A DNA stretch of 64,000 nt, from positions 10,369 through 74,368 of the forward strand of contig JAZKBV010000001.1 in NCBI GenBank assembly GCA_040388415.1, given 5' to 3'. How positions within the stretch are numbered: position 1 is the stretch's first letter; the number at the start of each line of letters is the position of its first letter. The position numbers and the translations under genes are program-made. Origin of the DNA: Patescibacteria group bacterium. Lineage in GTDB: Bacteria > Patescibacteriota > Minisyncoccia > Phycocordibacterales > PALSA-1337. This document shows positions 1 through 64,000 of the stretch, piece by piece. The notes below the pieces were generated by a model that had not been told where the DNA came from, did not search any database, and saw only the letters and a list, made by a program, of their open reading frames with translations.

Positions 1-1168
1 GAGCGCTCAGGCGACTCTCGCCGACTATTCTCGCGCGCTCACCCCCGAAGAGCTTGCTGTGCAAAAGACAGCTCTCGACACTGCAAAAAAGAATGCGCTC
101 AATGCGGTCCATGATGCATACAGCAAAGCTCAAGGCGCCCTCGTCAATTACACTGACAACTTTTTCACTAATCCCCAAAGCGTCAACCCGAGCATTACGC
201 TCCGTACCGATTCTTCAGCAATTAAAATAGATATAAATACACAACGAGTAGCGGTTTCAGATGCGCTTAGTGCGTGGTCGTCTCGGCTCAATTCGGTGAC
301 ATTTGATAATGTAAATTCTTTTATCGGTGATGTTTCCAAGTATCTCGCAGTAGAAAAGATGTTTATGAGCGACCTTTCGACTATTGCCGGCAAACTGAAT
401 CCTGGGAATTCTGGTATGAGCCAAACACAGATCGATTCTATCAGTACCACGATGAATGCGGGGCTCTCAGCTTTCAATACAGCGGTGGATACGATAACTT
501 CCGCTCAAACCGCGCTCTCAGCTGCTCAGTCGAACTATGATCTGAAGCTTGCGGGCAACTCTTCACAGTCGATCGCTTCCCAGCAGGCAAAGGTCGATCA
601 GGCTCAGGCTAGCGTGAACGATGGTCGCGTCTATTCTCCTATCGATGGCATTATCACCAAGGCAGATCCAAGCGTTGGCGAGTTCGTCGCTGCGGGACAA
701 TCCGGTTTTGCGGTGCAGAGCGATGGTGGTTTCAAGATCGAAGCCTATGTGCCAGAAGCTGATATAGCCAAGGTTGCTTTGGGCAATAAGGCGAATGTTA
801 CCCTCGATGCATATGGTCAGTATGTGCTATTTCCCGCTACAGTGACCGAGATCGATCCAGCGGAGACAGTGCTCGAAGGTGTGCCGACCTACAAAGTGAC
901 ATTGCAGTTCGATAGTCCCGATGCTCGCATCCGTTCTGGCATGACAGCTAATACTGATATCCTTACGCATGAAGTTGATGATGTGGTCACAGTGCCTACG
1001 CGCGCAGTCGTCGATGATAGCGGCAATAAAACTATCCGTATCGTGAATAGCGATGGTAAGACATATAGCAGCGTTGGTGTGACTGTCGGTCTCAAGGGTT
1101 CAGATGGCACGACGCAGATCCTTACTGGAGTCAGTGTGGGTGATAAGGTGGTTACGTATGTAAAGTAA
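1..1168 (+). CDS. Efflux transporter periplasmic adaptor subunit (HlyD/MacA/YknX-like membrane fusion protein), 5' end outside window
   Basis: The reading frame is open from nt 2, so the GTG at 59 is probably internal. It has a coiled-coil region, and its beta-barrel/lipoyl-like C-terminal half is typical of the HlyD family. It lies directly upstream of an ABC ATPase and FtsX permease pair, the same order as the second operon at 20737..24487. Confidence 0.7.
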   Translation, partial: SAQATLADYSRALTPEELAVQKTALDTAKKNALNAVHDAYSKAQGALVNYTDNFFTNPQSVNPSITLRTDSSAIKIDINTQRVAVSDALSAWSSRLNSVTFDNVNSFIGDVSKYLAVEKMFMSDLSTIAGKLNPGNSGMSQTQIDSISTTMNAGLSAFNTAVDTITSAQTALSAAQSNYDLKLAGNSSQSIASQQAKVDQAQASVNDGRVYSPIDGIITKADPSVGEFVAAGQSGFAVQSDGGFKIEAYVPEADIAKVALGNKANVTLDAYGQYVLFPATVTEIDPAETVLEGVPTYKVTLQFDSPDARIRSGMTANTDILTHEVDDVVTVPTRAVVDDSGNKTIRIVNSDGKTYSSVGVTVGLKGSDGTTQILTGVSVGDKVVTYVK

Positions 1169-1178
1169 TTTAAGAAGA

Positions 1179-2201
1179 ATGAAAAGCACGCCTTATATTC
1201 AACATGTCGGTAAGGTGATAGAAACTGGTGGAAAATTCACTCATGTAATGGCGGTAGCTCTGGATCCAATTTCAAACTATAAGGAAGGGATCATTCGCTG
1301 CATCACTAGCAGAGAGGGTGATGTCACGGTAAGTGGATATGTAGACAGAAGCGAGATATGGAAAATAAAAGGCGATTCTCTTGAAAAGTTTTCCATAACT
1401 GAGCTGTTAAAAATAAGTGGGACAGAGGAAATTATACATGATCTTTCTTCGGAGAACCTTGAATTTATCGGCTTTGAAGATCCTGATATATTTGTTGATG
1501 AAATAAAAAATCTTACTCATATATACTTCACACTTCCTTTTCTTAATAAAAAGGAAAAACATGCTCTCGTGCATCTCGGTCATGCTGTCGGTAAAAACCT
1601 TGACTCATTGGTTATGACTGAGCCGGTCCTTTTAGGAAACTCAAAAACATATGCTGGCGCAAAAGAAGTTTCGATAGCACCGATCAATAGTCGGGGATTA
1701 AGACTTAATTTATTTGAATCAAGTAAAAAAGAAGCAGATTTTACTTATTCGATTATTCAGGTCGCTGTTGTGGAAGATATGAGTAAGCCTTGGAAAAGTG
1801 GTGACATCGTTTTTCACCCCAAAGAACATAATATCCCATGGATTGGTGGACATGCATCACCGGGACCATTATTGCCTAAGTCATTTATTGATATCGGTGA
1901 AGGAAAAGTGCTCGGTATTATGAATGGTCGTGAGGCGAATCAGAAAGTTGGCGATCAGACCAAGTACGGCATGTTTTCGGTCGGGTTATTCATCTATGAT
2001 TATGAGAATGGAAAAATCGACTGGGTATCGCCTGAGCCGCTTATTCAAGATACTGAAGCCGTGACGATCACTTTTGCAAGCCAATTCATCGAAACAAAAG
2101 CTGGCGAGGGTATTTTGTACGCTCATGTTGACGATTCATTTGTGCGGGCATATACGCTTTTTGCTGATGGCATCAAACAACAGCTTCCAGTGCTACAATA
2201 A
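1179..2201 (+). CDS. Hypothetical protein (AT-rich ORF inserted between adaptor and ATPase genes; possibly beta-propeller/glycosidase-like fold, unverified)
   Basis: It is a 340 aa intact ORF and is clearly AT-richer than its neighbours. I recognise no family motif with certainty. It lies between the HlyD and ABC ATPase genes, a position that is empty in the paralogous operon. Confidence 0.45.
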   Translation: MKSTPYIQHVGKVIETGGKFTHVMAVALDPISNYKEGIIRCITSREGDVTVSGYVDRSEIWKIKGDSLEKFSITELLKISGTEEIIHDLSSENLEFIGFEDPDIFVDEIKNLTHIYFTLPFLNKKEKHALVHLGHAVGKNLDSLVMTEPVLLGNSKTYAGAKEVSIAPINSRGLRLNLFESSKKEADFTYSIIQVAVVEDMSKPWKSGDIVFHPKEHNIPWIGGHASPGPLLPKSFIDIGEGKVLGIMNGREANQKVGDQTKYGMFSVGLFIYDYENGKIDWVSPEPLIQDTEAVTITFASQFIETKAGEGILYAHVDDSFVRAYTLFADGIKQQLPVLQ

Positions 2202-2206
2202 ATACT

Positions 2207-2938
2207 ATGCCGACCACTCCCAACATCATCGAAGTAAAAAATCTCAAGAAAGCCTACCACGATGGCACCACTGAAACCGTCGCTCTTTCGGGCGTTACCT
2301 TCAATGTGCGCAAAGGGGAGTTCGTCGCCATCATGGGTCCATCAGGATCGGGCAAGTCGACGCTTCTGCACCTTCTCGGTCTCCTCGACACGCCGACGAG
2401 CGGACACTATTCTTTCAATGGAAAACAAGTCACCTCATATTCTGGCGATGAGCTCGCCCAACTTCGAAACAAAGAGATTGGTTTCGTATTTCAATCATTC
2501 AACCTCCTTGCACGCACGACAGTTCTCGAAAACGTGAAGCTACCGCTTGTATACTCAGATGTCCCTGAACATGAGTGGAATGCGCGCGCTGTAAAAGCGA
2601 TCGAAGATGTTGGTCTCGGTCACCGTATCGATCATCATCAAGCTGAACTCTCTGGCGGCGAGCGTCAGCGCGTAGCGATCGCTCGCGCGCTCGTGACTGA
2701 TCCAGAAGTCATCTTTGCTGATGAGCCTACAGGAAACCTCGATTCAAAGTCAGGCAAGATCGTCATGTCTATCATCCAAAAGCTCAATGAAAAAGAGGGC
2801 AAGACGATCGTGCTCATCACTCACGAGACATCTACCGCTGAGCATTCAGAGCGCATCATCCGTCTCATGGATGGGGAACTGGAGAGCGATACGCCAGTGA
2901 AGAATCGATTGACGGCTGACGATGAGTACATCAAGTAG
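2207..2938 (+). CDS. ABC transporter ATP-binding protein, MacB/LolD/YknY-like
   Basis: Walker [13 protein letters not shown] signature [15 protein letters not shown] and Walker [12 protein letters not shown] are all present. Confidence 0.9.
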   Translation: MPTTPNIIEVKNLKKAYHDGTTETVALSGVTFNVRKGEFVAIMGPSGSGKSTLLHLLGLLDTPTSGHYSFNGKQVTSYSGDELAQLRNKEIGFVFQSFNLLARTTVLENVKLPLVYSDVPEHEWNARAVKAIEDVGLGHRIDHHQAELSGGERQRVAIARALVTDPEVIFADEPTGNLDSKSGKIVMSIIQKLNEKEGKTIVLITHETSTAEHSERIIRLMDGELESDTPVKNRLTADDEYIK

Positions 2939-2964
2939 AACGTAACATGAATGCAGCAAATTAA

Positions 2965-4203
2965 ATGAACCTCAAACACACTTTTAAAACTTCACTGACC
3001 GGACTAACGACGAATCGCTCTCGTTCGGCTTTGACGATCTTGGGTATTGTGATCGGTATCACCGCCATCATGCTCGTCATCTCTCTCGGCGGGGGAGCAC
3101 AGGCTTTGATCCTTGGACAGGTACAAGGGTTGGGTACGAACACTATCGCTATCATCCCTGGACGTGAACCGACTGGTCCATCAGATGTGAGCGCGCTCTA
3201 TAGTGATTCACTCAAGCTCAAAGACCTCACCGCGCTCCAAAACAAAGCCAATGTGCCTGACATCAAATCGATCATGCCAGTGGTCATTAGTGGTGGCACC
3301 GCTTCGTATGACGTGAACGCATATCAAGTTTCTATTTTCGGTGCGACTGAGTTTATGGCAGATATTTTCGATCTGCATCCAGACCGCGGTGAATTTTTCT
3401 CAAGTGATGATGTGATCTCAAGAAATGATGTCGTAGTCATCGGCTCAAAAGTCGCGGAGCATCTTTTCGGTAGCGACAATCCAGTGGGGCAGAAAATGAA
3501 AATAAAAGGCAGGAATTTTAAAGTAGTGGGGACTTTGCCATCAACTGGTGGTGGGTCATTATTCAACTTCGATCAAATGACCTTGATACCATATACCACT
3601 GCCCAAGATTATCTTTTGGGTATCAAGTGGTTTAGTCGTATCATCATTCAGACTCAAACGGACGATCAGGTGCCTGCGGCTGCAGTTGATATACAGAGAA
3701 CATTGCGCGACTCTCATAATATAACAGATCCGACTAAGGATGATTTCACTGTTCAGACGCAGCAGGATCTTGCGAACCGTTTGAGTACAATCACCGGTGC
3801 GCTGACGTGGTTCTTGGTCGCCGTCGCTTCGATTGCGCTGTTCGTAGGTGGCGTAGGCATCATGAATATCATGCTCGTTTCGGTCACTGAACGCACGCGT
3901 GAGATTGGTCTTCGTAAAGCGCTTGGTGCCACTGATCGCGATATCCTCTCTCAGTTTTTACTTGAGGCGGTCTTGCTCACTGCTATTGGGGGATTGGTCG
4001 GCATTATTCTCGGCGCATCGCTCGCATTTATCATCGCAATCATTCTGTCGAAGGGACTTGGGGTGAACTGGCAGTTCATCTTCCCGTGGAGTGGCGCAAT
4101 CCTTGGTCTTGTTGTGTCAGGGTTGATCGGTCTCATATTTGGCGGATATCCTGCGAGCCAAGCTTCAAAGAAGAGCCCGATCGAGGCACTGAGATATGAA
4201 TAA
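2965..4203 (+). CDS. ABC transporter permease, FtsX/MacB family
   Basis: It has an N-terminal TM helix, a large extracytoplasmic domain and a C-terminal FtsX domain containing the TERTREIGLRKALGA motif. Confidence 0.9.
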   Translation: MNLKHTFKTSLTGLTTNRSRSALTILGIVIGITAIMLVISLGGGAQALILGQVQGLGTNTIAIIPGREPTGPSDVSALYSDSLKLKDLTALQNKANVPDIKSIMPVVISGGTASYDVNAYQVSIFGATEFMADIFDLHPDRGEFFSSDDVISRNDVVVIGSKVAEHLFGSDNPVGQKMKIKGRNFKVVGTLPSTGGGSLFNFDQMTLIPYTTAQDYLLGIKWFSRIIIQTQTDDQVPAAAVDIQRTLRDSHNITDPTKDDFTVQTQQDLANRLSTITGALTWFLVAVASIALFVGGVGIMNIMLVSVTERTREIGLRKALGATDRDILSQFLLEAVLLTAIGGLVGIILGASLAFIIAIILSKGLGVNWQFIFPWSGAILGLVVSGLIGLIFGGYPASQASKKSPIEALRYE

Positions 4204-4217
4204 GGTATAATAAATAC

Positions 4218-4670
4218 ATGCCATATACATTTGACATAGCATTGATTCATTTTTTCCGTAAAATATCTGTGCCTGTGGCGCGCTTTGGTTTATTCGTTGT
4301 TTTCTTTTGGTTCGGTATTTTGAAAGTTCTGGGCTTAAGTCCTGCGACACCGCTCGTGCAGGCACTTTTCGAGCAGACGATTTCCTTTATGAGCTTCCCG
4401 ACATTTCTTGTCTTATTCGGTCTGTTTGAATGTTTGATTGGTCTCCTATTTTTGATCAAAGGGTATGAGCGCGTAGTCATACCATTGCTTTTTGTTCACA
4501 TGGTGACCACGTTTATGCCATTGATATTGTTGCCGAGTGAGACGTGGCAGTCATTTATGGTGCCAACATTGGAAGGGCAGTATATTATCAAAAATTTGGT
4601 CATCATTGCTGCTGCTATAGGTATTGCTTCACATTTGCATCCACTGAGGCATCATTTGACGAAAAAATAA
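4218..4670 (+). CDS. Small integral membrane protein (YkgB/DUF417-like), hypothetical
   Basis: It is a 150 aa protein with four predicted hydrophobic helices. Confidence 0.45.
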   Translation: MPYTFDIALIHFFRKISVPVARFGLFVVFFWFGILKVLGLSPATPLVQALFEQTISFMSFPTFLVLFGLFECLIGLLFLIKGYERVVIPLLFVHMVTTFMPLILLPSETWQSFMVPTLEGQYIIKNLVIIAAAIGIASHLHPLRHHLTKK

Positions 4671-4767
4671 TCGCAGACAGATAGGTTATATATGCAAGGC
4701 GAGGACGTAAGGGGTGCGTGTTTTTTGTTGAGTGGATTGGTGGCACATAAAGAAAATTTGTATGTAC

Positions 4768-4793
4768 AATAAATAAGATTGAGTCTTATTTAC
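4768..4793. promoter_or_regulatory. Candidate Fur/Zur-box operator: imperfect palindrome AATAAATAAGA-N5-TCTTATTTAC; second half-site AGTCTTATTTAG at 4836..4847
   Basis: I read an AT-rich inverted repeat 70-95 nt upstream of the Fur-family gene start. Confidence 0.3.
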
Positions 4794-4862
4794 TTAAAAT
4801 TATATGCTGAATATTTCAATAGTAATTGCAACACAGTCTTATTTAGTGTACAGTGACATTTC

Positions 4863-5324
4863 ATGATACGGCGCATTCCTGATGACAATTCAAATAGCAA
4901 AATAAAGGACAGGCCATTTTCTCATATGTTATGGTCAGTTCGGCTTAAGGCGACCCCGGGCCGAATAGCTTTGTTGCGCACACTCAGTTTAGAGAAGCAT
5001 CCTTTAACTGTATTAGAAATCAGAAAAAAGATCGCCGCTTTGGACAGATCATCACTATTTAGGATATTGGAAAGTCTCGTTAAGGCCAATCTAATACATC
5101 GTATCAATTTCGGGTCGGCAGATTCTTTGTATGAAATGACCTATGGAAGAAAACATCATCATCATATTATTTGCACCACGTGCGGTGACATTGAAGATGT
5201 GGAGAGTTTAGAAAAATGCCCAGTACGGAAAATAACAGAATATGTCGCAAGTGAATCAAAAAAGTTTACTGTTATACACAATCATTCGCTTGAATTCTTT
5301 GGTCTCTGTAAAAAGTGCGATTAA
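4863..5324 (+). CDS. Fur family transcriptional regulator (Zur-like)
   Basis: It has a winged-helix N-terminus and a C-terminal metal-binding region with HHHH.C..C and C..C pairs. It lies immediately upstream of a ZIP transporter. Confidence 0.8.
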   Translation: MIRRIPDDNSNSKIKDRPFSHMLWSVRLKATPGRIALLRTLSLEKHPLTVLEIRKKIAALDRSSLFRILESLVKANLIHRINFGSADSLYEMTYGRKHHHHIICTTCGDIEDVESLEKCPVRKITEYVASESKKFTVIHNHSLEFFGLCKKCD

Positions 5325-5356
5325 TAAAATTACTAACAAACTATAACTCAATTACC

Positions 5357-6070
5357 ATGCTTATCCTCATTGCTCTCAGCGCGCTTGCAGCCACATTTCT
5401 CGGAGGTCTTTTTGCCCTCAAGCTTCGCGATAAACTCCACCTCATCCTCGGCTTCTCAGCAGGCGCAGTTATTGCCGTCGCATTCTTTGACCTCATGCCA
5501 GAAGCGCTCGAGCTAGGCTCAGGATTTTATTCAAGTAACACGATCCTCACCATTGTCGCGATTGGCTTTATCATCTATCTCATATTAGATCGTCTTGTTT
5601 TTATCCACGCGCATGCCCACGAAGATCATGAGGCCGCCGATAATCGAGGCATTCTCGGTGCCGCCAGCCTTTCGACTCATAGCTTCCTCGATGGCATCGC
5701 TATCGGCCTTGCGTTTCAAGTCTCGTCAGCTGTTGGTATCGTTGTCACAATAGCTGTGCTCACTCATGACTTTTCTGATGGTATCAACACGGTCAATATG
5801 ATCTTGAAAAATGGAGGTACTCGCACCAAAGCTTTTCGCTGGTTGATCATTGATGCTGTAGCGCCAGTGCTCGGTATCGTTTCAACACTTTTCTTTACGG
5901 TACCTGCTCAAGGCCTCGCCATCATCCTTGCGCTCTTCTCAGGCTTCTTCCTCTACATCGGCGCGAGCGATCTCATCCCTGAGAGCCACCACGTTCACCC
6001 AAAGTTCCTTACTACTTTCATGACCATCCTCGGCGCTGGTGTGCTCTATCTCGCCATCAGTGTGATTTAG
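5357..6070 (+). CDS. ZIP family metal (zinc) transporter, ZupT-like
   Basis: It is multi-pass, with a His-rich loop HAHAHEDHE and the conserved HSF.DG.A.G motif. I place the start at the ATG at 5357, just after the Fur stop. Confidence 0.8.
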   Translation: MLILIALSALAATFLGGLFALKLRDKLHLILGFSAGAVIAVAFFDLMPEALELGSGFYSSNTILTIVAIGFIIYLILDRLVFIHAHAHEDHEAADNRGILGAASLSTHSFLDGIAIGLAFQVSSAVGIVVTIAVLTHDFSDGINTVNMILKNGGTRTKAFRWLIIDAVAPVLGIVSTLFFTVPAQGLAIILALFSGFFLYIGASDLIPESHHVHPKFLTTFMTILGAGVLYLAISVI

Positions 6071-6101
6071 CAAAATCAGTCACAGGTGATATAATTCGCC
6101 C

Positions 6102-7424
6102 ATGATCAAACCTCGTATACTCATCCTTGGTGCCGGGTTCGGTGGCATGTATGTTGCGCGCGCATTGAAATCTCTCGTTAAAAAAGGCGAGATCGAAGTG
6201 ACTATCGTCAACGAAACGAACTATTTTCTCTTCACACCGCTCTTGCATGAAGTAGCAACTGGCGCGCTTGCACCACAGTCCGTAGCAGAACCGCTCCGCG
6301 AGATATTTGCAGGCACGGGAGTCAAGATCTGTCAGGGCACCGTGACCTCTATCGACCGCGAGCATCGAATGGTCACCGTTCTTGGTGACGTGAATGGTGA
6401 TGATGTGCATCATCGTGTGAAGCATGACATCACCTATGATTTTCTCGTCATCGCTACAGGTGCAACCACGAACTATTACAATATTCCTGGTGCAGATATT
6501 CATACGTATCCGCTCAAAACATTGGCAGATGCAGCCGAGATCCGTCGTCGTGTGATCGACTCATTCGAAGAGGCAATACTCTGCGATGATCCAATCATTC
6601 GTGCGCGACTTCTTTCATTTGTTGTGGTGGGTGGGGGTCCTACTGGTATTGAGATTGTTTCTGAACTCGCTGAGCTCATCAAAGGCATGGTCAAACGCTA
6701 TTATCATGATACTAAGTGCACACCAAACGAAGCGGGCAGTTGTAGTCCTGAGGAGCCGACCGTTACGCTCATCCATGCAGGTCCAGAGCTGCTCCAGCAG
6801 TTCAGTCCGACGCTTCGTCAATCAGCAGCGGATAAGCTCAAAGAAGCAGGTGTTCAACTTCTACTCAACGCGACAGTGATCAATGTTAGTCCACGCGGTT
6901 TGGAGTTGGCGAACAATACGACCGTGTCTGCTTCAACTGTCATTTGGGCAGCAGGTGTCAAACCGATCATTCCTCCCTTTGTCGGTGACATGCCAGCGCT
7001 CATCGGTGGACGTTTGGTTGTAGACGAATATTTCCGTCTCGGTGGCGATGAGCGCATCTTCGCTCTCGGTGATGTGGCTGGCTATATCGATCCCGCGCAT
7101 ACGACCGCAGAAAAGCCAATGACTATGCCGATGCTCGCTCAAGTTGCCGTCGGACAGTCTCGCCTTGTGGCAAAAAATATTCGCGCATTCGCGAAAGGAA
7201 AGAAAATGAAGAAGTTCGAGTATCATTCAAAAGGTTCGATGGTCTCGGTGGGGCAGTGGTTCGCTATTGGTGAGATCTTCTCTATGAAGATAACGGGACG
7301 TCTGACGTGGTGGCTCTGGCGCACGGTGTACCTCTTCAAGTTTATCTCATGGAAAAAACGTTTGCGCATCGTCATCGACTGGACACTCGACGCATTCTAC
7401 CCAAGAGATATTACGAAGTTATAA
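6102..7424 (+). CDS. Type II NADH dehydrogenase (NDH-2), FAD-dependent pyridine nucleotide-disulfide oxidoreductase
   Basis: Two Rossmann motifs are present: ILGAGFGG (FAD-binding) and VVVGGGPTGIE (NAD-binding). Confidence 0.85.
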   Translation: MIKPRILILGAGFGGMYVARALKSLVKKGEIEVTIVNETNYFLFTPLLHEVATGALAPQSVAEPLREIFAGTGVKICQGTVTSIDREHRMVTVLGDVNGDDVHHRVKHDITYDFLVIATGATTNYYNIPGADIHTYPLKTLADAAEIRRRVIDSFEEAILCDDPIIRARLLSFVVVGGGPTGIEIVSELAELIKGMVKRYYHDTKCTPNEAGSCSPEEPTVTLIHAGPELLQQFSPTLRQSAADKLKEAGVQLLLNATVINVSPRGLELANNTTVSASTVIWAAGVKPIIPPFVGDMPALIGGRLVVDEYFRLGGDERIFALGDVAGYIDPAHTTAEKPMTMPMLAQVAVGQSRLVAKNIRAFAKGKKMKKFEYHSKGSMVSVGQWFAIGEIFSMKITGRLTWWLWRTVYLFKFISWKKRLRIVIDWTLDAFYPRDITKL

Positions 7425-7426
7425 AA

Positions 7427-7462
7427 AAACCCGGCCTCATCTTGTGGATGAACCGGGGTTTG
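7427..7462. terminator. Bidirectional rho-independent terminator between convergent genes
   Basis: The sequence AAAAAAACCCGGCC...GAACCGGGGTTT forms a GC stem flanked by A-runs and T-runs. Confidence 0.5.
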
Positions 7463-7465
7463 TGT

Positions 7466-8326
7466 CTACCAATTATGCGGATGCCAACTGACACCAAGTT
7501 GAGCGAACGTTACACCTTCGTTGGTCGAAACGTTTACGAAGACGATGTCATCATTCGCACTGGCGCCGAACGAGTGAGAGAGAGTGGCGGACCAATTGGG
7601 CTCATGATTGCCATTGTGCATGTCAGTGAGCTTGTATGAACTACCAACCACGAACATTGATCTCCTTGGCAACATGAATGTGAGTTGCTCATCAACTGTC
7701 GATCTGAGAAGAATCGGATCATAGCGACACCGTATGAGGCCGAGTATCAGTGGATCCTTGGCATTGAGATGTCCCGCCCTGAATCCTCCCCAGACGTATC
7801 CATCGAGAGGACGGAAGCCTCCTAACAATATGCCATTCGAGCGCATCTCAGTGAGCCACGATGTTTGTGCCGCAATCGGTGTTAGTCCGACTGGATTGAT
7901 CGATTCCTCGGTCGTCCGGGCGAAAGTGCCGACAAGCAGATTTTCGATCCAACTTTTTGAATCAAATATCCCAGGCAGTTGGATCAAGCTTTCGCGGAGA
8001 GCATTCCTGGTTGAACGCATGAATGCGCCTCGGAAAGCACTGGCATAGCTGACGTTGAGGTCCTTGCCTTGGTCGTCTTCGTGGAGCCAATGGATGGTTG
8101 ATTGCCAACCAAAGGTGTCGGAGAAGATGACTGCGCTGCGTGTATTGAATTCATCCCGCATGATCTCGGGCCACGTTTGAGCGATCGGTGGCGCTTGAAG
8201 CAGGGGATAGTTGAGGGACGTGCCTGGGGAACTGACGACACTGTTTGTCGTTGTCGCCCAGGCTACCGTGTGTGAGATGACCAATAAACAGGCCGTATAA
8301 AAGGCCTTATAAAGGTTATTTTTCAT
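7466..8326 (-). CDS. Hypothetical secreted protein
   Basis: The ORF runs to 8368 starting with TTG. The ATG at 8326 gives a signal-peptide-like N-terminus, MKNNLYKAFYTACLLVISHTVAWA. Confidence 0.5.
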   Translation of the reverse strand: MKNNLYKAFYTACLLVISHTVAWATTTNSVVSSPGTSLNYPLLQAPPIAQTWPEIMRDEFNTRSAVIFSDTFGWQSTIHWLHEDDQGKDLNVSYASAFRGAFMRSTRNALRESLIQLPGIFDSKSWIENLLVGTFARTTEESINPVGLTPIAAQTSWLTEMRSNGILLGGFRPLDGYVWGGFRAGHLNAKDPLILGLIRCRYDPILLRSTVDEQLTFMLPRRSMFVVGSSYKLTDMHNGNHEPNWSATLSHSFGASANDDIVFVNVSTNEGVTFAQLGVSWHPHNW

Positions 8327-8526
8327 AATCTTAAGGAGGTGGAGGTTGGTTGTGGTATTTGACTGCAAAAGATCAGGGAACTCGTCGTATCATAGCTCTA
8401 TCCAGAGGGATAACAAGGGGGTAGGTTCATATCCTGTGGATGCGCTTTTGGAGGGGGTGTGGTAGCAATTTTTGCTCAAATTTCACTCAAAATCAGCCTA
8501 AATTTATCTGTTATACTTGTACCTAT

Positions 8527-10428
8527 ATGAAAGGAGAAACGCTCACAGAAAAAATACTCTTTGGTCTCGATGTTGTGCTTGTGGTGGTGAATATTCCGAC
8601 ACTACTTTCATTACTCTTACCATCATCGCTCCAGATTCCATACTCGTCAGGTATCTTTGCATTGCTGGCATTTCTTGGTCTCATCCCAGTCGCAGTCAGT
8701 GCTATCAAATCATTACTTGATAAGAAACTTTCAGTCGATCTTCTCGCCGCTATCGCCCTCATCTTTTCACTCCTTTCAAAGGAATGGGTCTCGGCGGCAT
8801 TCATCACGCTCATGCTGGCATTCGCGCGTCTCTTTGACCGTATTACCGAAGTCCGCGCAAAAAAGACCATCCAGAGTTTGATGAAGTATAACGTCGAGCG
8901 TGTGCACCGAAAGATCGGTGACACTATAGAAGAAGTGCATATAAGTGCTATCAAAACAGGAGATATCGTTGTTGTTGAAGCGGGCGATCGTATGCCAGTC
9001 GATGGCATCGTCGAATCAGGTGAAGCAGACGTAAATGAAGCGTCGCTTACCGGTGAAAGCGAATTGGTGCACAAGAAGATCGGTTCACGAGTGTATACCT
9101 CTACGGTAAATGAGTCTGGTTCTCTTATCGTCAAAACAGAGAAGGTGGGTGCAGATACGACCCTTTCGCGCATGATTGCTCTCGTTGAAGAAGCTGGTCG
9201 CGACAAAAATGAAGCTGAGCGCGCAGCAGACAGATTTACGCAGTGGTATATCCTCTTGTCCTTGGTCGCGGTAGTGGTTATGTATTTCTTTGGTTTATCT
9301 GCAAAAGAAATATTAGCCGTACTTCTTGTGGTCTGTGCTGACGATATCGCTGTTGCTATACCGCTCGCATTTACCGCTGCTATATCTCATGCAGCTCGTC
9401 GCGGTGTCATCGTCAAAGGCTCGAGCGTTTTTGAACAGTTGGCAAAGATGAAGTTTGTCCTGACTGATAAGACAGGTACGCTCACCAAGGGCAAGCCAAA
9501 GATCGTTGATATACGCTCATACGATTCAAGGTATTCCATAGATGAAATCGCTACCCGTTTCTTTATGGGAGCATCGGAATCAAATCACATCGTTTCAAAA
9601 GCTATGACAGAGTACGCAGTTGAACATAAGATGAAGCTCCATACGCCAGATGATTTTGAGGAAGTATCTGGTAAAGGCATCGTCTTCAAACACGATGGGT
9701 CGAATATGCTCATGGGCAGATTGTCGTTTATGCAAGAAAAAGGTTGCACTGTTGCTGAACAAATTCCAAAAGATATTATTTCAGAAAAAGATAATGGCAG
9801 AGGCGTGGCATGTCTCGCTGTCGACGGTGTCGTCGTCGGTCTCATCTCATATCAAGATGAGCTTCGCCCTCGAGTAAAAGAGATCATCAATGAGACAAAA
9901 GAGCTTGGTGTGGAGGAGTGGCACATGCTCACTGGTGACAATGAAAAGTCAGCGGCTGCTGTTTCTGCACAGATTGGCATCCGTCACTATCATGCCAATA
10001 TGACACCAGAGGGCAAAGTAGATTTCATCCGTCATTTTGAAAAGGAACACTCTGGTCGAACTACGCATGCAGGCAAAAAAACTGGAAAGGGTATCGTCGG
10101 CTATATCGGCGATGGAGTCAATGATGCAGCTTCGCTCGCCCTCGCTGATGTTTCAATCGCTATGGGTGGTATCGGCGCAGATGCGGCTATCGAAGCATCA
10201 GATATCACTATCATGAAAGATCATCTCGATCGTTTGCCAGAGACGATGAAGATAGCGCGCAAGGTTCGAAGTGTCATGAAAGGAAACTTTTGGATATGGG
10301 GTATCACCAATATTATCGGCCTTGGCCTAGTAGCTTTTGGCGTCATTGGTCCTGCCGGCGCTGCAACGTACAACTTTCTGACAGATTTTATACCTATCGT
10401 CAACGCTCTCAGGGCAGGGAGGAAGTAG
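8527..10428 (+). CDS. P-type cation-transporting ATPase, P1B-like core without N-terminal metal-binding domain; TM6 motif CAD instead of CPC
   Basis: DKTGTLT phosphorylation motif and the GDGVNDAASLALADVSIAMG hinge are present. I chose the ATG at 8527 (MKGETL) over the upstream TTG-rich extension. Confidence 0.85.
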   Translation: MKGETLTEKILFGLDVVLVVVNIPTLLSLLLPSSLQIPYSSGIFALLAFLGLIPVAVSAIKSLLDKKLSVDLLAAIALIFSLLSKEWVSAAFITLMLAFARLFDRITEVRAKKTIQSLMKYNVERVHRKIGDTIEEVHISAIKTGDIVVVEAGDRMPVDGIVESGEADVNEASLTGESELVHKKIGSRVYTSTVNESGSLIVKTEKVGADTTLSRMIALVEEAGRDKNEAERAADRFTQWYILLSLVAVVVMYFFGLSAKEILAVLLVVCADDIAVAIPLAFTAAISHAARRGVIVKGSSVFEQLAKMKFVLTDKTGTLTKGKPKIVDIRSYDSRYSIDEIATRFFMGASESNHIVSKAMTEYAVEHKMKLHTPDDFEEVSGKGIVFKHDGSNMLMGRLSFMQEKGCTVAEQIPKDIISEKDNGRGVACLAVDGVVVGLISYQDELRPRVKEIINETKELGVEEWHMLTGDNEKSAAAVSAQIGIRHYHANMTPEGKVDFIRHFEKEHSGRTTHAGKKTGKGIVGYIGDGVNDAASLALADVSIAMGGIGADAAIEASDITIMKDHLDRLPETMKIARKVRSVMKGNFWIWGITNIIGLGLVAFGVIGPAGAATYNFLTDFIPIVNALRAGRK

Positions 10429-10489
10429 GGTATAATTAAGGCATTATAAAAGGTCAATTTTAATATTACGTATTCGTACGTACACGCAT

Positions 10490-10879
10490 ATGGCACTTGT
10501 ATTTCTTATCGCCCGTATCGTTCTTGGTTTGTACTGGCTAGAGACAGCATATAAACACCTTTTCAAATCAGCTGGCCTCATCGGCTACGCTCAGATGAAA
10601 GGGGTGAAAGCAGCAAAGGTTGCAGTCATGGGTTCAGGTATCCTCGCTCTTCTCGGCGGACTTTCGATCCTCCTCGGCGTTCGTCCTCACTATGGCATCG
10701 TGCTCCTCGTTATTTTCCTCGTCGGTGTATCTTTCAAGATGCATACCTACTGGAAGATCGAAGATCCTATGCAAAAGATGAATGAGCGCATCAACTTCAT
10801 GAAGAACATCGCTCTCGCTGCTGCTATCCTTGCTCTTGCACAGGTCGCTCAGCCTTGGGTATATGGTTTGAATTGGTAG
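10490..10879 (+). CDS. DoxX-like small membrane protein
   Basis: It is a 129 aa protein with four hydrophobic helices and a DoxX-like pattern. Confidence 0.5.
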   Translation: MALVFLIARIVLGLYWLETAYKHLFKSAGLIGYAQMKGVKAAKVAVMGSGILALLGGLSILLGVRPHYGIVLLVIFLVGVSFKMHTYWKIEDPMQKMNERINFMKNIALAAAILALAQVAQPWVYGLNW

Positions 10880-10914
10880 TAGTCAGATTTTAATAAGGCC
10901 ATTTTATACCATTA

Positions 10915-10943
10915 TTGACGTATAGTGTCAGTAGTGGTATAAC
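10915..10943 (+). promoter_or_regulatory. Sigma70-like promoter TTGACG-N17-TATAAC
   Basis: The hexamers are near-consensus and sit about 75 nt upstream of the ORF at 11018. Confidence 0.35.
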
Positions 10944-11017
10944 TGCATACGTAAGATCATTGAATGCTGTGGCGAAGAGTCCAGCAACATAAACAACGAT
11001 AAAGAAAGGATGACACC

Positions 11018-11638
11018 ATGACACAGATCATGACTGCACCCGAAATGATGACCGACGCCCAAATCGAAAACGCCGTCAACAAACTCCGCGATGCGATGCG
11101 CAAGCATCGTTCTGAGATCACTTCGAACACTGCTCAGCATGTTCTCGGTATCAAGAACCTCGGAACGATAATGTTCGCACCCTTCCGCGAACGCGCTCTC
11201 GCAGTTTCGAACATCATCGTCCGCAAGGTCACAGTGAATCGCGGTCGTTCCCAGCAAGAGGCGCTCTATACTACTGGTTGCGCGCAATACGTGGACCGCA
11301 AAGTCGTGGACAGCATGCCGAAAGGTGAGGGCGATGAAGTCGAGGTTATGTTTTTCAAACCCGACCTCTCGCAACGCAACGGTTTTATCTCCGATGACGA
11401 CCTTAAAAGAGAGTTTGAGCTGCGCGGCCTCAAGCCCGCTGACCCGATCTCTGTCGCTGCTGTGAATGAAGCCGATCCTTCCTTCGTTAATAAGAGGCCT
11501 CACGGCACTTATTGGAAGGATATCAAAGGTGACTTGTGCTACGCCACGTTTGATCATACCGACGAGCGTCGTGTGCGCGTCAAAAGTGGCGACCGTGGTT
11601 GGAGTGACTATTGGTGGTTCGCTGGTCTTCGCAAGTAG
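11018..11638 (+). CDS. Hypothetical protein (compositionally GC-richer, stand-alone transcription unit)
   Basis: It is a 206 aa ORF bracketed by a promoter-like site and a clear terminator. I prefer it over the overlapping antisense ORF at 10928..11557. Confidence 0.5.
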   Translation: MTQIMTAPEMMTDAQIENAVNKLRDAMRKHRSEITSNTAQHVLGIKNLGTIMFAPFRERALAVSNIIVRKVTVNRGRSQQEALYTTGCAQYVDRKVVDSMPKGEGDEVEVMFFKPDLSQRNGFISDDDLKREFELRGLKPADPISVAAVNEADPSFVNKRPHGTYWKDIKGDLCYATFDHTDERRVRVKSGDRGWSDYWWFAGLRK

Positions 11639-11658
11639 TTCTCAATACTACGTTCTCA

Positions 11659-11691
11659 GACCCTGCATGTCTTTATGTGCAGGGTTTTTTT
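11659..11691 (+). terminator. Rho-independent terminator
   Basis: The stem ACCCTGCA...TGCAGGGT is followed by TTTTTTT. Confidence 0.55.
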
Positions 11692-12361
11692 ATTGAGTAG
11701 AAACTATTTTTATAAAACTTTCGCAGTAGTTAGCGTCTCGACCACTAACAGGTTTTACTTTGACACCTATTGTGGCTGGTTGATCAGGTGTTGAATTGAT
11801 TATTGTCGTCTTGGTAAGATTTTCTAGATCAGACAAATCAATGTTAAGTGTGAGATTATTTTTGTCGATTTTATTTACGGTATTGCCACTAGCCAGCATA
11901 TCTTTAAATAATTTAATGAGAGCACTGTCACCACCAGTGATATTGAAGATTGAGCAGGTCGTAGTTGCAGGTAATGGGTCTCGACTTGGGTCATAATCAA
12001 ACGGATACATGACCACTTCGCGCGTCGAGTAATATCCGTTAAGAAGATACACCTCCTTGCCTGTACCGATCGGGTATGAATCATGAGCCGATGAGCATGA
12101 TATTTTCGATGACCCATCAGTACTCATAACGGCGACCGGGATCAAATCTGCGGGGCATCCAAAATTATCTGGCGAAGTTGTCGCTGTTAGATCAAGACCA
12201 AGTTTAATTTTAAGGGGAGCCAGTCCGCCCTTATTCATTGCAAATGCAGGAATAATCTCTGTTGTTACAGGCTTTCGAAAATTATGACTGAGTGAGACTG
12301 CGAGTGCGACTGAAAGCAGTCCAATAATGACGAGTAAATATATGAGAAGTTTCTTGTTCAT
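11690..12361 (-). CDS. Hypothetical secreted/lipoprotein-like protein
   Basis: It has the N-terminal signal peptide MNKKLLIYLLVIIGLLSVALA and no recognisable domain. Confidence 0.5.
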   Translation of the reverse strand: MNKKLLIYLLVIIGLLSVALAVSLSHNFRKPVTTEIIPAFAMNKGGLAPLKIKLGLDLTATTSPDNFGCPADLIPVAVMSTDGSSKISCSSAHDSYPIGTGKEVYLLNGYYSTREVVMYPFDYDPSRDPLPATTTCSIFNITGGDSALIKLFKDMLASGNTVNKIDKNNLTLNIDLSDLENLTKTTIINSTPDQPATIGVKVKPVSGRDANYCESFIKIVSTQ

Positions 12362-12431
12362 GGGCTCATGCTAACAAATAGGGCGTGTTTTGTTAAATCT
12401 TCACATGTATTTTATATGTTAAAATATTCCC

Positions 12432-14141
12432 ATGTTCGACCCAAAAAAACTTTCAAAACTAATAGAAGGGGACGTTAGTACAAGCGAGTACAATCTTGAT
12501 AAAGCCAGTCACGACGCTTCGCTCTTCGAAGTGCGTCCAACGGTAGTTGTCTCGCCAAAAAATGTGGCTGACGTAGAGAAGCTGGTCCGCTACGTTGCCG
12601 ATGAAGCTCTTCATCGATCAAATTCATCGACACAAGAACCAAAGCTTACGCTCACTGCGCGTTCAGCAGGCACGGATATGTCAGGAGGACCACTGACCGA
12701 ATCGATCGTTGTTGACTTCACCAAAAATTTCAATCATATAAAAGGGGTCACAGAAAAAAATCTTGACCCTATCCTTGGCATAGAAATCAGTGGTTTTGCG
12801 GTGACTGAGCCAGGAGTATACTATCGTGATTTTGACAAAGCCACTCTCGCGGCAGGTGGACAGATCATGCCGAGCTATCCTGCTTCACGCGAGCTGTGTA
12901 CGGTGGGTGGAATGGCTGCAAATAACTCTGGTGGAGAAAAGACGCTGACCTATGGCAAGACTGAACGATACGTACGCCGTCTCAACATGGTCACGGCTGA
13001 CGGCAAAGAGCACATGTTCCAACCTCTCACTATGCATCAGTTGGAGCAAGCAAAGAAATTTCCTTCATTTGAAAGTGACATATACCGCAAGATGCACGAA
13101 CTCCTCGAAAAAAATTACGACCTTTTACAAAAAGCAAAGCCGATCGTTTCAAAGAATTCGAGTGGATATTTTCTCTGGAATGTCTGGGATAAAGAGAAGG
13201 GCATATTTGACCTGACAAAAATGATCGTTGGCTCACAGGGCACGCTTGGCCTCGTCACTGAGATCGAATTCGCTCTCGTAAAGCCAAAGAAGTTTTCTCA
13301 TATGGTCGTGGTCTTCCTCAAGGATTTGGCACAGCTTGCGCCGACCGCGACGCATATTATGGAGTTTAAGCCAGAGAGCTTTGAATCATATGATGATCAT
13401 ACATTCAAGGTTGCTCTTAAATTCCTTCCGTCACTCATCAAGAGAATGAAAGGCAATATCATTTCACTTGGCTTCCAGTTCATCCCTGAGATGCTCGCCG
13501 TCATCCGCGGTGGTGTGCCAAAGATGGTCCTCATGGCAGAGTTCACTGCAGATACCGACGAAGAAGCGCTCCGTCTCGCTGTTGCTGCACATGACTCGCT
13601 CAAAGTTATCCACGAAAAGTCACTCGTCACCAAAACTGCTCGCCAGTCGAACAAGTACTGGATCATCCGCCGTGAAAGTTTCAATATGCTACGTCAGCAT
13701 GTCAAAGGTCTCCGCACCGCTCCCTTCATCGATGACTTCGTCGTGCCACCAGAGACATTGCCGAAGTTTCTTCCACGCTTGTATGCCATCCTCGGTCAGT
13801 ATGAGCATGATATTACCTACACTATTGCTGGGCATGTCGGTGACGGCAATTTCCACATCATTCCGCTCATGAATCTGAACGATCCAAAGTCGCACACTAT
13901 CATCGAAGATCTGTCGGTCAAAGTCTATAAGCTCGTCCATGAGTTCAATGGTTCGATTAGCGGTGAACACAATGATGGCATCATCCGCACACCGTTCGTG
14001 AAGATGCAGTATGGCGAAGAAGTTTACAAGCTCTTTGAAGAGGTAAAGAAAATCTGGGATCCGCAGGGCATATTTAATCCTGGCAAGAAAGTGGGAGGCA
14101 CGCTTGAGTATGCATTCAAGCATCTGGTCAAAAATTCTTAG
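12432..14141 (+). CDS. FAD-binding oxidoreductase (FAD-linked oxidase/GlcD-like dehydrogenase)
   Basis: It has an FAD_binding_4 type N-terminus (RSAGTDMSGGPL) and the C-terminal motif GEHNDG found in the FAD-oxidase C-terminal domain. Confidence 0.75.
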   Translation: MFDPKKLSKLIEGDVSTSEYNLDKASHDASLFEVRPTVVVSPKNVADVEKLVRYVADEALHRSNSSTQEPKLTLTARSAGTDMSGGPLTESIVVDFTKNFNHIKGVTEKNLDPILGIEISGFAVTEPGVYYRDFDKATLAAGGQIMPSYPASRELCTVGGMAANNSGGEKTLTYGKTERYVRRLNMVTADGKEHMFQPLTMHQLEQAKKFPSFESDIYRKMHELLEKNYDLLQKAKPIVSKNSSGYFLWNVWDKEKGIFDLTKMIVGSQGTLGLVTEIEFALVKPKKFSHMVVVFLKDLAQLAPTATHIMEFKPESFESYDDHTFKVALKFLPSLIKRMKGNIISLGFQFIPEMLAVIRGGVPKMVLMAEFTADTDEEALRLAVAAHDSLKVIHEKSLVTKTARQSNKYWIIRRESFNMLRQHVKGLRTAPFIDDFVVPPETLPKFLPRLYAILGQYEHDITYTIAGHVGDGNFHIIPLMNLNDPKSHTIIEDLSVKVYKLVHEFNGSISGEHNDGIIRTPFVKMQYGEEVYKLFEEVKKIWDPQGIFNPGKKVGGTLEYAFKHLVKNS

Positions 14142-14183
14142 GCTAAGACGTCATAAATTATCAAGTCATCCGTCAACATACAT

Positions 14184-14990
14184 ATGTCATCAGCTATAAC
14201 AGTAAAAAATCTCACCAAAACCTTCAAGGGCGGTTTTGAAGCCGTAAAAAACGTCTCTTTTGATGTTCCAGCCGGTAGCACCTTTGCGTTTCTCGGTCCC
14301 AATGGAGCAGGCAAGACGACGACGATCCGCATGCTCACGACACTCCTCGCTCCGACATCTGGCTCAATCATGATCAATGGTTTTGATCCGACCAAAGACC
14401 CGCATATGGTTCGCAAATCATGCGGCATTGTCTTTCAGGACGCGAGCCTCGACGATGATCTGACTGCATACGAGAACATGTCTTTCCATGCAGGCATCTT
14501 TGGTGTGCCAAAAAATGAAGCAAAGGCGCGCATCGAAGAGCTTTTGAGATTTGTTGAGCTCTGGGATCGCAAGGATGATTTCGTCAAAGCTTTTTCTGGT
14601 GGTATGAAGCGCCGTCTTGAGATCGCACGCGGTCTCCTGCACACGCCTGCAGTCTTGTTCCTCGATGAGCCGACGGTCGGCCTTGATCCTCAGACACGCA
14701 ATCATATCTGGTCATATATCAAGAAGCTCAATACTGAAAAGGGTTTGACCGTTTTCTTCACTACTCACTATATGGATGAAGTTGAGCGCGTTGCCGACCA
14801 TGTAGTCGTCATCGATCATGGAGGCATGGTGGCGAGCGATACAGTACAAGGCATCATTGCGAAAAACGGCGGAACTTCGCTTGAAGATGCTTTTATCAAG
14901 CTCACAGGCCATGATATCCGCGAAGAAAGCGTTGATGCTACGGATCATCTCCGGTCGATGCGCAAGATGTTTGGCGGCAGTAAAAAATAA
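14184..14990 (+). CDS. ABC transporter ATP-binding protein (ABC-2/DrrA-like exporter)
   Basis: Walker A GPNGAGKTT, signature FSGGMKRRLEIARGL and Walker B LFLDEPTVGLD are present. Confidence 0.9.
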   Translation: MSSAITVKNLTKTFKGGFEAVKNVSFDVPAGSTFAFLGPNGAGKTTTIRMLTTLLAPTSGSIMINGFDPTKDPHMVRKSCGIVFQDASLDDDLTAYENMSFHAGIFGVPKNEAKARIEELLRFVELWDRKDDFVKAFSGGMKRRLEIARGLLHTPAVLFLDEPTVGLDPQTRNHIWSYIKKLNTEKGLTVFFTTHYMDEVERVADHVVVIDHGGMVASDTVQGIIAKNGGTSLEDAFIKLTGHDIREESVDATDHLRSMRKMFGGSKK

Positions 14991-14995
14991 TATAT

Positions 14996-15754
14996 ATGAA
15001 TTCAATCACTCTCACCACGATCTATATCCTCTGGCTCAGACAGATCAAGAAATATCTTCGTTCAAAGTCGCGCATCCTCGGCTCGCTTGGTCAGCCGATT
15101 CTCTTTCTTGTAGTCCTCGGTTTTGGTCTCGGTCCTGTTTTTGAAAAGGGCGGAGGAGGGAACTATATCCAATTCCTATCACCAGGCATTATCGCCATGA
15201 GCATTCTTTTCGCTGCTGTCTTTTCGGGCATTGAGATCATTTGGGATCGTCGTTTTGGCTTCCTCAAAGAAACTCTTGTTGCACCAGTTAGCCGTACTGC
15301 AGTCATGATTGGACGCACGTTGGGTGGGGCGACTACAGCCTTTATACAAGGTGTAATCGTTCTTCTCATCACGTTCTGTGTCGGCTTCCATACAACTATC
15401 CTCGGTGCATTACTCAGTCTCGTAGTCATGTTCATCATCGCGGTTATTTTTGCGGCTCTCGGTACGATTTTCGGTTCACTTATGCAGGATATCCAGGGCT
15501 TCGGTCTTATCGTCAATCTGCTCGTCATGCCGTTGTTCTTTCTTGCAGGAGCCCTTTTTCCTCTCGACACAGCGCCTGTAGCTATTCGTATCATATCGGA
15601 TATTAACCCTCTAACATATGGGGTTGATGCTCTGAGACATGTTCTTACGGGGGCCACGCACTTTAGTCTCTGGACGGATACTCTCGTTCTTTCAGGGGTT
15701 GTGGTAGTGGGGATAGCTGTCGGCGCCTACCTATTCTCAAAGATAGAGGCGTGA
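14996..15754 (+). CDS. ABC-2 type transporter permease
   Basis: It has six predicted TM helices and lies immediately downstream of the ATPase with a 5 nt gap. Confidence 0.75.
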   Translation: MNSITLTTIYILWLRQIKKYLRSKSRILGSLGQPILFLVVLGFGLGPVFEKGGGGNYIQFLSPGIIAMSILFAAVFSGIEIIWDRRFGFLKETLVAPVSRTAVMIGRTLGGATTAFIQGVIVLLITFCVGFHTTILGALLSLVVMFIIAVIFAALGTIFGSLMQDIQGFGLIVNLLVMPLFFLAGALFPLDTAPVAIRIISDINPLTYGVDALRHVLTGATHFSLWTDTLVLSGVVVVGIAVGAYLFSKIEA

Positions 15755-15769
15755 TATAATTTTCTCTAT

Positions 15770-16120
15770 ATGGCTGAAAAACTACAACTCGTTCTTATTT
15801 TCGTGGCGGTCATCTGTGGGGTACTCTCAGCGACATATTTTTATACGTCAGCAGGCATTTTCATGAATCTCTTGAGAAAGCCGTTGCGTCTCATTTCTTC
15901 GGGAATGTTTTTGATTGCTCTCGGCGTTCTCCTCGCCGCATTCATCTCATATGAATCTCAGCAAGGGCTTGAGTTATACATGGGTAGTATTCCGCTTTCA
16001 GTATTTTTCTACATCTTGTATATTATCGGTTCTATCGTCATTGGCTTTGGCGCTCGCCAGTTCGCAACACATCCCAGTGGCAACAATGTGGTAGATGTAT
16101 CGATGAAGAGAGGGGTGTAG
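15770..16120 (+). CDS. Small membrane protein, hypothetical
   Basis: It is a 116 aa protein with three hydrophobic helices. Confidence 0.4.
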   Translation: MAEKLQLVLIFVAVICGVLSATYFYTSAGIFMNLLRKPLRLISSGMFLIALGVLLAAFISYESQQGLELYMGSIPLSVFFYILYIIGSIVIGFGARQFATHPSGNNVVDVSMKRGV

Positions 16121-16337
16121 TCCTGCAAGTATTTTTCTTTTCTTGACTCAAGAAATTATTTTGGTATGATAAGTGCTCAAGGATCGATTTTAATGTAGTA
16201 AATCCCCCAGGTCTACGGCCTTGATATTTTTGTGGAATGCAGAGGCGTTGAGGGAATAGAAAGGGGTCCCTCTAAAATCAATCTTGCTCTGCTTAAGCAG
16301 AGATTCTACAAAAGGCTTTTAATAGAGGCCTTTTGTC

Positions 16338-16712
16338 TTATCTGTCCATAACACTGAGAAAAAATAGTAGATGCATCTTTTCTCTTATAATAATAACTTT
16401 AACCACCTTTTTATTTATATTTTCTGTGAGTACATAGTATTTTATATAAGAATTTTTGGTCATTCTCATCTCATTTGAGTTAATCGTTTTTACTGTCCTT
16501 ACTATTTGAATGGCTATTTTGAGTAATTTTATCCGCCTGTACTGATCAGGAACTGTTCGTTGTTTGCCGTTTTTGAATAATAAGTGATTTAAGCCACGTT
16601 CGGTAAAATAAACTTTTTCACCATTAAAGGCAGGGCAGACTACACTACCTATCTTAAAGTATTCTTTTCTAGCATTTTCTATAAATTCCTTCTTTGTATG
16701 ATTTTGCACCAT
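16338..16712 (-). CDS. Hypothetical protein (AT-rich)
   Basis: It is a 124 aa ORF with no recognisable motif. A hairpin plus T-run lies downstream at about 16296..16330. Confidence 0.35.
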   Translation of the reverse strand: MVQNHTKKEFIENARKEYFKIGSVVCPAFNGEKVYFTERGLNHLLFKNGKQRTVPDQYRRIKLLKIAIQIVRTVKTINSNEMRMTKNSYIKYYVLTENINKKVVKVIIIREKMHLLFFLSVMDR

Positions 16713-16780
16713 ACAAGCGTACCAACCCGAAATGAAGAACTAATCAAAAAGTTCTCAAGGAACGATAAAGTTTAGCTATG

Positions 16781-17470
16781 CTACCACGGATATTTTTGTC
16801 CTTTGAACCAGAATTGTCCCGTCTCAGGTTTTGATAGGGCGAGCTTGTAGATATCATCTACAGCTTCGACAGGGAGGACTGGTGCATCGTCACCGCCCAT
16901 ATCGGTGCGCACCCAACCAGGATGAACCGAGGAGACGGTGATTCCTGTCTTTTCATGTTCCAGTCTCATTGCCAAAGTTCGCGTGTACATATTTATTGCA
17001 GCCTTGGAAATCTTGTATGCAGGATAATGGAAAGGAAAATGAGAAGTTAAAGCATCTTTCATATCAGTCTCTGTTAATGAGGCAGCTGATGATGAAGTGT
17101 TCACAATGTGCCCATCGTTTCTAATAATTTTAATTATCTGTTCAGTAAGGTCGATTGTACCAATCAGGTTAACCATTAGTGTTCTTTGCAATTTATCCAC
17201 GATTACATGAGTTTCTTCATCATCAAATAATGCTCCAGCATTGTTGTGCATGATATCTATCTGAGTGCCTGATTTTATTATCTTTTTGACGCACGTACGG
17301 ATAGATCGTGGTTTTGATAGATCTAATGTATAGACTGTCAGGTTTTCGTGTTCAAAATCAACTTTACCGTTTATCGATGTGCCGATGACTGTGTGGCCTT
17401 CTGCCAAATATTTTTCAGCCAGTGCTTTGCCGATGCCACGACTAATGCCAGTGATGAGGATGGTTTTCAT
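16781..17470 (-). CDS. SDR family oxidoreductase (short-chain dehydrogenase/reductase)
   Basis: TGISRGIG cofactor motif, NNAG and the catalytic YKISKAA (YxxxK) are present. Confidence 0.85.
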   Translation of the reverse strand: MKTILITGISRGIGKALAEKYLAEGHTVIGTSINGKVDFEHENLTVYTLDLSKPRSIRTCVKKIIKSGTQIDIMHNNAGALFDDEETHVIVDKLQRTLMVNLIGTIDLTEQIIKIIRNDGHIVNTSSSAASLTETDMKDALTSHFPFHYPAYKISKAAINMYTRTLAMRLEHEKTGITVSSVHPGWVRTDMGGDDAPVLPVEAVDDIYKLALSKPETGQFWFKGQKYPW

Positions 17471-17542
17471 GGGGGTATTTTAGCATATGTTGTCGTCTGG
17501 TTTTTAGTTGCTTTTTAGTGGGCGTAGCTATATAAATAAGCC

Positions 17543-18265
17543 ATGTCGCACGTTTTCTCTCCAATCCAAAATCATATAGTTTCTCGCCTCAAGAATGCAA
17601 AAATGTTGCGTTATAGCGAGTTACAACAAAAAGGCGTGCCGAATGACCTTTTTAATTACCACCTTCAGTTTCTTGTTAAAAAGGGTTATCTGAATAGGTC
17701 TGATGATGGATACTCTTTGTCTGAGTCTGGCGTAAAACATGTCGCTGATTTCAATCCAGCAACAGATCATGCCGGTACCGCAAATCTCTTTAAAGTAAAT
17801 GTACTTACAGTTGTATCGCGCATCCATAACAAGAAGATCCAAATTCTCAACCAGATTCGCAAGTCGAATCCTTCATATGGCAAGATTGGCGTCATGGGCG
17901 GTGTAGTAATAAAAGGGGAATCTGTAGAAGATGCGGCAGTGCGTAAGCTCAAAATTGAGACTGGCCTTGAGGCGACATTTAAACTTGTTGGTATGCAACG
18001 TCGCACGATGTATGTAAAAGGAGAGCTTTTCTCTGATGTTATCTTTCCGATTGCCTATAGCGATGAATATTTCGGTGAATTACTTGAAGACACAGAATAT
18101 GGTCACAATATGTGGGTGGACATTGACGAGGCGATCAAGAATGAATCGGCAGAATTTGATTCAATAGTTTCTCTTAAGAAAGTTCTTCAGGCGGTAAAAG
18201 ATGGTTCAATATTGAAGATGCCTTTTTTCTATGATGAAGATACGCAGAGTGGGGAGTTGGTGTAG
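17543..18265 (+). CDS. NUDIX hydrolase with N-terminal winged-helix domain
   Basis: A Nudix-box-like segment GESVEDAAVRKLKIETGLE is preceded by an HTH-like N-terminal domain of about 70 aa. Confidence 0.55.
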   Translation: MSHVFSPIQNHIVSRLKNAKMLRYSELQQKGVPNDLFNYHLQFLVKKGYLNRSDDGYSLSESGVKHVADFNPATDHAGTANLFKVNVLTVVSRIHNKKIQILNQIRKSNPSYGKIGVMGGVVIKGESVEDAAVRKLKIETGLEATFKLVGMQRRTMYVKGELFSDVIFPIAYSDEYFGELLEDTEYGHNMWVDIDEAIKNESAEFDSIVSLKKVLQAVKDGSILKMPFFYDEDTQSGELV

Positions 18266-18382
18266 TTTTAAGGCCGAAATTTTGCCGAGGGCGCCCTCGC
18301 TTTTTTTGTTATGAATAAGGGTTAAAGTTAGCTAAACGTTCTTACACATAACAGTTGCTTTGCAACACAACAAACGATTCCA

Positions 18383-19066
18383 TTGGAATCCAGAAAGGAA
18401 AAAATGTCGACTAAATTCAGTAGTTCTTCGTATGTTCAATATGGACTCAGGGTTAATTTTTTAGATTTAAATATAAAGGAACGATGGTCAGTTGTTCATA
18501 ATATTCTCCATTCCCTCATTACTCCTTTCGCAAGCGGTGCTATTGAATCCATAACACCCCACAGGATTTTTGGGACTAATGACGCAGAGCGTCTTTGGCC
18601 TGTGAAATTTAATTCTTACGATCGAGAATTACCGATTGAGTTCATTACAAATGAACTGGAGATTAAGAGAAAATATAAATTGGACATGAATGTCAACCTG
18701 GTTCCAATATGTGAAATGTGCACACTAAGAATGAACCGAGGTAGCAGACTGATTCAGAAATATCTATTACTGGGTAAAGAGTATCCGTTTCATTTTATTG
18801 AACTTAAACGCTATTTAAAATTAGAAAGATGTCCAGGTGGATATTATCTTCTTGATCTTGACAGTGTTAAGCGTATAACTCTTGCGCATGTTGATGAAGA
18901 ATACATAAAGAGAACCATTGGTCGTGATCATAAGATTGGTATTGCGATAATCGAGGGAGTCGTGCGTTTGTTGAATATTGCGATTGAAAATAAAACTAAT
19001 GATCTTCGATTTGTTCAAGAAAAACTTGATCTTGTCCGCGATATTTCAAAAAGGATAGAAGGTTGA
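18383..19066 (+). CDS. Hypothetical protein
   Basis: It is a 227 aa AT-rich ORF with no recognised motif. Confidence 0.4.
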   Translation: MESRKEKMSTKFSSSSYVQYGLRVNFLDLNIKERWSVVHNILHSLITPFASGAIESITPHRIFGTNDAERLWPVKFNSYDRELPIEFITNELEIKRKYKLDMNVNLVPICEMCTLRMNRGSRLIQKYLLLGKEYPFHFIELKRYLKLERCPGGYYLLDLDSVKRITLAHVDEEYIKRTIGRDHKIGIAIIEGVVRLLNIAIENKTNDLRFVQEKLDLVRDISKRIEG

Positions 19067-19170
19067 TCTTTTTCGTTCCATCACAACGGCAGGCTTACAA
19101 CTTGTCGTTTTTCTTTACCGAAGATATCTTCACTTTCATATTTTTGATATTGGTATACACTGTATCCATG

Positions 19171-19599
19171 ACATGTATATTCTGCTCAAAACCAGAGATA
19201 AAAGCTCGTGAAATTATCAGCAATGATCTCGCGTGGGCTTTTCCGACAAATATTCCTATAACACCAGGACATATATTGATTGCACCTAAACGCTGTGTGT
19301 CCTCACTTGAAGATTTAACGGTTGATGAACGATTGGCAATATTAGGCTTGGCAGATCAAATAATGATAGCTCTTAAGCGAACCTATGGTGCACAGGGATT
19401 CAACTCGGTGTGGAATCAGGGCGTGCTCGCAGGCCAGTCAGTTCCGCATTTCCATTTGCATATCATCTCTCGAACGGATGGTGATGCAGGTGTTCTTGGA
19501 TATGATCCGCGAAGTATGTTGTATCGGACCGGTGATAGGGAACCGACGAGTGAAGCGGAACTGATGAAGATCGTTGAGAAAATTAAGAAAGCATTATAA
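19171..19599 (+). CDS. HIT family protein (histidine triad nucleotide hydrolase/transferase)
   Basis: The histidine triad HFHLHII is present. I chose the ATG at 19171 (MTCIFCS). Confidence 0.75.
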   Translation, partial: TCIFCSKPEIKAREIISNDLAWAFPTNIPITPGHILIAPKRCVSSLEDLTVDERLAILGLADQIMIALKRTYGAQGFNSVWNQGVLAGQSVPHFHLHIISRTDGDAGVLGYDPRSMLYRTGDREPTSEAELMKIVEKIKKAL

Positions 19600-20192
19600 T
19601 GAACCAACTAACAATAGATACGTATAATAAGATGGCCAAAGAATATGACGATGAAACCGTCGATTTTTGGGATCGATTTCCAAGAACGTTTATTGATGCT
19701 TTTACATCTCTTGTGAAAGGCAACGCTCTTGATGTTGGTAGTGGTCCTGGCAGAGACGGTTTACTTTTGCAAGAAAAAGGTCTTGATGTAACCTGTCTCG
19801 ATGCGTCAGAAGAGATGGTTAAATTGTGTCAAAGCAAAGGGCTAAAGGCTGTCACTGGTGATTTTAATAGTTTGCCATTTGAAGATGCTTCGTTTACTGG
19901 TGTTTGGGCATATACATCACTTCTCCATATTCCAAAAGCGGATATCTCAAAACCTCTCAATGAAATCAATAGAGTATTAATCAGTGGCGGAATTTTCGGA
20001 CTTGGTCTTATTGAAGGAGATTTTGATGGCTATCGCGAGAGCTCTGGGGTAAATATGCCTCGTTGGTTCGCATTTTACTCAAAAGAGGAAGTTGAAACAC
20101 TTTTGAAATCACATGGTTTTGAGGTCATTCATTTTGAGCAATTTAAACCAGGTTCAAAGAATTATTTGAATTTTATTTGTCGTAAAAGCTAA
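19599..20192 (+). CDS. Class I SAM-dependent methyltransferase
   Basis: Motif I LDVGSGPGRDG is present. Its start overlaps the HIT stop (TAATG), suggesting translational coupling. Confidence 0.75.
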   Translation: MNQLTIDTYNKMAKEYDDETVDFWDRFPRTFIDAFTSLVKGNALDVGSGPGRDGLLLQEKGLDVTCLDASEEMVKLCQSKGLKAVTGDFNSLPFEDASFTGVWAYTSLLHIPKADISKPLNEINRVLISGGIFGLGLIEGDFDGYRESSGVNMPRWFAFYSKEEVETLLKSHGFEVIHFEQFKPGSKNYLNFICRKS

Positions 20193-20296
20193 TTTAGCCA
20201 TCTCATAATTACCGAGGGATTCCTCGCTAGAACTCTTATGAAGAAGGAGTATATTTTTTGTTAGTAGTTTGAAAACAATGAACAAAAGAAATTATT

Positions 20297-20692
20297 ATGA
20301 GTGAAATTAATCGACACTTCGTTGCCATTGTTCTTGAATGGGGTAAGGATTATGATCCTGTGGGTTGGAGGAAGGTTGAGGAAATTAGATTAGGTAGAGG
20401 CAAGTATCCTGAAGGCTGGCATTTACCTACACCTAAAGAGTTTGAAGATGCAAATAAAGCTGGTGTTTTAGGCTTTGTATCACCTACAACCAGATATTGG
20501 GCCGCAGGTAAAGGTGATGCATTGGCGATTATCCCTGTTATACCAACAGAATATTATGTTTGTAATCGTTACGATATACAACATCGTGTAAGATTGGTGA
20601 GGTGTGTCCACATCTTCACTAATAGTTTCAAAACTAAAACCGTTGATTCACAAGTTGAATCTTCTAATTTAATTCTGGAGTTTAAGGATTAA
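20297..20692 (+). CDS. DUF1566 (Lcl C-terminal domain)-like protein
   Basis: GWHLPTPKEFED followed by YWAAG matches the W-R/H-LPT..EL and YWSS pattern of DUF1566. Confidence 0.4.
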   Translation: MSEINRHFVAIVLEWGKDYDPVGWRKVEEIRLGRGKYPEGWHLPTPKEFEDANKAGVLGFVSPTTRYWAAGKGDALAIIPVIPTEYYVCNRYDIQHRVRLVRCVHIFTNSFKTKTVDSQVESSNLILEFKD

Positions 20693-20736
20693 ATGTATCT
20701 AATCAAAATAGGATGACTTAATAGTTGTCCTATTTT

Positions 20737-21963
20737 TTACTCATACCTCAATGCCTCGATAGGATTGAGCCTCGATGCTCGGCGCGCAGGATAATACCCA
20801 AAAACGATGCCAATAAAAGCGGAGACGCCAAAGGCGAGAAGTACTGACGTTGATGATACGCTGGTGGCCAGTATGCCTAAAGTAGTGACGATATAAGCTA
20901 CGATCCAACCGAGTGCCACACCGATGCCTCCGCCGATGACTGTGAGCGCCACTGCTTCTGCGAGAAACTGAAAACTAATATCACGACGCTTTGCACCGAT
21001 GGCTTTGCGCAGGCCAATCTCACGAGTGCGCTCGGTCACGGTGGTCAGCATCATATTCATAATGCCGATACCACCAACGACGAGCGATATGCCCGCGACT
21101 GAACCGAGAAGATAGGTAAATGTCGTAGTAATGCTTGAGGCAGTCGAAACGATGTCGGCCATATTTTGTACATTGAAATCAGATTTTGTTGGGTCTTTGA
21201 TTTTATGACGAGTATTGAGAAGGTCGGTAATATCCGTTTGAATTTGAGTCATGACACTTGAGTCAGTAGCTGAGATACTGAGCGAAGTGACGTACGCTGA
21301 ACTACCGAGCAGGAAAATCTGCGCTGATGAAAGGGGGATATAGATAGCGTCATCTTGGTTGTTTAGACCACTGGTGCCTTTTGAGGCAGTGACGCCGATA
21401 ACTCTGAATTCCATACCATTGATGCGGAGCATTTGTCCTACTGCTTCGACGCTATCGCCAAAAAGATCACTTGCAGTAGTTGGTCCGATGACGGCCACTT
21501 TTGTGCGATTTTGCACATCCTGATCAGATATGAAGACACCATCATTGACTGATGTATTGTGAACAGTTGTATATGCTGGTTGTACGCCAGTGACTGAGGT
21601 GTTCGTATTTGTACCTTTTGCTGTTACCTGGTATCGTCCAGATATTTCAGGGGATATTGCATTGATATTTTTTACGTTAGCAGTGATGGTGGCGACATCC
21701 TCTGTGGTCAATGTCTTCGCTGAGCCACGACCAGTTGAAGCACTATAGCCAAAACTACGCGTCGCGCCAGGGGAGACAGTGATCAGGTTTGCACCGATAG
21801 ATTGGATACGCGAGGTGATCGATGCTTGTGCGCCTTGTCCGATCGATACCATGATGATGACTGAGCTGATGCCGATGATGATGCCGAGCATGGTGAGCGT
21901 CGTGCGCACTTTGTTTGCGGTGAGGGCAGAGACTGTTTCGTGAAGTGTGTCTTTGATAGTCAT
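20737..21963 (-). CDS. ABC transporter permease, FtsX/MacB family (second copy)
   Basis: The TERTREIGLRKAIGA motif is present and the architecture matches 2965..4203. Confidence 0.9.
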   Translation of the reverse strand: MTIKDTLHETVSALTANKVRTTLTMLGIIIGISSVIIMVSIGQGAQASITSRIQSIGANLITVSPGATRSFGYSASTGRGSAKTLTTEDVATITANVKNINAISPEISGRYQVTAKGTNTNTSVTGVQPAYTTVHNTSVNDGVFISDQDVQNRTKVAVIGPTTASDLFGDSVEAVGQMLRINGMEFRVIGVTASKGTSGLNNQDDAIYIPLSSAQIFLLGSSAYVTSLSISATDSSVMTQIQTDITDLLNTRHKIKDPTKSDFNVQNMADIVSTASSITTTFTYLLGSVAGISLVVGGIGIMNMMLTTVTERTREIGLRKAIGAKRRDISFQFLAEAVALTVIGGGIGVALGWIVAYIVTTLGILATSVSSTSVLLAFGVSAFIGIVFGYYPARRASRLNPIEALRYE

Positions 21964-21968
21964 GATGA

Positions 21969-22688
21969 TTATGCCTTACGTTTAGCGTGTTCAATGATTC
22001 TTTTGTTATGTCCTCTACCATCTTCGACGATCATTCCATCCTTTATATAAATAATACGATCAGCGTGCTCTGCCACTTCACGCTCGTGGGTGATGAGGAT
22101 GATGGTGCAACCGAGGTCCTTGTTGAGTCGTTGAAATGTACCCAAGACGATATCGCCAGTCTGTGAATCAAGGTTGCCGGTCGGCTCATCAGCGAGGATA
22201 AGTGAAGGGTTGTTCACAAGCGCACGAGCGATGGCGACGCGCTGTATCTGTCCGCCAGAAAGCTGGTTTGATTTGTGGTTGTAGCGGTCTTCGGAAAGTC
22301 CCGCTGACTCGAGTGATTTTCGCGCACGCTTCTCACGCTCGAGCTCAGGCACGCCAGCATATATGAGGGGGAGTGTGACATTGCGCATGACAGTGGCGCG
22401 GGGCAGGAGATTGAACGATTGAAAGACGAAACCGATGCGGTCGCGACGTATGGTCGCTAACTCGTCATCAGAGAGTTTCGATACATCTTTGTTGTCGAGC
22501 TTATAAGCACCCGAGGTTGGTGTATCGAGAGCGCCGAGGATATGCATAAGGGTAGATTTACCTGAGCCAGAAGGTCCCATGATAGCCACGAACTCTCCGT
22601 CGGCGATCTCGAACGACACCCCGCGCAAAGCCTGGGTTTCATTATCTCCCATGATGTATGTCTTTTTAATATTTTTTACTTCGATCAT
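21969..22688 (-). CDS. ABC transporter ATP-binding protein, MacB/YknY-like (second copy)
   Basis: [24 protein letters not shown] and [11 protein letters not shown] are present. Confidence 0.9.
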
Positions 22689-22690
22689 AT

Positions 22691-24487
22691 TTAGAGAGGG
22701 GTAGGTGGACGTGCAGCCGCGGTACCTGATGTTGTTGTGCGATTCGCTCCTTGCCTATTGCCACCAAAGAGGTTGCCGAGAAGACCACCGCTTGTCGCGG
22801 TTGCTGCTGTCGAACCTTGGGCAACAGTTGTCATCTTGGTGACAACAGCTTGTCCTGCCGTGAGACCGCTCAGGATCTCGGTGTTGGTATCATCAGCGTC
22901 GCCGATGGTAACAATGACTTCAGTTGGAGCAGTAGCAGAGGTGACAACTATGCCCATTGCTGATCGATTTGCACTTGTTGATGATGAACCAGATGTTCTT
23001 GCAAATGTTCGTGCTCCTGATGTCGTCGAGACTGTTGATGATGCAATACGGTTTCGATTAAATGATGATGAAGCCATTCCCGTATCTAATATTTGAACGT
23101 AGTGGATATTTCCGCGTGTTTTGATGGCGCTTGAAGGAACGAGAAGTACGCTGTCTTTTTGCTCGGTGACGATAGTTGCGTTGAGACTCATGCCAGGCTT
23201 GATGCGGGAATCAGTCGTGTCGATCAATATTTTGACATTATATGTGACGACACCTGAACTGACAGTGCCTACGAGATCAACGGAACTAACTGTTCCAGTT
23301 GCAGTCAAACCATCGATTGCATCAAAAGTGATTTTGACTGGCTGGCCAGCTTTTACTTTTGATGCGTCAATTTCATTGAGTGAGATCGTAGAGATTTTTT
23401 GTTCACCGATCAAAGTGGCGATGGCTGCACTGCCAGCTTGGCCATATACTGATGCACTGATTTTTCCTACAATGCCGTCGAATGGTGCGCGAATAAAATA
23501 ATTGTTGTAGGTAAGCTGTGCCTGTTCGAGGTTTAATCGTTGTGATTGGAGATCGAGCGAGTCAGTTCCGTTCAAAAGGGTAGTGAGCGAATTGGAGCTT
23601 GTTTGGATGTTATTCTGGGCAGATAAGACATTTGATACGGCGCTATTGGTTGTATTGGACCACGTGTTCACGTTTGTCGCTGCGCTTGATCCAGAGCTTG
23701 TTTCGTACTGAGGTTGTGAAGTAGTGATAAAGCTAATGGCAGTTCGGGCGCTTGTCACCGCTTCGGCAACGTCTTTTGTCATGACATACGTGTCATTCAA
23801 TAGATCATCGAGACTTGAGGTGGCACTATCGCGACTGAGTGATTTGAATGTTGTGAGAACGGCATTGTATTCTGTGAGCGCTTTATCGTAATTTTTCCCC
23901 ACTGTATCTCGATATTCGCGAGCGGTAGGGTTGAGATATGATGAACGCTGATCGCTCAAGAAGCCGGATTGACCATAGAGCAGGTCTTTCATACCGGACA
24001 TGATGGTCGGTAAATCAGTGAAGATGCTTGCGACGGCACTGTATCCATTGTCGTAGGACTTTGAAACACTGCTCTGTGCTTCAGATAGATCGGTTTCTTT
24101 TGGTGGCGTGGTCAATTTTTCCATGGCGATTTGGGCGCTCTGGAGAGAGCGTAATGCATCCGTTGAGTCGATCGTCGCCAAGAGGTCGCCCTTTTTGACG
24201 TGGTCGCCGACTGATACCTTTATCGATGTGATTGTACCGCTTACTTTGCTTGTGATATCAAGTTGGTTGAGCGCCGAGACCTGTCCGGTGCCTGTGACTG
24301 TTTGTGTGAGGGTGCCGAGTCGCGCAACACTAAGTGTGTACTGGGTCTCAGTACCACCCGCTGATATCTTCGCGTACACTTCATAGCTTCCCCCGATGAG
24401 TACTGCGAGAATGATAAGGCTCCATATTTTATGTGCACCCACAAAGGCGCATGTTTTTGCAGAATATTTTTTAAGAAATGATTTCAT
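22691..24487 (-). CDS. Efflux transporter periplasmic adaptor (HlyD family) with long coiled coil and C-terminal S/T/G-rich low-complexity tail
   Basis: It has an N-terminal TM anchor, HlyD-like hairpin and barrel segments, and a 3 nt gap to the ATPase. At 598 aa it is unusually long for the family. Confidence 0.8.
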
Positions 24488-24518
24488 TGGTATGGTGTGC
24501 GGAGTAGCATATGGATTA

Positions 24519-25043
24519 CTAGCGTCTCATATAACTCGTGCTCCCACTGTCTGCATCAATAGGTGGCGGAGGGACGATGCGGATAAGCGAAGCGCTGATC
24601 CTTCCTTGGGCATCTGGTTCACCGATCACAATCACCGCTGATCCAACATGAATGTCAGTCGTTGATGCAGGGCCATGAAGCGAACGGAGCAAGGTCGATG
24701 TGCCAATGAGAATTATTTTTTCTGCCTCAAGCGGGCCTTTGATAGCAAATGAAGGAAAGTTGACCCCGATCACTGCGCCGAATGCGCCGTGTGGCATACT
24801 GGGGCCATCATCTATATCTCCAAAGAAAGGCGAGCGCGGTCCGCCGAACTCGCGAGAATAGTTTGAGCTCCATTGATATGAAAATTCTGTCACACGGTGG
24901 CCGACAAATATACCTGCCCCGAATATAATTATTCCAAGAAAGGCAAAGCTCATATAGCGCAACAGGGAAGCGTACTTTTCAGATTGGAATGATTTGAGAA
25001 ACTGTGAGAAGTTCATAAGTGTAAGATATAGAAAATTAAGCAC
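24519..25043 (-). CDS. Hypothetical membrane protein (downstream of ECF sigma; candidate anti-sigma/accessory)
   Basis: One TM helix is followed by an extracytoplasmic domain. It sits in the operon after the sigma-factor gene. Confidence 0.4.
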   Translation of the reverse strand: MLNFLYLTLMNFSQFLKSFQSEKYASLLRYMSFAFLGIIIFGAGIFVGHRVTEFSYQWSSNYSREFGGPRSPFFGDIDDGPSMPHGAFGAVIGVNFPSFAIKGPLEAEKIILIGTSTLLRSLHGPASTTDIHVGSAVIVIGEPDAQGRISASLIRIVPPPPIDADSGSTSYMRR

Positions 25044-25053
25044 AGATTGATAA

Positions 25054-25521
25054 TTATGCCGTTGCGTACGAGCTCGCTTTGCGTGTGCTCAACTTTGCGA
25101 AATAGTAAGCACTTCGACGCAGAGAGTATGTGCATGTCAGCACGAGTCCGAGCACGATACTCATCTCAAGGATAGGGGCTGACTCGATCATGGTAAAAAT
25201 AAATGCTTTCCATGAACCAAGAACTGACACACCATCGCTCCATCCGAGCGAAGCGAATTGGATAAAGCCGGAACTAGTTGCGGAAGCAAAGAGCTGTTGG
25301 CCTGCAGGTGCGAGTCCGATGAGGGTGGCGAGCACAAAAAAACTGTGTGCCCCCGCGCGAGTGCGGGTCTGCATCAATTGTGATCTCTGTATGCGAGTCA
25401 CAACCACGACAGCGACCCCTTTGTGAGGTTCATTGGTGGTCATATGTAAGAACAGTTTCTTGTATGTTTCTTCAGGTTTCATTGTAGTGATTGTACGAAT
25501 ACAGCGGCTATTTCGGTGCAT
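25054..25521 (-). CDS. Hypothetical membrane protein (candidate anti-sigma factor)
   Basis: It is immediately downstream of the ECF sigma gene and has hydrophobic helices. The start is probably the internal MKPEETYKKL near 25482. Confidence 0.4.
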   Translation of the reverse strand: MHRNSRCIRTITTMKPEETYKKLFLHMTTNEPHKGVAVVVVTRIQRSQLMQTRTRAGAHSFFVLATLIGLAPAGQQLFASATSSGFIQFASLGWSDGVSVLGSWKAFIFTMIESAPILEMSIVLGLVLTCTYSLRRSAYYFAKLSTRKASSYATA

Positions 25522-25528
25522 ACGCTTT

Positions 25529-26116
25529 CTATGGCCGTATGTGGACCAGTGAGTCGCGTATCTTATCGAGTGATCGCCGGTGCCAGCTTTTGACCGTATT
25601 CATCGGTCGTTTCAACGTCTCCGCGATCTCCTCGAATGTCATGTCTTCGCGATAGTGCATGATGAGCACGGCGCGATGGTCTGGGTGAAGCACACTCATG
25701 GCGTTATCGAGCTGTTCTGACAACTGAGCGCGAGAGAATAGTTCAGAGGGAAGAGGTTCCGTGTCTACAACACTCTCTGCAAAGCTCGAATCATTTTCAG
25801 TGTCAGCGGTACCAACATCGATTTCAGAGAAGCTGGTCGCCTTTTTCTTTTTGATGTAATCGAGAGCGGTATTACGGGCTATGGTGAAGAGCCATGGTTT
25901 GAATTTCATGCCATTCTTGAAGCGATTGATATATTTCCATGCTTTAAAAAAAGTATCTTGAGCCACGTCTTCTGCTTCTTCACGGATACGGACGTATTGC
26001 AGGATGAAATTGAAAATATGCTTCATGTAGCGAGACATGAGTATATGGTAGGCCGTATCATTGCCAGATTTGATCTGTAATATGAGATCTTCGTCAGTAC
26101 TCATATGGTCTATCAT
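25529..26116 (-). CDS. RNA polymerase sigma-70 factor, ECF subfamily
   Basis: Region 2 (DVAQDTFFKAWKYINRF) and region 4 HTH (MTFEEIAETLKRPMNTVKSWHRR) are present. Confidence 0.85.
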   Translation of the reverse strand: MIDHMSTDEDLILQIKSGNDTAYHILMSRYMKHIFNFILQYVRIREEAEDVAQDTFFKAWKYINRFKNGMKFKPWLFTIARNTALDYIKKKKATSFSEIDVGTADTENDSSFAESVVDTEPLPSELFSRAQLSEQLDNAMSVLHPDHRAVLIMHYREDMTFEEIAETLKRPMNTVKSWHRRSLDKIRDSLVHIRP

Positions 26117-26155
26117 ACTATAGGTTATAATAAAGGAGTAAAACTAATTTTTTTT

Positions 26156-27913
26156 ATGACACTACTCATCATTTCATTTATTGCGGGCATTCTCACTATT
26201 CTTGCGCCGTGCGTGTTGCCGTTATTGCCAGTCATCTTGGGCGGAGCAGTGGCAGAGGTCAAAAACAAACGTCGACCATTTATCATCATCAGCTCATTGT
26301 CGATCTCGGTTCTTGTTTTCACACTGCTCCTCAAAGGATCGACCGCGCTCATCACTGTTTCTCCGTCAGTGTGGAGTTATGTCTCAGCAATTATTTTTCT
26401 TGCATTTGGTCTGACCCTTATCTTTCCAGAAAGTTGGGCGCGCGTTGTGCTCAAGATTCCGGGGCATAACAAGCCTGATCGCTGGATCAGTCGCGGATAC
26501 ACGCACGGGGAATCATTCTGGACAGATGTCATCGTCGGCGCCGCTCTCGGCCCTGTGTTCACGACCTGCAGTCCAACTTTTTTTGTGATACTCGCCACTG
26601 TTCTGCCACAGTCATTGGCTATGGGCGTGATAGATCTTCTCGCCTACATTATCGGTTTAGCATTGTCGCTCCTCCTCATCTCCTTCATCGGACAGCGCCT
26701 CGTCAATCGCCTTGAGTGGCTCTCAGATCCGAAAGGATGGTTCAAGCGCACGCTCGGTTTTCTCTTTATCATCCTTGCTTGTGCGATCGCTTTTGGATGG
26801 GACAAAAAAGCCGAGGCTGGCATACTGCGAAGCGGCTTCTTTGACGTGACATCCATCGAGCAGAAATTGCATCAATATCTCGATGGTATATCAGCCGGCA
26901 TTTCAAAGACGGATACAGATGGCATATATCCAGGTGTTGCCGATAGAAATTCGGTTCGTTACACCGACATCGTTCGTCCGTCCGGCTTTGTGAATAGCGA
27001 CCCATTTACCTTGTCGAGCTTGATCGGCAAAAAAGTCATCCTAGTCGATTTCATCGACTACACCTGCATCAACTGTGAGCGTACCTTCCCGTATTTGAAT
27101 GATTGGTATGCGAAGTATAAAGATCAAGGTCTAGAAGTCATCGCTATTCATACGCCTGAGTTCTCATTTGAAAAAGATATAAAAAATGTTGCCGCCGCCG
27201 CCAAGCAGTTTGGCTTGATGTTTCCGATAGTGCTTGATAATGACTATTCGACATGGAATGCGTATGGCAACCAGTATTGGCCACATAAGTATCTTATCGA
27301 TATCACGGGACATGTCGTCTATGATCATATTGGCGAAGGGGGATATGCTGAGACTGAATCCGAAATCGTCAAAGCACTCAACGGCAGAATGAAGTTTCTT
27401 GGACAATCGGGTTCAGTCACTATGGGCTCGACAACTGTTCAGGGTGTCGCTATACAGACACAGAGCCCCGAGACGTATTTCGGCGCATCGCGTAATGAGC
27501 TTTTCGGCAATGGCTATCAAGGCACAGCGTATAAAAATAATTTCACTATACCGAGCACGTTGGACGTTAATACATTTTATCTCGGTGGATCGTGGGATAT
27601 ACAGCGTGAATATATCAAAAGCACTTCTACTGACGCGCAGCTTTCATTCGTGTTCAAAGCTTCAAAGATGTATATCGTCGCATCACCAAGTTTCAGCTCA
27701 TCAGGCACCGCTATTCCAGTCAAAGCAAAAGTGCTCATCGATGGTAAACCGATCACGTCTGCTCAGAGTGGTAGCGATGTGAAAAATGGCATCGTCACCA
27801 TCGACAGCTCACGCCTCTATAATCTTTTTTCTGATACGGTCGTAGGTGCTCATCGTATCGATATTATTTTTTCCTCTCCAGGTGTTGAAGCGTTCACGTT
27901 CACATTTGGTTAG
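26156..27913 (+). CDS. DipZ-like thiol:disulfide interchange protein: CcdA/DsbD-type TM domain + thioredoxin (CxxC = CINC) + C-terminal beta-rich domain
   Basis: It has the TM Cys pair LAPCVLP, a thioredoxin fold with YTCINCERTFP, and a C-terminal extension of about 180 aa comparable to the mycobacterial DipZ architecture. Confidence 0.75.
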   Translation: MTLLIISFIAGILTILAPCVLPLLPVILGGAVAEVKNKRRPFIIISSLSISVLVFTLLLKGSTALITVSPSVWSYVSAIIFLAFGLTLIFPESWARVVLKIPGHNKPDRWISRGYTHGESFWTDVIVGAALGPVFTTCSPTFFVILATVLPQSLAMGVIDLLAYIIGLALSLLLISFIGQRLVNRLEWLSDPKGWFKRTLGFLFIILACAIAFGWDKKAEAGILRSGFFDVTSIEQKLHQYLDGISAGISKTDTDGIYPGVADRNSVRYTDIVRPSGFVNSDPFTLSSLIGKKVILVDFIDYTCINCERTFPYLNDWYAKYKDQGLEVIAIHTPEFSFEKDIKNVAAAAKQFGLMFPIVLDNDYSTWNAYGNQYWPHKYLIDITGHVVYDHIGEGGYAETESEIVKALNGRMKFLGQSGSVTMGSTTVQGVAIQTQSPETYFGASRNELFGNGYQGTAYKNNFTIPSTLDVNTFYLGGSWDIQREYIKSTSTDAQLSFVFKASKMYIVASPSFSSSGTAIPVKAKVLIDGKPITSAQSGSDVKNGIVTIDSSRLYNLFSDTVVGAHRIDIIFSSPGVEAFTFTFG

Positions 27914-28010
27914 TCGTGTGCCGGTTAGTTGTGCACTGAAAATGGTTTGTTTATCAAACATTGTATTGTACAATAGTAGACATATCAGCGGTTAAGTAAT
28001 TTAATTTTCT

Positions 28011-28142
28011 CCATGGCAAAAAGAATCACAGGCGTTGGAAAAAAGCGCGCTACACGCAGTCGCAAGACTACCAAGCGCCTCGCTGCAAAGCGTACACGTC
28101 TCGCTCCAAAGCGCGCAAAGAAAGCAAAGAAGGGCAAGCGTT
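28011..28142 (+). CDS. Small highly basic 43 aa protein (Lys/Arg-rich), hypothetical
   Basis: It has an ATG start and its own terminator at 28175..28210. The perfect palindrome TATTGTACAATA lies upstream at 27964..27975. It is not among the >=60 aa ORFs. Confidence 0.3.
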
Positions 28143-28174
28143 AAAAAGTTCGAGTCGCGCTCTATATTTTAAAC

Positions 28175-28210
28175 AAAAATACGTCCTGTCGGGGGCGTAT
28201 TTTTGTTTTA
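28175..28210 (+). terminator. Rho-independent terminator
   Basis: The stem AAATACG..CGTATTT is followed by TTGTTTT. Confidence 0.4.
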
Positions 28211-28230
28211 TATTGGTATATAATAGGTGC

Positions 28231-28770
28231 ATGAGCACAACACTACAAAAAGCCATATTTGCGAACGGATGTTTCTGGTGCACCGAAGCAGTTTTTTCGA
28301 TGCTCAAAGGGGTGAGCTCAGTCAAGCCAGGATATACTGGTGGCGACATAAAAAATCCCACCTATGAACAGGTGAGTAACGGCAATACTGGTCACGCTGA
28401 GGCTATCGAGATCCAATATGATCCAGAGATTATTTCTTATGATGATTTGCTGGCAGTGTATTTCAATACGCACGATCCAACGACAGTTAACAGACAAGGC
28501 AACGATATCGGCACTCAATATCGTTCAGCAATCTTCTATACGACAGATGAACAAAAAGCGAAGGCAGAAAGTTTGGTCAAAGAGTTGAATGATCGGGAGG
28601 CCTATGACAAGCCAGTGGTCACTGAGGTAAAGCCTCTCGATATATTTTATGAAGCTGAGGACTATCACCATGATTATTATAAGAATAATGAGAGCCAGCC
28701 GTATTGTCAGCTGGTGATTGCACCGAAACTTGAGAAGCTACAGAAGCGATTTGAGAATTTATTAAAATAA
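28231..28770 (+). CDS. msrA: Peptide methionine sulfoxide reductase MsrA
   Basis: The active-site motif GCFWCTEAVF is near the N-terminus. Confidence 0.9.
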   Translation: MSTTLQKAIFANGCFWCTEAVFSMLKGVSSVKPGYTGGDIKNPTYEQVSNGNTGHAEAIEIQYDPEIISYDDLLAVYFNTHDPTTVNRQGNDIGTQYRSAIFYTTDEQKAKAESLVKELNDREAYDKPVVTEVKPLDIFYEAEDYHHDYYKNNESQPYCQLVIAPKLEKLQKRFENLLK

Positions 28771-28784
28771 CCGATACAAATACA

Positions 28785-29171
28785 ATGAATGAAGAAGAAC
28801 TCAAAAAGAAATTAACGCCTGAAGAATATCATGTGCTTCGCGAAAAGGGCACAGAAGCGCCTTTTAGTGGTGAACTCCTGAATGAAAAACGAACGGGGAC
28901 GTATATGTGCAAAGTCTGCGGTAGTCCACTTTTTCCTTCAACTGCTAAATTTGATTCTGGTACAGGCTGGCCATCGTTCGACCAGGCTCTTCCGGGAGCA
29001 ATCAAGCAGATAGAGGATATCAGCCATGGCATGCACCGTGTCGAAATCGTATGCGCAAAATGTGCTTCGCATCTCGGACATCTTTTTGACGACGGTCCGA
29101 CAGGTACTGGTAAACGATATTGTATGAATTCGGTCTGTCTTGAGCTTGCGGCCGAAGAGTCTAACGGGTAA
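28785..29171 (+). CDS. msrB: Peptide methionine sulfoxide reductase MsrB
   Basis: The zinc CxxC pairs (CKVCG, CAKCASHLGH) and the SelR fold signature are present. Confidence 0.9.
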   Translation: MNEEELKKKLTPEEYHVLREKGTEAPFSGELLNEKRTGTYMCKVCGSPLFPSTAKFDSGTGWPSFDQALPGAIKQIEDISHGMHRVEIVCAKCASHLGHLFDDGPTGTGKRYCMNSVCLELAAEESNG

Positions 29172-29172
29172 T

Positions 29173-30207
29173 ATGAGTTTATCTATGAATTCTAGTGAAA
29201 TATCACCACTCATAATTGAGAAGGCTCCAATCATATTGGCTGAGATACAAAAAGCGAGAAGCATCCTTCTACATTGTCACCCTTCACCTGATCCTGATTC
29301 GGTGTGTTCTTCGCTTGCCATGAAGGCGGCATGCGAACAGTTAGGCAAAAAAGTTACGATCATTCGTGGAGATGCAGTTGTTCTGTCAGATGGTTTCGCT
29401 CGCTTTCCGGGTATTGAGACGATTGTTGGGAAAAGTTTTACTCAGGTCGATTTGAATGAATACGACTTGTTCATTGCGCTCGATAGCGCTTCGGCTGATA
29501 GAGTTTCAGCGAAGAATCCTCCAGCGTTTCCTTTGCCTATCAAGAGTATTAACATCGATCACCATAAGTCCAACACTTTTTTTGCCGACATCAATCTTGT
29601 TGATATGTGTACATCAGCGACGTTTATGCTGTACCAGCTTTTTACTATTTGGAATATTGAGATTACTCATGATATAGCGATCAATCTCTTTATGGGTATG
29701 TATACTGATAGTGGAGGATTTAAATACTACCCAATCGACCATCGAGTATTTCAAGTGGCCAGTGCGTTGGTCAAGATCGCACCAGATTTCGTGGATGTCA
29801 TATTTCATATGGAAAATAGTCAGAATTCTCAAGCGATCTATTTTGAAAGGCTTGCACTCGATTCCGTCGAAACTTTTTTGGGCGACAATATCGCCATGGC
29901 ATCTATTTCGTTCAAGCAAATCGAAGATCATAAGATACTGCTTGATTCTATTCATGTCGATATACCAAATAAACTGAAGTCTGTTGTCGGCTGGAATGTC
30001 GGTATGATGCTTGTTGAGCGTGAGCCCGATATAGTTAAAGTCAGTATGCGCACCCGCGATATAGAGAGATTTGATGTCTCAAAGCTCGCAGTTGCACTTG
30101 GTGGTGGCGGGCACCGTGCGGCTGCGGGCATTCTTTTTAAAGGACTTTCACTAGCCGAAGCAAAAGAAAAAATTGTATCAAAAGCAAAAGAACTGTATAA
30201 TCTCTAA
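29173..30207 (+). CDS. DHH family phosphoesterase (NrnA-like oligoribonuclease/pAp phosphatase)
   Basis: It has DHH motifs (HPSPDPDS, NIDHHKSN) and the DHHA1 motif GGGGHRAAAG. Confidence 0.8.
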   Translation: MSLSMNSSEISPLIIEKAPIILAEIQKARSILLHCHPSPDPDSVCSSLAMKAACEQLGKKVTIIRGDAVVLSDGFARFPGIETIVGKSFTQVDLNEYDLFIALDSASADRVSAKNPPAFPLPIKSINIDHHKSNTFFADINLVDMCTSATFMLYQLFTIWNIEITHDIAINLFMGMYTDSGGFKYYPIDHRVFQVASALVKIAPDFVDVIFHMENSQNSQAIYFERLALDSVETFLGDNIAMASISFKQIEDHKILLDSIHVDIPNKLKSVVGWNVGMMLVEREPDIVKVSMRTRDIERFDVSKLAVALGGGGHRAAAGILFKGLSLAEAKEKIVSKAKELYNL

Positions 30208-30210
30208 ACT

Positions 30211-30867
30211 ATGAAAAAACTTATTACACTTATTTCTATTCTTGTCGTCATCGCTGTGGCTTGGTTACTTCTCGATAACCGTTCACAGTATCCCAAGAGT
30301 GACGAGGAGTCTGTGGCACCGCCTGCGACTACGACTGCGCCAGGTATAGCAACAGATTCGATTACTACTTCATCAACAAATACTACTATGCATCACACCG
30401 TTACTATCGAAACCAACAAAGGCACCATCGTTTTTGAGACATATGACAATGATGCGCCAAAGACAGCTGCGAATTTCATCTCGCTTGCGAACAAAGGTTT
30501 CTACAATAACCTCATCTTCCATCGTGTGATCGAAGGGTTCATGATCCAAGGTGGAGATCCTACAGGTACTGGCACGGGTGGCCCAGGATATAAGTTCGCT
30601 GATGAGCTCAACCCAAATACAGATTCATATAAGGCCGGATATGTTCGCGGTGTCGTAGCTATGGCAAACTCTGGTCCAGATACTAACGGCAGCCAGTTCT
30701 TTATCATGCACAAAGACACACCACTCCCTCATAACTATAGTATCTTCGGCAAGGTCATATCGGGCATGGATGTAGTCGACGCTATCGCTGCGACTCCTGT
30801 TAACGGTTCAGATAAGCCTCTCCAGGATATCATCATGAAGAAAGTCACTGTTGCTGAAGTAAAATAG
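30211..30867 (+). CDS. Peptidyl-prolyl cis-trans isomerase, cyclophilin type, with N-terminal membrane anchor
   Basis: Cyclophilin motifs FHRVIEGFMIQGGD and MANSGPDTNGSQFFI are present. The N-terminal TM segment and S/T linker suggest an extracytoplasmic location. Confidence 0.9.
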   Translation: MKKLITLISILVVIAVAWLLLDNRSQYPKSDEESVAPPATTTAPGIATDSITTSSTNTTMHHTVTIETNKGTIVFETYDNDAPKTAANFISLANKGFYNNLIFHRVIEGFMIQGGDPTGTGTGGPGYKFADELNPNTDSYKAGYVRGVVAMANSGPDTNGSQFFIMHKDTPLPHNYSIFGKVISGMDVVDAIAATPVNGSDKPLQDIIMKKVTVAEVK

Positions 30868-30878
30868 CTTAGTAATAG

Positions 30879-30950
30879 TACCCCCGGCAGGAATTGAACC
30901 TACATCCACTCCTTAGGACGGAGTTGTTCTATCCGTTGAACTACGGGGGC
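30879..30950 (-). tRNA. tRNA-Arg (anticodon CCU)
   Basis: I folded the cloverleaf manually on the reverse complement. It has a 7 bp acceptor with a G1-U72 wobble, D arm GTTC/GAAC, anticodon stem ACTCC/GGAGT with loop GTCCTAA, and a T arm with loop TTCAATT. Confidence 0.7.
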
Positions 30951-31032
30951 AGAACGGTAAATAGAGGATAGCATAGATTTATTCCGCTATATACTTTTGC
31001 AAATCAGCCCGTTTTCTGTTAATGTTTTGAGC

Positions 31033-31308
31033 ATGACGCCTGAGGAAAAATCATTACTTGAACGCACCTATAAGCTCGTTGAAGAGAACAACGATATTCT
31101 TATCAAGATGCGTCGTGGTGCTCGCATCACAAACATAATGAGGATCGTGTACTGGGCAGTCATTCTTATCCTTAGTTTCGGCGCGTATTATTTCATACAG
31201 CCGTATCTCAATCTCATGATTGGGTCGCTCGGTTCGCTCAGTGGTTTTGTGGGCAATGCCAATGCTGCAAACGACGCTGCGCAATCACTCAAGGATTTAT
31301 TGAAGTAG
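31033..31308 (+). CDS. Small membrane protein, hypothetical
   Basis: It starts MTPEEKSL, has one to two TM helices, and is 91 aa. Confidence 0.35.
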   Translation: MTPEEKSLLERTYKLVEENNDILIKMRRGARITNIMRIVYWAVILILSFGAYYFIQPYLNLMIGSLGSLSGFVGNANAANDAAQSLKDLLK

Positions 31309-31322
31309 GGTTTGGTACCAAC

Positions 31323-31350
31323 GCCAAGGTAGCTGTTTTGGTAGATATAC
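31323..31350 (+). other. Degenerate copy of tRNA-Phe 5' end (GCCAAGGTAGCTG..TTGGTAGA)
   Basis: It matches the first ~24 nt of the intact tRNA-Phe 46 nt downstream, with an indel in the D arm. Confidence 0.4.
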
Positions 31351-31395
31351 ATCGACAAAGGTTAGTGAATCATTTAAAATCAGTTTTCCAACATT

Positions 31396-31468
31396 GCCAA
31401 GGTAGCTCAGTTGGTAGAGCATTCCCCTGAAGAGGGAAGGGTCACCAGTTCGATCCTGGTCCTTGGCA
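31396..31468 (+). tRNA. tRNA-Phe (anticodon GAA), CCA encoded at 31469..31471
   Basis: I folded the cloverleaf manually. It has acceptor GCCAAGG/CCTTGGC, D loop AGTTGGTAGAGC, anticodon loop CTGAAGA, T loop TTCGATC and discriminator A followed by CCA. Confidence 0.85.
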
Positions 31469-31493
31469 CCACATATTGCGGGATGGAGGAACA

Positions 31494-31514
31494 TTCGATC
31501 CTGGTCCTTGGCAC
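31494..31514 (+). repeat. Direct duplicate of tRNA-Phe 3' end (TTCGATCCTGGTCCTTGGCAC) 26 nt after the tRNA
   Basis: It is an exact 21 nt repeat of the T loop through the acceptor 3' strand, an att-like footprint. Confidence 0.6.
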
Positions 31515-31547
31515 ATAATAAGGCTTAAAATATAGGTCAAGGGGTAC

Positions 31548-31577
31548 TTGACAAATAGGATATATGTAGTATATAAT
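31548..31577 (+). promoter_or_regulatory. Sigma70-like promoter TTGACA-N18-TATAAT upstream of PKD-repeat gene
   Basis: Both hexamers are at consensus. A 5' UTR hairpin GGCTTGATTAAGCC lies at about 31633..31646. Confidence 0.4.
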
Positions 31578-31686
31578 GTACCTATACGACTTAGTTATAG
31601 GCGTATCTTTAGTAATAATCTACCCGCTTTTACGGCTTGATTAAGCCACTGTACGTGGTATATCAAGTGTGATAGCTTTACATTAT

Positions 31687-32967
31687 ATGACTTATTCAAT
31701 AAACAAAAATTACATTTTCGGAAGCATAGTCCTCGGACTCGCTCTCGTCTTTGTGGTTGGCTTGTCTCAGGCTCCACGTGCTGAGGCTTGTAACTCTGGT
31801 TGTGGTACATACTACCCGCCGACCTACAATACGCCACCACAGCCGTCTGCTTCTCCGCTCTATGTTCAGTGTTACCCACAGCCTTTGACGGCAAATGTCG
31901 GTGACAGTGCTACTTGGGTGTCGAACATCTCAGGTGGAAATGGATCATTCAGTTATTCATGGTCAGGCACTGACGGTCTCGTTGGCGCAGGTCCTTCAAT
32001 AGCAAAGGTCTACTACACAAGCGGTTCAAAGAGCGCGACTCTTACGGTCACTTCAGGAAGCCAGACAAAATCTGTCTCGTGTAGTGGAACTGTTACTGTA
32101 TACGGCAATACAAATACATACGATTATCCTCCTGTATACCAGCCACCAGTATATGTTCCACCAACCTATTACCCACCAACATATTACTCTCCGCTCCAGA
32201 TCACGTGTACTCCTAACATTACTTATACCAATGTAGGTACTACGGTCACATGGTCAGCAAACGTCTATGGTGGTAGTAACAATGGATACTACGGTATGAC
32301 CTATTCATGGTCAGGCACTGACGGTCTCTATGGTAATGGTCAGTCAATCTCGACGACATATAACAATCCTGGATACAAGACAGCTACAGTTACCGTCTAT
32401 TCAAATGGACAGACAGCTACTCAGGCTTGTTCAAATTCAGTCAATGTCACTGGTTATAACTACAACTATCAATCGACGTACTACAATTACAATAACGCCT
32501 ACGGCTCAAATAACAGCGGTCTCAACATCGGTTGTTATTCAGATCCACAGACAGCTTCGGTCAACCAGCCGATCACCTGGTCTGTAGAAGTCACTGGCGG
32601 TGTCGGTCCTTACACATACTCATGGTCTGGTACTGATGGTCTCTCTGGTTCAGCGATCTCTGTTGTAAAATATTACAACTCACGCGGTGAAAAGAGTGCT
32701 ATCGTCTCAGTTACCTCAGCGGATGGAAAGACAGGCACACATGCTTGTAGTAATACATTGAATGTTCGCAGTCCAGGTGGTGCAGTCACTAAGCCTGTCA
32801 CTCCTGCTCCTACACAGACAGCTCCAGCTAATGACCAGAACAATGGTCAGTCTGCAGCAGCCCTCTTCTCACTTCAGAGCATTCCTTGGGGTTGGGTAGC
32901 TATACTCATCATCCTCGTCCTCTTCGCTACTATCATGTATCTCATCTTCAATCGTCCAAAGATCTAA
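31687..32967 (+). CDS. Cell-surface protein with three PKD-like repeats, Pro/Tyr-rich linkers and C-terminal TM anchor
   Basis: It has a signal peptide. A roughly 85 aa module recurs three times with flanking Cys and the core YSWSGTDGL, of which the third copy reads GGVGPYTYSWSGTDG, matching the PKD consensus. Linkers such as PPVYQPPVYVPPTYYPP separate the modules, and a C-terminal hydrophobic helix is followed by NRPKI. Confidence 0.7.
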   Translation: MTYSINKNYIFGSIVLGLALVFVVGLSQAPRAEACNSGCGTYYPPTYNTPPQPSASPLYVQCYPQPLTANVGDSATWVSNISGGNGSFSYSWSGTDGLVGAGPSIAKVYYTSGSKSATLTVTSGSQTKSVSCSGTVTVYGNTNTYDYPPVYQPPVYVPPTYYPPTYYSPLQITCTPNITYTNVGTTVTWSANVYGGSNNGYYGMTYSWSGTDGLYGNGQSISTTYNNPGYKTATVTVYSNGQTATQACSNSVNVTGYNYNYQSTYYNYNNAYGSNNSGLNIGCYSDPQTASVNQPITWSVEVTGGVGPYTYSWSGTDGLSGSAISVVKYYNSRGEKSAIVSVTSADGKTGTHACSNTLNVRSPGGAVTKPVTPAPTQTAPANDQNNGQSAAALFSLQSIPWGWVAILIILVLFATIMYLIFNRPKI

Positions 32968-33074
32968 CATCTTTGATGGTTGTGAGAGAGCTGGGCGGGT
33001 GTGACTCCAAATAATGTCTAAATAGCCTATAACACAGAAGCCCCCAGAAATGGGGGCTTCTGTTATGGTTTTTT

Positions 33075-34850
33075 TTATTTCTTCTCCCTGATCTCGCTCT
33101 CGATCTTGGTCAATACCTCTTCAACTTTCAATTGGCCTATCTGACCATGGTCACGGCTTTCGAGAGTGACTGCGCCAGCAGCGATATCTTTGTCACCGAT
33201 GATAATGAAGTAGGGAATATTGGCCGTCTTGGCATTGCGTATCTTCTTACCAAAGCCGGCGTTCGAACTATCGAACTCAGAGCGAATCATCTTTGAGCGG
33301 AGGAGGTCGTGCACTTTTTGTGCTTCTGCAACATGTGTATCGCCGACAGGGATGACCGCCACTTGGACTGGGGCGAGCCAGAGAGGAAACTTGCCTCCAT
33401 AATGCTCTATAAGGAAGCCAATGAAGCGTTCATGGGTGCCGAGTGGGGCACGATGGATACAGAGAGGTGTTTTTTCAGTGCCATCTTTGTCTGCGTAGGT
33501 GAGACCAAACTTCTGTGGTACAGAGAAGTCGACTTGGTTTGTAGCAAGCGTAAACTCACGTCCGATGGCACTCCAGACCTGTACATCGATCTTTGGGCCA
33601 TAGAAGGCTGCTTCATTTGGCACTTCGATAAAAGGAATCTTTGAATCGACGAGAACCTTGCGTACCATATCCTCGGTCTTTTTCCAGAGGATTGGATCAT
33701 TCACGTATTTTTCACCAAGCTTCTTTGGGTCATGGGTTGAAAAGCGCATAATGAACTTGTCGACACCAAATATCTTGAAGTAATAGAGATACATCTCGTT
33801 AACGGCACGGAATTCATCTGCAAACTGCTCTTCAGTACAATATATATGCGCATCATTCATCTGGAGGGCACGTACACGCATGAGGCCGAAAAGCTCGCCA
33901 GATTTCTCATGACGGTAACAAGTGCCGTATTCTGCGAGACGGAGAGGGAGGTCACGGTAGCTCTTTGGGCGTGCCGCATAAATCTTGTGATGGTGCGGGC
34001 AGTTCATGGCCTTGAGATAGTACTTACCACCCTCGTATTCCATAGGAGGAAACATGCTGTCTTCGTAGTACGGCAAGTGACCGCTCTTCAAGTACATAGA
34101 CTCCTTGGCAAGGTGAGGGGTCTTAACACGCGAGTAACCCATCTTGAATTCGGTCTCCTTGGCGAGCTTCTCAAGTTCTTCTATAAGGACAGCGCCATTT
34201 GGCAACCAGAGAGCAAGTCCCGGTCCTACATCATCATCAAAGTCGAATATATCCATCTCTTTACCGATCTTACGGTGATCACGCTTTTCGGCTTCTTTCA
34301 TCATGGTTTCGTACGCATCAAGCGCTTCCTTTGTTTCAAACGCGAGACCATATATACGAGTGAGCTGAGTATTGGCTTCGTTACCTTTCCAATATGCTCC
34401 AGCAATGCGTGAGAGCTTGAATGAATCGGCTGGGATGTCCTTGGCCGGGCTCTCAGAGTGGCCACCACGACAAAGGTCGGTGAAGTGTCCAGCAGTATAG
34501 AGAGTGATCTTTTCTCCTTTAGCTACGATGTCAGATATGAGCTCGAGCTTATATTGATTGCCTTTGAATGCTTCGCGGGCCTCAACTTCTGACACTTCTT
34601 TGCCAGACATGTCCTTCCATGAAGGCAAAAGCTTGCGCATCTTCTTTTCAATATCCTTCAGTTCTTTCTCGGTAGGCTTGTTTGGCGTGCCGTCGGCGTT
34701 CATACCGAATTCGTAGTCATAATAAAAACCGTTGTCTACTGCTGGTCCGATAGTTGGCTTGGCATCTGGATAGAGCTCGAGAACTGCTGCAGCCATCAGA
34801 TGGGCGAGGGTATGACGAGCATGGACAAGCTTTTCATTGGTTGGATTCAT
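33075..34850 (-). CDS. thrS: Threonine--tRNA ligase (ThrRS), short form lacking N-terminal TGS domain
   Basis: It has an N2 editing domain with HTLAHLMAAA, class II core motifs (FRAVNEMY, HRAPLGTHERFIG) and a C-terminal anticodon-binding domain. Confidence 0.9.
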   Translation of the reverse strand: MNPTNEKLVHARHTLAHLMAAAVLELYPDAKPTIGPAVDNGFYYDYEFGMNADGTPNKPTEKELKDIEKKMRKLLPSWKDMSGKEVSEVEAREAFKGNQYKLELISDIVAKGEKITLYTAGHFTDLCRGGHSESPAKDIPADSFKLSRIAGAYWKGNEANTQLTRIYGLAFETKEALDAYETMMKEAEKRDHRKIGKEMDIFDFDDDVGPGLALWLPNGAVLIEELEKLAKETEFKMGYSRVKTPHLAKESMYLKSGHLPYYEDSMFPPMEYEGGKYYLKAMNCPHHHKIYAARPKSYRDLPLRLAEYGTCYRHEKSGELFGLMRVRALQMNDAHIYCTEEQFADEFRAVNEMYLYYFKIFGVDKFIMRFSTHDPKKLGEKYVNDPILWKKTEDMVRKVLVDSKIPFIEVPNEAAFYGPKIDVQVWSAIGREFTLATNQVDFSVPQKFGLTYADKDGTEKTPLCIHRAPLGTHERFIGFLIEHYGGKFPLWLAPVQVAVIPVGDTHVAEAQKVHDLLRSKMIRSEFDSSNAGFGKKIRNAKTANIPYFIIIGDKDIAAGAVTLESRDHGQIGQLKVEEVLTKIESEIREKK

Positions 34851-34888
34851 AGTGAGATAAATATAGCACTTTCGGATAAAAAACGCAG

Positions 34889-36388
34889 TTAGCCGAGCTT
34901 CTTGGTCAAAATTTCTTTTATAACTGCTGGGTTGGCAGCACCCTTGGTGGCTTTCATAGCCTGACCGATCAAGAACTGGATAGAGGCGACTTTACCGGCT
35001 CTATATTCGGCTACGACAGAAGCATTATCGGCAATGACCTTATCTATGGCAGGTTCAATAGAAGCTGCATCGCTCTTTTGGATAAGTCCGTGCGCGTCTG
35101 CAAGTGCTTTTGGTGAGGTGTTCTTTGAAGCTTCATCGGTAACCAGTAGAGACAGGATCTTCTTTGCTCCAGAAGATGACATATCACCTGCACTGATCAT
35201 GTTGATAAGCTCTGCGAAGTGTTTAGGGGCTATCAAATCAAGCATGTTAACCCAATTTGAGGCAGTTTTGGTACCAACAGCAGGAAGCTTCTTTAATAGA
35301 CCTGCATAGTCAGTGAGAAGATAGTTGATGACAAGGCGGACAGACTTCAGGTCTTTATTTGTTAGACTAGAAACTACATCATCAAAGTATCGTGAGAGTA
35401 GTCCAGTATAGTCATCGACGAATACCTCAGCCTCCTTATCAGTAGCACCAAACTCTTTCTTGAATCGCTCACGACGCACCCAAGGGAAGTTGAGGATACC
35501 GTGAGCATCTTTCAACTCTTTCTCAAGCGCTGATTTTGCGAACTCAGGCATCTCAGAAATCTTGAGCTTCGGTATATCAGGGTCAGGGAAGTAGCGATAG
35601 TCATGTGAGCTCTCCTTTGATCGTTGTGAATAGGTGGTGTTAGTTTTTTCATCCCAACCTCTGGTTTCTTGTTTTACCTTTTCACCAGCTTCGATGAGCG
35701 CGATCTGTCTCTCGATCTCGTGAGCGATAGCTCCTTCGACAGCACGAAATGAGTTGAGGTTCTTAACTTCTGTTTTGGTGCCAAACTTTTTTGCTGCAGT
35801 GTCTTCTTCTGAAGCAACTGAAATATTTGCTTCGACGCGCATCTCACCTTTTTCCATGTTCGCTTCACCGGCACCAAGGTAGCGGAGGAGGAGTTGAAGT
35901 TCTTTTGCAAAGTCGGTTGCAGTCTTTGCGTCACGAATAGTTGGAGTGGTCACGAGCTCCATGAGAGGGACTCCTGAGCGATTGAAGTTCACTAAACTTT
36001 TTTCATGAGTGTCATGTGTCGACTGAGCGGTGTCTTCTTCAAGATGGATGCGTTCGAGTGCGACGCCAGCAAGCGTTCCTCCAGAGATGAGAGGGTAGGC
36101 ATATTGACTGATCTGGTAGCCTTTCGGTATGTCAGGATAAAAATAATTTTTACGATCCCACTCAGTGAAGTCTGCGAGCGTACCGTCAACAGCGACTCCG
36201 ACTTTGAGTACATGCTTGATTGCTTCTTTGTTTAAAACAGGGAGCGTGCCTGGATGACCGAGACAGATCGAACAAACATTGACGTTCGCTTTTTCTTCAT
36301 CAGGATTGTTCGCACATGAGCAGAACATCTTTGACTGAGTCTTGAGTTCTGCATGGATCTCGAGACCAATAGTAGGAATGTATTTCAT
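34889..36388 (-). CDS. gatB: Asp-tRNA(Asn)/Glu-tRNA(Gln) amidotransferase subunit B
   Basis: The N-terminus MKYIPTIGLEIHAELKTQSKMFCSC is characteristic of GatB, and a GatB/YqeY C-terminal domain is present. Confidence 0.9.
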   Translation of the reverse strand: MKYIPTIGLEIHAELKTQSKMFCSCANNPDEEKANVNVCSICLGHPGTLPVLNKEAIKHVLKVGVAVDGTLADFTEWDRKNYFYPDIPKGYQISQYAYPLISGGTLAGVALERIHLEEDTAQSTHDTHEKSLVNFNRSGVPLMELVTTPTIRDAKTATDFAKELQLLLRYLGAGEANMEKGEMRVEANISVASEEDTAAKKFGTKTEVKNLNSFRAVEGAIAHEIERQIALIEAGEKVKQETRGWDEKTNTTYSQRSKESSHDYRYFPDPDIPKLKISEMPEFAKSALEKELKDAHGILNFPWVRRERFKKEFGATDKEAEVFVDDYTGLLSRYFDDVVSSLTNKDLKSVRLVINYLLTDYAGLLKKLPAVGTKTASNWVNMLDLIAPKHFAELINMISAGDMSSSGAKKILSLLVTDEASKNTSPKALADAHGLIQKSDAASIEPAIDKVIADNASVVAEYRAGKVASIQFLIGQAMKATKGAANPAVIKEILTKKLG

Positions 36389-36404
36389 CTGTTCAGTCTA
36401 TAAA

Positions 36405-36436
36405 TAATAAACCCCTCGTGCAAGAGGAGTTTATTT
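36405..36436 (-). terminator. Rho-independent terminator for the small HTH gene
   Basis: On the minus strand the stem AAACTCCTCTTGCACGAGGGGTTT is followed by ATTATTTAT. Confidence 0.4.
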
Positions 36437-36458
36437 TAAAAACGTGGTCTATTTTTAT

Positions 36459-36716
36459 TTAATCCTCATGCCTGACCAAGAGCTTTCGGGGACCTTTAGG
36501 TGCTCGCTTGCGTGGGGGTCGTTTTTCCTTGTTTGTTGAAATTTCTGTCAAGAGTTTCTCGATGTCCTCACGACGATAGACACGGTAGTTGTTGAAGGGA
36601 TGTCGGCTCGCCTCAAGCTTGCCACTGTTGTCCCAATTGCGCAGGGTGAGAGCAGTTACTCCGAGCATTGTTGCTGCTTGTTTGACGGTTAAAAGGCGGT
36701 TTGAGCTCGTTTCCAT
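36459..36716 (-). CDS. Small MerR/excisionase-like helix-turn-helix DNA-binding protein
   Basis: It is an 85 aa protein whose HTH, LLTVKQAATMLGVTALTLRNW, is of MerR_1/HTH_17 type, with a basic C-terminal tail. A partial second copy lies 0.5 kb away. Confidence 0.6.
   Translation of the reverse strand: METSSNRLLTVKQAATMLGVTALTLRNWDNSGKLEASRHPFNNYRVYRREDIEKLLTEISTNKEKRPPRKRAPKGPRKLLVRHED
36524..36704. repeat. Direct repeat copy 1 (~180 bp, identical to 37201..37384)
   Basis: I compared the two copies base by base from the given sequence. They are identical apart from one T in a T-run at the 5' edge. Confidence 0.8.
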
Positions 36717-37116
36717 GATTCATATAGTATACATGATAACCTGTATACGTTAAAACGTTGATAAATGCGCTGGTGGATTGGGGGATAGATTTTGTGTTCA
36801 AAATCGGACGTTTTTCAGAGCGGTTTTCGTTTAAAAGAGTATAAAAAGCGATCTCAAAAAACCTAGTAAAATCGACCTCTGCTAGCCGAGATTGCCGTAT
36901 TTTTCGTGATTAAAATTGCATGAGCTTAATCAAAAAAATAAGGAATTTTTAATGCATTTTTTGATCAAAATAGAATCAAAATTTCATCCAATGAAATGAT
37001 GATCTAGATGTTTGAAGAGCTATAAAGTCGTGTTACAGGGTGAAGCGAATGCGAGGCGCACTTATGTGATAGTAGTATGTATCAACGAAGTACTTATTTT
37101 ACATTCAAATCTCATT

Positions 37117-37384
37117 TTAAATATGTTGAAAATAGACAATTAACATAGCGTTTTTTATTAGCAGAAAGCAATGGCTTAAATAGTAGCTTTTTAAGAAACA
37201 GTTTTCCTTGTTTGTTGAAATTTCTGTCAAGAGTTTCTCGATGTCCTCACGACGATAGACACGGTAGTTGTTGAAGGGATGTCGGCTCGCCTCAAGCTTG
37301 CCACTGTTGTCCCAATTGCGCAGGGTGAGAGCAGTTACTCCGAGCATTGTTGCTGCTTGTTTGACGGTTAAAAGGCGGTTTGAT
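37117..37384 (-). pseudogene. Truncated duplicate of the MerR/Xis-like HTH gene (lacks start codon and native C-terminus)
   Basis: The copy covers codons 5-64 of the 36459..36716 gene, then diverges into unrelated sequence and a stop. Confidence 0.5.
37201..37384. repeat. Direct repeat copy 2 (~180 bp)
   Basis: It is identical to 36524..36704 and sits in the AT-rich noncoding gap. Confidence 0.8.
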
Positions 37385-37721
37385 AGTGGCCGTAAGCCAT
37401 CTATAGTCTAAGCCACAAAACCTTACTAAAGGTATATACATTGGCAACAAATTTAGTAATGTTTATATATTTTTAATATTCTATTTACTAAAACTGAAGC
37501 GAGATCATTTTGATCTGTTTTGTATACCAAAAATGGCAAAAAAGGTGACATGAATCTTGATCAACGACCGTTTAAAATGCCCCAGGACGAAATTTGTTTT
37601 GAATGAAGTCCGACACTTGTTTTGATTATTTATTTTGAGGCTCTTTTGGTTGTATAAAATAAGCCTAGTTATCCCCAGAAAACAAATATATAAATGATAC
37701 TCGTCGTTATAATACTCTTGT

Positions 37722-38606
37722 ATGAAAAAGGACCAGATAATCATAGACGGAAAGACCTACATCTCGGCGCGCCGAGGTGCCGAGATTGCCGGATATTCAG
37801 CGGATTATGTTGGCCAACTCTGTAGAGCGGGAAAAATAGATTGCGCAATGATCGGACGTAGTTGGTATGTCGGCGAAGAATCTATTTTGAAGCACCAAGA
37901 AGAAGCATTCAAAGCAAATCAAACTTCATTCAAACCGAATGAAATAAAAAGTCCTTACTCGCATGCGCCTGTCAGTGTATTTCCTTTGCTTTTGACGGGA
38001 CCACATGGAGGAGCAGTCTCTGCAATTCCTCGTACTATGTCTGAGCAGGTGGTTCATGCAGCCCATCAAGTTGCTCATGAGGCCAATCGTGCCACACCTC
38101 GCGCACTTGTAGCCTCACTCGTTATTACTGCGGTGGTTGGAGTCGGTGCTTTGCTCGTGTCACCACTCTTCATGTCTTTGGATGCAATCTCATCTGAAGA
38201 ATCAAATTCAGCATCTGTTGTACAAGCTGACGGGTCAGTCAGTGCGACATCATTTATACAAAAGAGTTTGCGTGCGATTTATGACGCTTCAGTTAAATAT
38301 ACGGCGCTCGGTATTGTTCCATCTGTCACCGCTTCTGCTGATCAGACATCAAACGATGCTGATCCATATCAGGAGCTCGCGTACGGCGGTCTTGTGGTGA
38401 CGCCTTCACAAGGTACGACGACAGATGCAAAGCTCGCAAATGCTATCACCAACTCATTTTCTGACCCAGTCGAAGTTCGCAAGAATGAAAATACAAACAC
38501 AGGAGTCATCACCCCAATGTTCCGCACCGTGAAGGGACATGACTTTATGTATGTATTGGTACCAGTACAGACAACATCGTCGACTTCTAACAATGACTCA
38601 AAATAA
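37722..38606 (+). CDS. Membrane-tethered HTH_17 (excisionase-type helix-turn-helix) protein with extracytoplasmic Ser/Thr-rich domain
   Basis: The N-terminal 60 aa (YISARRGAEIAGYSADYVGQLCRAGKIDCAMIGRSWYV) resembles the HTH_17 domain. A single TM helix spans aa 128-150 and the C-terminal half is S/T-rich. It is the first gene of the giant-protein locus. Confidence 0.5.
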   Translation: MKKDQIIIDGKTYISARRGAEIAGYSADYVGQLCRAGKIDCAMIGRSWYVGEESILKHQEEAFKANQTSFKPNEIKSPYSHAPVSVFPLLLTGPHGGAVSAIPRTMSEQVVHAAHQVAHEANRATPRALVASLVITAVVGVGALLVSPLFMSLDAISSEESNSASVVQADGSVSATSFIQKSLRAIYDASVKYTALGIVPSVTASADQTSNDADPYQELAYGGLVVTPSQGTTTDAKLANAITNSFSDPVEVRKNENTNTGVITPMFRTVKGHDFMYVLVPVQTTSSTSNNDSK

Positions 38607-38607
38607 T

Positions 38608-39405
38608 ATGAAAACTCCATTCATGAACAATTTGAAGTCATTCAGAGTCGATTACGATAAGGTCTTCGCATTTATCGCTTTCTTGTCTCTCATCTCATAT
38701 TTCTTCGCTTCTTATGTCTTTGCGCAGAACATGTCGAGCACGAACTATTCGATTCCTGATCAGAGTATCAATTTTGCTGGTAAACTTTCTTCATCGACGA
38801 ACTATACTGTCGAAGATACGGCTGGTGAAGTTGCTACTGGCTTTGCTTCAAGCACGAACTATGGCATCAGTGCAGGTTATCAGCAGATGAATATCGTCAC
38901 TCTTTCAGTTGTTCCACCTTCAAATGTCATCATGTCTTCAGCTCTCGGTGGTGTTTCAGGTGGTAGTTCGAACGGTTCGACAACCTTTACAGTCACTACA
39001 GATGATGCTGCGGGTTATACGGCGACGATTACGGCTAGTTCTTCTCCTGCACTGGTCAGTGGAGCCAATTCTTTCGCTGATTATAGCCCTGCTGGCGCCG
39101 CTCCTGACTATACCTACTCGATCTTGCCAACAAACTCAAACTTTGGCTTCTCAGTACAAGGGACTGATACTGATCAACGCTTCAAGAATAACGGCTCGAT
39201 CTGCAATACAGGCTCAAATACGACAGCGACTACATGCTGGGACGGTCTCTCGACCTCACCAAAGACCATTGCTGGTCGTACAACGAACAATACGCCATCA
39301 GGAACGCAGACGGTGTTGTATTTCCGCGCAGCAACCGGGTCGAACCATATTCAAGTTAATGGCACCTATGTTGCAACAACAACACTGACCGTGACCCCGC
39401 TATAA
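38608..39405 (+). CDS. Secreted protein, member 1 of a 3-copy paralog family in this window (signal anchor, Ser/Thr/Asn-rich beta-rich body, conserved Cys pair)
   Basis: It shares blocks with 59815..60519 and 61594..62289, including MSSALGGVSGGSSNG...TTDDAAGYTATITASSS, FKNNGS.CNTG...C and a C-terminal TYVATTTLTVTP. It has an N-terminal hydrophobic helix. Confidence 0.6.
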   Translation: MKTPFMNNLKSFRVDYDKVFAFIAFLSLISYFFASYVFAQNMSSTNYSIPDQSINFAGKLSSSTNYTVEDTAGEVATGFASSTNYGISAGYQQMNIVTLSVVPPSNVIMSSALGGVSGGSSNGSTTFTVTTDDAAGYTATITASSSPALVSGANSFADYSPAGAAPDYTYSILPTNSNFGFSVQGTDTDQRFKNNGSICNTGSNTTATTCWDGLSTSPKTIAGRTTNNTPSGTQTVLYFRAATGSNHIQVNGTYVATTTLTVTPL

Positions 39406-39411
39406 ACCGAT

Positions 39412-42400
39412 ATGAAGCATTTTATCTACACAACTCTCGTACTTGTCGGACTCTTCACACAGAGCGCCTTTCCAGTACGTGCATCAGTTGGTAGTACGTT
39501 CACTGCTTCATTCACCACGACTGGCGTTGTAGATTCGATCGCTCCTACGACACCAGTTGGAGTAACAGCGACTCCAGTGTCTCAGTCACAGATCAATCTT
39601 TCATGGACACCTTCAACTGATAACATTGGTGTTGCCGGATATGTCATCTTCCGCGATGCATCTGCGGTTGCTACAACATCAGTTGCATCATTTGTTGATA
39701 CCGGATTGGTCGCAAGCACAACATACACATATGAGGCGCAAGCATTCGATACATCATTTAATTATTCAAGTACATCAGCTGCAGTATCTACGACAACACT
39801 TCCGGTTCCTCCAGTCATCGTGGCTACGTCAACGCCGACAACCTCACCAGTAGTTTCTGGTGGCACTTCAGGTACACCATTTATCCATGGATTGAACATT
39901 GCAGTGCAACCAACCGAGGCTTCGGTCACATTCAATACTGCACGTCCAGCGCGTTCAACTATCTCATGGGGTACAACATCAGATCTCGAAGGAGGTTCGA
40001 TCACCAGTATTTTGTACGATACAACACATGCAGTCACTATTTCGAATCTCGTGCCCAATACGCACTACTTCGCACGCATCACTGTAGTCGACGCACGTGG
40101 CAATCAGTTTGCGTCTTCGATCGAATTTGTCACGCCAACTCTCATATATTCACCACTCGTCAACCCATCTAACTTCAGCGCACAGTTCGCGACTGTCGGA
40201 CGCACCGGAGTCAATCTCACCTGGACAAATCCAAACGATGCTCGTTTTGACTCTGTGCGCATCGTTCGTTCTGAAAGCTTCTTCCCACGCGATCAGTTTG
40301 ACGGCGTGCTCATATATGAGGGTGCACGCGAATCGTTCTTCGATGCAACAGCTATTCCTGGCAAGACATACTACTACGCTATTTTTGCAAAGGATGCGAA
40401 CGGTGCATATTCATCAGGTGCATTGGCACAGGCTTCATCGGTTGTCGGCACAAATCCATTCGTCACTGCGCCACAAGCTGGCTATGTCGATCCGCTCATC
40501 GCACGTTTGACGATCGCTGACTTTGAATTCATCCAGCAGGGCAAAGATCTCATGGTGAATGGTACAAGCACGGTCATGATCAACGGTATGAACAACCTCA
40601 CGATCCGTTTGCCCTACAACAAAGTTCCTGAAGTGTTGAAGACGATCGCAGTTTCTCTCACTGATCCAAAAGACTCATCAAAGGCATTTATCTTCCTACT
40701 CCGCGCAAACACAGAGAAGACATACTACGAGGCAAGCATCGGTGCGCTCAACGCAGTTGGTTCATTCCCATTAGCTATCAGCATCCTCGATTATCAAAAT
40801 CAGAGCTTGAAACAGATCGCCGGTTCAGTCCAAGCTCTCGTTTTTGCTGCGCAAGCTTCTTCAAATGACACAGACCAGCTTTTGCTCTTGATCATCCTTG
40901 TCGCATTGGTTGCTCTTGTGGTCTACGTGATTCGTGGACGTCGTACGGTCGGTATGAACAAGATGACTGGCGCAACGCTTGCTCTCATCTTGGTGTTCGG
41001 ATCATTCGGAACATTCTTTACTCCACAAGCTCACGCTGCGATCAATCAGCAGATCAATTATCAGGGCAAACTAACCAATGCATCGAACATCGCTGTCGCT
41101 GATGGAAGTTACATCGCATCGTTCAGTTTGTATACGGCTCCATCAGGTGGCGCAGCGATCTGGACTGAGCTCGATAACGGATCAAATAAAGTTGTTGTCA
41201 GAAATGGACTCTTTAGTGTCATGCTCGGTTCGACAACACCTCTCACGGGAGTTGATTTCAATCAGACATTGTATCTCGGCGTGACAATCGAAAGTGATTC
41301 AGAAATGACGCCCCGCAAGGTTATCGGCACGGTGCCTTCAGCTATCGTCGCGCAAACTCTTCAGAACATCACTCCCGGTCAGTTGCTCCGCAGTGATATT
41401 CAAAACTCAACATCGACATCAGCAACATTCCTCAATGTATTGCAGAGTGGAGCAGGAAAGATTGCCGAGTTCTTTGGTCAGTCGAGTTTCAGTGTATTCT
41501 CACTTCTTTCAAATGGAAATGTTGGCGTCGGTACATCGACACCAGGTTCACGTTTTGCTATCGCAGGTGCAGCTGGCGCGACCACAGCGCTCTTTAGCGT
41601 TTCAACGTCGACATCAGGTTTTGCGACAACAACGACATTCCAAATCGATCAGAACGGTAGCCTCGCTCTCAGAAATGGCGCGACACTCACATTGAACAAT
41701 TTAAACGGTCCATTGCAGGCGAACAACGGCGTTGTATCAGCGACATCATCAGTAGGTGTGTTGTATGGAGGTACTGGAATTACGACAGCTCCAGCGTACG
41801 GCAACCTCTTGATTGGAAATAACACAGGAGGTTACACGCTTACTGCGACATCTTCACTTGGTCTCGCCAACTTAACTGCAACAAATAGTACCCTCACATT
41901 TTCAGGTGCATATAATGGAAGTACTGCTCGCACAGTTGGTATCAACTTGGCTAATTCAAATACATGGACAGTCAATCAAGCATTTAATGCAAATGATAGT
42001 ACATCTGGCTCTATAAAAATTCAAAACGGTTCAGTCACTTCGAATTCGGGAGTTATCGGTATCGCAGGTTCATCAAATGCGCTCGCCACTGGAGCGGCGT
42101 CAGGGGATTTTGTGCTCAGTACAGATTTTTCTAATATTATCTTCTCGGCAAAGAGCGGGTCACGATCTGACATCTATATCAGAAGTAGTGATGGATATGT
42201 CGGCATCGGTACCACCTCACCATTTGCAAGACTTTCAGTCGACGGTCGCGGTGTCTTCAATCAAGATGTCCGTGCTGATTACTACACAGCAACTTCAACC
42301 TCGATCGCTTCAACTTTCCCATATGCTTCAACAACTGCTCTTACAGTTGCAGGTACAAATGGTCTTACGGTTGGTACATTGAATGGTCCTCTCCAAGCAA

Positions 42401-45400
42401 ATAACGGAACAGTTTCAGCAACCTCATCAATTGGTGTTCTCTACGGTGGCACTGGACTCACCACTGCTCCTACGTATGGCCAAGTGCTCGTAGGTAATGC
42501 TCTTGGTGGTTATACGCTTACCGCGACATCTTCACTCGGTTTCCCAGTTGGCGCTGCATATCCATTCACCTCACTCACCAACTATGGTGCAACTAACCAA
42601 GCAACCACGGGCATCGCATGGTTCCAGAATGGGTTGAATGCAAGTTCGACATCGCACTTTGTGAATGCATCTACCACCGCGCTCACTGTCGCAGGCAACC
42701 TCTATGTTGGCTCACTCAGTGGCCTCCTCCTTGCAACTAACGGCACAGTTTCATCAGTCTCAACTTCATCACTTAACCTTTCAATACCTCTCGCTTCAAC
42801 AACAGGAACACTTGGTGTTGCAAACGGCGGCACAGGGGCAACGGCCTTCGGACAAGGATGGATCTACTCAGTCGGTGGCACCGGAGCATTGAGTGCTTCT
42901 ACAAGTCCAACGGTTACATTCCTTTATGCAACTTCAACCTCGATCGCCTCAACCTTCCCATACGCTTCAACCACAGCGCTCACCGTGTCAAACGGCGCAG
43001 GATTCTTCCTCGGCTCACTCAACGGCCCACTCCAAGCAAATAACGGAAAGGTAAGTGCAACCTCATCAGTTGGTGTTCTCTACGGTGGCACCGGACTCAC
43101 AACAGCCCCTTCATATGGCAATATCTTGGTTGGTAATGCTCTCGGCGGGTATACGTTGACCGCGACTTCATCTCTCGGCATCACAGGTGTATCAGGTGGC
43201 ACCGCAGGCATGCTCACCTCATGGACTGGCGGTTCAACTCTCACTGCAACTGGTACTCCAACAGCTGCTGCATACTATGCTTCATCGACGACTGCGACAT
43301 CAACGTTCATGGGTGGTTTCGTTGCTGGCACGAACGGACTGACGGTGCTTCAGAATGGCAATGTCGGCATTGGAAATACAGCTCCACTTAATAAGTTCGA
43401 TGTGACCGGCAGTTTTAATTCGCAGTCACTAGATGGACAATCGATCAGAAACAATGATTCAGAAGGCATCGTTCTCGATGATGGCGGCAATGGGACAGGA
43501 ATCAGGCTTACCTCGTTGGGCACTGAATTTAGAGTCGATGGCAATAATGGCGCTTTCTTGTTCAATTCTGGAAACGTCGGCATCGGCACGTCATCACCAT
43601 TCACGGCTCTCTCAGTCATGGGTAATGGATATTTCGCAGGCAATGTCACCGCATCAAACTTCACTGCAACATCTACAACAGCGACAAGTACCTTCCCGAT
43701 CTTGAGACAAGGTGAAATCGCTATCATCGATCCTCTCGGAAGTGCAAAGTATGTCGTTGCTACCACCTCAACTGATGTAGGACGCGGAAATGCTTTGAAG
43801 TATGCTGTTTCGATCGCCCAAAACGGTTCTTCGATATACCTCGCATCTACGACGTATGATCTCGGAAACTCGACCCTGGATTTGAGTCGATTGAATACAT
43901 TTTTTGTTCATCTGCATGGTGCTGGCAAGTATAGTACAGTCATCAAGAGCACTGCCACATTTGGTGTTCTCGATATCAATTCAGGCGAAGAGATAACAGA
44001 TCTGTCTGTCATAAATCCAAGTTATATCGGTATCAATTCTATAGAAGCATTCCGTAATGTTCTTATAAAGGATGTTTACATTCTAGCGGGAACAGTGGGT
44101 ATGTCATTGACGCCTGATAGAGATGGAACTGGCTACATAGAGAACGTAACGATCGATTCAAAGGGCGATGGCATACAAATGGCAAATGGAGTCTATGACA
44201 GCACTATGATGAGGATCTTCATACACGATTCCGATATCCGTGGAATACCAGGCGGCTCATCGACTGCGTATGGTATCAAGGCCGATGGTGTGACCGCGTA
44301 CATTTATAATACGAACATAGATATGTCAGCGTCAGGCGGCGCGACCTCGTATGGTCTTGAAGTTAGCGAGCGAAATGATTACCCCGGATATCTCTACGTA
44401 TCAGGCGGACAAATCTCGTCCAAGACCACGGACTTGGTGAATACTGCTGGAACGCCAGACAGTACGCTTTCTATCACTGCAAACACGATCTACGATGTTT
44501 CAAAGGCAACTGGGACACTTGCATACGCTGACGCGAATCAGATAATTAAAAGCATTTCGCATGGGACAGAAAATCTAGGCTTGGGAAGTCCAAATCCAAC
44601 ACATAAATTGGAGGTTAACGGTACCTCATTCTTTGAGTGTGGCGATGTTGATGATGCCTTTTCAGTGTACGATACTCCTGATGCTATAAGCAGACTTAAA
44701 GTTAATTGTGACAATCCATCTGTCGTTCTAAATAACCTTATGACAGTAACAGAGGGCGCTGTCGGCATCGGCACCAGCTCGCCATTCACTGATCTCTCAG
44801 TTGTTGGCAATGGATACTTCACGGGCAATCTCACTGCAACAAATATTACAGCGACAGGCACACTCAAGGTTGGTACTCTTAACGGTCCGCTCCAAGCGAA
44901 TAATGGTATCGTCAGTGCAACTACATCGGTCGGTGTTCGTTACGGAGGTACAGGGCTCACGACCGCTCCTTCATATGGAAATATTCTTGTTGGAAACAAT
45001 GCAGGAGGTTACACACTCACTGCGACGTCATCGCTCGGTCTCGGTTCAGGCACTGTCAACTCTGGTCTTCAGGGACAGGTAGCGTTCTATAATGCAAATG
45101 GTACCGCTGTTACTGGTACTTCAACGTTGTTCGTTGGGACGAATGGAAATGTTGGAGTCGGGACGACATCGTCAAGTGAAAAATTGACCGTCAATGGAAA
45201 TCTTCATTTAGTGAATTCAGCAAGCAACGCATTCGATGGATTTACTATCGATGCAAATAATGGCGAGACTGGTATCTTGCGTGCGCCAGGTGCTTCAAGT
45301 GCTGCTCTCCAATTTATTGCTGGAACAGGTAATTCAGGTGGTTACTTCGGAATTAGAAATTCAGGTGGAACGAACGGTACTGGTCAATTCTTCTTTAACT

Positions 45401-48400
45401 CAACACAACTTTCACAGGATGTTCAATTTGAAACTAATTTTGCTAACTCATATCTTGGAAATGATGGAAGCATGAATTTGAACAACACTCTCTATATGCC
45501 AGCTGGGGCGGGAAGTATCGGTATCGGAACGGATGCTCCAGGAAGCGTATTACACCTTAAGTCAGTTAATCCAACGCTTACCGTTCAAAATAACGGCGCT
45601 GACGGTGTCGATTCAATATCTTTTGTTGATGATGAAGCTGAAAAGGCATCTATAAAAATGGATGCAGGAAACAATTTGTTCAGCCTATCAAGCAATTACA
45701 ATATTGCATTGTTGTCTAATAACAACGTCGGTATCGGAACCGCTGCTCCTGCATATGCTCTCGATGTCAACGGCTTCGTGAACGTGGATGGTGCATATGG
45801 ATACAAGCAAGATGGAACCACGATCCTCGTCGCAAGCAGCACAACATTGTCTGTATTGCTTGGTGGCAATGCGGGCGCATCGCTCACAGATCCAAATGGT
45901 CTCAGTAATACCGCGATCGGTTTCAATACATTGTCTACAGCAACATCTTCGGTTGAAAATACTGCTGTTGGTTACAATGCGCTCGCAAACAATGGCACAA
46001 ACTACAATACCGCCGTCGGTACCTGGTCAATGTATGCCAATACATTTGGTATCGATAACACTGCTATCGGTGGATATAGCCTTCGTTCAAATACGACAGG
46101 TTCAAGCAGTGCTGCGGGAGGTACATCAGCGCTCCAGGCAAATACAACAGGTTCGTTTAACACCGCTTTTGGTAAATCTTCGCTTCGTTTTAACACCACT
46201 GGTTCAAACAATACCGCTCTTGGTTTTCGTGCATTATTCAACTCTCTCGGCACAGGAAATATCGGCATCGGTTATTCAGCAGGAAAGTATGAGACTGGTT
46301 CAGACTCATTCTATGTAGACAACCAAGATAGAACAAACACAGCGGGAGATAAGGCTAGCGCACTCTTGTATGGTAAATTCAATGCGACAGCTGCGAACCA
46401 GACGCTCGTCATCAATGCATCAACTACTGTCGCGCAGAGCTTGAGCGTCCTTGGTTCAGGTGCCTCATACTTCCTTGGTAACCTCGGTATCGGTACAAGT
46501 TCACCATTTACAAAGTTTGCAGTCATGGGTGACGGTTACTATGCAGGAAATGTAAAAGCTTCAAACTTTACCGCTACCTCGTCTACTGCATCAAGTTTCC
46601 CATATGCTTCAACCACCGCGCTCACTGTCGCAGGCAACCTCTATGTTGGCTCACTCAGCGGCCTCCTCCTTGGAACAAACGGCACCGTCTCGGCAGTATC
46701 AACCTCATCACTTAACCTTTCAATCCCTCTTGCTTCAACAACAGGAACGCTGGGTGTCGCTAATGGTGGCACCGGAGCAACGACCTTCAGCCAAGGTTGG
46801 ATATATTCAACAGGTGGTACAACAGCACTCTCAGCTTCCACGAGTCCAACAGTCAACTACTTCACTGCAACTTCAACCACGATCGCTTCAACATTCCCAT
46901 ACGCTTCAACAACAGCTCTTACAGTTGCCGGCACAAACGGTCTCAAGGTCGGAACACTGAACGGCCCACTCCAAGCTAACAACGGTACAGTATCAGCAAC
47001 CTCATCAGTTGGTGTTCTCTACGGTGGCACAGGACTCACTACAGCTCCTGCATATGGTCAGGTCCTCGTCGGTAACGCACTTGGTGGTTACACTCTCACT
47101 GCTACGTCGTCACTTGGTATTACAGGAGTATCAGGTGGCACCGCAGGCATGCTCACCTCATGGACAGGGGGATCAACGCTCACCGCAACCGGCACTCCAA
47201 CAGCTGCTGCATACTATGCTTCATCGACGACAGCGACATCGACGTTCCGTGGCGGTTTGAGTGTTGCTGGCTCAGCAGGTCTCACTGTCCTTCAGAATGG
47301 CAATGTTGGTATCGGTACTGCATCTCCTAGTTATAAACTCCATGTCGCTGGCACTTTTGCTGTACAAACTGGTACCGGAGGCTCAACTAGTGATTCTCCA
47401 AGCTCTGATTCTTTCACCACAACATATCCTAATATCACTGCAAACAGCGTTACTGGTGATTATGGAGGTTTCTCATTTACATTCTATGATGACGGAAGCG
47501 GTAATCTTCTTGATACTGGTGATGATCATCAGATTGGAACAATTAACTATGTGAATGGAGTAGTAAGTACAGTTGATTTTGGTGATGATACAATCGACCA
47601 AATAAATTACACATATAGTGGCACGTATGCTTTAACTACTGATTCTAGTGGAAAAGTAGGTATCGGAACACTTTCTCATCTCTCAAATCTCGACGTTGGA
47701 GGCAATGTGGCTATCGGTTCATATGCCGGAACAAATGCCGCGCCAACTAATGGTCTCATTGTCAGCGGTAACGTTGGTATCGGCACTGCTTCACCTGAAC
47801 AAACTTTGCATGTGAAAGGTCCTCTACTTATAGAAGGTAATCCGACTCCGCGTTTGTATTTCAAATCAAATGATGGTAACTGGTTCGTGATAGATAGATA
47901 TTCTGGACAGGAATCATACAGCGGTTATTTTGGAGAGAATGGTGACACGGGTGATTTGTTCTTCCGTGGACAAGGCAGCTTCTATTTTGGTGACCAATCA
48001 ACACCAGCAATCCTCGCCAACGGCGCGACCAAAAAAGCGACATTTATATTTGCTTCAAGTACTGCATTTAGCACAGCATACGCATCATCAACAAGAGATT
48101 TCGTCGGCACGCTCAATCTCCCAAATATCACTGGCACACAATGTCTCCATTCGGTGAGCGGTGTAGTAAGTGGTACAGGAAGCGATTGCGCATCAGTTGC
48201 ATACCCATTCACCTCACTCACCAACTATGGTGCAACTAACCAAGCGACCACTGGCATCGCATGGTTCCAGAATGGCATCAATGCTTCAAGTACATCACAC
48301 TTTGTGAATGCTTCAACAACAGTTCTTTCGGCAACAGCGATTTGTATCTCAACTGACTGTCGTTCTGCATGGCCAACTGGTGGTGGCAGTGGGGGTGGCT

Positions 48401-51400
48401 CATGGTCAACGACTACGTCACAAGTTACAGGACGTCTCGTAAATTACTCAAACAATACGACTGATATCGTCGCTATCGGCGCAAACTCAACTACAACAGC
48501 GAAATATTGGTTTGATCCAAACACACAGACATCATTCTTGTCAGGCAATGTCGGTATAGGTACAACCTCGCCATTCACCGCGCTTTCAGTCATGGGTAAT
48601 GGTTACTTTGCTGGCAACGTCACTGCCTCGAACTTCACCGCTACTTCAACAGTTGCTTCAACTTTCCCATACGCTTCAACAACAGCTCTTACAGTTGCAG
48701 GTACAAATGGTCTTACGGTTGGTACATTGAATGGTCCTCTCCAAGCAAATAACGGAACAGTATCAGCAACCTCATCAGTCGGTGTTCTCTACGGTGGCAC
48801 AGGACTTACCACTGCTCCTACATACGGACAGATCTTGGTTGGAAACAATGCAGGAGGATACACGCTTACTGCAACTTCATCACTCGGTCTTCCAACATTC
48901 CAGTACCCATTCACCTCACTCACCAACTATGGTGCAACTAACCAAGCCACAACAGGTATCGCATGGTTCCAGAATGGTTTGAATGCGAGTTCGACTTCAC
49001 ACTTTGTGAATGCATCTACCACAGCTCTCACTGTCGCAGGCAACCTCTATGTTGGCTCACTCAGCGGCCTCCTCCTTGGAACAAACGGCACCGTCTCGGC
49101 AGTATCAACCTCATCACTTAACCTTTCAATCCCTCTTGCTTCAACAACAGGAACGCTGGGTGTCGCTAATGGTGGCACCGGAGCAACGACCTTCAGCCAA
49201 GGTTGGATATATTCAACAGGTGGTACAACAGCACTCTCAGCTTCCACGAGTCCAACAGTCAACTACTTCACTGCAACTTCAACCTCGATCGCTTCAACCT
49301 TCCCATACGCTTCAACAACAGCTTTTTCGGCGACTGGAAATGCATATGTAGGCGGTGCGCTTGCGGTCGGAAATCAATACATTGTCGCAACAGGAACGAA
49401 CGCTTTCGCATCAGGATATTCTGACGGTGCCGGAGGTCTCTCGTTGATAAAATCGACAGGTGTTGGCTCTGTGGCGCTTGGTTATGTATTAAATGCAGGT
49501 TCGATTAATTCAAATAATAGCGGATCTGTCGCGGTCGGATATGCGGGCTATGGAAACTCTATCAACTCACAAGCAGCAGGCTCTTTTGCTGGAGGAAATA
49601 CGACAATCTTGTCTGGAAACATCGTAGCGTCTGGAGCCGGCTCATTTGTATGGGGCAGCAATATCAGCGCGACTCAAAGCCTGTCGACTGCCTTTGGTAA
49701 AGGGTTCACTAACTCGACAGCAGATACATTCCAAGTTGGATATTCGTCAACGCCTACGCTTACTGTTAATACTACGGGTGTTGGTATTGGCACGACATCG
49801 CCATACGCACCTCTTTCGGTTAATGGTCAGGTAGTTGCATCATACTTCACCGCAACTACATCTACTGCTTCGGTATTCCCATACGCTTCAACAACAGCGC
49901 TCACAGTTGCTGGCACCAACGGTCTTACGGTTGGTACATTGAATGGTCCTCTCCAAGCAAACAATGGCACAGTTAGTGCAACCTCATCAGTTGGCGTCCT
50001 CTACGGAGGCACAGGACTCACTACAGCTCCTACGTATGGCCAAGTGCTCGTAGGTAATGCTCTTGGTGGTTACACATTGACCGCAACATCTTCACTCGGT
50101 TTCCCAGTTGGCGCTGCATATCCATTCACCTCACTCACGAACTATGGTGCAACCAACCAAGCAACCACTGGCATCGCCTGGTTCCAGAATGGGTTGAATG
50201 CAAGTTCGACATCGCACTTCGAGACAGCACTTTTCAATGGCAATGTCGGCATCGGCACCACCTCACCATTCACTGCTCTCTCAGTTATGGGCAATGGATA
50301 CTTCGCAAATAACGTCACTGCATCATATTTCACTGCAACTTCGACAACTGCAACATCAACATTCGCCGGTGATATCAGTGTCGGTTCAGGTGGCTCAGAT
50401 GCTTTCGTTGTTGATTACTCAGGTAACGTTGGTATCGGCACTTCTACACCATGGAAGACACTTTCAGTCGCGGGCAGTATGGTCCTCACCGGTGGCTTGT
50501 ATGACAACGCCGCTTCAGCTGGTACCGCAGGATATGTCCTCATGTCGACTGCAACAGGTGTACGCTGGGTTGCGACAACAACTTCTTCGGGTACATATTC
50601 ATTTACTCCTCTCACCAACTTCGGCGCAACGAATCAGGCAACCACGGGCATCGCATGGTTCCAGAATGGGTTGAATGCAAGTTCGACATCACATTTCGAC
50701 AATGCTTCAACGACAGTTTTGTCAGCAGCAACGATCTGTATCTCAACAGACTGTCGTTCAGCATGGCCAACAGGAGGCGGTAGTGGTTCGAGCTCATGGT
50801 CAACAACAACCTCATCAGTTGCAGGACGCTTCATCAACTACTCGAACAACACGACTGACATCGTCACTATTGGCGGCAACGCAACCACAACCGCAAAGTA
50901 CTGGTTCGATCCAAATGCATTCACTTCATTCTTCACTGGCAATGTCGGCATCGGCACCACTTCACCGTTCACCGCGCTTTCAGTTATGGGTAGTGGATAC
51001 TTTGCAAACAATGTGACCGCTTCGTATTTCACCGCAACTTCGACAACGGCAACAAGCACCTTCGCTGGAGATGTCACCGTTGGTTCAGGTTCAGATACAT
51101 ATTTTATCGTAGATTACACAGGCAACGTTGGTATCGGCAGTACCACACCATACGCAAAGCTCTCAGTTTCAAATGGCTCGCAGCAAGACGGAACATTGCC
51201 ACTTTTCACTATTGCTTCAACTACAAATCAGAGCCTGTTCGCTGTTCTTGGAAATGGAAATGTCACTATTGGAACCACTTCCCAGCAATCGATCGACCCA
51301 AACAATCCTGCTAAGCTGCTTATCGACATGGGCACTAGCCAGAGTGAAGAAGGGATAAATGTCATAGGCACTGTTAACGACTTTTTGGAAAACAATGTCA

Positions 51401-54400
51401 AAAATCTGAGTTCTGGTCTTAATGCACAAGCGTGTCAGACTGCCACCGCAAACAATGGATCTGACCTGACAGGTTTTGTCTCCATCTGTGCTAATAACTC
51501 GAATTTCTACAATCCACAGACTTACAATGTTGGTGGAGGAGGTGATACATCCGTAATGTCCTTGGCCTCTGGAGATTTCTATATTAACAACGCTACGGCA
51601 AACAAGAAGCTCTACTTCATGACAGGCGGCACCGCGACATCAACAAATATCCGCATGACTGTTGATGGTAACGGCAACGTTGGTATCGGCACAACCACAC
51701 CAAATGCACTCCTTGCTCTTGTGGGTCAGAGCGGTTCAACAGGTCAGATCTTCGACGTCGCTTCATCGTCGGGCGCTTCTTACTTCCATATCACTTCAGC
51801 AGGAAATATCGGCATTGGAACTTCGTCTCCATTTGCAAAACTTTCTATTACTTCTATTGCACAAAATGGTGGAAACTCTCTCCTCACAGTGGCCTCAAGT
51901 AGCGGTTCAACTTTGTTCACTGTTCTTGGTAACGGCAATGTCGGCATCGGCACTTCAAGTCCTCTCGCAACCCTCCATCTCTATAATACAAATACTCCTG
52001 GCGCAGCGCCGTCGATCCTTATGGGAGGAAATAATGGGGGCGACACAGATTTCTGGATGGCGCGCGTCAATGATAATGATTCTACGGATAATGACTTCTT
52101 CCAGATTGGAACAGGAAATACGCCTGGCACGAATCCATATTTCAGCATCAATAGAAACGGATATGTAGGCGTCGGCACCACTTCGCCATTTGCAGTGGTA
52201 TCGATCGCAAATACACGCAACAGCGTCGCCAATACTCCGCTTTTGACCATTGCTTCAACAACGAATGGAACGGCAACCTCAACTCTTATGACAGTGCTTG
52301 CAAACGGCTCTATCGGCATGGGATCAAGTACTCCATCAAGCCTCGCAACTCTCAGTGTCAGCGGTTCAACATACTTGGGCTCAGGCATAGGAACTAGTTT
52401 GACTATCCACTCAGGTATCATCAACTATCCGACACAGGCAACAAGTACAGTTTTGAACGGTCTCGATAACGTTTGGTCTATTGCCACCTCTACGACAAAT
52501 ACTCCGATCTTCAGTATCTCAACACGTTCAAGTCCAGCAGGTCTCATTGGTATCGGCACATCATCACCATTCGGCAGATTCTCACTTGAAATGGGAACAA
52601 TGGCCAATAGTCTCTGGATCGGTAACCAGGGTAGTTCGACACCTTCATTTGTCATCGCTGGTGTGAACGGCAACGGCTCAGTCGGCGTTGCGACGAACAC
52701 CCCTTCAGCGAACTTCGCATTCTCAGTTGGTGGTTCTACGTATCTCGGCGCTGGCGTAGGTAGCAACTTGACTATCCATAGCAACCTCATCAACTATCCG
52801 ATTCAGTCGACCACAACTGTTCCAACAGGAGCGTTTGGCTGGTCTCTCGCGACTTCTACCGCGACTACTGGAAACCCACTCTTCACTACTTCTACGAACG
52901 GTGCAACTTCAACACTCGGCTTCTTTGTCGCTACGACAACAGGACTTGTTGCTGGTCAGGGTATGGGTCTCCCGTCAGCTCTCCAGAACTATATGATCGT
53001 TGGTAACGGTAAGGTTCAAGCTGGTATAGCTATTGTGAAAGGTGGTCTCTGTGTCGATAGTGATGGCTGGTGTACGGCTTCAACTACTGGTCGTGTCACT
53101 GCAGTCTCATCAACACTTGGTGGTTCAGACGTCGCTGAAATGTATTCATCAGCAGATGATCTCAAGCCAGGCGAGATTGTCAGTGCAAGCTATGGCACAT
53201 CGATCGTCCGCGCTTCAAAGGATACCGCTCACTCTCTCATGGGCATCGTTTCTACTGATCCTGGTTTGATACTCGGTCTCCAGCCAGACTCATCAGAATT
53301 TGCAGCAGGAAAGTTCCCAATCGCTCTTAATGGTCGCGTCCCAGTCAGAGTAAGCAATGAAAATGGTCCTATCGCTATCGGTGATCCGATCACTATCTCA
53401 TCAGTCTCTGGCGTCGGTATGCGTGCAACCGGAAGTTCAACCAAGGTGGTCGCCATCGCTCTCGAGCCGATGAACGATGTGAGCGGAACCGTCATGGGCT
53501 TTGTTCAGAACTACGAGCACGATGATCATCTTGCAAGTTTGTCAGTTGATACGAGCGGTACACTCAAGACAGTTGGTGATGTCTGTGCATACGGCACGCA
53601 GTGTTTGAGTGCTTCACTCAACCATATCAATGACCAGTTGAGTGCATTGTCTGCAACTGCCTCATCGACAAATACTGGCAGCGATATATCGAACGTATCG
53701 AGCCAGCTCGCAGCACTACAAGCTCGTATAGATTCTCTTGCATCATCGACTGTTTCGATCGCCGACTTCGCCTCAACGACCTCACGCCTCGAAACATTGA
53801 GCACTTCAACCCTCGCCATGATCGCTTCAACGACTGCTACCACTATCGCTTCATCGACAACATTCATCCAGTCAGTTGCTCTTGCGGTCTACGACATCAT
53901 GAACTCAAGCGGTCAGGTCATCAGCTCTGCAGGAGATTGGTCTGTCCATCAGATCACCGCCGCAATCGGTAATTTCCAGACGCTCATCGCTGGTCGCGTC
54001 GAGACCCAGACAGCCGCAGTGTCAAATGGTCTCGAAATGAAGTCACCAAGCGGACAAACCTGGTGTGTTCGCATCGATGATATGGGTAATTTCCAGAGAA
54101 CACAGGGATCATGCGACACAGCAACATCGACGCCGGTCGTGTCAGCAGCGCCAGTTATCCAAACAAATCCTGTATTTGATACGACATCAACAGGAACTAC
54201 CACAACAGCTACGAGTACCGTGACTACGGTAGAAGATGTAAGCGCAAGCTCAACACCAGCGACTACAGGAACAGAGGGTGCGACCGCCACATCAAGTACA
54301 GCAACAATAACTTCAGATCCTGCACCGAGCCCAACACCTACAACTGAAACTGCGACAGCACCCGCTCCAGAGACATCAACAGTCTCATCAGTAGCACCAA

Positions 54401-54447
54401 CTGATGCAACGACAGGATCTTCGGATGCAACCACGGCAACACCATAA
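39412..54447 (+). CDS. Giant secreted cell-surface protein (5011 aa): signal peptide, 2 FN3-like domains, internal TM hairpin, beta-helix-like block, tail-fibre/YadA-head-like repeat arrays, C-terminal coiled-coil and beta-rich domain
   Basis: It is a single uninterrupted frame of 15,036 nt. An N-terminal signal peptide (aa 1-24) is followed by two FN3-type domains. A hydrophobic hairpin spans aa 493-542. A beta-helix-like block lies at 43700..44580 and NTA-I/V-G repeats at 45900..46330. GNVGIGT(T/S)SP...L.V modules recur dozens of times. Confidence 0.8.
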   Translation: MKHFIYTTLVLVGLFTQSAFPVRASVGSTFTASFTTTGVVDSIAPTTPVGVTATPVSQSQINLSWTPSTDNIGVAGYVIFRDASAVATTSVASFVDTGLVASTTYTYEAQAFDTSFNYSSTSAAVSTTTLPVPPVIVATSTPTTSPVVSGGTSGTPFIHGLNIAVQPTEASVTFNTARPARSTISWGTTSDLEGGSITSILYDTTHAVTISNLVPNTHYFARITVVDARGNQFASSIEFVTPTLIYSPLVNPSNFSAQFATVGRTGVNLTWTNPNDARFDSVRIVRSESFFPRDQFDGVLIYEGARESFFDATAIPGKTYYYAIFAKDANGAYSSGALAQASSVVGTNPFVTAPQAGYVDPLIARLTIADFEFIQQGKDLMVNGTSTVMINGMNNLTIRLPYNKVPEVLKTIAVSLTDPKDSSKAFIFLLRANTEKTYYEASIGALNAVGSFPLAISILDYQNQSLKQIAGSVQALVFAAQASSNDTDQLLLLIILVALVALVVYVIRGRRTVGMNKMTGATLALILVFGSFGTFFTPQAHAAINQQINYQGKLTNASNIAVADGSYIASFSLYTAPSGGAAIWTELDNGSNKVVVRNGLFSVMLGSTTPLTGVDFNQTLYLGVTIESDSEMTPRKVIGTVPSAIVAQTLQNITPGQLLRSDIQNSTSTSATFLNVLQSGAGKIAEFFGQSSFSVFSLLSNGNVGVGTSTPGSRFAIAGAAGATTALFSVSTSTSGFATTTTFQIDQNGSLALRNGATLTLNNLNGPLQANNGVVSATSSVGVLYGGTGITTAPAYGNLLIGNNTGGYTLTATSSLGLANLTATNSTLTFSGAYNGSTARTVGINLANSNTWTVNQAFNANDSTSGSIKIQNGSVTSNSGVIGIAGSSNALATGAASGDFVLSTDFSNIIFSAKSGSRSDIYIRSSDGYVGIGTTSPFARLSVDGRGVFNQDVRADYYTATSTSIASTFPYASTTALTVAGTNGLTVGTLNGPLQANNGTVSATSSIGVLYGGTGLTTAPTYGQVLVGNALGGYTLTATSSLGFPVGAAYPFTSLTNYGATNQATTGIAWFQNGLNASSTSHFVNASTTALTVAGNLYVGSLSGLLLATNGTVSSVSTSSLNLSIPLASTTGTLGVANGGTGATAFGQGWIYSVGGTGALSASTSPTVTFLYATSTSIASTFPYASTTALTVSNGAGFFLGSLNGPLQANNGKVSATSSVGVLYGGTGLTTAPSYGNILVGNALGGYTLTATSSLGITGVSGGTAGMLTSWTGGSTLTATGTPTAAAYYASSTTATSTFMGGFVAGTNGLTVLQNGNVGIGNTAPLNKFDVTGSFNSQSLDGQSIRNNDSEGIVLDDGGNGTGIRLTSLGTEFRVDGNNGAFLFNSGNVGIGTSSPFTALSVMGNGYFAGNVTASNFTATSTTATSTFPILRQGEIAIIDPLGSAKYVVATTSTDVGRGNALKYAVSIAQNGSSIYLASTTYDLGNSTLDLSRLNTFFVHLHGAGKYSTVIKSTATFGVLDINSGEEITDLSVINPSYIGINSIEAFRNVLIKDVYILAGTVGMSLTPDRDGTGYIENVTIDSKGDGIQMANGVYDSTMMRIFIHDSDIRGIPGGSSTAYGIKADGVTAYIYNTNIDMSASGGATSYGLEVSERNDYPGYLYVSGGQISSKTTDLVNTAGTPDSTLSITANTIYDVSKATGTLAYADANQIIKSISHGTENLGLGSPNPTHKLEVNGTSFFECGDVDDAFSVYDTPDAISRLKVNCDNPSVVLNNLMTVTEGAVGIGTSSPFTDLSVVGNGYFTGNLTATNITATGTLKVGTLNGPLQANNGIVSATTSVGVRYGGTGLTTAPSYGNILVGNNAGGYTLTATSSLGLGSGTVNSGLQGQVAFYNANGTAVTGTSTLFVGTNGNVGVGTTSSSEKLTVNGNLHLVNSASNAFDGFTIDANNGETGILRAPGASSAALQFIAGTGNSGGYFGIRNSGGTNGTGQFFFNSTQLSQDVQFETNFANSYLGNDGSMNLNNTLYMPAGAGSIGIGTDAPGSVLHLKSVNPTLTVQNNGADGVDSISFVDDEAEKASIKMDAGNNLFSLSSNYNIALLSNNNVGIGTAAPAYALDVNGFVNVDGAYGYKQDGTTILVASSTTLSVLLGGNAGASLTDPNGLSNTAIGFNTLSTATSSVENTAVGYNALANNGTNYNTAVGTWSMYANTFGIDNTAIGGYSLRSNTTGSSSAAGGTSALQANTTGSFNTAFGKSSLRFNTTGSNNTALGFRALFNSLGTGNIGIGYSAGKYETGSDSFYVDNQDRTNTAGDKASALLYGKFNATAANQTLVINASTTVAQSLSVLGSGASYFLGNLGIGTSSPFTKFAVMGDGYYAGNVKASNFTATSSTASSFPYASTTALTVAGNLYVGSLSGLLLGTNGTVSAVSTSSLNLSIPLASTTGTLGVANGGTGATTFSQGWIYSTGGTTALSASTSPTVNYFTATSTTIASTFPYASTTALTVAGTNGLKVGTLNGPLQANNGTVSATSSVGVLYGGTGLTTAPAYGQVLVGNALGGYTLTATSSLGITGVSGGTAGMLTSWTGGSTLTATGTPTAAAYYASSTTATSTFRGGLSVAGSAGLTVLQNGNVGIGTASPSYKLHVAGTFAVQTGTGGSTSDSPSSDSFTTTYPNITANSVTGDYGGFSFTFYDDGSGNLLDTGDDHQIGTINYVNGVVSTVDFGDDTIDQINYTYSGTYALTTDSSGKVGIGTLSHLSNLDVGGNVAIGSYAGTNAAPTNGLIVSGNVGIGTASPEQTLHVKGPLLIEGNPTPRLYFKSNDGNWFVIDRYSGQESYSGYFGENGDTGDLFFRGQGSFYFGDQSTPAILANGATKKATFIFASSTAFSTAYASSTRDFVGTLNLPNITGTQCLHSVSGVVSGTGSDCASVAYPFTSLTNYGATNQATTGIAWFQNGINASSTSHFVNASTTVLSATAICISTDCRSAWPTGGGSGGGSWSTTTSQVTGRLVNYSNNTTDIVAIGANSTTTAKYWFDPNTQTSFLSGNVGIGTTSPFTALSVMGNGYFAGNVTASNFTATSTVASTFPYASTTALTVAGTNGLTVGTLNGPLQANNGTVSATSSVGVLYGGTGLTTAPTYGQILVGNNAGGYTLTATSSLGLPTFQYPFTSLTNYGATNQATTGIAWFQNGLNASSTSHFVNASTTALTVAGNLYVGSLSGLLLGTNGTVSAVSTSSLNLSIPLASTTGTLGVANGGTGATTFSQGWIYSTGGTTALSASTSPTVNYFTATSTSIASTFPYASTTAFSATGNAYVGGALAVGNQYIVATGTNAFASGYSDGAGGLSLIKSTGVGSVALGYVLNAGSINSNNSGSVAVGYAGYGNSINSQAAGSFAGGNTTILSGNIVASGAGSFVWGSNISATQSLSTAFGKGFTNSTADTFQVGYSSTPTLTVNTTGVGIGTTSPYAPLSVNGQVVASYFTATTSTASVFPYASTTALTVAGTNGLTVGTLNGPLQANNGTVSATSSVGVLYGGTGLTTAPTYGQVLVGNALGGYTLTATSSLGFPVGAAYPFTSLTNYGATNQATTGIAWFQNGLNASSTSHFETALFNGNVGIGTTSPFTALSVMGNGYFANNVTASYFTATSTTATSTFAGDISVGSGGSDAFVVDYSGNVGIGTSTPWKTLSVAGSMVLTGGLYDNAASAGTAGYVLMSTATGVRWVATTTSSGTYSFTPLTNFGATNQATTGIAWFQNGLNASSTSHFDNASTTVLSAATICISTDCRSAWPTGGGSGSSSWSTTTSSVAGRFINYSNNTTDIVTIGGNATTTAKYWFDPNAFTSFFTGNVGIGTTSPFTALSVMGSGYFANNVTASYFTATSTTATSTFAGDVTVGSGSDTYFIVDYTGNVGIGSTTPYAKLSVSNGSQQDGTLPLFTIASTTNQSLFAVLGNGNVTIGTTSQQSIDPNNPAKLLIDMGTSQSEEGINVIGTVNDFLENNVKNLSSGLNAQACQTATANNGSDLTGFVSICANNSNFYNPQTYNVGGGGDTSVMSLASGDFYINNATANKKLYFMTGGTATSTNIRMTVDGNGNVGIGTTTPNALLALVGQSGSTGQIFDVASSSGASYFHITSAGNIGIGTSSPFAKLSITSIAQNGGNSLLTVASSSGSTLFTVLGNGNVGIGTSSPLATLHLYNTNTPGAAPSILMGGNNGGDTDFWMARVNDNDSTDNDFFQIGTGNTPGTNPYFSINRNGYVGVGTTSPFAVVSIANTRNSVANTPLLTIASTTNGTATSTLMTVLANGSIGMGSSTPSSLATLSVSGSTYLGSGIGTSLTIHSGIINYPTQATSTVLNGLDNVWSIATSTTNTPIFSISTRSSPAGLIGIGTSSPFGRFSLEMGTMANSLWIGNQGSSTPSFVIAGVNGNGSVGVATNTPSANFAFSVGGSTYLGAGVGSNLTIHSNLINYPIQSTTTVPTGAFGWSLATSTATTGNPLFTTSTNGATSTLGFFVATTTGLVAGQGMGLPSALQNYMIVGNGKVQAGIAIVKGGLCVDSDGWCTASTTGRVTAVSSTLGGSDVAEMYSSADDLKPGEIVSASYGTSIVRASKDTAHSLMGIVSTDPGLILGLQPDSSEFAAGKFPIALNGRVPVRVSNENGPIAIGDPITISSVSGVGMRATGSSTKVVAIALEPMNDVSGTVMGFVQNYEHDDHLASLSVDTSGTLKTVGDVCAYGTQCLSASLNHINDQLSALSATASSTNTGSDISNVSSQLAALQARIDSLASSTVSIADFASTTSRLETLSTSTLAMIASTTATTIASSTTFIQSVALAVYDIMNSSGQVISSAGDWSVHQITAAIGNFQTLIAGRVETQTAAVSNGLEMKSPSGQTWCVRIDDMGNFQRTQGSCDTATSTPVVSAAPVIQTNPVFDTTSTGTTTTATSTVTTVEDVSASSTPATTGTEGATATSSTATITSDPAPSPTPTTETATAPAPETSTVSSVAPTDATTGSSDATTATP
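46622..46920 (+). repeat. Intragenic near-identical repeat, copy A (~300 bp) within giant gene
   Basis: The first ~260 nt are identical to 49028..49326 and the remainder differs at only a few positions, by my direct comparison. A more divergent copy (~85-90% identity) lies at about 42670..42980. Confidence 0.8.
49028..49326 (+). repeat. Intragenic near-identical repeat, copy B (~300 bp) within giant gene
   Basis: It matches 46622..46920, 2.4 kb upstream. Confidence 0.8.
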
Positions 54448-54468
54448 AAATAAGATATAATACTGTAC

Positions 54469-55335
54469 ATGAAAAAAATACTCTTTACTGTATCGCTCAT
54501 GCTCATCCTCTCAACGGGAGGCAATTATGCCTATGCGCTTGAAGATATTACTACCGGACTTGTCGCGCACTATACATTTGACGAGGGAACTCGATATGCC
54601 ACTGTTATTGATAGCTCTGGAAATAGTCATGATGGAACACCTCAAGGCAACGGTCCTTTTCAGCCGCAATATTCTACAGATACGCCGATCAATACCTATT
54701 CATTATCGTGTAATCAAGATGCACAGCAGGGTGAGGCAGTTAACGTAGGAAATTTCCTTGATAATGATCCAACATTTACCGTATCACTTTGGTATAAGGG
54801 TCATGCCATGGGACAAGACGAAATGATTATCGGTAAGTGGAGTCCAGGCGGTCAGTCCACTGGAGCAGGGTGGGGAATGATGCAGTTCATTAGCGGCGAA
54901 AATCTGATTGACGGTCAGCTTCAAGATCCAGGAGGAGCGAACTGGGTCGAGCAAAATTTTTCGCAGACGCAGGATAACTTGTGGCATCATCTCGTTATGG
55001 TTACAAATGGAGATCTTACGACTGGGTTGGATGATACGAACATGACGTTTTATATCGATGGAGTAGTTGCGACTATTGATTATGTCCTTGGTGGTGGTCA
55101 CGGAACTGTTCATTCATTTACAAATAGTAATGATATTATTTTGTGTGGATCACAGGGCGGTCAACCGACGCTCGAAGGTCAAATCGCTGATGTTCGTTTG
55201 TACGATAGGCCGCTCACAGGGGCGCAAGTTACAGCGCTCTATAACAAGCAGGGTAGCGGGGCGCCTCAATATAAGACAAAGATCTCTACATTACGTCGTT
55301 TTGCGGTCAAAGTTGGAAGGTATTTTCACTTCTAA
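54469..55335 (+). CDS. LamG-like jellyroll (concanavalin A-like lectin) domain protein, secreted
   Basis: It has a signal peptide and LamG_3-like blocks (FTVSLWYK...WHHLVMV...FYIDGV...VRLYDRPLT). It lies 22 nt after the giant gene, with TATAAT directly upstream. Confidence 0.7.
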   Translation: MKKILFTVSLMLILSTGGNYAYALEDITTGLVAHYTFDEGTRYATVIDSSGNSHDGTPQGNGPFQPQYSTDTPINTYSLSCNQDAQQGEAVNVGNFLDNDPTFTVSLWYKGHAMGQDEMIIGKWSPGGQSTGAGWGMMQFISGENLIDGQLQDPGGANWVEQNFSQTQDNLWHHLVMVTNGDLTTGLDDTNMTFYIDGVVATIDYVLGGGHGTVHSFTNSNDIILCGSQGGQPTLEGQIADVRLYDRPLTGAQVTALYNKQGSGAPQYKTKISTLRRFAVKVGRYFHF

Positions 55336-55524
55336 TATGATTGTTCTAGTAAAATAATGGCTCTGTGTAGGGTTTATTTGGCGTTTACGCCACTTGCTTT
55401 TTGTCTATAGATATGCTATACTACTCTCGCTGTATGTTTCTCGTCACATACGCGTTAGCATTAACGACTGAGAGCTCCGCTAGCGCGTTACTGTATAAGT
55501 GATTCGTTGCGGGTAATAAAAGAA

Positions 55525-55776
55525 ATGTCAAAGAGACTTTTCGTAGGCAGTATTGCCTGGGGTACAACCGACGCCACCCTGAAGAAGCACTTCGAACAGG
55601 CTGGGGAAGTTGAGTCAGCAGCAGTTATCATCGACAAGATGTCAGGCCGTTCAAAGGGCTTCGGCTTCGTGGAGATGGCAAATGATGCAGATGCAGCTAC
55701 AGCTGTTGAGAAGCTCAACGGTTCAGAACTCGACGGTCGCAAGATCGTAGTTTCTGAGGCTCGCCCAAAGCAGTAA
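55525..55776 (+). CDS. RNA-binding protein with RRM domain
   Basis: RNP-2 (LFVGSI) and RNP-1 (KGFGFVEM) are present. It is 83 aa. Confidence 0.85.
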   Translation: MSKRLFVGSIAWGTTDATLKKHFEQAGEVESAAVIIDKMSGRSKGFGFVEMANDADAATAVEKLNGSELDGRKIVVSEARPKQ

Positions 55777-55854
55777 TTTATTACTCTTCTGGTACGCTTA
55801 ACAAAAATACTCACAGCAATGTGAGTATTTTTGTTTGTCCGATTCTTCTAACTC

Positions 55855-56553
55855 CTAGTTTATATTTCTCCACCATTCTGACACCGGTGCTTTTTGTATG
55901 AGGCTGACCGCTTCTTCGACTGAGTCAGTGATATGGAAGAGTTTAAGATCGCGCTCTTCGATCGTATGATATCCATCGAGCATCGCTTTTTCAATCATAG
56001 CTTTGACAGGATTCCAGAAGCCAGAATCAAAGAGGATGACAGGTACATGAGGGATCTTGCCAGTCTGGATGAGGGTGAGCACGCTGAAGAGTTCGTCGAA
56101 TGTACCAAATCCTCCCGGAAAATAGACGTATGCTTCTGCGGCGAATGAGAGCATGGTCTTGCGAGAGAAAAAGTACGTGAACTTCATCGAATGAGTGACA
56201 TATGGATTAACTGAGTGCTCATGTGGAAGTGTGACATTGAGTCCGAGTGAGATGCCACCGTTATCGTATGCACCTTTGTTGGCAGCCTCCATGATGCCAG
56301 GTCCACCGCCGGTCAGCACCGCGTATTTGAGATCGCGCGCCACGCATGCGGCCAAGTCATATGCTTTTTTGTAATGTTCGCTGTCGCGACTGGCGAGCGA
56401 TGAACCAAAGACGGTTATGGATTTTGGATATTTTGAAAGAAAGTCGAAGCCATCGTAAAATTCGCGATTGATGCGTTCGAGGTGCGTCAGGATCTCTTTT
56501 GCATGTATGTCTTCGCGGACGAACGGATTGCTGTTTTTATTTTTAGAATTCAT
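55855..56553 (-). CDS. LOG family protein (TIGR00730 Rossmann fold; cytokinin riboside 5'-monophosphate phosphoribohydrolase-like)
   Basis: GGGPGIMEA and the PGGFGTFDELFE motif are present. Confidence 0.85.
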   Translation of the reverse strand: MNSKNKNSNPFVREDIHAKEILTHLERINREFYDGFDFLSKYPKSITVFGSSLASRDSEHYKKAYDLAACVARDLKYAVLTGGGPGIMEAANKGAYDNGGISLGLNVTLPHEHSVNPYVTHSMKFTYFFSRKTMLSFAAEAYVYFPGGFGTFDELFSVLTLIQTGKIPHVPVILFDSGFWNPVKAMIEKAMLDGYHTIEERDLKLFHITDSVEEAVSLIQKAPVSEWWRNIN

Positions 56554-56561
56554 GGAAGTAG

Positions 56562-57866
<1,305 letters not shown>

Positions 57867-57880
57867 CCGTCAGATAGATC

Positions 57881-58642
57881 CTAAGGGTTTTGGATGGATT
57901 GAGTATACATGTTCATCTCATCAATGAGACCTGTGAATCCAGTGCTACCATAATTTCCAATAAGAATTATGTTTGTAGCCGCAATGTCCTGGATTATACC
58001 GCTTACTGTATTATCCAATTTTCCATTTACGTAATAATTCGTACTGCCACCATTGATATTAGACCAACTTAACATTATATGATTCCATTCACCTGGTTTA
58101 ATTCCGGTTTTGGTTGTTATGCCAGTATAACTATTCTCGGCTGTTATATGACAACTACTATCTTTAATTCTTAACCATAAATTAGCAATATAAATGAGAT
58201 TTATAAAACCACTCGAAGGACAAACAAACGATGAGGATGGCTTTATCCAAAAAGATATGCTGCCGTTTAATGGATTAATCGGGAAATTCAAAACTGTAAA
58301 TTGAGAAAGCGGCATGCTGCAGTTAGCACTGGTAGTTGTGAAATTTAACGCGCTTCCTTTAATTCCATTCGAGTCTACTGATACGTTTGTGCATGTCCAT
58401 GACGGTGAAGAATTTCCTGTCGCATCGATTGGTGGCACAGTATTAAGCGGATAGAGGGATACTGCATTTGTTGAAAACGCATGGTACGTATGATCATCAA
58501 AAGTTTGTCCTGCTCCAACCACTCCTTTTTGACGAGCACTCTGTAGACTCGCCAACACAACACTCGATAATAGCCCGATAATCGAGATTACCACCAGGAG
58601 CTCAATCAGAGTAAAACCTTTCGTGTGCGATTTATTGGTCAT
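57881..58642 (-). CDS. Prepilin-type N-terminal cleavage/methylation domain protein (type IV pilin-like) with C-terminal LamG-like jellyroll domain
   Basis: The N-terminus KGFTLIELLVVISIIGLLSSVVLASL is a class III signal with a hydrophobic helix. The C-terminal half carries LamG_3-like blocks (SFWIK...WNHIMLSW...YVNGK...LIDEMNMY). Confidence 0.8.
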   Translation of the reverse strand: MTNKSHTKGFTLIELLVVISIIGLLSSVVLASLQSARQKGVVGAGQTFDDHTYHAFSTNAVSLYPLNTVPPIDATGNSSPSWTCTNVSVDSNGIKGSALNFTTTSANCSMPLSQFTVLNFPINPLNGSISFWIKPSSSFVCPSSGFINLIYIANLWLRIKDSSCHITAENSYTGITTKTGIKPGEWNHIMLSWSNINGGSTNYYVNGKLDNTVSGIIQDIAATNIILIGNYGSTGFTGLIDEMNMYTQSIQNP

Positions 58643-58671
58643 TGAATTATTGATAATTGTATCATTAATCT

Positions 58672-59667
58672 CTAAATCTCTTTTACCTTATATTCATCAG
58701 GAGCTCTATTGAGCCACCATTCGAGCTGGTCACGGGTGAGCAAGCCTTCTTGTGCGCCGATGAATTGAGCGACTGACATTGGATTGACGGGAGCCCAGAT
58801 GAGAGCTTCAAGTGGATCTTTACCGAGAGCGAGCGCAGAGATAAAAGTGGAAGCCCACGCATCTCCACAACCAGTGCGTTCAAAGGCTGGACGTGGGTCG
58901 GGATACATCGGCACATGATAGTAGTGCTCGCCAGTATAGAGGTATGCGCCGTTGGTGTTGTCAGTGATAGCGACCATTTTTGGTCCATAGTCAGCGAGAT
59001 TTTTTATGAGAGCTTTGATGTCGCGTGTCTTGGTCTTGAGCATGCGTTGTGCTTCTTCGACATTTACAACAAGTAAATCAGTTTTTTTGTATATGCGTTC
59101 AAGTTTCTCAAATCCGAGCTCCATCTGGAATGTACCTGGTTGGAAAGCGAGCCTGACCGTCGGGTTCTTTTCGAGGTAGTCCGCTATCATCATATGATAG
59201 TCATACGTAGTCGAAGCGAGCGAAGTGAGGTAAATCCATTTCGGCGCAGGGAATGCAGGGAGCTTGTAATCATAGTCGGTGTGTTTGACCAGGATAGTGC
59301 GGTCGACGTCATACCAGAGTACGAAGTGGTAGTTGCTCGGCTTGTTTGGGTGGATCTTTACATATGAGGTGATGACGCTGTTTTTTTGCAGTTCAGCCAT
59401 ATCGTCTTTGCCGCCCTGGTCGCCGCCGAGGTTAGTGATGAGGGCAGAACGAAGTCCGAGGCGAGCACCGCTGACTGCAGCATTGGCAGCATTGCCGACT
59501 GCTTTGACTACTTTTACATACTCGAAGGGAATCTTGTCGCCAAAGGGCATACAGATCTCGCAGTCATTCGTATTCACTTTACAGGTGACATGAGCATCTT
59601 TGAGTCTTATAAAAGCGTCGGTAGTAGTATCGCCGATGGCAACGATATCAAGTGGTTTTTTGAACAT
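58672..59667 (-). CDS. PfkB family carbohydrate kinase (ribokinase/fructokinase-like)
   Basis: The motif AIGDTTTDAF is near the N-terminus and a PfkB signature 2-like TGCGDAWASTF is near the C-terminus. Confidence 0.75.
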   Translation of the reverse strand: MFKKPLDIVAIGDTTTDAFIRLKDAHVTCKVNTNDCEICMPFGDKIPFEYVKVVKAVGNAANAAVSGARLGLRSALITNLGGDQGGKDDMAELQKNSVITSYVKIHPNKPSNYHFVLWYDVDRTILVKHTDYDYKLPAFPAPKWIYLTSLASTTYDYHMMIADYLEKNPTVRLAFQPGTFQMELGFEKLERIYKKTDLLVVNVEEAQRMLKTKTRDIKALIKNLADYGPKMVAITDNTNGAYLYTGEHYYHVPMYPDPRPAFERTGCGDAWASTFISALALGKDPLEALIWAPVNPMSVAQFIGAQEGLLTRDQLEWWLNRAPDEYKVKEI

Positions 59668-59814
59668 GAGGAAATTATAACATGAGTAATAAAAAAGCCT
59701 TACGTTATACACAGTTTATGTTGTTGAAGAGGCGTAGCATTACATGTTAATATATAGGTATTCGAACTTGTTTTCGTACCTGTTTTTATTAAAATTATCA
59801 ATTAATTTATTTCA

Positions 59815-60519
59815 ATGATTAGAAAAATAACCCGCACACTCAATCAAGCCGTATTGGCGCTTTTTGTGCTCACATTTATCTTCACCGCTGTTGAGCCTGC
59901 GATCAGTTTTGGTGCAGTTACAACAAGTCAGTTCACTATTTCTCAGACAGTCACGAGTGAGATTTCGTTCGCAACACCAGCTGCAAATGTCACCATGTCG
60001 CCTTCGCTCGGAGGTATCACTGGTGGTACGTCAAATGGACAAACTCAAGTTGTGGTTACGACCAACAACTCTACTGGCTATAATATGACGCTTACTGCGA
60101 GCTCATCTGTTGGCATGATTGGCAATGCAAGTTCATCGAACAGTATCCCCGCATATACGCCTACAGTTAACCTTGTTCCTGACTATAGCTTCACTACTCC
60201 ATCAAATGCAGCTCGTTTCGGTTATAGTGTTGCCGCATCATCGACTGCTGACAACGTCACATTGTTCAAGAACAACGGATCAAATGCATGTAATACAGGT
60301 GCAAGTACAAACTCAGCAACAAGTAATGTAACGATTAACTGCTGGCTTAACGCATCAACAACTGCTATAACTATCATAAATCGTTCTCTCCAGACGCCAG
60401 CGTCAGGTGCAACGTCAACAGTTTACTTTAGAGTCAATATCACCTCTAACCCAAGTCCAGTTATTCCAAATGATACATACGTAGCAACATCGACTCTCAC
60501 AGCAACAACTAATCCATAA
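59815..60519 (+). CDS. Secreted protein, paralog family member 2
   Basis: It shares conserved blocks with members 1 and 3, and is about 75% identical to member 3 by eye. It has a signal anchor and the C-terminal motif TYVATSTLTATTNP. Confidence 0.6.
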   Translation: MIRKITRTLNQAVLALFVLTFIFTAVEPAISFGAVTTSQFTISQTVTSEISFATPAANVTMSPSLGGITGGTSNGQTQVVVTTNNSTGYNMTLTASSSVGMIGNASSSNSIPAYTPTVNLVPDYSFTTPSNAARFGYSVAASSTADNVTLFKNNGSNACNTGASTNSATSNVTINCWLNASTTAITIINRSLQTPASGATSTVYFRVNITSNPSPVIPNDTYVATSTLTATTNP

Positions 60520-60521
60520 AC

Positions 60522-61592
60522 ATGAATCAGATTTCCCAGACGACTATCTATCGAAAAATAAGCATTCTTTCGATAGGAGTTAGTGTAGCTATATTTGGAC
60601 TGACTATTTTCACAAGTATTTCATCTGTCAGTGCTGCTATGTCTGCGGTAAAAACTGTTTCTGCTCCAGCTCAGCCAACATATGCCCTTGAGCCTCTTCC
60701 TGATCTTGTTAATTACCATGATTTTGTTGTTGGCCCAGGCAAGATAGAGCTTCAGATTGCTCCTGGAGAATCACAAACCGTCGATCTCACTATTGCTAAC
60801 CGTCTTGGTTCAGATAAAGTTTTTCAGGTTAGCGAAGAAGATTTCACTGGTTCAAATGATCCAGGACGTTCTGTTGTATTGCTCGGAAGTGACCGAGGTC
60901 CATATTCATTGAAAGATAGCATTCATATTTCTTCGACAAAGATTATGATTCCGTTTGGTCAGCGTGCACGTGTTCCTGTAACGATTTCTTTGCCTGCTGA
61001 CGCACAACCAGGTGGTCTTTACGGTAGTGTTGTCGTTAGTGTGGTTAGCGTGGAAGGATCAACAACGTCTTCTGGTGTCGGTGGTACTAATCCTATTATT
61101 ACGCGCATCGGTACACTCTTCTTTGTCCGTGTCCCAGGGCCTACTGAAGCAAATGGTTCTATGCAGAGCTTCACGCTTCCAAGTGGCTCGTTTGTATGGT
61201 CAAGCTCAGTCAGTCAGACAGATCCGATATTGTTTAACATTTTGTTTAAAAATGATGGAAATGTCTATCTCGACCCATCAGGTACGATATCAGTGACAAA
61301 TATGTTTGGTGCGACTGTCGGCAATATCCTTATTGATCCTTGGTTTGCCATGCCTGATTCTCTCCGATTCCGTGAAGTCAAATGGCAGCCAACATTTCTT
61401 TTTGGCCGTTATGTTGCTCATGCAAACATAAACCCTGGTTATGGTAGTACAACAGAAACGGCTGATCTCGTATTCTGGGTTATACCTTGGAAGATTATCC
61501 TGCTCATCTTTATTGGTCTTATCGTGATCATCGGCGGTATTCGATGGATCGCTAGTCGTATAAGTTTTGTTCCTAAAAAATCAAAAAAATAA
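60522..61592 (+). CDS. Doubly membrane-anchored cell-surface protein (N-terminal signal anchor, beta-rich ectodomain, C-terminal TM + KKSKK tail), hypothetical
   Basis: Its hydrophobic N- and C-termini bracket an ectodomain of about 300 aa. It is sandwiched between paralogs 2 and 3, separated by 2 nt from one and overlapping the ORF of the other. Confidence 0.5.
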   Translation: MNQISQTTIYRKISILSIGVSVAIFGLTIFTSISSVSAAMSAVKTVSAPAQPTYALEPLPDLVNYHDFVVGPGKIELQIAPGESQTVDLTIANRLGSDKVFQVSEEDFTGSNDPGRSVVLLGSDRGPYSLKDSIHISSTKIMIPFGQRARVPVTISLPADAQPGGLYGSVVVSVVSVEGSTTSSGVGGTNPIITRIGTLFFVRVPGPTEANGSMQSFTLPSGSFVWSSSVSQTDPILFNILFKNDGNVYLDPSGTISVTNMFGATVGNILIDPWFAMPDSLRFREVKWQPTFLFGRYVAHANINPGYGSTTETADLVFWVIPWKIILLIFIGLIVIIGGIRWIASRISFVPKKSKK

Positions 61593-61593
61593 T

Positions 61594-62289
61594 ATGCGCA
61601 CTGTAGTCCAAGCAATAACAGCTCTTTTCATCTTTAGTTTCCTTTTCGTGGCAATAGAGCCTGCGATTAGTCTTGGTGCGGTCACAACAAGCCAGTTCAA
61701 GGTTTCTCAGGTTGTTACAACTGAAGTTTCATTTGCGACACCGGCCTCAAACATTGTCTTGTCACCATCACTTGGAGGTATCACTGGTGGTACGTCAAAT
61801 GGTCAGACTCAGGTTGTCGTAACTACAGGTAATAGTACCGGCTACAACATGACACTCACAGCTAGTTCATCGCTCGGTATGATCGGTAATGCGAGCTCAT
61901 CGAACTATATCCCTGCATGGCCAGCGACTACCACTCTTCCAGCTTATTGGATGACTTCAGCTTCAGTTGCCGCAAATACCGCTGCTTTTGCCTATAGTGT
62001 TGCCGCTTCATCAACAGCAGATAATGTGACCCTCTTCAAAAATAATGGTTCAAATACTTGCAATACTGGTGCAAGTACAAACTCAGCGACAAGTAATGCC
62101 ACGATTAATTGCTGGCTCAATGCTTCAACGACTCCAGTTACGATTGTTAACCGTACTCTCCAAACATCAGCCTCAGGTGCGACAACAACTCTTTATTTCC
62201 GTGTTGTTGTTAACTCAAATCCAAGCCCTGTTATTCCAAACGACACATATGTAGCAACCTCAACTCTTACGGCAACAACTAATCCATAA
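61594..62289 (+). CDS. Secreted protein, paralog family member 3
   Basis: It is highly similar to 59815..60519 along its whole length. The ATG at 61594 follows the stop of the upstream gene. Confidence 0.6.
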   Translation: MRTVVQAITALFIFSFLFVAIEPAISLGAVTTSQFKVSQVVTTEVSFATPASNIVLSPSLGGITGGTSNGQTQVVVTTGNSTGYNMTLTASSSLGMIGNASSSNYIPAWPATTTLPAYWMTSASVAANTAAFAYSVAASSTADNVTLFKNNGSNTCNTGASTNSATSNATINCWLNASTTPVTIVNRTLQTSASGATTTLYFRVVVNSNPSPVIPNDTYVATSTLTATTNP

Positions 62290-62298
62290 TTATTCCAC

Positions 62299-63165
62299 AT
62301 GAAAACCCTCCGCGAATACATAACAGATGCGAGAAAAAATAATATCGCTATTGGACATTTCAATATCTGCACCCTCGATGGAGTGTGGGCAGTCGTTGAT
62401 GCGGCAAAAGGCCTCAATGTACCAGTCATCATCGGTGTATCAGAAGGAGAGCGCGATTACGTAGGAGTCAAAGCTATCGCTGCAGTCGTCAAAGGCATCC
62501 GCGAAAGCACTGGTCAGCCGGTATTCCTCAATGCGGATCATACCTATTCATTTGATAGGGTAAAAGAAGCTATCGATGCAGGCTTTGATGCGGTTATCTT
62601 TGACGGAGCACAGCTTTCATTTGAAGAAAACGTAAAGATCGCCAAGCAGTGCGTTGAGTATGCGCGTGCAAGCGGAAGAGATGTTCTTGTGGAGGGTGAG
62701 CTCGGCTTTATTGGCACCTCCTCAAAGGTTTTAAATGAGATCCCTGCAGGCGCAGTCGTCGGCGATGCAGCTATGACCAAGCCAGAAGATGCGCTCAAGT
62801 TCGTCACTGAGACAGGTGTCGATATGCTCGCTCCTGCGGTCGGTAACATCCACGGTGTCGTCCGTGGTGGCGATCCTGCGCTCAATACCAAGCGCGTGAA
62901 AGAGATCAGTGAAGCAGTCAAGATTCCTCTTGTCCTTCATGGTGCATCAGGCAACTCCGCGAGCGATATCTTCGAGTCAGTCAAAAATGGCGTGGGGATA
63001 GTGCACGTGAACACAGAGCTCCGTCTCGCCTATAGATCAGGTTTAGTGAAGGCTCTTTCCGAAAATCCTGATGAAGTAGCGCCATATAAGTTCCTTCGTC
63101 CTGCAAAACAAGCTATGCAAAAGGTGGTAGAGGAGAAGCTTCGTATTGTGAATAATATGGTATAA
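62299..63165 (+). CDS. Class II fructose-bisphosphate/ketose-bisphosphate aldolase
   Basis: The FBA_II family pattern is present: NADHT, a GxxEGE region and VLHGASG. Confidence 0.85.
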   Translation: MKTLREYITDARKNNIAIGHFNICTLDGVWAVVDAAKGLNVPVIIGVSEGERDYVGVKAIAAVVKGIRESTGQPVFLNADHTYSFDRVKEAIDAGFDAVIFDGAQLSFEENVKIAKQCVEYARASGRDVLVEGELGFIGTSSKVLNEIPAGAVVGDAAMTKPEDALKFVTETGVDMLAPAVGNIHGVVRGGDPALNTKRVKEISEAVKIPLVLHGASGNSASDIFESVKNGVGIVHVNTELRLAYRSGLVKALSENPDEVAPYKFLRPAKQAMQKVVEEKLRIVNNMV

Positions 63166-63172
63166 TAATATT

Positions 63173-63421
63173 ATGTCTGATATTCAATTTGAGGCAGATT
63201 TTGAAAACAATCCACACCGACCTGCTCACGTGGCGAATAATTCTGCAGGCATGCCACAAGTCGGCCAGCCTCAGGGGCCATCTCATATCGGAATGGTCAA
63301 CTGGCTGATCAAGCATGGCATCATCAGCGGCGAATCGAGCGCCAAAGCGGTTTTGATTGGGCTCATTTCTATCAATTTCATTGCGACTGCAGTGATTTTG
63401 TATTTTTTCGTATTTCGTTAA
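63173..63421 (+). CDS. Small membrane protein, hypothetical
   Basis: It is 82 aa with a C-terminal TM helix. Confidence 0.35.
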   Translation: MSDIQFEADFENNPHRPAHVANNSAGMPQVGQPQGPSHIGMVNWLIKHGIISGESSAKAVLIGLISINFIATAVILYFFVFR

Positions 63422-63577
63422 TAGATAATCATTTTAAATAAACATATGAAGATGAAAACAAAAAAAGTCACCGCTCAGTTACCCTTGCCGACACGCATTA
63501 TTTTGCTTGCGAGTGCGGCCTGTAATTTTTTCGTAACTGTCCTTGTCGTCAAATATTACCTTCTATAAGCACTATCT

Positions 63578-64000
63578 ATGATTATCAATAAGTACCGCAA
63601 GGGCTTTACGTTGATCGAACTTCTAGTGGTCATTTCCATCATCGGCCTTTTGTCGAGTGTCGTGTTGGCTAGTCTGCAGAGTGCGAGGGAAAAGGGTCGT
63701 ATCGCCAGTATTGTTACGTTTGATACCTACAACTACCATAAATTAGGATCTAATTTAATTGCAAGTTTTGATTTTAATGACTCAACAAATTATGGGAAAG
63801 ACACCTCCAATAATGGTTATAATATGGGGTCGTGGGGCACTATTACAACTGGGACTGGTGCAAATGGTAGTGGTTCGTCTGTAAATACTAGCGTTGGATA
63901 TTTTTATGTTGTTTATGCTGGAGGTGTTCCATTTATTACAACAACACAAAAAGGCGGAACAATCAGTGTTTGGGAAAAGCAACTATCGACATCATTTCCA
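63578..64000 (+). CDS. Prepilin-type N-terminal cleavage/methylation domain protein (type IV pilin-like), 3' end outside window
   Basis: Its N-terminal 30 aa are identical at the protein level to the 57881..58642 pilin, but the DNA has diverged at synonymous sites. A LamG-like block begins after it (ISVWEK). Confidence 0.75.
   Translation, partial: MIINKYRKGFTLIELLVVISIIGLLSSVVLASLQSAREKGRIASIVTFDTYNYHKLGSNLIASFDFNDSTNYGKDTSNNGYNMGSWGTITTGTGANGSGSSVNTSVGYFYVVYAGGVPFITTTQKGGTISVWEKQLSTSFP

Follow-up and report, generated by a model that had tools for sequence, protein, structure and literature searches.

The DNA analysed here, a window of 64 kb, contains on its plus strand a single open reading frame of 5011 aa (39412..54447; ORF list and translation), predicted to encode a surface fibre of modular build in an ultrasmall, Paceibacteria-type member of the Patescibacteria, and within this one frame blocks of sequence recur at very different degrees of similarity. 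This raises the question whether the repeats are real, how old they are and by which process they arose. A sequence-only reading had taken them for recent duplications that continue to recombine.

The genes around the giant frame include ThrRS, GatB and TGT, i.e., the setting is chromosomal and of the housekeeping type. A fibronectin type III (FN3) domain is situated in the N-terminal part (aa 48-123, 39553..39780, plus strand; Pfam PF00041, E 7e-11, 42.6 bits at a cut-off of 25 bits). Further downstream, a hydrophobic helix (aa 490-507), an RGRR motif and a signal-peptide-like segment (aa 515-542, MNKMTGATLALILVFGSFGTFFTPQAHA) were read from the sequence at 40879..41037 (plus strand), and this stretch is the joint at which the FN3 anchor meets the fibre. 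The joint is also fused in the orthologs L007 and L093; in L008, anchor and fibre parts are encoded separately, by genes for 521 aa and 3980 aa. The following shaft contains 'GNVGIGT' motifs and several unique domains. None of the curated families covers the repeated modules described below, such that the function is deduced solely from context; PHROGs gave no match for the giant protein itself, and modelling the module region as a monomer with AlphaFold2 gave an unusable result (pLDDT 49.5). The protein can be described as a very long, secreted and probably trimeric fibre of the cell surface, for which the context suggests a role as an adhesin or in host attachment.

Concerning the C-terminal end, AlphaFold2 and Foldseek predict a domain with a phi29 gp12 or phage cement-protein-like fold (aa 4573-4706, 53128..53529, plus strand). 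The model has an overall pLDDT of 67.2, with mostly 81-95 in the core and one block of 10 residues at 59. Top matches in Foldseek are 3suc and 3gqh (E 4.3-4.6e-4, TM 0.34-0.36 by query and, for 3gqh, 0.51 by target), a moderate match, and the scores of gp12 and of cement or decoration proteins from phages are about equal. Pfam yields Peptidase_G2 (PF11962; 17.1 bits, E 0.0037, below the cut-off of 25) and XM1_gp53 (E 1.5e-5, below the cut-off), and PF13884 (Peptidase_S74) has no match on the C-terminal pieces even at E <= 10. In relatives, this end is occupied by Peptidase_S74 or Peptidase_G2, e.g., by PF13884 in L008. The domain is a candidate for a trimerising auto-chaperone.

Five kinds of modules, all on the plus strand, recur within the frame. 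Module A (56 aa, GPLQANNG...GGYTLTATSSLG; located by regular expression and coordinates) is present in seven copies, at 41695..41862 (A1), 42373..42540 (A2), 43012..43179 (A3), 44872..45039 (A4), 46951..47118 (A5), 48721..48888 (A6) and 49933..50100 (A7). Module B is found at 42559..42660 (B1, YPFTSLTNYGATNQATTGIAWFQNGLNASSTSHF, located in the same way), 48202..48303 (B2), 48904..49005 (B3), 50119..50220 (B4) and 50596..50697 (B5). The recurrence of the block YPFTSLTNYGATNQATTGIAWFQNG(L/I)NASSTSHF in five copies, as previously claimed, is confirmed, with starts at 42559, 48202, 48904, 50119 and 50596, the fifth being a variant (YSFTPLTNFG...); the length of this five-copy YPFTSLTNYGATNQ block is 34 aa. 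Module C (VAGNLYVGSLSG...GVANGGTG...FPYASTTA in copy 1) occupies 42665..42981 (C1), 46604..46920 (C2) and 49010..49326 (C3), and module D, the Cys block ICISTDCRSAWPTGGGSG..., 48307..48543 and 50701..50937. The Cys block itself starts at 48340 and 50734, twice as had been noted, and the segments 48200-48651 and 50594-51045, which span the two D copies, are 78% identical. Module E (ITGVSGGTAGMLTSWTGGSTLTATGTPTAAAYYASSTTATSTF... in copy 1) is situated at 43183..43356 and 47122..47298. The giant gene contains 25 exact repeats that are 24 nt or longer, and chance is not the explanation. Tandem Repeats Finder reported 0 arrays and the copies stand 477-7560 nt apart; the repeats are thus dispersed, and the gene does not belong to the tandem-repeat adhesins, whose units lie head to tail.

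The similarity of the copies is strongly graded. The regions 46622-46920 and 49028-49326, said to be identical or nearly so, indeed match at 296 of 299 positions with a longest exact run of 258 nt, and blastn aligns C2 and C3 (46604-46920 and 49010-49326) at 97.8%. The third C copy (42665-42981) exists, but its supposed identity of 85-90% was too high for the DNA, which is 82% identical (261-263/318; 81-82% to C2 and C3), with about 88-89% in the protein. The pair 42990..43320 and 46990..47250, which had been called near-identical, is so at the protein level only; the alignment is shifted by 3939 nt, which places the partner at 46929-47259, with 79% identity in DNA, and reaches 89% only over 43190-43320 in module E. 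Accordingly graded are the synonymous distances, with dS of 0.02 for C2/C3, 0.25 for B1/B4 (95% identical nucleotides, identical protein), 0.35 for A2/A7 (nearest copies, 89%) and 0.62 for C1/C2, many pairs being saturated. In contrast, dN between module copies remains at 0-0.21 throughout. In B1, B3 and B4, the protein is 100% identical and the DNA differs at 5-13% of the bases, all synonymously (13 of 13 differences among B copies; P ~6e-9). Because dN is low while dS runs from 0.25 to saturation, most module copies are old and kept by purifying selection; of the recent duplications that had been proposed, only C2/C3 stands, and all other copies are older. Orthologs provide a yardstick: dS is about 1.0-1.2 between the window gene and L007 and 0.63-1.26 between the window gene and L093, such that copies with a dS below about 0.6 are younger than the species split.

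What, then, made C2 and C3 so similar? The exact tract of 258 nt (46621..46878 in C2, 49027..49284 in C3) has sharp boundaries and is flanked by ordinary divergence: all seven differences between the two copies lie outside the tract at the edges (P ~4e-5 if evenly spread). The surroundings form a mosaic, in which the B module upstream of C3 resembles the one upstream of C1 (91%) and the core of C3 equals that of C2. This pattern is most likely the result of a recent gene conversion and not of plain duplication. A simple recent duplication inserting a new C copy would account for the 98% identity across 317 nt, and such a gain is plausible given just three C copies in the gene and two full-length C modules in the sister gene, but it would leave the differences spread and not bunched at both edges. 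Moreover, the contexts of C2 and C3 each have an older homolog, which counts against the insertion of a new copy: the sister gene has a C module at the position of C2 (t2062-C2112 vs t2356-C2406), and the B-C joint of C3 parallels that of B1-C1 inside a block of 780 nt at 82%. We consider duplication unlikely. The conversion probably ran from C3 to C2; C2 is taken as the recipient because it resembles its positional ortholog less (77.5%, 200/258) than the adjoining anchor resembles its own (87.4%), and less than C1 resembles the sister C module at the C2-equivalent position (85.7%, 221/258), a gap (200/258 vs 221/258) that is modest.

Nucleotide-level constraint, e.g., through codon usage or mRNA structure, could in principle hold ancient copies together with no continuing recombination, and the strong purifying selection on the protein and the high dS of most pairs agree with ancient copies. 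However, constraint on the protein leaves synonymous sites free to vary, as B1, B3 and B4 demonstrate, and it does not account for a run of 258 identical bases shared by C2 and C3, given that C1 departs from them at 18% of the sites. As the nearest copies within one genome and the rearranged orthologs, both described below, require recombination, constraint as the sole cause is exceedingly improbable.

No independent sequence retrieved covers 42391-50195, such that the C2/C3 identity and the module order there rest on the window's own assembly, for which the repeats had been thought to pose a risk. This concern proved justified: short-read contigs assembled independently from this population extend across just 36650-42391 and 50195-55464 (or 50661-55439), i.e., they break inside the giant gene. 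One contig (JAWVHA010024418.1) ends at 42391 with the first 55-mer of an exact repeat of 77 nt (42337..42413, plus strand, = 48685-48761), a 55-mer that occurs twice in the window. A 98.5%-identical strain and the sister species in the sample make assembly harder, and a search of 5.8 billion proteins yielded no near-identical fragment of the gene interior. Collapse or ambiguous mapping during assembly or polishing might have produced the C2/C3 identity, and possibly also the arrangement of modules from 42.4 to 50.2 kb; the two copies would then in truth be as divergent as the others. Against such an artefact, the frame is open through 15 kb with the modules joined in frame at every junction, and a direct repeat with different flanks at each copy can be traversed in full in a single way within the assembly graph. 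Comparable blocks at 95-99% identity are present in relatives that were assembled elsewhere, partly from short reads, and the sharp boundaries of the tract and the ordinary divergence of its flanks fit a genuine conversion tract. An artefact is therefore quite improbable, and a real conversion tract is the reading retained in the following.

A full-length sister ortholog of 4829 aa is available from the same metagenome, and syntenic orthologs of the giant gene are L007/L094, L008 and L093. In the sister ortholog, the unique domains are collinear (anchor offsets -3, -294, -4 and -175 aa), whereas the modules differ in order and number; the positional ortholog of B2 is 86% identical in DNA. Many copies have their closest match in their own genome and not in the sister genome, as in the nearest-neighbour pairs WA988-WA3508 (0.89), SA1522-SA3616 (0.90), WB1050-WB3570 (0.95), SB3288-SB3565 (0.91) and WC2406-WC3208 (0.98). 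Together with the sharp-edged identity tract in otherwise diverged copies, this corresponds to concerted evolution. The proposed recombination with variation of modules and length is hence supported as module turnover between species; that it still goes on in this population may be extrapolated from the one event and the between-species comparison. The suggested benefit, antigenic or host-range variation, is speculative.

Programmed diversification of the gene is another conceivable source of near-identical repeats, either by a diversity-generating retroelement or by silent cassettes recombining into an expression site. Patescibacteria are rich in such retroelements aimed at surface proteins. 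However, mismatches between the copies exhibit no adenine bias, and a reverse-transcriptase Y-x-D-D motif is absent from all ORFs that encode 200 aa or more within the 64-kb window, such that the gene does not qualify as a retroelement target. Concerning cassettes, no copy of the giant gene's DNA or protein, modules included, exists elsewhere in the window, and every copy lies inside the one ORF and is under purifying selection. Both forms of programmed diversification are highly improbable here, and occasional recombination between the copies is preferred.

Similar modules are widespread. At E <= 1e-20, 237 homologous proteins were found, many of the homologs being giant Patescibacteria proteins named 'tail fiber domain-containing', e.g., from Paceibacterota and Taylorbacteria; the looser threshold of E <= 1e-3 gives 476 cluster representatives. 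In a set of 256 homologs, scanned together with the window protein, module A is present in 115, B in 23, C in 42, D in 18 and E in 21, with up to 11 copies per protein. By homology of its shaft modules, the protein belongs to an informal family of Patescibacteria giant tail-fibre-like proteins, in which modules A-E are family-wide building blocks rather than novelties of one lineage. Young repeats occur in other genes of the family as well (L027, 292 nt at 96.9%; L036, 688 nt at 94.3%; L136, 785 nt at 96.8%; L144, 418 nt at 98.8%; L122, 458 nt at 95.9%), and L005 contains four tandem units of 822 nt that are 97-98% identical. A literature search found no paper describing this protein family. 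The case reflects how a repetitive protein, presumably an adhesin, ordinarily evolves, here within an unstudied family, and is normal for such fibres.

The modules also occur on a predicted phage contig: in this IMG/VR sequence, an ORF of 1,489 aa that contains one complete module A and segments resembling C sits between the genes for the major head protein and the head-tail adaptor. One could imagine the modules as an exchangeable recognition kit, shared by the surface fibres of Paceibacteria and the tail fibres of their phages, in which frequent in-frame recombination diversifies the cells. If so, recombination between C2 and C3 would lose or gain a predicted 802 codons and lead to mixed fibre lengths and module sets in the population, and the kit would tune to which partner cells the episymbiont attaches or which phages recognise it. 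This extension is doubtful.

As a whole, the observations are probably best explained by a long, probably trimeric fibre with old, selected modules, occasional recombination and reshuffling between species. The fibre would consist of a signal peptide, FN3 domains, a membrane helix with a second signal-like segment, a shaft of about 3,800 residues and the phi29-gp12-like domain. Segmental duplications at various times would have created the module copies, and purifying selection holds their protein near-constant while the DNA drifts apart. Homologous recombination between copies may happen occasionally, its latest event having presumably rendered the 258-nt tract of C2 and C3 identical, and duplication, deletion and conversion over the time separating the sister species would have reshuffled the modules between the conserved unique domains.

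Among known systems, the C-terminal auto-chaperone of the phi29 pre-neck appendage gp12 is the best fold match to the C-terminal domain, and both are terminal in long proteins that are presumably rich in beta structure; yet identity is only 13-15%, and the window gene is cellular, chromosomal and about six times longer. In streptococcal alpha C/Rib and staphylococcal SasG/Aap, in-frame recombination between near-identical DNA repeats alters the length of the surface protein; these are head-to-tail arrays of nearly identical units, whereas the window gene has no tandem array and one near-identical pair only. Compared to phage tail fibres, it is chromosomal, lies among housekeeping genes and has a signal peptide and a membrane segment; its mosaic module evolution nevertheless resembles that of phage receptor-binding proteins (PMC10579305). 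With the giant 'tail fiber domain-containing' proteins of Patescibacteria, the window protein has modules A-E, 'GNVGIGT', the taxon and the size range (1,400-5,800 aa) in common, and with L007, L008 and L093 also the genomic neighbourhood. Many of these proteins end in Peptidase_S74 (PF13884), whereas the window protein ends in a gp12/Peptidase_G2-like domain and is, as a further difference, fused to the upstream FN3 anchor protein. Finally, the surface proteins Giant1-5 of Apilactobacillus kunkeei (3,000-8,000 aa) possess long internal repeats and predicted recombination tracts (PMC12863079). Each of them contains many imperfect repeats of a single unit, termed internal repeat segments, and the paper reports no recent conversion among these genes, whereas the window gene has five dispersed kinds and one pair that was, most likely, recently converted; giant size, internal repeats and complex substitution patterns are common to Giant1-5 and the window gene (PMC12863079).

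The repeats reported within the giant surface-fibre gene by an earlier, sequence-only reading are real, with two of its numbers corrected here. The two blocks of about 300 nt (46622-46920 and 49028-49326, offset 2406 nt) match at 296 of 299 positions, and no exact repeat within the gene is longer than one of 258 nt (46621-46878 = 49027-49284). Both recurring peptide blocks are found as well: the 34-residue block YPFTSLTNYGATNQATTGIAWFQNG(L/I)NASSTSHF has five starts (nt 42559, 48202, 48904, 50119 and 50596), and the Cys block ICISTDCRSAWPTGGGSG has two (48340 and 50734). The third copy of the long block (42665-42981), put at 85-90%, has a DNA identity of 82% instead; of its 106 codons, 33-35 differ synonymously and 11-12 non-synonymously. 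A further pair of about 270 nt, described as near-identical and here aligned as 42990-43320 with 46929-47259, is so only as protein, whereas its DNA identity is 79%, reaching 89% in the sub-stretch 43190-43320 alone.

Five modules emerge from comparing the gene with itself and from HMMs trained on the copies: A (GPLQANNG...GGYTLTATSSLG) with 7 copies, B with 5, C (VAGNLYVGSLSG...GVANGGTG...FPYASTTA) with 3, and D, which is the Cys block, and E with 2 each. They are dispersed, none of them in tandem, and interspersed with 19 'GNVGIGT' motifs and several unique domains. Larger recurring units are situated at 42197-42977 and 48548-49322 (82% DNA identity), 42665-43416 and 46604-47358 (80%), 42280-42659 and 49843-50219 (89%), and 48200-48651 and 50594-51045 (78%). 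Three other readings of the repeats were rejected: a tandem-array adhesin (tandem repeats were not found), a diversity-generating retroelement (the mismatches between copies are not biased towards adenine, and the window has no ORF resembling a reverse transcriptase), and silent cassettes (the rest of the window contains no copy of the giant gene's DNA or protein).

Concerning the age of the copies, Nei-Gojobori estimates of dS are 0.02 for C2/C3, 0.25 for B1/B4, 0.35 for A2/A7, 0.39 for B1/B2 and 0.62 for C1/C2 (copies numbered 5' to 3'), and saturated for many A pairs, with dN of all copy pairs within 0-0.21. B1, B3 and B4 are identical over their 34 encoded residues, yet 5-13% of their bases differ, every difference being synonymous (13 of 13 among B copies; P ~6e-9). 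Low dN, dS up to saturation and the exclusively synonymous B differences indicate that the copies are mostly old and each under strong purifying selection, C2/C3 being the sole recent pair. The claim of recent duplications thus holds for this one pair, whereas most of the repeats are old, selected modules found family-wide. As a yardstick, dS between the window and the relative L007 is about 1.0-1.2 (GatB, ThrRS and fibre N-terminus), and 0.63-1.26 relative to the sister gene (locus L093), such that copies with dS below about 0.6 diverged, or were last homogenised, after the lineages split. Along the gene, dS to the sister is uneven, which could stem from recombination between lineages inside the giant gene: among the anchors compared, i.e., unique domains kept between the orthologs (aa 1-830, 2060-2400, 2650-3040 and 4500-4850), the central two have a dS of 0.63 and the outer two 0.99-1.26.

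The recombination postulated earlier is genuinely recent in one event, that between C2 (46604..46920) and C3 (49010..49326). In a three-way alignment with C1 (42665..42981), C3 and C1 both follow a B module (B1 and B3 are 91% identical), and C2 follows a segment of another kind; despite this C1-like module upstream, the core of C3 is exactly that of C2. The seven differences between C2 and C3 are confined to the edges, 18 positions at the start and 42 at the end, and seven random differences over 317 positions would leave a clean run of at least 258 with P ~4e-5. This clustering at the edges bears the signature of a conversion tract, and not of an evenly ageing duplicate. C2 is 77.5% identical to the sister's C module in the equivalent position, less than the adjacent anchor (87.4%) or the non-positional copy C1 (85.7%), which suggests that C2 was overwritten by the C3 lineage, the direction being only suggestive.

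The assembly risk named in the sequence-only reading is borne out in the same population and in relatives. The former is present, in pieces only, in GCA_040384245.1 and in the Logan assembly of SRR26324621; the independent pieces cover 36650-42391 (one mismatch), 50195-55464 and 50661-55439 (both 100% identical). The end at 42391 is the end of the first 55-mer of an internal 77-nt exact repeat (42337-42413 = 48685-48761), and since this 55-mer is present twice in the window, such a break is the outcome expected of a k=55 assembly graph. No repeat among the sequences compared explains why contig JAWVHA010027726.1 starts at 50195. The 55-mer 55410-55464 is exactly common to the sister contig (L093 19346-19400), and both short-read contigs end there. 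Among the metagenome contigs of relatives carrying the fibre start, 56 of 81 end within the gene; these ends fall on repeats in 4 of 56 cases, versus 14 of 820 random positions, a comparison that is weakly informative because the partner copy mostly lies past the contig end. Giant fibre genes thus break short-read assemblies, and short-read surveys therefore under-count members with young repeats. It is unlikely that the interior order or the C2/C3 identity is itself an assembly artefact; what speaks for an artefact is that no independent sequence was found for 42391-50195 (a protein search for independent fragments of it yielded no near-identical protein), such that both rest on the window's own assembly. 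Conversion is the most likely reading of C2/C3.

The region preceding the fibre operon contains an exact direct repeat of 182 nt (36523-36704 and 37202-37383, 679 nt apart), through which the greater part of a small minus-strand gene of MerR/HTH type (36719 to 36462) is present twice; its second, altered copy runs from 37407 to 37120, and the first 55 bases of the short-read piece starting at 36650 also match 37329-37383. A second strain, about 98.5% identical, exists in the metagenome (L003, JAWVHA010010001.1; compared with window 55754-59696 and 62298-64000). Its structure departs from the window past about 59696, with a 472-aa WD40/RCC1 and Ig protein that does not align to the window.

A full-length ortholog from a sister species, P0257 (4829 aa; L093, contig JAWVHA010005575.1 of GCA_040384245.1), originates from the same metagenome. 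Its unique domains are collinear with those of the window protein at 75-99% protein identity, and the offset between the two proteins shifts along their length, from -3 aa (window residues 1-830) to -294 aa (2050-2500), -4 aa (2650-3100) and -175 aa (4500-5000). The module strings between the anchors differ in order and composition (A7 B5 C3 D2 E2 in the window vs A7 B5 C2 D2 E4 in the sister). For many copies, the closest match is another copy of their own genome (A pairs 0.89-0.90, B pairs 0.91-0.95, C2/C3 0.98); for B2, within a conserved anchor, it is the positional ortholog (0.86). Variation in modules and length by recombination, as proposed earlier, is therefore clear between sister species; within the population it is hypothetical, as is any antigenic or host-range role. 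The earlier interpretation is half right. The protein of L007 is 81% identical over residues 1-818, past which the architecture diverges.

Counted over the homologs retrieved, A, B, C, D and E are present in 115, 23, 42, 18 and 21 proteins, respectively, in all combinations and with up to 11 copies. Young repeats are found in L027 (292 nt at 96.9%), L036 (688 nt at 94.3%), L122 (458 nt at 95.9%), L136 (785 nt at 96.8%), L144 (418 nt at 98.8%) and L005 (8251-14402 of ERZ1286166 contig_3625; four tandem 822-nt units at 97-98%), the last contig being taken as a long-read assembly from its naming and many split genes. Given these young repeats and varied module sets, turnover of modules, which are duplicated, lost and converted, characterises the family as a whole. 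The L005 region also contains ORF fragments matching Pfam NYN and Intein_splicing, plus a Peptidase_S74 match, and PF01936/PF14890 are listed for several further homologs, so that some members may carry an insert resembling an intein.

The giant gene is a single ORF (39412..54447, plus strand, 5011 aa) in chromosomal, bacterial surroundings (ThrRS, GatB, TGT, PfkB kinase, two tRNAs), which also include pilin-like N_methyl and Laminin_G_3 proteins; further such genes are present in the window, e.g., at 57881-58642. Its neighbourhood (37722-39405 and 54469-55335) is in part common to L007, L008 and L093: GatB is followed by a pair of small proteins without annotation, of which one has a membrane segment, and then by the FN3 anchor and fibre. 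In L007, ThrRS and a small HTH gene precede these genes; a Laminin_G_3 protein lies downstream of the fibre in the window and L008, and is absent there in L093. The neighbourhood may constitute a surface-appendage gene cluster. The ORF itself resembles a two-gene fusion with a junction at 40879-41037 (aa 490-542), joining a signal-peptide and FN3 protein with a membrane helix at its end to a fibre protein whose own start resembles a signal peptide (MNKMTGATLALILVFGSFGTFFTPQAHA followed by AINQQINYQGKL). The same fusion is seen in the orthologs of L007 and L093; L008 has one gene for each part (521 aa, 4365-5930; 3980 aa, 6001-17943), with 70 nt in between.

Searched exhaustively, 1.84 billion cluster representatives yielded 476 matches at E <= 1e-3. 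Proteins homologous to the repeat region are giant (1,400-4,500 aa) and nearly all belong to Patescibacteria (Paceibacterota, Parcubacteria, Taylorbacteria and others); many of them are named "tail fiber domain-containing protein" and contain Peptidase_S74; going by name, the nearest genomes are Candidatus Paceibacterota MAGs. In Pfam, PHROGs and NCBIfam, the whole protein matches only an N-terminal fn3 domain and, below threshold, an exoglucanase linker, the modules having no curated model; a PDB sequence search gave no significant match, an initial scan of genome contigs with the central unique region found no relatives, and the literature consulted held no specific description of a giant fibre family in Patescibacteria. 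The family is a large set of Patescibacteria proteins without curated annotation, and the giant ORF one more repetitive surface fibre evolving by intragenic recombination. Patescibacteria comprise a large share of bacterial diversity and, so far as known, live attached to other microbes; their attachment machinery is barely described, type IV pili excepted (PMC11623550).

In a model of aa 4497-4746 built with 16 homologs, the C-terminal core (aa 4573-4706) has pLDDT mostly of 81-95, with a single 10-residue block at 59. Structurally, it comes closest to the immature phi29 gp12 appendage (3suc) and a C-terminal fragment of gp12 (3gqh), each at E ~4e-4, with trimeric phage cement proteins close behind; Peptidase_G2 and XM1_gp53 are sub-threshold Pfam matches of the region. 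On the basis of this moderate fold match and the Pfam matches, we read the protein as a secreted and probably trimeric fibre whose C-terminus would be a domain of phage type for folding or trimerisation; its oligomerisation and cleavage are putative. An AlphaFold2 monomer model of the shaft segment A2-B1-C1-A3-E1 (34-row alignment) is unusable (pLDDT 49.5, pTM 0.19). Among syntenic relatives, the C-terminal domain is gp12/Peptidase_G2-like in the window (52900-53649) and L093, and Peptidase_S74 in L008, such that this cap appears exchangeable, as the shaft modules are. The predicted phage contig IMGVR_UViG_3300049847_000213 (L089, grouped with L090-L092 as predicted-phage loci) carries a 1,489-aa ORF (4476-8945) in which an A module is complete (E 8e-27) and segments resembling C occur; its flanking genes encode a major head protein (phrog_1005, E 5e-85), a tail-fibre-like protein and a head-tail adaptor. 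Modules are thus common to the cellular fibre and to (probably Patescibacteria) phage tail fibres. The giant ORF offers a worked example of how a phage-fibre-like giant gene evolves in a family without curated annotation: its unique domains are conserved anchors, and its modules are duplicated, converted and reshuffled over the timescale of species divergence.
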